15,954 nt of DNA from Saprospiraceae bacterium (GTDB lineage Bacteria; Bacteroidota; Bacteroidia; Chitinophagales; Saprospiraceae). Within the stretch, counting starts at the first letter, position 1, and each line of letters opens with the position of its first letter. The stretch covers positions 1 through 15,954 of the forward strand of contig SKLY01000201.1 of the NCBI GenBank assembly GCA_007121335.1, written 5' to 3'. The notes beneath the pieces were generated by a model, which made no database searches, was not told where the DNA came from, and was given only the letters and a program-made list of their open reading frames with translations. A program made the position numbers and the translations under genes. Of this stretch, positions 1 to 15,954 are shown piece after piece.

Positions 1-1651
1 GCATCTTACGCAGGGGAATTCCGGTCCATCGGGAAACAACCTCTGCGATATCGTTGGCAGTAACTTCGTCCTTGGTAAATCTTCGCTCTTCAGGCAGTGC
101 ATCCAATTTTTCCTCCGCCACCCTCAACATGGCCTCCTTTTCCTTTAACTCGCCATAGCGGATTTTAGCTACCAATTCGTAGTTACTATCCCTTTCAGCG
201 CGCTGTGCCTGAATTTCCAATTCTTCAATATCCTTTCTAATACTTTGGATGGTATCCACAATTTCCTTCTCATTATTCCAACCTGCTTTTAGCTCATCCA
301 GCTTCTCCCTTGCATTCGCAATCTGTTCGTTGATGGCTTCAATTTGGCGCTTGTTTTTCTCCCTTTTAAAGTGCTCTTTTTCAATCTCGAGCTGTCGAAC
401 CTTTCTGTCCCACTCATCGATCACCTCGGGCACGGAATCCAATTCCAATCTGAGTTTGGCAGCAGCCTCATCAATGAGGTCAATGGCCTTGTCGGGCAAC
501 TGCCGGTCAGTGATGTAGCGGTCTGATAGTTCCGCAGCGGCAATGAGTGCCTCGTCCAAAATCTCAATTTTGTGATACACCTCATAGCGCTCTTGCAATC
601 CCCTCAAAATGGTAATGGTGTCATCCACGGAGGGCTGACCGATAACCACCTTCTGAAACCGCCTCTCCAGAGCTTTATCGCTCTCGAAATATTTCTGATA
701 CTCATCAAGGGTGGTTGCACCTATGGTCCTGAGTTCACCGCGAGCCAAAGCGGGCTTCAGGATGTTGGCAGCATCCATGGCTCCGCCTCCGCCGCCGGCA
801 CCGATAAGAGTGTGTATCTCATCAATAAACAGAATAATCCGGCCATCAGAGGAAGTAACCTCCTTAATTACGGCTTTCAACCGCTCCTCAAATTCACCTT
901 TGTACTTGGCTCCGGCTATAAGAGAGGCGAGGTCTAGTGTGTATATTTTTTTATTGCCGAGATTCTCAGGAATATCTCCCTTCACTATGCGCCAGGCAAT
1001 CCCCTCAATAATCGCGGTTTTTCCGACACCGGCATCTCCAATCAATATGGGGTTGTTCTTTTTCCGTCGGCTCAGTATATGCATGACCCTGCGGATCTCC
1101 TCATCTCGCCCAATAATGGGGTCGAGCTTCCCGCTCTCAGCCTGCTCGTTGAGATTGATGGCATATTTATCGAGGGCATTGTACTGATTGTCAGCCTGCT
1201 GATCTTTGACCCGGCTTCCCTTTCGCAATTCTCCGATGGCATCCTTCATCTTTTTTTCGGTGGCGCCAGCATCTTTTAGAATGGCTGAGCCCTTGTCGTT
1301 ACCTTGCAAAATACCGAGAATAATCAATTCGAGGGAAATGTACTCATCCTTAAATTCCTTCATTAGATTTCTCGCGCGATTGAGCGCCTGATTGGAATCA
1401 TTAGTGAGATACTGCTTATCGCTTCCCTCCACTTTGGGGTAGGACTCTATCGCTTTGTCAACAGCGGTCTTTACCGTTGGATAGTTCACGCCCATTTTGC
1501 CTAGCAAAAAGGAAAACACATCCTCTCCTTCCTCCATAATTCCTTTGAGAAGATGGGGTGTATCAACAGTCTGTTGGTTGTATCCCTGCGCAATCTGCTG
1601 GGCCTTGAGAATGGCCTCCTGGGATTTTACGGTGAAATTTTCAAATGTCAT
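1..1651 (-). CDS. clpB: ATP-dependent chaperone ClpB (Hsp100 disaggregase). The N-terminal part including the D1 AAA+ domain and the coiled-coil M-domain is present; the C-terminus is cut by the window edge.
   Basis: The reverse-complement translation from ATG at 1649-1651 reads MTFENFTVKSQEAILKAQQIA... It contains the D1 Walker A (GDAGVGKTAI), a ClpB-type ILFIDEIHTLIGAGGGGGAMDAAN block and a long coiled-coil M-domain rich in EL/KE heptads. Plus-strand ORFs in 249-1793 are antisense shadows of this frame. Confidence 0.93.
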   Translation of the reverse strand, partial: MTFENFTVKSQEAILKAQQIAQGYNQQTVDTPHLLKGIMEEGEDVFSFLLGKMGVNYPTVKTAVDKAIESYPKVEGSDKQYLTNDSNQALNRARNLMKEFKDEYISLELIILGILQGNDKGSAILKDAGATEKKMKDAIGELRKGSRVKDQQADNQYNALDKYAINLNEQAESGKLDPIIGRDEEIRRVMHILSRRKKNNPILIGDAGVGKTAIIEGIAWRIVKGDIPENLGNKKIYTLDLASLIAGAKYKGEFEERLKAVIKEVTSSDGRIILFIDEIHTLIGAGGGGGAMDAANILKPALARGELRTIGATTLDEYQKYFESDKALERRFQKVVIGQPSVDDTITILRGLQERYEVYHKIEILDEALIAAAELSDRYITDRQLPDKAIDLIDEAAAKLRLELDSVPEVIDEWDRKVRQLEIEKEHFKREKNKRQIEAINEQIANAREKLDELKAGWNNEKEIVDTIQSIRKDIEELEIQAQRAERDSNYELVAKIRYGELKEKEAMLRVAEEKLDALPEERRFTKDEVTANDIAEVVSRWTGIPLRKM

Positions 1652-1834
1652 GGGTGGTAAATTTTTTAATTCCCTACCTGCAAAATTCCAACCACTTGTA
1701 CAAAAGCCACTTAATGCGGCCATTATGTCAGTGTGTTTCGGATTTTTTGTCAGAAATAGACTAAAAAAGACAGGTGCTTTTCCACTGAGGTAGCCGGAAT
1801 AAACTTCAGTCAAAATTGCCAATAGGCTGCAAAT

Positions 1835-3958
1835 TCATATTTCGATTCGCAGGGAAATATCCCAGTTCCTCCCGGCAGCAGTCTGATAATATCGTCCGCC
1901 AAAAGCGTTGAGGTCATTCCCCAGGCTGTAAATTGTATCAAATACATTGTCCAGTCCTGCTGAAAGAAAAATTTTATCTGCAAAACCCGTCTGGAATCCA
2001 TAGTTAAACCTCAGACTAAATACGTTCCAGGAGGATTGGAATTCAGTATTTTCATCCGTCAGCGGCAAACGGTCTGAATAGCGGTGTTGAAGATAAAGAC
2101 TCCCTGAACCAAAGAAACCAACTTTGAGCTCATTAAAGGCGGAGTGAGGAGCGACACCGGTTAGGTAATTGCCACTTAAATCAAATGGTCCAAAAATCTG
2201 ATCTCTGAAGTAGAAGAAATGTCCGGTATAAGTGTGCTTAAGTTGAATGTCAGAGAGAAAACGATTGTCGGAAGTTCGGAGCAATGGGTAGTTCAGTGAA
2301 AATTCCACGCCGAACTGATTCGTTCCACCGGAATTTCGGAACAGTACCACTCCGTCTTCATTGGTAAAGGTAGAAATAGACTCTGACAAGCGGTAGTAGA
2401 AGGTCGAAAGGTCCCAATGAACTCCCCTTTGTGGCATTATTCCCCGGTAACCCAATTCGAAATTCAATCCCCGTTCCGCTTCCAAATCTTCATTTAAACT
2501 GCCCTCGTTGGTGCGAAATTCGTCCAATGTAGGTGGCGAAAATCCCGCACTAACTGATGCAAACATAGATGATGTCTCATTGAATTTGTAAGAGGCAGCA
2601 ATCCGCGGCACCCATTCAGCTTGAAAATTTCTGGAAACTGCAAAGGGCGTTCCGGTTAGATTATCCACATTGCGGTCCACTTTGTAACCCACTGTATTTC
2701 GACTCAAACCCAGGGTCAACAACCAGTCACTACTCAATTCAGCCTCTGCCTGGGTGAAGAAAAAATAATTCCTGGTCCTGATGTCGTCGGCAAACCGCAT
2801 GGTGTCGCGGACGCCTTCTTTATTGCCAAAATTCCTGGCCGAAACCCTTCCCTGTTGAAATTCAGCACCCAGGACCAACCTCAACGGCAGACCGGCCAGG
2901 ACAGCATCTTTCCTAAAAACAGTGCGACCTCCGTAATCAGTACCCAAATCTTTTTTGTAATCGAGGATAAAGGGGTGGTCAAAATCCGTATTGGAGAGGA
3001 AAACAGAGCTGGAATTGGTAACATTGTTGCCCAAATTGCGCTCTATGGTGAAGCCAGTTAAAAGGGTGCGCTGCCGGATTGAGGAGTTTTGCTCTATACT
3101 GCCGGGACGAGACTGATACGGATCCTCTTTGAACTGCCCTAGAGTCAAACCACCGGGGATTTGATAAAAAAGGTCGGAATACAGAACATGAAAGCCCACC
3201 GGTTGATCGGCTGTGGGAAACCATCTGCCCGAAAAATTAAATACGGTGCGCTCCGTGCGGCTGTGTTCGCGGTGTCCATCGGATCGAAAATGATGAAGCC
3301 CCGCCGTGTATTGCATATCATCGGTAGCTCCGGACTTTTTCAAGCCCAGTCGATACATGTCAAATGAACCTGTGGCAGTTTGAGCAGTCAACCGGGACTC
3401 CTCATCTGAAAGGCGATTACTGAATTTTAATACGCCTCCATTTCCGGCACCGTAAATACTTCCAGCCGGCCCCTTCAGAATTTCGATTTGATCGGTTACA
3501 GCCACATCCAGTATATTGAGTGCTGTGGTCCCGTCGGCCAGTGTCAGTGGGAGATCGTTCCAGTAAACCTTAACATTTCGAACACCAAAGGGAGCGCGAA
3601 GAGAACTACCCCTCACCGACACCCTGTAGCTCGAAGGTGCACGTTGTTCAAGTCGCACCCCCGGCCTGGAATTGATGGCTTCATTCAAGCTCCTGCTTCC
3701 AAACGCCTCAAAATCTGCCGGACCCAACCGCTCTATCCCAGCAGCTTGTTGCAACAGCGGCCGATCACTCTCAAAGGCCCTTATCTCCACTTCGGGTAAA
3801 TATTCTCCACTTATTGGTTGTATGGTATCTTTAGCAGTTGTTGATGCATTTAAAAGGGAAGATGCATGAACGATATGATTAAAAGAAAACAGCAGAAAAA
3901 AAACCGGCAAAACCAACCTGGCTTTACTGATGAAGATGCATTGTAGTCCTTTTCTCAT
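1835..3958 (-). CDS. TonB-dependent outer-membrane receptor of about 700 aa (small-substrate class, not SusC-like), with plug and barrel.
   Basis: A 707-aa ORF with an N-terminal signal peptide (MRKGLQCIFISKARLVLPVFFLLFSFNHIVHA). It has a TonB-box-like LPEVEIRA, plug-domain motifs (RVSVRGSS..., NVKVYWNDLPL, IEILKGPAGSIYG) and a long beta-barrel rich in aromatic/Gly alternations. Confidence 0.88.
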   Translation of the reverse strand: MRKGLQCIFISKARLVLPVFFLLFSFNHIVHASSLLNASTTAKDTIQPISGEYLPEVEIRAFESDRPLLQQAAGIERLGPADFEAFGSRSLNEAINSRPGVRLEQRAPSSYRVSVRGSSLRAPFGVRNVKVYWNDLPLTLADGTTALNILDVAVTDQIEILKGPAGSIYGAGNGGVLKFSNRLSDEESRLTAQTATGSFDMYRLGLKKSGATDDMQYTAGLHHFRSDGHREHSRTERTVFNFSGRWFPTADQPVGFHVLYSDLFYQIPGGLTLGQFKEDPYQSRPGSIEQNSSIRQRTLLTGFTIERNLGNNVTNSSSVFLSNTDFDHPFILDYKKDLGTDYGGRTVFRKDAVLAGLPLRLVLGAEFQQGRVSARNFGNKEGVRDTMRFADDIRTRNYFFFTQAEAELSSDWLLTLGLSRNTVGYKVDRNVDNLTGTPFAVSRNFQAEWVPRIAASYKFNETSSMFASVSAGFSPPTLDEFRTNEGSLNEDLEAERGLNFELGYRGIMPQRGVHWDLSTFYYRLSESISTFTNEDGVVLFRNSGGTNQFGVEFSLNYPLLRTSDNRFLSDIQLKHTYTGHFFYFRDQIFGPFDLSGNYLTGVAPHSAFNELKVGFFGSGSLYLQHRYSDRLPLTDENTEFQSSWNVFSLRFNYGFQTGFADKIFLSAGLDNVFDTIYSLGNDLNAFGGRYYQTAAGRNWDISLRIEI

Positions 3959-4232
3959 GGTTCGAAGTAATTTTTTCAGTCGTAAACTGATAGCATAATG
4001 CCAGAAGCTGGAAAGGGTTTAGCAGTCAGCTATTGAAAAAATCAAATAGGCATGAGGCTTTCTGTACACTGAGTCGGGGAGACCGGATTTAAACCATCGG
4101 CCTTTGTGTCCCGAACGCAGCAGACTCACCGTAATGATCTACAGCGCGATATGCTTTTGGCAATCAAGTACAAGGTCTGAGAAGGCGAAGGAAATTAGCA
4201 GTTTTTTCGCTTGAAAGGCCAACGAAACTAAT

Positions 4233-5315
4233 CTACATTCTGTAAACCAGGGCATTGATATTCATTCCGGCACCCACGGAAGCAAGTACGACAATTTGGC
4301 CTTCCTCCAACTGGTGATTCTCAAGTTCGCCTCGCAGTATGAGATCCAGGAGGGTTGGTATTGTAGCAACCGAGGAATTTCCGAGCCAGGAGATGGTCAT
4401 TGGCATAATGTGGTCCGGGACATTTTTTTCACCGTACAGTTTATAGAGCCTTTTGAGGATGGCCTCATCCATTTTGCCGTTGGCCTGATGAATCAACAGT
4501 TTGGATACATCCCCAATTGGAATTTCGCATTTGTCAAGACAGTCTTTAATGGCCTGCGGTACATAAGTCAGGGCGTACTGGTACAATTTCCGACCGTTCA
4601 TTTTCAGGTAAATATTGCCCTCGTTGAGACCATTGGGGTGATAGGAGGCACCCATGTGCAGCATTTGTGAGTACTGATGGGCATCGGACCGTGCCGAGTG
4701 CCCGAGAATCCCTTTGGGTTCTGTACTGATTTCTCCCTGGAGGACCACGGCTCCCGCTCCATCGGAGTAAATCATGCTATCGCGGTCGTGCGGATCAGAA
4801 ACCCTTGACAAAACTTCGGCACCTATTACCAGTACTTTATTAAAGTCACCCGAGCGAATCAGGTAATCTGCCTGAACCACTGCCTGAAGCCACCCCGGAC
4901 ATCCAAATGCAATGTCGTAGCAAACACTTCCCGGGTTTTCAATACCAAGTCTGCTCTTTACACGAGATGCCAAACTGGGAACAAAATCCGAGCGATTACT
5001 GCCCTTTTTTACATCTCCAAAATTGTGTGCGAAGATAATGTGATCCAATTCCTCGCCCGAAATACCTGCCGATTCAATAGCGCGTTTTGCGGCTTCAAAG
5101 CCGAGATCGCTGGTCACCATTTCGTCCCCGGCATACCGCCGCTCATCGATGGTGGTGATTTGCTGAAATTTTTCTACAATCTCACTGTTCGTCTTGTCGT
5201 ATTTGCCACCGCTTTCATCCAAAAACTCCCTGTTCAGAAACTCTTCATTCTTCACCACTATATGCGGGACAAAACTCCCGGTTCCAATAATTCTGCTGTA
5301 GGTTCTCTTACTCAT
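4233..5315 (-). CDS. Beta-ketoacyl-ACP synthase III family protein (long FabH-like KAS III of 360 aa).
   Basis: The N-terminus is SRIIGTGSFVP. The active-site Cys lies in AFGCPGWLQA, His in LIHQANGKM and Asn in WLGNSSVATIP, giving a Cys-His-Asn triad of the KAS III/thiolase fold. Start is ATG at 5313-5315. Confidence 0.85.
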   Translation of the reverse strand: MSKRTYSRIIGTGSFVPHIVVKNEEFLNREFLDESGGKYDKTNSEIVEKFQQITTIDERRYAGDEMVTSDLGFEAAKRAIESAGISGEELDHIIFAHNFGDVKKGSNRSDFVPSLASRVKSRLGIENPGSVCYDIAFGCPGWLQAVVQADYLIRSGDFNKVLVIGAEVLSRVSDPHDRDSMIYSDGAGAVVLQGEISTEPKGILGHSARSDAHQYSQMLHMGASYHPNGLNEGNIYLKMNGRKLYQYALTYVPQAIKDCLDKCEIPIGDVSKLLIHQANGKMDEAILKRLYKLYGEKNVPDHIMPMTISWLGNSSVATIPTLLDLILRGELENHQLEEGQIVVLASVGAGMNINALVYRM

Positions 5316-5547
5316 CTGTACAATTTATAATGATCATCTGCATTCTTTTTGATTCCCGGCACAAAGAACGCCACTCCCTTAGATAACATTACATTCACTT
5401 GAATTGATCCTAAACAATTAACATCATACACACACATTAATTCAAATAAACCAACCAATTCGCGGACAAAAGGATCACATTCCCCTTAGAGCACAGGCTA
5501 AGTTATAAAAATTGCCACATAGTGTTACCGTTTTTTTGTACCATTAT

Positions 5548-5555
5548 TATCTTTG
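5548..5555 (+). promoter_or_regulatory. Candidate Bacteroidetes sigma-A -7 element (TAnnTTTG) for the downstream lipoprotein gene.
   Basis: tatctttg matches TAnnTTTG exactly. It lies 22 nt upstream of ATG 5577, with a T-rich/TTG region about 20 nt further upstream (5527-5538). Confidence 0.4.
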
Positions 5556-5576
5556 TAGGAAAGATAAAAGGTATTC

Positions 5577-6020
5577 ATGAAGCTTTGGTTATTAATTCTT
5601 GCTGTTGGTGCTTTCACTATTCTCCTTTCATGTGTGGCAGAAAAGCCGGAAGAAAGTCCCAAAATAACCACCACTGTTCAAAGTCCCAACGAGGATTCAG
5701 AACTAGCTTTACTGATGCGTTTTATGTACGATGATATGTACCGCGTCAAATCCGAGCTGGAAGCGGGTAAAAGAGCCAGTCTCGAGCACGACCCAAAGGA
5801 AATGTTTACAGCGGAACCAACAGATTCAGCCCAGGTTTCAACCGAGTCTTACAAAGCTTTCGGTCAGGCCTACATAGCAGCTTACAATACTTTCCACCAG
5901 GCAGAGCAAGCCAATTTAAAAGAGCACTTTGAAGTATTAGTGCATAGCTGCATGACCTGCCACCAAACAACTTGCCCCGGGCCCATGAGAAGAATTCAAA
6001 ATCTCTATTTTGATAATTAG
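5577..6020 (+). CDS. Small lipoprotein with a single C-terminal CXXCH haem-c motif, a putative class II c-type cytochrome of the cytochrome c'/c556 type.
   Basis: There is a signal peptide plus lipobox (LAVGAFTILLSC). The predicted mature part is about 125 aa and helical-looking, with the only Cys pair in CMTCH near the C-terminus (HSCMTCHQTTCPG). A C-terminal CXXCH in a ~125-aa protein is the class II cytochrome c arrangement. Confidence 0.6.
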   Translation: MKLWLLILAVGAFTILLSCVAEKPEESPKITTTVQSPNEDSELALLMRFMYDDMYRVKSELEAGKRASLEHDPKEMFTAEPTDSAQVSTESYKAFGQAYIAAYNTFHQAEQANLKEHFEVLVHSCMTCHQTTCPGPMRRIQNLYFDN

Positions 6021-6034
6021 TTCTAATCTCCTAC

Positions 6035-6056
6035 CCTGGAGTCAGGTTTTCCCTTT
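6035..6056 (+). terminator. Possible compact terminator hairpin (cctg-gagt-cagg) followed by a T-rich tract in the 21-bp convergent gap between the lipoprotein gene and pcm.
   Basis: A 4-bp stem (cctg/cagg) with loop gagt is followed by ttttccctttc. It overlaps the pcm stop codon. The stem is weak. Confidence 0.2.
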
Positions 6057-6701
6057 CAGCATGGGGACGAATCGGAAAAGTCCGTGAGAAGTTCGGGAAA
6101 AACTGCCATCTTCATTTCTCCTGTACCTGTACATTTTCTGAGTGCTTTTTGCCTTGCCGAGAGGGATAACAGCCAGACCACCAATCTTCAATTGACGGAG
6201 TAAATTCACAGGAGTTTCGTGGGCTGCGGCCGTAACCAATATTCTATCGAATGGTCCGTGATCGGGAAGTCCCTCCCATCCGTCCCCGTAGAAAACCTGA
6301 ACCTGGGGGTATCCGGCCCTTTCCAAATTAGCAATTGCAGTGTCTCTCAGTTTAGAAAACCTTTCAATGGAGTAAACTTCGGCCCCAAGTTCTGCGAGAA
6401 TGGCCGATTGGTAGCCACTGCCGGTTCCGATTTCCAGTACTCTGTGACCCGGTTCAAGTTCCAACAAGTCGGTTTGAATAGCAACAGTATAAGGCTGAGA
6501 GATAGTTTGGTCACAATCGATTTGAAAGGCCTGATCCCTATATGCCCACTCTTCAAAGCCTTTAGAGATGAAGAGATGGCGAGGCACTTTTCCAAAAGCT
6601 TCGAGAATACGCGGATCTTTGATTCCCTTGTTTTTGAGGTCTTCCACCATTCTCCGGCGCTGGCCCCTCATGAGGTAATTGTCCCCTTTCATTTGGTCCA
6701 T
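6042..6701 (-). CDS. pcm: Protein-L-isoaspartate O-methyltransferase.
   Basis: It carries RMVEDLKNKGIKDPRILEAF, the SAM-binding LEIGTGSGYQSAILAEL and a C-terminal VIPLG motif. The true start may be an internal Met (MRGQRRRM...) rather than the first ATG. Confidence 0.9.
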   Translation of the reverse strand: MDQMKGDNYLMRGQRRRMVEDLKNKGIKDPRILEAFGKVPRHLFISKGFEEWAYRDQAFQIDCDQTISQPYTVAIQTDLLELEPGHRVLEIGTGSGYQSAILAELGAEVYSIERFSKLRDTAIANLERAGYPQVQVFYGDGWEGLPDHGPFDRILVTAAAHETPVNLLRQLKIGGLAVIPLGKAKSTQKMYRYRRNEDGSFSRTSHGLFRFVPMLKGKT

Positions 6702-6755
6702 TCAGTAAGAATTTAAAGGTCGAATATACGAAAAAAGGGATGAAACAGGGCAGTA

Positions 6756-6794
6756 TCAAAAGGAAAAAGGCATGAATTTTTGACGATCCATGCC
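6756..6794 (-). terminator. Rho-independent terminator candidate downstream of rplY.
   Basis: On the minus strand the sequence reads ggcatgga-tcgtcaaaaat-tcatgcc, a 6-8 bp stem, followed by tttttcctttt. It lies 37 nt after the rplY stop. Confidence 0.5.
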
Positions 6795-6830
6795 CCTTGT
6801 GCCTGTTGATTAATTTCAGATAGGTAATTT

Positions 6831-7478
6831 TTATTCCTCAGCTGTCTCCTCAGTTGCAGCCTCTTCTCCTTCAGCAGCCGCCTCTTCTTTACCTTCTCCC
6901 TCTCTGGCCTCTTTGGATGCTGCGGACTTGAGTGCTCTTGGCACTTCAACTGAAACAATGGGAATTCCCGTTGCATTCATGATTTCCACACCCTCGGGCA
7001 CATCAATGTCCCTGACACGAAGTGCAGATCCCAATTTCAATCCGGAAACATCCACAAATACTTCATCCACGAGGAATTCGGGATTGGTTTTGATCTTAAC
7101 CTTACGCAACAATTGCTGCAATTTACCACCTTCCTTCACACCCGGAGAAACTCCTTTGATTCTGAGGGGTATTTGCACCTTAATGTTGACACCGTCCACC
7201 ATTTTGAGGAAGTCTGCGTGCATAATTTGTTCCGTTACAGGGTGGAACTGTATATCCTTAAGTATGCACTTGTGGGTTTTTCCATCTATATTGAGCTCAG
7301 CAAGTTTGAATGCGGGATTGTAAACAAGGTCTTTGAAATCCTTTTCCCTGCAAACTACCGAGAGAGTTTGATCACCTCCGTATATCACGCAGGGAACCAA
7401 CTTCTCTTTTCTGAGTCTTCTGGCTGCACTTTTTCCAGTGTTTTCTCGCTTTTTGGCCTCTATGGCTACCGTTTCCAT
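6831..7478 (-). CDS. rplY: 50S ribosomal protein L25 / general stress protein Ctc, with an acidic Ala/Glu-rich C-terminal tail.
   Basis: The N-terminus ...AKKRENTGKSAARRLRKEKLVPCVIYGG... is the L25/Ctc signature. The EAAAEGEEAATEETAEE tail is typical of long Ctc-type L25 proteins. Confidence 0.92.
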   Translation of the reverse strand: METVAIEAKKRENTGKSAARRLRKEKLVPCVIYGGDQTLSVVCREKDFKDLVYNPAFKLAELNIDGKTHKCILKDIQFHPVTEQIMHADFLKMVDGVNIKVQIPLRIKGVSPGVKEGGKLQQLLRKVKIKTNPEFLVDEVFVDVSGLKLGSALRVRDIDVPEGVEIMNATGIPIVSVEVPRALKSAASKEAREGEGKEEAAAEGEEAATEETAEE

Positions 7479-7511
7479 GCCTTTAAAATTTAGCTGTTTT
7501 CAAAAGGACTG

Positions 7512-7519
7512 CAAAGATA
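7512..7519 (-). promoter_or_regulatory. Candidate -7 element (TATCTTTG on the minus strand) for rplY.
   Basis: Plus-strand caaagata is TATCTTTG on the minus strand, an exact match to TAnnTTTG. It lies 34-41 nt upstream of the rplY ATG (7478). Confidence 0.35.
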
Positions 7520-7608
7520 GGCAAAATCCCTGATTAATAGCCAAGTATTTGATTGAAATATTTTTTGACTCAGGCGATTAAGCCAACCAGCCGTACATCT
7601 GAAATAAT

Positions 7609-8535
7609 CTACTCTATAAACAATGCTGATATAGAGCGGTGTTCGTGGGTATTTCTAATGGCTTTTGAAAACAGCTTTGCCACGCTGAGAACCGATATTT
7701 TGTCCAGTTTCTTTTTCAGCGGTATAGTATCTGTCACAATGAGTTCGTCTATATCAGATTGCTCGATGTTTTCATAGGCATTTCCGGAAAGGACCGGATG
7801 GGTGCAGATGGCTTTTACAGAGGCAGCACCTTTGTCCATCAGTGCTTTGGCAGCTTTGCAAAGTGTTCCCGCAGTATCGACAATGTCGTCCACCATGATG
7901 ACCTCAGCGTCTTTTACATCTCCAATCACAATGATCTCAGCCACCTCATTGGCCCTTTCTCTCCGCTTGTCACAAATCACCAGGTCGCAGCCGAAATACT
8001 TGGCAAATTGTCGGGCTCTTTTTACTCCGCCGACATCCGGAGAAGCGAATTTCACCCTTGACAAATCCCGCTTGCTGAGGTAGGGCACGAATATGGCATT
8101 GCTCTTCAAGTGGTCAACAGGTATGTCAAAAAATCCCTGTATTTGGTCTGCATGAAAATCAAGTGTCATCACTCTGTCCGCTCCGGCAGCCTGCAAAAGA
8201 TTGGCGATGAGTTTGGCCGATATCGGCACCCTGGCTTTGTCCTTCCTATCCTGTCGCGCATAACCAAAATAAGGCATCACAGCTGTAATGTAGCTGGCAG
8301 AGGCCCGTTTTGCGGTATCGATCATCAAAAGCAACTCCATCAGATTGTCCGTGGGAGAAAAAGTACTCTGAATGAGAAAGGTGTAAGCCCCCCTGACGGA
8401 CTCTCTTATTTCTGTCTGCATTTCACCATCGCTGAACCTGTGGAGTTTGATATCTCCGGGAGCACCTCCGTAGTGGTGAATTATCTTATCTGCGAGGTAT
8501 TGAGAACCGGAGCCGGAGAAGAGCTTAATTTCCAT
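7609..8535 (-). CDS. prs: Ribose-phosphate pyrophosphokinase (PRPP synthetase).
   Basis: MEIKLFSGSGSQYLADKI... is the classic Prs N-terminus. DFHADQIQGFFDIPVDHL and the PRPP-binding loop VIMVDDIVDTAGT are present. The ORF track begins at a TTG (8544), but the ATG at 8533-8535 gives the canonical Prs N-terminus. Confidence 0.94.
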   Translation of the reverse strand: MEIKLFSGSGSQYLADKIIHHYGGAPGDIKLHRFSDGEMQTEIRESVRGAYTFLIQSTFSPTDNLMELLLMIDTAKRASASYITAVMPYFGYARQDRKDKARVPISAKLIANLLQAAGADRVMTLDFHADQIQGFFDIPVDHLKSNAIFVPYLSKRDLSRVKFASPDVGGVKRARQFAKYFGCDLVICDKRRERANEVAEIIVIGDVKDAEVIMVDDIVDTAGTLCKAAKALMDKGAASVKAICTHPVLSGNAYENIEQSDIDELIVTDTIPLKKKLDKISVLSVAKLFSKAIRNTHEHRSISALFIE

Positions 8536-8573
8536 AAGGACCAATGCAATTTCAACATATTAAAAGATGGCAA

Positions 8574-8581
8574 CAAAAGTA
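8574..8581 (-). promoter_or_regulatory. Candidate -7 element (TACTTTTG on the minus strand) for prs.
   Basis: Plus-strand caaaagta is TACTTTTG on the minus strand, an exact match to TAnnTTTG. It lies 39-46 nt upstream of the prs ATG. Confidence 0.35.
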
Positions 8582-8775
8582 ATCAAAAAGTAACACTCCA
8601 CCGGAAAAAGCCAATATTTTCACCCGATAAAATGCCGTTGGTCGGCAAATGTGGTTAGTTTGTAAAAAAGATGGTCTCCTGTAATCAATTAACACCAAAA
8701 GTCCATTATATTTATGCCTTGTGAAAAAAGGTAAGCAGCTTCATCAATTAACCATTACTTGAAAAACGCATACTT

Positions 8776-9375
8776 ATGGGATTTTCGGGACTTGAAGAGT
8801 GGTGGCTGGCACTGGAAACAGAGCCCAGAATATTCTTTATCATAGCTGCTGTAGCCTCCGTGTTTTTCATTCTGCTTTTTATCGTTAGCCTGTTAGGTCT
8901 GGATGCGGATACGGATATAGATGGTGACATGGATACTGACCTGGGAGAAGTGGGGGATTTCTCCGTGTTATCTGTCCGTGGTGTGGTGGCCTTTTTCACT
9001 TTTTTCGGATGGGGAGGTTTTCTAATCTTAAATTCAGGTGGCAGCTTGCTACTCGCATTGGGATTTTCACTCTTTGCCGGACTGGCAGCCCTCTATATAG
9101 TAGGATACTTGCTCTACGTATTTAACAATTTGACCGAAACCGGCAATTGGGATATCCGCAATGCACTCTACCAGGAGGGAGAAGTTTATTTGCCCATTGG
9201 CGGTGATAAAGAGCCCGGGCGGGTGAATGTAATAGTAGGCGGAGTGCTGCGCGAATTGGAAGCTGTTTCTGTTGATTCAGAACCCATCAATACAGGCTCT
9301 CTGGTCTCTATAGTAGGGATTAGAGACGACGGCACATTGGTAGTCGAAGTCATTGAACAAATAGAAGAACCTTAA
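8776..9375 (+). CDS. NfeD-like membrane protein (YuaF/YqiJ type): three TM helices, an Asp-rich periplasmic loop and a C-terminal OB-fold beta-barrel.
   Basis: Hydrophobic segments are IFFIIAAVASVFFILLFIVSLLGL, VVAFFTFFGWGGFLIL and LLLALGFSLFAGLAALYIVGYLLYVF. The loop DADTDIDGDMDTD lies between TM1 and TM2. The C-terminal GEVYLPIGGDKEPGRVNVIVGGVLRELEAVSVDSEPINTGSLVSIVGIRDDGTLVVEV is typical of the NfeD beta-barrel domain. The gene ends 15 bp before the flotillin gene. Confidence 0.8.
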   Translation: MGFSGLEEWWLALETEPRIFFIIAAVASVFFILLFIVSLLGLDADTDIDGDMDTDLGEVGDFSVLSVRGVVAFFTFFGWGGFLILNSGGSLLLALGFSLFAGLAALYIVGYLLYVFNNLTETGNWDIRNALYQEGEVYLPIGGDKEPGRVNVIVGGVLRELEAVSVDSEPINTGSLVSIVGIRDDGTLVVEVIEQIEEP

Positions 9376-9390
9376 TAAAAAAATTTAGCC

Positions 9391-10920
9391 ATGGTACAAT
9401 CATCTTTAATTATTATTGCAGGTCTCGTTTTTCTGGTACTGCTCATGCTGCTTTATGCCGTCACACGCTACAAGCGGTGTCCGAGTGATAAAATCCTGGT
9501 TATATACGGAAGAACAGGGGCGGGCTCGGCCAAGTGTTTGGCCGGTGGTGCAGCCTTTGTCTGGCCGGTTATTCAGGACTATCAATTTCTCGACCTGACT
9601 CCCATTTCCATTGATGTCAATCTGCGGGGTGCACTGAGTAAACAAAACATACGGGTGAATGTCCCCTCCCGGTTCACTGTGGCCGTTTCCAACGATGCAA
9701 GTATTATGACCAATGCGGCTGAACGCTTGTTGGGAAAATCTAGAACAGAAATTGCCGACTTGTCAAAGGACATCATTTTTGGACAATTGAGGCTGGTGGT
9801 TGCGACCATGGATATCGAGGAGATAAACAGCGACCGCGATAAGTTTCTCTCCAATGTGACCAGTAATGTAGGATCGGAACTGAAAAAAATCGGACTTGCC
9901 CTCATCAACGTGAATGTCACCGACATCGAAGATGAGTCCAAATACATCGAGGCGCTCGGTAAAGAGGCCGCCGCTCACGCTATCAACGAGGCACGAGTAC
10001 GCGTGGCAGAAAGAGAAAGAGAGGGTTCCATCGGTGAGGCAGAAGCCAAAAGGGACCAGCGGGTCAAAGTGGCCAATGCAGAAGCAGACGCGGTATCGGG
10101 TGAGGCGGAAGCCAAAAAAGAGGAACGAGTGCGGGTAGCAGAGGCAAACGCAAGGTCTATCGAAGGCGAAAACCGCTCTCAGGTAAGTATTGCAAAATCT
10201 GACTCTGAGAGACGTAAAAAGGAAGCAGAAGCCAACAACCAGGCACTTGCCTCCGAAAAAGTAGAAGAGGCCAGGGCACTCGAAATTGCCTACCAGGCAG
10301 AGCAAAAAGCCGAAAAATCCAGGGCCGACAGAGAACGAGCAAGTCTGGCAGCAGACACCATCGTCAAGGCTGAAATCGCCAAGCGAAAAGCGGAAATTGA
10401 CGCCGAAGCCATGGCAGAAACCATCCGCAGAAAAGCTAAGGGTGAAGCTGATGCCATCTACATGAAAAAAGAAGCCGAAGCAAGGGGAATGTATGAATTG
10501 CTAACCAAGCAGGCCGATGGATTTGAAAAAATTGTCAAAGCCTCAGGTGGCGGACCACGCGATGCGGTATTAATGATGATTGCAGATAAACTCGAGGACC
10601 TCGTCAAAACCCAGGTGGACGCCATCAAAAACATCAAGATCGACAAGGTCACTGTCTGGGAAGGAGGCAACCAAAACGATGGTGAAGCCAACTCCACCAG
10701 CAAGTTCATCAGCGGCCTTTACAAATCGGTTCCTCCAATGAGTGACCTTTTCAATATGGCTGGAATGGACCTTCCCGGCTACCTTGGCAAAGCCAATAAG
10801 GGGGATGAGGATATCATCCGCGAACTGCCCGTCAAGGCAAAAAAGGAAGATGAAAGTCGTGATGCGAAAGAAGATGATAAGAGTAAAAAGGACGACAGTA
10901 ATTCAGGCAAAAAAGAGTGA
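9391..10920 (+). CDS. Flotillin-family protein (SPFH/band-7 domain plus EA-repeat coiled coil; FloT/YuaG/YqiK-like, 509 aa).
   Basis: An N-terminal TM anchor is followed by an SPFH domain (KRCPSDKILVIYGRTGAG...FVWPVIQDYQFLDLTPISIDV...). A long Ala/Glu-rich flotillin region has repeated EAEAK units, and the tail is Lys/Asp/Glu-rich. The length equals that of B. subtilis FloT. The gene forms an operon with the NfeD-like gene. Confidence 0.9.
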   Translation: MVQSSLIIIAGLVFLVLLMLLYAVTRYKRCPSDKILVIYGRTGAGSAKCLAGGAAFVWPVIQDYQFLDLTPISIDVNLRGALSKQNIRVNVPSRFTVAVSNDASIMTNAAERLLGKSRTEIADLSKDIIFGQLRLVVATMDIEEINSDRDKFLSNVTSNVGSELKKIGLALINVNVTDIEDESKYIEALGKEAAAHAINEARVRVAEREREGSIGEAEAKRDQRVKVANAEADAVSGEAEAKKEERVRVAEANARSIEGENRSQVSIAKSDSERRKKEAEANNQALASEKVEEARALEIAYQAEQKAEKSRADRERASLAADTIVKAEIAKRKAEIDAEAMAETIRRKAKGEADAIYMKKEAEARGMYELLTKQADGFEKIVKASGGGPRDAVLMMIADKLEDLVKTQVDAIKNIKIDKVTVWEGGNQNDGEANSTSKFISGLYKSVPPMSDLFNMAGMDLPGYLGKANKGDEDIIRELPVKAKKEDESRDAKEDDKSKKDDSNSGKKE

Positions 10921-11002
10921 TGCAGCCCGGTGATTAATTGCGCAGATTGAAACAGTCTGCAGTGGGGATTGTTAGAGACCAATCACCTGTTAATTATTTG
11001 GA

Positions 11003-11905
11003 TTGGGCCAAAGAGAAAATATACTGGGTTTTGCACTGCTGTTCATCCTTGGACTGACCTGGGGGTCATCTTATATCCTCATAAAAAAAGGCCTGATAGC
11101 TTTTTCTCCTCTGCAAGTGGCCATGTTGAGGTTTGGCCTTTCAGGTCTGGCATTTGCGCCACTTGCATTCAGGTATTTTTTCAAGCTATCGGCCACCGAA
11201 ATTTGGCGACTGGTTTTTGTCGGTCTGTTGGGGAGTGGACTGCCGGCAATTCTTTTTGCTTTGGCCCAAACCCGCATAAGCAGTTCGGCTGCCGGCATCC
11301 TCAGTTCTTTTACCCCATTGGCTACCTATTTTTTCGGACTGCTATTTTTCGGATTGGTTTTTTACCGCCGTAAATTCACAGGGGTGATAATCGGGCTGGC
11401 AGGGGCTATACTACTTATAGTCCAAAGCAACAACGGGGAACAAAGTGGCGATGTCTGGTACGGGGCACTTGTGCTGCTGGCCACCATTTGCTACGCTCTC
11501 AACGGAAACCTGATCAAGCACTATTTCCAAAATCACTCCCCTTTTCTAATTGCCACCATGAGTTTTTCACTAACGGGCTTTCCGGTCTTTGTGCTGCTCT
11601 TTGCCACCGATTTTACGGAAGTGCTGGCAACCCATCCACAGGGCTGGTCCTCGCTGGGCTACCTGGCCATCCTGGCTTTCGTAGGAACAGTGGCAGCATC
11701 GATTGTATTTTTCAAACTCGTACAGATAACCGATGCACTTTTTGCCTCCTCAGTCAGTTATTTGGTACCGCTTTTCGCCGTATTCTGGGGTGTGGTTGAC
11801 GGGGAAAACATTCACCTTTTTGACCTGGTTGGCATGCTGCTGATACTCGCCGGGATTTACTTTTCAAGAAGTCAAAAACCAACAGTTGAAACAGTACCCA
11901 AATAG
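11003..11905 (+). CDS. EamA-family (DMT superfamily) transporter with ten predicted TM helices in two EamA repeats.
   Basis: The 300-aa polytopic protein has an N-terminal LTWGSSYILIKKG and a second-half repeat, both EamA-like. The first in-frame start after the upstream stop is TTG at 11003. The next ATG would delete TM1. Confidence 0.82.
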   Translation: MGQRENILGFALLFILGLTWGSSYILIKKGLIAFSPLQVAMLRFGLSGLAFAPLAFRYFFKLSATEIWRLVFVGLLGSGLPAILFALAQTRISSSAAGILSSFTPLATYFFGLLFFGLVFYRRKFTGVIIGLAGAILLIVQSNNGEQSGDVWYGALVLLATICYALNGNLIKHYFQNHSPFLIATMSFSLTGFPVFVLLFATDFTEVLATHPQGWSSLGYLAILAFVGTVAASIVFFKLVQITDALFASSVSYLVPLFAVFWGVVDGENIHLFDLVGMLLILAGIYFSRSQKPTVETVPK

Positions 11906-12080
11906 TATTTCAAAATCCCATTTTCACTCTTTCACCAAAAAAATATCAATCCACAATTCTTCTCACTCCGGGACGAGGATATTATTTCATCCAAAATCAG
12001 CTAAGCAGGCCGATTTCAATCCCCTGTAATTGAACAATCATCCTGTTCCGGTTTTGTATTCTCAAGTAAAATGCCGCGAA

Positions 12081-12674
12081 ATGGACCGAATAAAAAAATG
12101 GTTTGGAGCCGGGGAAAAGAAGTCGGAAGAAGCCGGACAAGCCTATAAAAGTGAGCTGGAAGACGACATCGTCAATCGCGATGATTTCCTCAAATGGTCA
12201 GATAAAAAAGGTATCCTGGCTGACTTCCTTAAGGACCTGAGGACTGAATACGGCAAATATCTGACAGAGTCTGAGGAGCACGAAGAGTGGGTGGATTTTC
12301 TCAGAAGTCAGGGAGCAGATGGGTTCATGGTTCATACGCAAAAATACCCCGGAACCCTGTCCAAATGGATATATTTGGCAGAATACCTCAAAGACCAGAC
12401 GATGAGCTGGGGCTATAAACTATACTCCTCCGAAGAAGGCTCTGATGGCGGCGATGCCCCGGTCACTTATTTGAGATACTACTTTAAACCACCGATTAAA
12501 AACAAGCTTTCCAAACCCATTGACCAAATTTTTGGCAACATCACCATCGAGCTGAAAATGAGTGACGGCAATTCCGAATCACTGAAATACCAGGCACTCC
12601 ACTACAGCGACCGAAACTATCAGCCACCGAGAAATATCGGCCTTTTGTATGAGAGTATTTTTGAGCAGGAGTGA
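12081..12674 (+). CDS. Hypothetical cytoplasmic acidic protein of about 197 aa, with no recognisable domain.
   Basis: The ORF has host-like GC of about 50% and begins MDRIKKWFGAGEKK... It has no signal peptide and is rich in E/D/K/Y/W. The track's TTG start at 12030 is possible, but ATG 12081 is preferred. Confidence 0.6.
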   Translation: MDRIKKWFGAGEKKSEEAGQAYKSELEDDIVNRDDFLKWSDKKGILADFLKDLRTEYGKYLTESEEHEEWVDFLRSQGADGFMVHTQKYPGTLSKWIYLAEYLKDQTMSWGYKLYSSEEGSDGGDAPVTYLRYYFKPPIKNKLSKPIDQIFGNITIELKMSDGNSESLKYQALHYSDRNYQPPRNIGLLYESIFEQE

Positions 12675-12688
12675 GGTACAGTTAATTG

Positions 12689-12708
12689 ATGAGTCCACTC
12701 CAAAAACC
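12689..12708 (+). repeat. Left terminal inverted repeat (20 bp) atgagtccactccaaaaacc.
   Basis: It is the reverse complement, at 19/20 positions, of 12977-12996 (ggttttcggagtggactcat). The core atgagtccactcc is a 13/13 match. Confidence 0.9.
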
Positions 12709-12976
12709 TCTTTTTATTACAAATGGCTGCAAAGGCCAATTTCTTCGCCCCCTCCCCAAAGCATAGCCTGCCCCCCCAAAGCATTGGGGGGGCGGGAGGA
12801 CAAGAAAGCTATGGGGGTCTTTCCTCAACGTAGCTAAGGCTACGACTGAGGGCTACCCACCCGCTTCGCGGTTCAATCGCTTGAATGTCCCCCGGACGTT
12901 CACTCCCTAAACGGGGGATCGGTCTTTCACCTTCTTCCTCGATCTTGAATTTTTCGCTCATTTTCATGCACAAATT

Positions 12977-12996
12977 GGTTTTCGGAGTGGACTCAT
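12977..12996 (+). repeat. Right terminal inverted repeat (20 bp).
   Basis: ggttttcggagtggactcat is the reverse complement of the left IR at 19/20 positions. Confidence 0.9.
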
Positions 12997-13025
12997 TTAT
13001 TTGTGTTAACGTAATGTTAAATTTT

Positions 13026-13033
13026 TGGGGGGG
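13026..13033 (+). repeat. G8 homopolymer tract about 60 nt upstream of the Cys-rich ORF start.
   Basis: tttttgggggggg is read directly from the sequence. It is the longest G/C run in the window and sits in an otherwise AT-rich intergenic region. Confidence 0.9.
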
Positions 13034-13093
13034 GAATTTTTCTTGTAAACCTTCCGTTGCACACATGAAACTTTACAAAAACATAAAATTTGA

Positions 13094-13492
13094 GTGGTGA
13101 AATTAACAACCTTATTTACGTCAATTTACTTCTTAGTAGTTATTTCGTTAGGATTTCTTTATCATCCTAATAATTTTGAATCAAATACAATTACTTCATA
13201 TATTTCTTCAGCAGAAGGTTCAATTGAATCCAACAAAGAGGCACATTATTTTTTACCGCGATTTACGTTGGTTCAATATAATTGTACGGCAAGTGTATTT
13301 GCCTATTGTTGTTGCCATTGTGTTGGAGACGCACCCTGCTCAATGACATGTTATGAAGCACCAGGGAATTTTTTTGCGTGCCATTTTGGTGGAGGATTTG
13401 AATGCTCACCCTCTAGCTTAGGATTATGTGTAGTAAACCCTGGTCAGGAATGTATGGGGGAAAGTTGTTGCAGGCCGTGTTGGGGACCTTAA
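13094..13492 (+). CDS. Small signal-anchored cysteine-rich protein of 132 aa, with 14 Cys in the last 69 residues and a CCCHC motif. It could be a secreted Cys-rich peptide, toxin or RiPP-like precursor.
   Basis: A 399-nt ORF in roughly 30% GC DNA is unlikely by chance. It starts at GTG (13094 or 13097) with no ATG available. The N-terminal hydrophobic segment is LFTSIYFLVVISLGFLYHP. The C-terminus is YCCCHCVGDAPCSMTCYEAPGNFFACHFGGGFECSPSSLGLCVVNPGQECMGESCCRPCWGP. Confidence 0.5.
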   Translation: MVKLTTLFTSIYFLVVISLGFLYHPNNFESNTITSYISSAEGSIESNKEAHYFLPRFTLVQYNCTASVFAYCCCHCVGDAPCSMTCYEAPGNFFACHFGGGFECSPSSLGLCVVNPGQECMGESCCRPCWGP

Positions 13493-13544
13493 ACTTACTT
13501 AAACTGTCTGATAATTATTTTTATACTTTTTCAAATCATTAATT

Positions 13545-15134
13545 ATGAACTTGTTGTACAATACTTCTGGTTTGCTTAGGCAAAAATCACTTTACATAAT
13601 TGGTTTGATTGGTTTTGGTGGTTTATTATTCTACACCATTCCCTCGTATTATTATTCACAATTTGGAGAATCTCAATCCCCGGTAGAATTGGATGAACGC
13701 AATTTATCCGAAATTTGGGACTTTAGCATTGAAACCGATGGTGTGAATTTATTTTATGACACCCTTTTATTAACACCACTTCAACCAAATCCCTATTCTA
13801 ATCTTAATCGGGTCTTTAAACAAGAAGTGATTAATGAAAATCTCTATATGATGACCGAAGAAATGCCCGGGCAGGTTTTTAAGTATGGAACAGATGGAAC
13901 TTTCAAAGGGGTGATTGGAAGTACTAATTCTCAAGGTATGTCACGTAACTTTACATTCGACATATGCCCTGAAAGCGGGAATATAATTATTGCAAATACC
14001 TTAGATTCGACCATCAAAATTTATTCTCCTAAAGGGGAATTGCTCCGGAAAAAAGAGCCTGATTTCTTCTTCATAGACTTCAAATACTTTAGCAGCACAT
14101 CTAATTTCCTATTCCTTATCATTCAACCTGATCCCGGTTTTTCAATAAGCCAGCACCATAAACTCTACCTGGCAGATAGCAATATTACTATAATTGATAG
14201 TTTGTTTCCGTTTACTCCAAATCAATTGCATAAAGAACTCGGAGTATCCAGATCACTTAAGCAAAACCCAAATAAAGCCAATAAAGTATTTTTTGCAGAC
14301 ATGCTTCTGGGTGAAATTTATGAGATAGATGACAACGGCAATAAAACCTTAGCTTATAAAGTGGAGGATGGTATTGAAAACAGGGCAGATTCTTTAAGTG
14401 CCTTAAACCCCAATAACCTTAATAATCAAGATGTTAATAATAATCTTAAGTTCTATTCCATATTCGATTATCACCCTGGAAGTAATTTATTAGCGGTAGC
14501 TAAAACTAGCCTTGAGGGTCCCCGAAAAAACCTGATTTTTTCAAAGGATCACGGTACCGGATTAAAATTTGCCAGAGGAATTCGTTCGACGGGACCCTTT
14601 TTGGAAGGCCATCCCTTTATGTTTCACTTTGGTATTATTGACTTTATGAAAGACGATACGATAGGAACTATTATATCACCTGATTTGTGGAGTTTTATGA
14701 AGCCAACACTAACAGATCCTTCGATTGTTTTGGATCATACGATCCATTTGCCAGATTCTATTGAATATCCAATCCTGAAAATGGCAGTTTTAAAGGAAAG
14801 TTTCTTCGATGAAGAAGCATTGTCCTATTCCCGTTTAATTGATAAAAGTGAGTCAAGTAATAATGATTCGGGACAGAAATCCGATTACTTTTTGTATCCT
14901 AATCCAACAACAGGATTTGTACAAGTAGGAACCCATTCTTCCCAGAACAAGGAGGATTTAAGAAATATGACAGTAAAAATCTTTAATATTAATGGAGAGT
15001 TACTTGGAGAGTTTCCAGCAGAGAGCAAAATTGATTTAAGACAATTGGCAATTAGGACCGGAACCTATTTATTCTCTTTAGAAAATGAACTGGGTGAGCA
15101 AATTACTTCCAGGCCATTTTTATATCACTATTGA
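13545..15134 (+). CDS. T9SS-secreted cargo protein of 529 aa: N-terminal hydrophobic signal/anchor, central beta-propeller-like domain of unknown function and C-terminal Por-secretion-system sorting domain (type A CTD).
   Basis: The C-terminal ~80 aa read ...DYFLYPNPTTGFVQVG...MTVKIFNINGELLGEFPA...LRQLAIRTGTYLFSLENELGEQITSRPF... They carry the YPNPttG, IfninGelv and GtYlfsl hallmarks of the T9SS CTD. The middle region has Gly/Thr/Asp-rich strands (KYGTDGTFKGVIGST..., IIIANTLDSTIKIYSPKGELL) suggesting a beta-propeller or NHL-like fold. Confidence 0.8.
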   Translation: MNLLYNTSGLLRQKSLYIIGLIGFGGLLFYTIPSYYYSQFGESQSPVELDERNLSEIWDFSIETDGVNLFYDTLLLTPLQPNPYSNLNRVFKQEVINENLYMMTEEMPGQVFKYGTDGTFKGVIGSTNSQGMSRNFTFDICPESGNIIIANTLDSTIKIYSPKGELLRKKEPDFFFIDFKYFSSTSNFLFLIIQPDPGFSISQHHKLYLADSNITIIDSLFPFTPNQLHKELGVSRSLKQNPNKANKVFFADMLLGEIYEIDDNGNKTLAYKVEDGIENRADSLSALNPNNLNNQDVNNNLKFYSIFDYHPGSNLLAVAKTSLEGPRKNLIFSKDHGTGLKFARGIRSTGPFLEGHPFMFHFGIIDFMKDDTIGTIISPDLWSFMKPTLTDPSIVLDHTIHLPDSIEYPILKMAVLKESFFDEEALSYSRLIDKSESSNNDSGQKSDYFLYPNPTTGFVQVGTHSSQNKEDLRNMTVKIFNINGELLGEFPAESKIDLRQLAIRTGTYLFSLENELGEQITSRPFLYHY

Positions 15135-15249
15135 GTCAACCTTTCATTATTAATGAAAAAACGCTCGATGTGACATATTAATCATGGCTACTGGTACTTT
15201 AAATTTTTCCGTCCTTAATATATACAACCAAAAAACAATTCCCGGGCCA

Positions 15250-15954
15250 TTAAGGCAAGAAAGCCACAACACGAAGCGGCGCACCACTGCCGCCCCTGAT
15301 TGTCCTAGGTAAAGCCATAATCCAGAATCCCTCTGGCGGGAGTTCGTCCAGGTAGGCGAGGTTTTCATAGGCTGTCACGCCCTGGGCAAACAAAATGCGA
15401 TGGGTCATAAAGCCTTTCGATTTCCCGTAATCGATGCCTGAGGTGTCGAGACCAACGGCTTTTATATCTCTGTTTTCAACCAACCAGGTGGCTGCATGGG
15501 GGTGTATGCCCGGAAAGGATAGATTGTCAACACCTTCCTGTCTGCTGAGGTCGGTTCCGGTATACGCCAATTTGTCGGGATAAAACTTCCAAAATCTAGT
15601 GTTGAAAAGTACGATGGCACCATGTGGTATGCGTCCGTGTTCCTCCTCCCATGCCTGCAAATCACCGACCGTTATTTGATAATCTCGATCACTGGCCGCC
15701 TGGGATTTTACATCCACTAAAATTCCCGGCCCGTTTAGTTGGTCTATTCCGATTTGATCTACCGTTTTGCCATTTTCTGCAAAATGAATGGGCGCATCAA
15801 AATGGGTTTCTCCGTGCTCTTCGGCTGCAAAGTGAAAGGAAGAATAGTAATAACCCCCTTCGGTAATTCCGTCAAAAACAGTGTCGTGAGAAAAGGGAAT
15901 ATTGGTAGGCCAATAGATCGACTCCTCGTCAAAAGCCCAGGTCAGATCAATCCA
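15250..15954 (-). CDS. Cyclase-family / kynurenine formamidase-like metal hydrolase (PF04199-type). The C-terminus is present; the N-terminus lies beyond the window.
   Basis: The reverse-complement translation runs into the window edge as WIDLTWAFDEESIYWPTNIPF...HFAAEEHGETHFDAPIHFAENGKTVDQIGIDQLNGPGILVDVKS... It contains the HxGTHxDAPxH cyclase-family metal-binding motif. The track's 155-aa ORF is only the part after an internal Met. Confidence 0.82.
   Translation of the reverse strand, partial: WIDLTWAFDEESIYWPTNIPFSHDTVFDGITEGGYYYSSFHFAAEEHGETHFDAPIHFAENGKTVDQIGIDQLNGPGILVDVKSQAASDRDYQITVGDLQAWEEEHGRIPHGAIVLFNTRFWKFYPDKLAYTGTDLSRQEGVDNLSFPGIHPHAATWLVENRDIKAVGLDTSGIDYGKSKGFMTHRILFAQGVTAYENLAYLDELPPEGFWIMALPRTIRGGSGAPLRVVAFLP

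Follow-up and report, generated by a model that had tools for sequence, protein, structure and literature searches.

A 304-bp segment upstream of a secreted-protein cassette in a Saprospiraceae bacterium: very likely a MITE belonging to a widespread insertion sequence family that is distantly IS1182-like

The DNA analysed here (the window, 15,954 nt) comes from a Saprospiraceae bacterium. A gene for a 197-aa protein ends at position 12674 and lies in DNA of 45–50% GC. Downstream, an ORF starting at 13094 encodes a 132-aa protein which contains 14 Cys and whose N-terminus is hydrophobic, and a 529-aa protein of the same cassette carries a Por_Secre_tail T9SS sorting domain (Pfam, E = 4e-9). This downstream segment has a GC content of 30–39% vs 45–50% in its flanks. 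GC content, ORFs and Pfam matches agree with the initial annotation of the region, which described a non-coding segment between a gene of host-like GC content and an AT-rich cassette for a Cys-rich protein and a T9SS cargo.

The non-coding segment is bounded by inverted repeats. The left arm (12689–12708) reads ATGAGTCCACTCCAAAAACC, and the right arm, as the reverse complement of 12977–12996, reads ATGAGTCCACTCCGAAAACC. The two are identical at 19 of 20 positions, and the repeat pair was thus recovered on re-inspection as described. When up to 3 mismatches were allowed, the arm occurred in the window at these 2 sites only, while 0.00 were expected from 200 dinucleotide shuffles. The exact ends of the segment, initially given as 308 bp, had to be refined. 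Comparison with the family of related elements shows that the outer ‘AT’ of both 20-nt arms is part of a 6-bp target-site duplication (TSD) and that the element proper comprises 304 bp (12691–12994) with terminal inverted repeats (TIRs) of 18 nt, complementary at 17 of 18 positions (Table 1). The TIR of the family is 18 nt long and reads GAGTCCACTCC(R)AAAACC; it is also written as GAGTCCACTCCRAAAACC. The TSD of the window copy is imperfect. Short ORFs which overlap the element (54–85 aa) all cross its boundaries into the flanks, and no Pfam match was found for the two that were scanned. An 85-aa ORF on the minus strand (12809–13066), annotated in public assemblies, starts in the spacer and enters the element. 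No Pfam match was obtained for it, and the repeat has very probably given rise to a spurious gene call here.

Table 1. Features of the probable MITE and its flanks (window coordinates; A1, alignment of related elements)
Feature	Position	Strand	Evidence
TSD, left copy, ATTGAT	12685–12690	.	5/6 match to the right copy; family consensus ATNNAT
Left 18-nt TIR, GAGTCCACTCCAAAAACC	12691–12708	+	Same terminus at ≥105 loci and on transposase-bearing elements
MITE body, 304 bp, without transposase	12691–12994	+	Homology to 181–325-bp elements of Saprospirales MAGs
Left subterminal region, subfamily-conserved	12709–12752	+	84–94% identity to many copies; columns mostly invariant (A1)
GC-rich nested-hairpin expansion, ~50–52 nt, private	12753–12804	+	Absent from every aligned relative
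Internal two-hairpin GC-rich module	12850–12905	+	8 aligned instances from 7 elements
Right subterminal region, subfamily-conserved	12925–12976	+	Most copies 88–100% identical over 31–50 nt; A1 agrees
Right 18-nt TIR, reverse complement GAGTCCACTCCGAAAACC	12977–12994	−	Pairs with the left TIR; same terminus at ≥105 loci
TSD, right copy, ATTTAT	12995–13000	.	Family TSD analysis

The terminus is not confined to this locus. A scan with the exact 20-mer terminus against one genome per prokaryotic species returned at least 105 loci in at least 43 assemblies, with at least 17, 12, 8, 8 and 5 loci in single metagenome-assembled genomes (MAGs). Dispersal on this scale, which the initial annotation had named as a sign of a MITE, indeed points to one. 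The carriers include soda-lake Saprospirales/Saprospiraceae, rumen Prevotellaceae, an Acidobacteriota, Cloacimonadota and others; a scan of viral contigs for the terminus gave 0 matches. Among the matches listed, 32 of 105 termini lie less than 200 nt from a contig end where 0.7% would be expected, an enrichment which is typical of an assembly-breaking repeat. For the window's own genome, copy number was inferred solely from contig breaks: in three assemblies of the locus, the contig breaks within the element or at its edge. A fuzzy search yielded 59 convergent pairs of termini among the matches listed, most of which enclose ORF-less elements of ~54–325 bp with size modes near 113, 155, 181–182, 246 and 308–325 bp. 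Two long pairs, L070 (2053 bp) and L053 (2913 bp), were considered as composite transposons and rejected, given that they contain ordinary host genes and lack TSDs; each is treated as two separate elements.

Many copies of the family share a common layout, ATNNAT|GAGTCC...GGACTC|ATNNAT. A direct repeat of 6 bp abutting GAGTCC...GGACTC is perfect in 30 of 50 pairs, compared with 2.8 for shuffled partners, and matches at five or more of its six positions in 44 of 50. No other repeat length between 3 and 10 nt ever gave more than 3 perfect repeats. Furthermore, where copies have non-AT flanks, both sides change together (13 of 19). The 6-nt repeat at the GAGTCC boundary therefore indicates 18-nt TIRs and a 6-bp duplication of an ATNNAT target, so that TSDs, the second sign of a MITE put forward in the initial annotation, are present across the family. 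A model with a 2-bp TSD and ATGAGTCC termini was rejected. The flanks co-vary with the terminal dinucleotide, perfect repeats occur only at n = 6, and the apparent score at n = 2 results from the conserved AT only.

Tandem arrangements are also seen. In L103 (7175–7998) and L015 (5363–5630), two to three MITEs of the family lie in tandem, with one 6-bp ATTAAT common to adjacent copies. Such arrays fit the ATNNAT target preference and suggest that elements have inserted repeatedly at an ATNNAT site which each duplication regenerates.

The same termini also bound autonomous elements. These measure ~1.8–1.9 kb, have TIRs of 16–20 nt and contain one ORF of 556–585 aa. The L020 element (1824 bp, TSD ATATAT) harbors a single 578-aa ORF whose product shows the Pfam domains DUF772 and DDE_Tnp_1_6. 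Its best NCBIfam model is transpos_IS1182 (E = 8.5e-24, positions 37–487 of 488), with a score of 84 bits vs a cutoff of 270; since the score is below the cutoff, the partner is assigned to this family only approximately. A second full-length element, L047 (1897 bp), has a degenerate right TIR, and its transposase shares 49% identity with the L020 protein, while the 829-bp element L024 keeps a remnant of the transposase and is a deletion intermediate or derivative. Elements of the IS1182 family, as known from ISfinder, span ~1.3–2 kb, and the 1824- and 1897-bp partners fit this range as well as the single ORF and the TIRs. Homologues of the L020 transposase are numerous in Bacteria and Archaea alike, with more than 2,100 protein clusters at E < 1e-10, mostly on contigs of ~2 kb. 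The nearest annotated plasmid-borne relatives are haloarchaeal proteins named ‘transposase’ (25–27% identity), and plasmid-borne ‘IS1182 family transposase’ proteins are 21–23% identical to the transposase of the family. Six further contigs (L124–L129) carry four additional homologues, 58–64% identical to the L020 transposase, and all end in GAGTNCACTCTAAAAA. The TSDs of these full-length copies mostly do not match, which may be due to chimeric assembly of a 2-kb repeat or to recombination between copies.

One of the six contigs, L124, belongs to the closed 2.3-Mb genome of a Thermoplasmatales archaeon (CP070724.1). Positions 1390–3201 hold a full-length insertion sequence (IS) of the family with termini GAGTCCACTCTAAAAA and GAGCGCACTCTAAAAA and a transposase 64% identical to that of L020. 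A full-length IS in a closed archaeal genome means that the IS family spans Bacteria and Archaea.

We therefore regard the segment, with high confidence, as a MITE, namely a 304-bp non-autonomous derivative of a widespread and distantly IS1182-like IS family. Five features by which MITEs are recognized were seen: TIRs, an abutting TSD, a small size without a transposase, multiple copies within the family and an autonomous partner with the same TIRs. In the proposed mechanism, a transposase supplied in trans would bind both TIRs, cut the AT-rich spacer with a 6-bp stagger at a point 10 nt past the stop codon of the upstream gene, and insert the element there. Several parts of this mechanism are directly observed: the TIRs on autonomous elements, the 6-bp AT-rich ATNNAT duplication and a family with many copies in many genomes. 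With one mismatch in the TIRs and one in the TSD, the window copy is not a fresh insertion and is slightly decayed. Judged from its sequence, the inverted repeat is a putative transposase-binding terminus common to several phyla and not a locus-specific recombination site. Transcriptional insulation, structure in the 5′-UTR or any other putative effect on the secreted-protein genes downstream would be a by-product of insertion.

The state of the locus was followed in public assemblies. It was recovered on 10 independent contigs, from JGI soda-lake sediments, ENA, four NCBI MAGs and two Logan runs. Soda-lake samples with this locus include SRR490155, SRR7083934 and JGI 3300000362 and 3300000365. 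Over the 700 nt of 12501–13200, the 7 distinct spanning contigs, from several samples, are all 100% identical, collinear and in one orientation; assemblies show the majority state, and a rare inversion might escape them. Within its soda-lake population, the window copy appears to be fixed. For the upstream 197-aa protein, only five homologues were found (46–59% identity), and the three contexts examined were all non-syntenic and without an empty site. Before insertion, such a site would read ...GGTACAGTTA-ATT(G/T)AT-TTGTGTTAACG. This junction had 0 matches in a collection of metagenome contigs which lacks the samples carrying the locus, and the private GC hairpin, used as a positive control, also had 0 matches in that collection though it is present in JGI contigs. 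Owing to the failed control, both metagenome scans are uninformative.

The initial annotation left the choice between an inverton and a MITE, and preferred the former. In Bacteroidota invertons, a recombinase flips the promoter of a capsule, fimbrial or surface-protein locus, and the segment resembles them in having inverted repeats of 10–30 bp around a few hundred bp directly 5′ of surface- or secreted-protein genes. Here, a site-specific recombinase would flip the segment and thereby turn on or off the transcription of the genes for the Cys-rich protein and the T9SS cargo downstream. Repeats of 20 nt, a segment of ~300 bp, a position ~95 nt upstream of secreted/surface genes and a host among the T9SS-bearing Bacteroidota all speak for such a switch. 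However, neither promoter, invertase nor second orientation was observed. A motif search found no TAnnTTTG within 12691–12994 on either strand, in line with the earlier remark that no exact match lies inside; the closest occurrences lie at 12656 and 13171. Neither sigma-70-like nor terminator-like sites are more frequent than in shuffled sequence, and no sigma-70-like site is located inside the segment. Following the suggestion to look for a nearby invertase, we found no recombinase or invertase among the larger Pfam-scanned ORFs of the window or the adjacent genes of L106. The single orientation in the spanning contigs also argues against a switch. The repeats are also the termini of a family of transposons that has 6-bp TSDs and at least 105 dispersed copies across phyla, which would be unexpected for a locus-specific recombination site. 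We thus consider an inverton very improbable, and the MITE alternative is the one supported by dispersed copies, TSDs and transposase-bearing partners.

The interior of the MITE is highly structured. The initial annotation had called the segment hairpin-dense, and folding of the interior relative to shuffled sequence bears this out on both strands (z = −7.9 for the plus and −8.4 for the minus strand). The interior is homologous to 181–325-bp MITEs of Saprospirales MAGs. Its relatives in alignment A1 are L003, L085, L051b, L101, L084 and L025, together with the 181–187-bp elements L031, L074 and L034, and conservation among them covers about 65 nt at the left end and 60 nt at the right end. The private expansion contains a 14-nt direct repeat, CC(T/C)CCCCAAAGCAT, at 12751–12764 and 12771–12784 (repeat D5; inverted repeat I7); at the corresponding position, L003 and L074 have CCCCCAAAGCTTTGGGGG only. 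The internal module consists of two hairpins, H1 (12861–12864 with 12868–12871) and H2 (12883–12890 with 12894–12901). It is carried by the longer elements only and is doubled in L051b and L025. Across the 8 instances of the module, 97.9% of the cells are paired and 6 of 12 pairs have changed on both sides, a result equalled in 0 of 500 shuffles; slid controls reach only 25–42% pairing. As the hairpins are conserved and covary across the MITE subfamily, hairpin density is a property of the subfamily and not of the locus.

These folds raise the question of a structured non-coding RNA. The segment could be a gene for an RNA of ~300 nt with a 20-bp terminal helix, transcribed from the minus strand, where the mismatch between the arms becomes a G·U pair. 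The fold z-scores, the restriction of this G·U pair to the minus strand and the covariation of the internal hairpins across copies are consistent with this proposal. It is weakened by the conflicting strand evidence of the wobble pairs, as the terminal helix points to the minus strand, while the H2 wobble of the window pairs on the plus strand only. Moreover, members of the subfamily have no preferred direction with respect to the genes beside them (3 against 3, a crude test with n = 6 and little power). Given the conflicting strands and the absence of a bias, a function at the RNA level is unsupported. The terminal helix coincides with the TIR of a transposase and is flanked by TSDs, and both interior length and module content vary freely among copies. 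A known RNA family is ruled out: Rfam gave no match at gathering score for the whole window and chance-level matches only at E up to 10 for 12550–13150, and ARAGORN found no tRNA or tmRNA. An RNA gene is, in our estimation, about as improbable as the inverton.

A separate question is whether the hairpins of the MITE are maintained for a purpose. The covariation of the module leaves room for a selected function, and the lack of orientation bias (n = 6) together with the conflicting wobble strands argues against a role as RNA. It is unlikely, if somewhat less so than an RNA gene, that the two-hairpin module and the other conserved hairpins would be kept by functional selection and not by the mechanics of palindromes. 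If they were, they might act as a portable transcription terminator, as an insulator, as an element of RNA stability or as a site for a host factor or transposase co-factor, and a MITE inserted ahead of the secreted-protein cassette, after the upstream gene, would rewire expression of the cassette.

Finally, a palindromic repeat of the REP/BIME or another kind, if spread by a mechanism other than DDE transposition (e.g. an enzyme of the RAYT/IS200 type), would also be multi-copy, intergenic and hairpin-rich, but REPs lack the defined 18-nt TIRs and 6-bp TSDs found here and the same TIRs bound DDE-transposase elements, while a chance palindrome is excluded by the shuffles, so that we give these options next to no weight.

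MITEs derived from the IS1182 family have been documented before, for example the 160–169-bp ISMac2-derived MITEs of Methanosarcina acetivorans (PMC3852290). Like these, the window element is short, ORF-less and intergenic, has the same TIRs as a full-length IS that encodes one DDE transposase, is flanked by short TSDs and belongs to a family with multiple copies per genome. However, the TSD of the ISMac2-derived MITEs and of ISPse1 is 4 bp (PMC3852290, PMC3281130), in contrast to the 6-bp ATNNAT described here. Further differences concern the TIR, the partner and the interior. A search for the TIR string in the searchable literature returned unrelated primers only, and the partner transposase is only distantly IS1182-like, as its bit score and identities show. 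The window copy is also unusually long and contains conserved internal hairpin modules.

Correia elements of Neisseria, ERIC, RUP and BOX are likewise TIR-bounded, ORF-less, multi-copy and intergenic, form stable hairpins and can affect neighbouring transcripts. The window element shares with them its TIR-bounded, ORF-less, intergenic and stably folding nature and its membership in a multi-copy family. There is no sequence relationship, and their host ranges are narrow whereas the terminus described here spans several phyla. The MITE/IS family defined by the TIR GAGTCCACTCCRAAAACC, the 6-bp ATNNAT TSD and a distant IS1182-like transposase is a previously undescribed and very widespread one.

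Being a MITE from a many-copy IS1182-like IS and not a promoter switch, the window element is an ordinary feature. It nevertheless carries a caution, because an ORF-less segment bounded by inverted repeats upstream of Bacteroidota surface-protein genes resembles an inverton. A single check of copy number and TSDs turns such a candidate into a MITE, and screens for invertons should filter multi-copy TIRs. Furthermore, members of the family break up metagenome assemblies and can lead binning astray.

Saprospirales-type copies are present on two short contigs assigned to distant organisms, L027 (PWLM01000164, ‘Bacillus sp.’ MAG) and L074 (PWMI01000008, ‘Ca. Iainarchaeum archaeon’ MAG). Their segments are 90–94% identical to the window element, and both MAGs and the Saprospirales MAG PWJP01 stem from one series of soda-lake sediments (CSSed10). 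The two contigs are probably mis-binned.

Two observations concern the DNA to the right of the MITE. The low-GC two-gene cassette falls within 13000–15200, with the MITE exactly at its left edge, and the GC contrast suggests that the cassette is a horizontally acquired islet. Lastly, up to position 15874 the window does not differ from other assemblies of its population, and it diverges from them completely at 15875–15954, inside a cyclase gene. Past the same breakpoint, L106 and L107 (6331 onward) continue with a different sequence and a gene for an AAA_14/DUF4143 ATPase. This divergence is a strain-level structural variant.

Follow-up and report, generated by a model that had tools for sequence, protein, structure and literature searches.

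A rare two-gene cassette for a cysteine-rich small protein and a T9SS-tagged propeller-like protein in an AT-rich islet of a Saprospiraceae genome

An AT-rich islet with two genes

The DNA analyzed here (the window) is a stretch of 15,954 nucleotides, contig SKLY01000201.1 from a Saprospiraceae bacterium. It contains a 2.2-kb AT-rich islet (positions 13002-15249), in which an ORF scan found only two long open reading frames, both on the plus strand. The first (13094-13492) encodes a cysteine-rich protein of 132 amino acids; the second (13545-15134) encodes a protein of 529 amino acids that ends in a type IX secretion system (T9SS) C-terminal sorting domain (CTD). Both products are predicted to be exported, as both have hydrophobic N-termini and the larger one carries the CTD. 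A preliminary description of this DNA had listed the same two genes, with 14 cysteines in the smaller protein, and had predicted the export of both; our analysis agrees on each point.

The GC content is 35.3% between positions 13034 and 15249, compared to 46.2% in the left flank (1-12683) and 48.7% in the right flank (15250-15954). Windows of 2216 bp in the left flank range from 43.9 to 49.4% (mean 46.2, sd 1.4), which places the islet about 8 standard deviations lower. The GC content at third codon positions (GC3) is 44-54% in 11 flanking genes, but only 25.6% in the cysteine-rich gene and 32.8% in the gene for the larger protein. Tetranucleotide usage, which elsewhere correlates with the remainder of the window at about 0.8, does so at about 0.5 in the islet. 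The compositional break reported in the preliminary description thus exists where it had been placed, and the profile is not uniform in either measure; however, the contrast is smaller than stated there. The islet has 32-42% GC in 300-bp windows rather than 27-33%, the flotillin gene 49.2% rather than 58%, the gene at 12081-12674 45.6% rather than 52%, and the FabH-like gene 48.0% rather than about 45%. Deviant composition with sharp edges, a criterion for genomic islands, was found both here and in the second copy of the pair described below.

The two boundaries had been assigned correctly. On the right, an AT-rich tail of 115 nt (15135-15249) runs from the stop codon of the propeller gene to the stop of a convergent gene of the cyclase family at 15250 (Pfam Cyclase, 7.6e-38). 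On the left, the GC drop begins immediately after a 318-bp element (12684-13001, 50% GC) bounded by imperfect 30-nt inverted repeats (12684-12713 and 12972-13001, 83% complementary). The RNA fold of positions 12675-13010 has a free energy of -130.1 kcal/mol, versus -94.3 +/- 4.8 for shuffled sequences (z = -7.5). The element is thus strongly structured, but it matched no Rfam family, and neither the window nor any of 103 fetched loci contained it a second time, which lends no support to reading it as a known RNA or a multi-copy MITE. The ORF of 85 aa that was called on this element (12809-13066, minus strand) was found in this context alone. Because its composition is host-like or higher, the element is probably not part of the cassette. 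The islet junctions showed no direct repeat, only chance matches of 7-10 nt. The window contains no tRNA, and no integrase or transposase domain was detected in the ORFs tested against Pfam and NCBIfam. The neighbors of the pair are EamA, hyp197, and the cyclase.

The cysteine-rich gene is preceded by an AT-rich region (13002-13093, plus strand), presumably its promoter, with a G8 tract at 13027-13034 between runs of T and A. This region has the same sequence in the three assemblies that span it; a sigma-70-type scan, which is uninformative for Bacteroidota, returned no excess over shuffles. Starting with GTG, the gene encodes a hydrophobic N-terminus (aa 1-23, a predicted signal or anchor), an acidic linker of low conservation (aa 24-55), and, at the C-terminus, a domain of about 77 residues that holds all of the exactly 14 cysteines (residues 64-129). 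The densest part (aa 64-132, positions 13283-13489, plus strand) has 14 cysteines in 69 residues, is net acidic, and is rich in glycine, proline, and aromatic residues. AF2 predicted a helix at aa 2-22 (pLDDT 73-78), in a whole model that is unusable at pLDDT 49. The 14 conserved cysteines are most simply read as forming seven disulfides in the periplasm, though they could bind metal instead. The protein has no CTD; if its predicted signal is cleaved, it would be periplasmic, while its partner would be exported.

The 52-nt spacer between the genes (13493-13544, plus strand) has no terminator-like hairpin, and the two genes probably form an operon and are co-transcribed. The encoded propeller protein has a predicted N-terminal signal at aa ~10-32, with a hydrophobic segment at aa ~15-32 that follows Arg and Lys and is helical in AF2, and a predicted NHL/DUF5128-like propeller region at aa ~85-445. 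The type-A CTD follows at aa 450-529 (14892-15131, plus strand) and includes a YPNPTTG motif. It was matched by Por_Secre_tail PF18962 (4.2e-9, 37.0 bits versus a cut-off of 27, aa 450-519) and by TIGR04183, the type A sorting domain model (1.5e-7, 31.3 bits versus a cut-off of 23, aa 450-522). The AF2 model is unreliable (mean pLDDT 42); its strands suggest four-stranded blades from aa ~90 to ~333, and about six blades would fit if the pattern ran on to aa ~445. The T9SS machinery (PorK/L/M/N, SprA, PorU/V) is expected in Saprospiraceae; none of its components is encoded in the 16-kb window.

The preliminary description had proposed HMM searches with both proteins. These recovered the CTD in the larger protein, whereas the cysteine-rich protein had no match in Pfam or NCBIfam, nor in the PDB. 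An exhaustive phmmer search with aa 44-132 against 1.84 billion representatives returned only the query and two tandem-repeat translations judged spurious. P0004, the one of these that was inspected, owes its score to repetition and was rejected as a relative.

A second pair in a different genomic context

The 529-aa protein has a single detectable homologue, P0003 (32% identity over 471 aa, E 1e-59), which is encoded in a Saprospirales MAG (locus L001) and named '6-bladed beta-propeller' by NCBI. Directly upstream of P0003, on the same strand and separated by a 26-nt spacer, is a homologue of the cysteine-rich gene (L001 9603-9974; 41% identity over 79 aa, E 7e-12). The check for co-occurrence suggested in the preliminary description therefore found both homologues together, in one other genome. 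All 14 cysteines are positionally equivalent in the two small proteins, giving an even count in each domain and the common framework C-x7-CCC-x-C-x4/5-C-x3/6-C-x8/9-C-x7-C-x5/7-C-x7/8-C-x2/4-CC-x2/3-C; the net charge of the mature domains is -3 and -7. The hydrophobic N-terminal segment is present in both proteins of both genomes, and the type-A CTD scores above the curated cut-offs in both propellers.

The surroundings of the second pair differ wholly. Its neighbors are FTCD, a gene for 241 aa, and reprolysin, and the flanking genes of the window and of L001 have no similarity to one another. The pair in L001 is also AT-rich compared to its host (29.6 vs 38.6% GC, about 9 points lower), and it is bracketed by a direct duplication (about 250 bp, ~88% identity) that repeats the 3' end of the 241-aa gene next to it. 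The DNA of the cysteine-gene region showed no similarity between the two cassettes, and local alignments of the upstream, spacer, and tail regions with L001 were matched or exceeded by 157, 383, and 65 of 1000 shuffles, respectively. GTTAA repeats were considered as a conserved cassette motif and dismissed, the local alignment not rising above shuffles.

The two genes are a conserved pair, newly recognized here. Because it recurs in a second genome, where it occupies another site, the pair is a genuine accessory module, and a very rare one; two known instances are too few to analyze covariation or to give sound statistics on co-occurrence. As an ORFan pair from two uncultured lineages with no assigned function, it has only modest impact for now.

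The second copy bears on whether the small gene exists at all. The ORF begins with GTG, and gene callers have treated it inconsistently (it is uncalled in L003 and reduced to 84 aa in a JGI call), as might be expected if it were a chance ORF in the long 5' region of a single T9SS cargo gene. Against this, L001 encodes a protein homologue with 14 aligned cysteines at the same relative position, in a region where the cassettes have no DNA similarity; the coding-like GC at second codon positions (49%) is far above the GC3 of 26%; and the reading frame is intact in every assembly. Given the homologue conserved in L001, we consider the chance-ORF reading effectively refuted.

Whether the two genes belong together functionally is a separate matter. 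Bacteroidota of the Saprospiraceae type have many T9SS cargo proteins of unknown function, further CTD-bearing proteins are encoded near the pair in L001, and ORFan genes are typically AT-rich. The islet might thus hold an ordinary T9SS surface or adhesion propeller next to an independent small periplasmic or metal-binding protein, with the AT-richness reflecting the bias of weakly expressed ORFans rather than transfer as a unit. The deficit grows with the GC content of the host (about -11 points in the window and -9 in L001), which an intrinsic bias fits as well as transfer does; being typical of accessory genes and ORFans, AT-richness is by itself no proof of horizontal transfer. However, order, strand, and close spacing are kept at 32-41% protein identity in two unrelated contexts, neither protein has another detectable relative that occurs alone, and the direct duplication in L001 encloses both genes together. 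We regard chance adjacency as unlikely, if by no means negligible, and we favor a functional link because gene order and strand persist at this divergence amid different neighbors.

P0003 also provides the connection of the large protein to a known family, a connection that the preliminary description had overlooked. PF17170 (DUF5128) matches P0003 above its gathering threshold (1.6e-9, 37.8 bits versus a cut-off of 22.9; model positions 13-216 of 321), whereas the window protein stays below the threshold and gave no match even at E <= 10. The window propeller is thus assigned to the DUF5128/NHL-like beta-propeller group by transitivity via P0003 only, and the match in P0003 is confined to the propeller's N-terminal part. 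In the PDB, a profile built from the two proteins matched NHL domains, those of TRIM3 and TRIM2 at 6e-6 to 3e-4 and that of TRIM71 as well. Neither this profile nor the single sequences matched an enzyme propeller such as PAL or lactonase. The motifs KxEDGIENRxDSL, GHxFxFHF, and HLPDSI are invariant between the two propellers, and the C-terminal propeller half that contains them is specific to these two homologues.

Members of the DUF5128 group are, as the pair's propellers appear to be from their sequences, extracytoplasmic Bacteroidota proteins of no known function. Those of the BF3164 type are lipoproteins; the window propeller, in contrast, has a T9SS CTD and no lipobox cysteine. In Bacteroides, small genes of the NVEALA family often lie upstream of DUF5128 genes; the NVEALA motif does not occur in 1.5 Mb of fetched loci, and we did not use this resemblance as evidence. 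A literature search found no paper on the function of DUF5128, BF3164, or NVEALA, nor on T9SS in combination with cysteine-rich and NHL proteins.

Distribution and age of the cassette

Outside its own population and the L001 pair, no relative of either protein was found in word-indexed searches or with the two-sequence propeller profile, and tblastn against plasmids and phages also found none. Scans of JGI metagenome contigs and of IMG/VR with both alignments detected no relatives; these are weak negatives because the known JGI contig was not recovered. A role as an anti-phage defense or phage gene found no support, with no match in PADLOC or PHROGs and none in the IMG/VR scans or phage records.

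The preliminary description had interpreted the islet as a horizontally acquired cassette and had proposed a comparison of synteny with related genomes. Exact-protein look-ups of the flanking genes found the islet in the same arrangement in all of at least nine independent conspecific assemblies or MAGs, with no empty site. In 80 loci of other Bacteroidota that were anchored on the flotillin gene, it is missing at distances of up to 10 kb from that gene; none of these is a true empty site, since the best of them share only about 70% flotillin identity and synteny already stops at EamA. Within the species, the constant presence of the islet speaks against a recent acquisition.

The propeller gene has 8 synonymous and 3 non-synonymous polymorphic sites in the population (pN/pS 0.10, binomial P 3e-4) and is under purifying selection; several of the synonymous polymorphisms are common to multiple assemblies. 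Given this ratio and the lack of substitutions in the cysteine-rich gene across the assemblies, both genes look functional. Because none of the nine or more assemblies lacks the islet, and because its propeller gene has shared polymorphisms and is under purifying selection, the acquisition is neither recent nor strain-variable. With protein identities of only 32-41% between its two known copies, the module is old. What stands of the acquisition claim is a discrete, foreign-looking two-gene unit that has a different site in L001; its recency does not stand.

The cassette resembles other AT-rich ORFan islets in its sharp edges, its deficit in GC and GC3 of about 10 points or more, its extremely narrow taxonomic range, and its differing context in the second genome. 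It differs from them in that the window has no integrase, transposase, tRNA, or junction repeat, and in being fixed, under purifying selection, and old. A sharp dip in GC can thus mark an old and fixed cassette that selection maintains, and not a recent arrival.

Possible roles of the pair

Our preferred interpretation, which we hold tentatively and rate somewhat below an even chance, is that of a rare ORFan-type two-gene operon, long fixed in this species, whose products act outside the cytoplasm. The cassette, probably one of soda-lake Saprospirales, would have been inserted long ago; the soda-lake origin is suggested by the record names, and the main text of the soda-lake MAG paper (PMC6146748) has no mention of the sample ids. 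The first gene would give rise to a Sec-exported mini-protein whose cysteine domain is folded by seven periplasmic disulfides. Export of the propeller would take two steps, Sec first and then the type IX system via the type-A CTD, and, by analogy with characterized type-A cargo, the protein would end up released or covalently attached at the cell surface. We infer, with low confidence, that the two proteins form an extracytoplasmic complex, the disulfide-knotted protein being a small subunit or ligand of the propeller; alternatively, it may be an inhibitor or chaperone in the periplasm, by which the propeller is held inactive before its export. Should the pairing prove functional, this previously unrecognized cysteine framework would join the short list of bacterial disulfide-rich mini-proteins, and the small protein would be the first candidate partner for the uncharacterized DUF5128/NHL propellers of Bacteroidota.

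The large protein resembles type-A T9SS cargo in its C-terminal ~80 residues, which match both models, and has a hydrophobic N-terminal segment that may be a Sec signal; it differs from such cargo in having a passenger of no characterized function and a co-encoded cysteine-rich partner that lacks a CTD. A more specific version of the complex would make the 14-cysteine domain a new family of disulfide-knotted mini-proteins, the obligate partner of a T9SS-exported NHL/DUF5128 propeller, with the binary secreted unit moving between alkaliphilic Saprospirales as an integrase-free cassette of 2 kb. The propeller might carry the CTD-less peptide through the type IX system to the cell surface (piggy-back export), or the peptide might be a dedicated periplasmic inhibitor of a surface enzyme; mobility might be due to Campbell-type recombination at short gene-end homologies. 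We consider this version speculative and hardly probable. A functional pairing would also make it worth asking if hetero-complexes can be exported by the type IX system.

Two known arrangements resemble such a complex. TTQ/CTQ amine dehydrogenases (MauA/MauB, aromatic amine dehydrogenase, QHNDH) have a small subunit rich in disulfides or thioethers that is tightly bound to a beta-propeller heavy subunit, and, as here, a gene for a cysteine-rich precursor of about 130 aa adjoins the propeller gene. However, PDB searches with both proteins returned no amine dehydrogenase chain, the cofactor Trp is absent (the window domain has one Trp and the L001 domain none), and no mau/qhp accessory gene or radical-SAM maturase is located near either pair. 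The TTQ/CTQ propellers are also seven-bladed, periplasmic, and without a T9SS tag. The second resemblance, one of analogy, is to teneurins (cysteine-rich plus NHL) and the LDL receptor (EGF plus YWTD), which combine an extracellular disulfide-rich module with a six-bladed propeller; here the two parts are separate polypeptides, and no EGF or teneurin domain was detected. Teneurins have been discussed as being of bacterial ancestry (PMC3278476).

The preliminary description had suggested a secreted-effector cassette, possibly a toxin- or bacteriocin-like peptide with a surface partner. In such a module, the cysteine-rich peptide could be antimicrobial or toxic and the propeller its surface partner or delivery protein; the roles could also be reversed, with the propeller as a T9SS-delivered effector and the cysteine-rich protein as its membrane-tethered, periplasmic immunity protein. 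A small two-gene accessory cassette with both products predicted to be exported would fit, as would the patchy distribution and atypical composition that are common in competition loci, and disulfide-rich mini-proteins are often toxins or enzyme inhibitors. We found no positive evidence for this role. Pfam, NCBIfam, PADLOC, and PHROGs gave no family match to a toxin, bacteriocin, leader, C39 peptidase, ABC exporter, maturase, or immunity protein. The mature cysteine-rich domains are acidic, not cationic; a Sec-type protein without a CTD has no evident route across the outer membrane; and NHL/DUF5128 propellers have no known toxic activity. Within the population, moreover, the locus is not strain-variable: it is fixed and shows almost no variation. 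A toxin module in either form appears decidedly unlikely.

A RiPP-like system, in which the small protein is the precursor and the propeller its tailoring or processing enzyme, would account for the tight linkage of the two genes and for a low-conservation N-terminal region followed by a highly conserved cysteine-rich C-terminus, and the invariant propeller motifs could form a catalytic or metal site. We consider it very improbable. The N-terminus resembles a Sec signal, not a cytoplasmic leader; a core of 77 residues with 14 cysteines is far above the usual RiPP core size; the would-be enzyme bears a cell-surface secretion tag; and the PDB searches recovered none of the enzyme propellers. Radical-SAM enzymes, lanthionine synthetases, cyclodehydratases, proteases, and exporters are absent from the vicinity in either genome. 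The features by which bacteriocin and RiPP clusters are recognized (a GG-type leader, maturase, protease, ABC exporter, and immunity gene) were found neither in the proteins themselves nor in their neighbors.

A correction to existing annotation can be made irrespective of function. The small cysteine-rich gene is absent or truncated in some deposited MAGs: it is uncalled in the NCBI MAG L003, and the JGI call is a truncated version of 84 aa.

The conserved pair and its second locus

The islet at 13034-15249 carries two long ORFs, as the preliminary description had reported. Both lie on the plus strand: a Cys-rich gene with a GTG start (13094-13492, 132 aa) and a larger gene (13545-15134, 529 aa). 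The C-terminus of the 529-aa protein is a type-A T9SS sorting domain (CTD), with matches over the curated thresholds (PF18962, 4.2e-9; TIGR04183, 1.5e-7). Searched against a collection of 5.8 billion protein clusters, this protein returned itself and a single relative, P0003, and a profile built from the two sequences recovered nothing beyond them. P0003 (498 aa; 32% identity over 471 residues; E 1e-59) is encoded on L001, a contig of a Saprospirales MAG; it carries the NCBI name '6-bladed beta-propeller' and also bears a T9SS CTD. Since P0003 matches Pfam DUF5128 (PF17170, '6-bladed beta-propeller') at 37.8 bits (cut-off 22.9), and the two-protein profile matches the NHL-repeat propellers TRIM2, TRIM3, and TRIM71 in the PDB (6e-6 to 0.4), the large protein is predicted to be a T9SS-tagged, divergent propeller of NHL/DUF5128-like type. 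On its own, the protein of the window falls under the DUF5128 threshold; the assignment is therefore by transitivity through P0003. Structure models of both proteins were poor (pLDDT 42 and 49), because alignment depth was lacking.

The 132-aa protein has a hydrophobic N-terminus and exactly 14 cysteines, all at residues 64-129. It matched only itself in the 5.8-billion-cluster collection. An exhaustive phmmer search with its Cys domain against 1.84 billion representatives gave two hits besides itself; the one inspected was a tandem-repeat artefact, not a homologue. A homologue is present in L001, immediately 5' of P0003 and on the same strand. The intergenic spacer is 26 nt there and 52 nt in the window, and no terminator-like hairpin lies between the two genes. 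The L001 protein, encoded by a 123-aa ORF that NCBI shortens to a 'hypothetical protein' of 109 aa, aligns with the window's protein at 41% identity over 79 aa (E 7e-12). It likewise contains exactly 14 cysteines, in its C-terminal 77 residues. The framework common to both is C-x7-CCC-x-C-x4/5-C-x3/6-C-x8/9-C-x7-C-x5/7-C-x7/8-C-x2/4-CC-x2/3-C, and in both a hydrophobic N-terminus is followed by a weakly conserved acidic linker and then an acidic Cys domain. The cysteine-rich domain is undescribed. Because a 14-Cys homologue of the small protein, identical in framework, lies directly upstream of P0003, the two genes constitute a conserved pair, of which two instances are known.

The same homologue, paired with P0003, establishes the small ORF as a real gene and refutes the notion that it is spurious. 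Public records treat this ORF inconsistently: a JGI record (L002, 9550-9802) gives an 84-aa product whose coordinates are not divisible by three, and in a MAG at NCBI (L003, 7460-7939) no gene is called. The DNA of both is the same as the window here and encodes the intact 132-aa protein.

The surroundings of the two copies are unrelated. In the window, the pair lies between L25-prs-orf199-flotillin-EamA-hyp197 and a cyclase gene; in L001, it lies between AhpC, a 452-aa gene, and FTCD on one side and a 241-aa gene and a reprolysin on the other. The flanking proteins share no similarity between the two loci, and the non-coding parts of the cassettes are no more similar than shuffled sequence. 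If the two genes were independent neighbors without a joint function, it would be hard to reconcile this with linkage kept at 32-41% identity in different contexts.

Composition, borders, and possible mobility of the islet

A sliding profile and direct computation placed the compositional break where it had been described, and as sharply. The islet has 35.3% GC, compared with 46.2% in the left flank (12.7 kb) and 48.7% in the right flank (0.7 kb). It lies about 8 standard deviations under the local background, since all 2216-bp windows of the left flank span 43.9-49.4% GC (sd 1.4). Third-position GC is 25.6% in the Cys-rich gene and 32.8% in the propeller gene, versus 44-54% in 11 flanking genes, and the tetranucleotide-usage correlation with the remaining window falls from about 0.8 to about 0.5 across the islet. 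The GC values first quoted were exaggerated: 27-33% inside the islet becomes 35%, 58% for the flotillin gene becomes 49%, and 52% for the gene at 12081-12674 becomes 46%. On the right, the drop ends at the stop codon (15250) of the convergent gene, a member of the cyclase family (Pfam Cyclase, 7.6e-38). On the left, it starts right after an element bounded by inverted repeats (IR element, 12684-13001).

The IR element is a GC-rich stretch of 318 bp with 30-nt imperfect inverted repeats at its ends and several internal G/C-tract hairpins (e.g., 12767-12796). Its folding is far stronger than that of shuffled sequences (z = -7.5); it matched no Rfam family, and a second copy was absent from all sequences compared. 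Candidate identities are a MITE-like remnant, a structured RNA, and a long leader of the Cys-rich operon. The 85-aa minus-strand ORF that annotators place on it (12809-13066) is probably a spurious call. A G8 homopolymer (13027-13034), with T5/A-T runs on either side (AAATTTTTGGGGGGGGAATTTTT), lies about 60 nt 5' of the Cys-rich gene start and is unchanged in all three assemblies that span the site; tracts of this type can drive phase variation.

The L001 pair is also AT-rich, at 29.6% GC against 38.6% (sd 1.8) for its host, with third-position GC of 21-26% versus 32-39%. The deficits, about -11 points in the window and about -9 in L001, are alike in two hosts that differ in GC. This fits incomplete amelioration and an AT bias intrinsic to ORFan or mobilome genes equally well.

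The junctions in the window contain no tRNA and no mobility gene, only chance repeats of 7-10 nt, and searches for phages, plasmids, and defense systems linked neither gene to any of these. In L001, a direct duplication of about 250 bp and about 88% identity brackets the pair (9232-9478 and 11592-11845). The duplicated sequence is the 3' end of the 241-aa gene; the left copy is a remnant ORF encoding a 77-aa C-terminus, and the right gene is intact. This arrangement looks like the scar expected from integrase-free, single-crossover (Campbell-type) integration of circular DNA carrying a diverged version of this gene's 3' end, and it is the best evidence for the pair moving as a unit. Alternatively, the repeat could stem from an old local duplication.

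Distribution and age of the cassette

Exact-protein look-ups found the arrangement of hyp197 (12081-12674), IR element, pair, and cyclase to be identical in nine or more independent assemblies or MAGs, and no islet-free variant occurs among them. An origin in soda-lake sediments is suggested by the names of their records (SL_1KL_011_SED, SL_9KL_010_SED); these ids do not appear in the main text of a soda-lake MAG paper (PMC6146748). Across the conspecific assemblies, the propeller gene has eight synonymous and three non-synonymous polymorphic sites (pN/pS about 0.10; binomial P = 3e-4 against neutrality), the mark of purifying selection, and the Cys-rich gene has none. The two known copies of the module are only 32-41% identical, so the module is old; it is fixed in the species and selectively maintained, an accessory cassette that is neither recent nor strain-variable. 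The earlier reading of a two-gene cassette was borne out in that the pair co-occurs at an unrelated site in L001; the recent acquisition that it implied was not supported.

A flotillin-anchored scan of GTDB species genomes yielded 80 Bacteroidota loci, the nearest from Saprospiraceae MAGs at about 70% identity. Several retain L25-prs-orf199-flotillin(-EamA), whereas hyp197, the pair, and the cyclase are missing from the vicinity in every one. Beyond EamA synteny is lost, and loci this distant therefore offer no true empty site. Metagenome DNA scans were weak negatives, since they also missed the known JGI contig.

Three relatives within the Saprospiraceae have, directly after EamA, a conserved gene of about 125 aa with the motif GRGVF...I.E.CPVI (L018, 16442-16831; L033, 12846-13223; L042, 13197-13568). 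This gene is missing from the window, where EamA is succeeded by hyp197, the IR element, and then the cassette, so the region to the right of EamA is apparently a variable junction. In some conspecific assemblies, dense, mostly synonymous SNP clusters occur in the L25 gene (6795-7251; L002/L098) and in the cyclase (15498-15945; L094, L002/L090/L098). The genes adjoining them are identical, and the islet between is retained in all; the clusters resemble patches recombined in from a diverged strain. Preceding the flotillin-like (Band_7) gene is a 199-aa ORF (both within 8776-10920 of the window; also in loci L007-L086). It has no Pfam match but is conserved as flotillin's partner in almost all of the 80 loci. 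A few such loci, at about 60% identity, are in MAGs labeled Clostridia, Clostridium, or Deltaproteobacteria, which may reflect mis-binning or transfer.

Possible working of the two products

The islet encodes a Cys14 mini-protein and an NHL/DUF5128-like T9SS propeller; their genes are a conserved ORFan pair that is distinct in composition, integrase-free, old, and fixed. The kinds involved are known (T9SS cargo, DUF5128-like propellers, AT-rich accessory islets); the cysteine-rich domain is undescribed. The N-termini of all four proteins are hydrophobic, both propellers carry a type-A CTD, and the cysteine count is even. The two genes would be co-transcribed, and both products would cross the inner membrane via Sec. 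The 14 cysteines may then form seven disulfides in the periplasm, and the propeller would be exported by the T9SS and released or surface-anchored, as other type-A cargo. The small and large products are proposed to bind each other. In one version, the knotted mini-protein would serve the propeller as its small subunit or as a ligand; in another, it would inhibit or chaperone the propeller in the periplasm and, once the propeller is exported, either stay there or travel with it. That the genes form a conserved accessory operon of two exported products is probable. Physical interaction of the products is a tentative proposal, and the operon together with the interaction, our best explanation overall, falls somewhat short of an even chance.

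The toxin, bacteriocin, or effector-immunity module first envisaged for these genes is unlikely and found no positive support: no relevant family is matched, the mature part of the small protein is an acidic Cys domain with no evident way across the outer membrane, and the population shows a fixed locus, not a variable one. Small Cys-rich subunits are bound to propeller heavy subunits in the TTQ/CTQ amine dehydrogenases, and teneurins and proteins of the LDL-receptor family combine Cys-rich modules with propellers of six blades. These precedents may serve as architectural analogies only; the pair does not belong to the amine dehydrogenases, having no PDB sequence match to them and lacking their conserved Trp pair.

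Three motifs are invariant between the propellers at 32% overall identity: K-x-EDGIENR-x-DSL, GH-x-F-x-FHF, and HLPDSI (aa 272-284, 355-362, and 401-406 of the window protein). Their presence in both propellers would favor a RiPP-like system, which is disfavored by the Sec-type N-terminus of the small protein, its large core, and the absence of a maturase and an exporter. The motifs lie outside the DUF5128-matched part and contain many His, Asp, Glu, and Arg residues; they are candidates for a metal, active, or partner-binding site.

Follow-up and report, generated by a model that had tools for sequence, protein, structure and literature searches.

Mini-proteins densely bonded by disulfides are rare in bacteria, whereas in eukaryotes they commonly serve as toxins, defensins and signalling ligands. 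The precursors of conotoxins, defensins and knottins begin with a signal peptide, continue with a spacer that varies and end in a Cys-dense domain whose cysteines are even in number, and Dkk1, sclerostin and Norrin are eukaryotic Cys-rich ligands of the six-bladed YWTD propellers of LRP5/6. In methylamine and aromatic amine dehydrogenases the light subunit, small and cross-linked by six disulfides, is combined with a seven-bladed propeller heavy subunit. The NVEALA (PF14055) small proteins of Bacteroides are, as we take it, encoded adjacent to six-bladed propeller genes of the DUF5128 or ‘BF3164 family’ type; a literature search returned nothing relevant on NVEALA, DUF5128, BF3164 or a Cys-rich T9SS partner.

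The gene pair described here lies in a 15,954-nucleotide stretch of DNA from a Saprospiraceae bacterium (the window), in which a short Cys-rich protein is encoded directly upstream of a predicted six-bladed propeller carrying a T9SS sorting domain. The small protein represents a novel family, yet one of a familiar general class, built of a signal, a spacer and a disulfide-rich domain. It has the same three-part layout as the conotoxin, defensin and knottin precursors and, throughout its family, an even number of cysteines; unlike them it is bacterial, has a domain of ~75 amino acids with up to 7 predicted disulfides, has a CCC triplet framework unmatched among them and finds no match in Pfam. 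With NVEALA proteins, the closest parallel by gene neighbourhood, it shares its short length, its hydrophobic N-terminal segment and its position beside a DUF5128-type propeller in a member of the Bacteroidota, the function being known for neither, but the sequences are not similar, richness in cysteine is not a trait of NVEALA proteins and the window propeller bears a T9SS tail in place of a lipoprotein signal. As the NVEALA model was not matched (PF14055 gave no match at E<=1 for the window protein or at E<=10 for its homologues, and the NVEALA motif is absent), the window protein is at most an NVEALA analogue. The likeness to methylamine dehydrogenase lies in a presumably disulfide-packed, exported subunit of ~130 amino acids encoded beside a propeller subunit, although the window propeller is predicted to be six-bladed and T9SS-secreted, not periplasmic; a methylamine dehydrogenase light chain was considered and rejected, there being no Pfam match, no conservation of the TTQ Trp and no mauG or amicyanin (mau) genes.

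The open reading frame extends from 13094 to 13492 on the forward strand. Its translation agrees with an earlier note on this DNA, which had read from it a 132-amino acid protein with 14 cysteines in the last 69 residues, and the note had also given the Cys spacing exactly, including a CCCHC motif. The cysteines are residues 64, 72, 73, 74, 76, 82, 86, 96, 104, 112, 120, 125, 126 and 129, and the two histidines of this stretch are His75, within the CCCHC, and His97, which follows Cys96. None of 20,000 nucleotide shuffles of the ORF gave 14 cysteines in any 69-residue segment (the maximum was 12), and the neighbouring proteins (529, 214 and 300 amino acids) contain 1 Cys each. The surrounding DNA had been described as 30% GC, which proved too low a figure, as the ORF has a GC content of 38% and the local value is 34–39%, against ~46% elsewhere in the window.

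The GTG start in the window had left translation in some doubt, and this doubt was removed by an ortholog from a JGI metagenome (L135), which is 95.6% identical (47 of 1,057 positions differ from the window) and has an ATG at the codon equivalent to 13097. Because of this ATG, and because both distant homologues described below begin MK..., the start is placed at the second GTG, at 13097, which is most likely the true start codon rather than 13094, and which gives a product of 131 instead of 132 amino acids. The gene so defined, from the ORF and its translation, the L135 ortholog and the homologues on contigs L004 and L005, runs from 13097 to 13492 on the forward strand, stop codon included.

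The window and L135 mismatch at 2.3% of positions within the Cys-rich ORF, against 5.3% for the propeller gene and 11.9% upstream. Read in frame, the Cys-rich ORF differs by 5 synonymous and 4 nonsynonymous changes, a pN/pS of 0.22, and the GTG to ATG change at 13097 counts among the latter; in frames +1 and +2 nearly all changes would be nonsynonymous. The counts behind the synonymous excess are small (5 of 8 informative changes, against a neutral expectation of 21%; binomial P ~0.014). The 74-codon Cys domain has 1 synonymous change and no amino acid change, and the three amino acid differences from the ortholog protein P0002 all lie within residues 14–50; the propeller gene gave a pN/pS of 0.14. 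Identical copies of the window protein, found on contigs of two NCBI MAGs and in one Logan assembly, are uninformative on evolution because their DNA is identical to that of the window. Judged by these substitution patterns, the window ORF is a real gene under purifying selection. That it might instead be a chance open frame in an AT-rich islet is scarcely credible: such a reading can draw on the GTG start in the window, the failure to match any family and the public annotation, which is ‘hypothetical protein’ only, but it is opposed by the ATG start of the ortholog, the frame-specific synonymous bias, the shuffle test and the homologues of two divergent lineages, which keep the Cys spacing and lie at syntenic positions. 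A lack of homologues anywhere had been named beforehand as one mark of a spurious ORF, and homologues were found on L004 and L005 in addition to the ortholog on L135.

A word-indexed search, run with the single sequence against 5.8 billion protein clusters, returned the window protein itself as the sole match, and the homologues were reached by two routes, one through synteny and the other, independently, through phmmer. A single distant relative of the downstream 529-amino acid protein was recovered, P0010 (32% identity, E 4e-50), annotated as ‘MAG: 6-bladed beta-propeller [Saprospirales bacterium]’ and encoded on the 64-kb contig L004, and the gene directly upstream of P0010 encodes a Cys-rich homologue of the window ORF (BLASTP 41% identity, E 7e-12). 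When the reading frame of this homologue is extended to an ATG that lies 42 nt before its called start, it gains a hydrophobic N-terminus, MKYLVCLLFILSIT. An exhaustive phmmer search of 1.84 billion representative proteins gave P0011 (110 amino acids, contig L005) at a library-wide E of 2e-4; it is 34% identical to the window small protein (pairwise E 5e-12), and the pairwise E values among the three are 5e-12, 7e-12 and 3e-9. The search for homologues and conserved neighbours that the earlier note proposed has thus yielded two divergent homologues, each upstream of a T9SS-tailed propeller. A further phmmer match, P0012, an 838-residue repetitive ‘protein’ with repeated CCIHCFG, was rejected as compositional or spurious.

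All three small proteins share a four-part layout, comprising a hydrophobic N-terminus that opens with M-K, a linker, the motif P-x-[RN]-[FW]-x-L-V and the Cys-rich domain. In the window protein the linker, which may be a propeptide, is rich in Ser, Asn and Glu and covers residues 24–54 (13163..13255, forward strand); across the family the linkers are 25–35 amino acids long, acidic, Ser/Asn-rich and poorly conserved, varying in both length and sequence. The conserved domain, delimited by three-protein alignments, covers residues 55–132 with 14 cysteines (13256..13489, forward strand) and has the consensus P-x-[RN]-[FW]-x-L-V ... C ... CCC ... F-x-C-x-[FW]-G-G-x-F-E-C ... L-G ... C ... C. Conservation extends to Gly and aromatic residues, several Phe, Tyr and Trp among them, that lie between the cysteines.

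By sequence comparison this Cys-rich domain of ~75 amino acids is a family not described before. No meaningful match for the small protein was found in Pfam, NCBIfam, PHROGs or PADLOC; its matches to KdpC (E 0.07) and CARF_TM (E 0.07) were discounted as due to the hydrophobic N-terminus. None of the three small proteins had a relevant match in Pfam or NCBIfam, SCIFF and other RiPP precursor models included, and the Pfam disulfide-rich families (knottin, defensin, granulin, hydrophobin, EGF and PSI) matched none of the three, so the proposed HMM comparison with Cys-rich peptide families (SCIFF, knottins etc.) came back empty. A sequence search of the PDB with a profile of the small domain likewise gave no match at E<=10.

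The N-terminal hydrophobic segment LTTLFTSIYFLVVISLGFLY of the window protein (residues 4–23, 13103..13162, forward strand) is an uncharged run that could serve as a Sec signal peptide or as a signal anchor. All three small proteins have a Lys at position 2–3, a hydrophobic run and small residues at candidate -3/-1 cleavage sites (in the window protein between VIS and L and between SLG and F), and sequence inspection of the three N-termini revealed no twin-arginine motif and no lipobox Cys. The protein had previously been called signal-anchored; the hydrophobic N-terminus is there, but the anchor is not settled, a cleavable Sec signal peptide being no less likely, because the uncharged runs are 14–21 amino acids long in the homologues and small -3/-1 residues are present in all. 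Were the segment an uncleaved anchor, the Cys-rich domain would be tethered to the inner membrane by its flexible linker and might act in the periplasm as an immunity protein, inhibitor or holdase for the propeller until T9SS export. This would accord with the 20-residue length of the run in the window protein, which is that of a transmembrane segment, with the continuous helix over residues 3–22 in the AF2 model (the only moderately confident element of a model with pLDDT 41, made from the three-sequence alignment), with the ~30-residue linker that comes next, as in tethered periplasmic domains, and with the lack of a T9SS C-terminal sorting domain (PF18962/TIGR04183) in the small protein. 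We nevertheless consider it unlikely, as the run is only 14 amino acids in the L004 homologue, plausible -3/-1 sites occur in all three proteins and no toxic or enzymatic motif is conserved in the propeller (the His residues of its GHxFxFHF are not conserved in L005).

Among the options that had been raised for the cysteines, a disulfide-rich secreted protein is the one now favoured, on the strength of the Sec-type N-termini, the even Cys numbers, the conserved aromatic and Gly residues and the secreted partner gene. The exported parts of the three proteins contain 14, 14 and 10 cysteines, the 10 being those of P0011; 10 cysteines are common to all three proteins and 14 to two. The four that P0011 lacks are Cys76, Cys82, Cys86 and one of Cys125/126, a pattern that the loss of two whole disulfides would yield. 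A metal-binding module in place of disulfides (for Zn, Cu or Fe, metallothionein-like or cluster-binding) would fit the Cys content of 20%, the CCC, CC and C-x-C motifs and the two histidines of the window protein, and the propeller model weakly matches metal- or cofactor-binding propellers, a match that is non-specific. This reading had been among the earlier options and is weakened, to the point where we think it quite unlikely. Neither histidine is conserved (the homologues have F or S in place of His75 and Y or A in place of His97, so that the conserved motif is CCC), the alignment of the three homologues has no conserved CxxC pair or CxxCxxC motif, and conserved aromatics are many, whereas metallothioneins have few. 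The Cys counts, even in all three proteins and four fewer in P0011, also speak against metal binding, and none of the metal-binding families in Pfam and NCBIfam matched the small proteins. Furthermore the N-terminus is of Sec type with no twin-arginine signal, and therefore the small protein would be exported unfolded into an oxidising compartment.

The same alignments bear on whether the gene encodes a RiPP precursor (SCIFF, ranthipeptide, sactipeptide or lanthipeptide-like), whose maturase would be encoded elsewhere or would be the propeller itself. As in SCIFF and ranthipeptide precursors the protein is small and its C-terminal half is Cys-rich, and the neighbouring propeller is uncharacterised, so that an enzymatic role for it is conceivable. 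Here however there is no adjacent radical SAM maturase, and the earlier note was right that none of the expected enzymes is in the window: no radical SAM/SPASM protein, lanthionine enzyme (LanB/C/M), YcaO or peptidase-transporter was found in its 16 kb, nor within 10 kb on either side of the L004 pair. In addition no precursor family is matched, the protein begins with a hydrophobic signal of Sec type where a RiPP precursor would have its leader, the conservation is inverted (a variable N-terminal part and a conserved 75-residue C-terminal part, including non-Cys residues, which resembles the core of a folded domain) and the propeller has no conserved catalytic residues. A RiPP precursor is accordingly very improbable; it and the metal-binding reading are both disfavoured in view of the lack of a nearby maturase, the unconserved histidines and a core that is kept where the leader is variable.

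The partner gene (13545..15134, forward strand) encodes 529 amino acids, and family, homologue, PDB-profile and Foldseek matches indicate that the product is probably an exported six-bladed propeller of DUF5128/NHL-like type. Its N-terminus is hydrophobic, and its C-terminus (residues ~450–529, nt 14892–15131, forward strand) matches the T9SS type A sorting domain, with 37.0 bits to Por_Secre_tail PF18962 (cutoff 27) and 31.3 bits to TIGR04183 (cutoff 23). The Pfam scan gave no direct PF17170 (DUF5128) match for the window's own 529-amino acid protein, but the relatives exceeded the cutoff of 22.9 bits, P0010 with 37.8 and the L005 propeller with 36.3 bits. A profile of the three propellers matched NHL-repeat propellers in the PDB (E 3e-8); searched singly, the L005 propeller gave no PDB match and P0010 matched a designed propeller only. 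The AF2 model of the 529-amino acid protein is weak (pLDDT 49), and its best Foldseek match is B. fragilis BF0058 (4RAA), which is exported but uncharacterised, followed by NHL domains. No catalytic or toxic motif is conserved across the three propellers, and because no candidate catalytic residues are conserved among them, we read the propeller not as an enzyme but as a probable scaffold for binding.

In 3 of 3 lineages the propeller gene is the next gene after the small gene, on the same strand, and encodes a protein of ~500–530 amino acids; the L005 propeller (525 amino acids, PF17170 and T9SS tail) begins 40 nt after P0011. The gaps between the two genes are 52, 26 and 40 nt, the 52 nt being that of the window, in which no terminator-like site was found, and the two genes are probably co-transcribed. 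The identities of the small proteins and of the propellers to those of the window rank alike across loci (41/32% for L004 and 34/21% for L005). Scans for sigma-70 and TAnnTTTG promoters remained at background level and found no canonical promoter or terminator. A third conserved gene was sought and dismissed, as the upstream divergent small ORFs (85 amino acids in the window, 77 in L004) are unrelated. The GC-rich upstream segment matched no Rfam family at gathering score, giving a sub-threshold suhB-like match only.

Both genes lie in a low-GC accessory islet of 2.56 kb (12677–15236; GC ~35% against ~46%), together with a hairpin-rich inverted-repeat element. The flotillin encoded in the window clusters at >=90% with a protein annotated ‘MAG: ... 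[Saprospirales bacterium]’, whose contig (L136) is collinear with positions 1–12676 of the window at 92% identity and resumes similarity briefly at 15237–15404. Where the window has the 2,560 bp from 12677 to 15236, L136 has ~140 bp of unrelated sequence, so that the block missing from it is exactly the ~35% GC islet, and the islet is an indel. The L004 pair also occupies a low-GC patch (25–33% against ~40%), between unrelated flanking genes; taken with the absence of the islet from L136, this indicates that the two genes move or are lost as a unit. As only three lineages are available, the conserved adjacency could in part reflect co-transfer on one cassette instead of a functional link.

We favour, as the reading that is on balance probable, an exported disulfide-rich small protein that acts as the dedicated partner of a T9SS-secreted propeller, the two genes travelling as a low-GC cassette. 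Both proteins would cross the inner membrane by Sec, the small one as a pre- or prepro-protein with a Sec-type N-terminus, a variable linker of ~30 amino acids and a C-terminal domain of ~75 amino acids. The Cys-rich domain would fold oxidatively in the periplasm into a compact structure, probably with 5–7 disulfides, and the propeller would be handed by its C-terminal domain to the T9SS and so reach the cell surface or the medium. The small protein is most likely the propeller's dedicated partner, in the periplasm or at the surface, whether as a ligand or subunit that travels with it or as an inhibitor or chaperone that remains in place, perhaps tethered to the membrane if its N-terminus is not cleaved; that it is disulfide-bonded, that it binds the propeller physically and where it ends up are all inferred. 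The gene pair itself may be a mobile or dispensable low-GC cassette of Saprospirales-like Bacteroidota.

As to how the partners might meet, the eukaryotic ligands of LRP5/6 offer a plausible model, in which the Cys-rich mini-protein could dock on the propeller face as Dkk1-type ligands do. Dkk1, sclerostin and Norrin are also small disulfide-rich extracellular proteins paired with a six-bladed propeller, although there is no homology, they belong to another kingdom and their propellers are of YWTD type, as opposed to NHL/DUF5128 here. A more far-reaching version of the favoured reading, and one that we put forward as quite a long shot, is a new secreted module of two components in Saprospirales that glide and may be predators, in which the mini-protein, with up to 7 disulfides, docks on the T9SS-exported propeller. 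The mini-protein would then either leave the cell piggy-back, with no sorting domain of its own, or keep a harmful propeller inactive until export, and this would amount to a new principle of T9SS cargo handling together with a new disulfide-rich fold. Aside from this version, the pairing with a T9SS-secreted propeller gives a first contextual handle on one branch of the large uncharacterised DUF5128 family of Bacteroidota, and prompts the testable question of whether small proteins can serve as dedicated partners of T9SS cargo.

The Cys-rich family is rare, with three lineages, all from metagenomes, which limits its practical weight. The domain profile, run against the 5.8 billion clusters, recovered the three known members and nothing further, and a profile scan of JGI metagenome contigs found no relative; the 8 matches there to the degenerate DNA pattern F[AT]CX[FW]GGXFEC were all dismissed as chance, in stop-ridden frames. 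Scans of viral contigs and of plasmids gave nothing, and the viral-contig matches of a 15-mer common to the window and L005, ACGTAGCTAAGGCTA, were set aside as chance (flank identity 19.4 of 80). A scan of GTDB genomes with the propeller profile returned the L004 contig only. The accession series and names of the MAGs (DLM2.Bin58, locus tag EA362_, TVR; PXCR/PULW) presumably point to soda-lake datasets.

A 318-nt inverted-repeat element (window 12684-13001) lies between the stop of the upstream gene (12674) and the Cys-rich gene, and falls inside the 2.56-kb indel. Its ends are 30-nt terminal inverted repeats (12684-12713 and 12972-13001, 83% complementary), which flank a GC-rich core containing several hairpins, among them a G7/C7 hairpin (12767-12796), CGTAGC-TAAG-GCTACG (12829-12844) and CCCCCGG...CGGGGG. 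Compared to shuffled sequences, the element folded far better as DNA (z = -6.1) and moderately better as plus-strand RNA (z = -2.5). A search of the 318 nt against Rfam gave no match, and no second copy was found among the loci compared. The element looks like either a MITE or a structured leader.

Public annotations of the two MAG contigs with DNA identical to the window (L001 and L002) call a gene for an 85-aa ORF on the minus strand (12809-13066), which overlaps this element. No homologue of the ORF was found: L004, the locus of one of the two divergent homologous Cys-rich and propeller gene pairs, has a divergently oriented ORF of 77 aa in the corresponding place, but the two are unrelated. 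The 85-aa ORF is probably a spurious gene call.

The CGTAGC-TAAG-GCTACG hairpin corresponds to a 15-mer, ACGTAGCTAAGGCTA, which is matched exactly in the window (12828-12842) and in L005, the locus of the other divergent pair (positions 11-25). At both loci it is upstream of the Cys-rich gene and almost equally far from it, with positions relative to the start codon of -266 (window) and -278 (L005), and outwith the 15-mer the two upstream regions do not align. The common hairpin may be a cis element or it may be a coincidence. Viral contigs gave a further ~120 matches to the 15-mer, which were dismissed as chance given a flank identity of 19.4/80.

The DNA encoding the Cys-rich domain (13268-13489) was unusually conserved compared to the 95.6% identical orthologous locus L135, with 1 change in 222 nt (pS 0.022), while synonymous divergence in the adjacent propeller gene was pS 0.169. 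Possible reasons for this conservation are the small number of changes counted, a recent recombination event and additional selection acting on the mRNA.

Downstream, the islet is adjoined by a PF04199 putative cyclase/arylformamidase-like gene on the minus strand (15250-15954), which is convergent with the propeller gene and runs past the window end (the protein is 265 aa in L002). The Saprospirales contig L136 has, at the place where the islet is missing, a different gene on its own minus strand (L136:13986-15290), for a 434-aa predicted lipoprotein with an N-terminal ...LPFLVVSC lipobox-like segment, and retains only a 168-nt remnant of the cyclase gene (79% identity); this intergenic region is therefore a gene-turnover hotspot.
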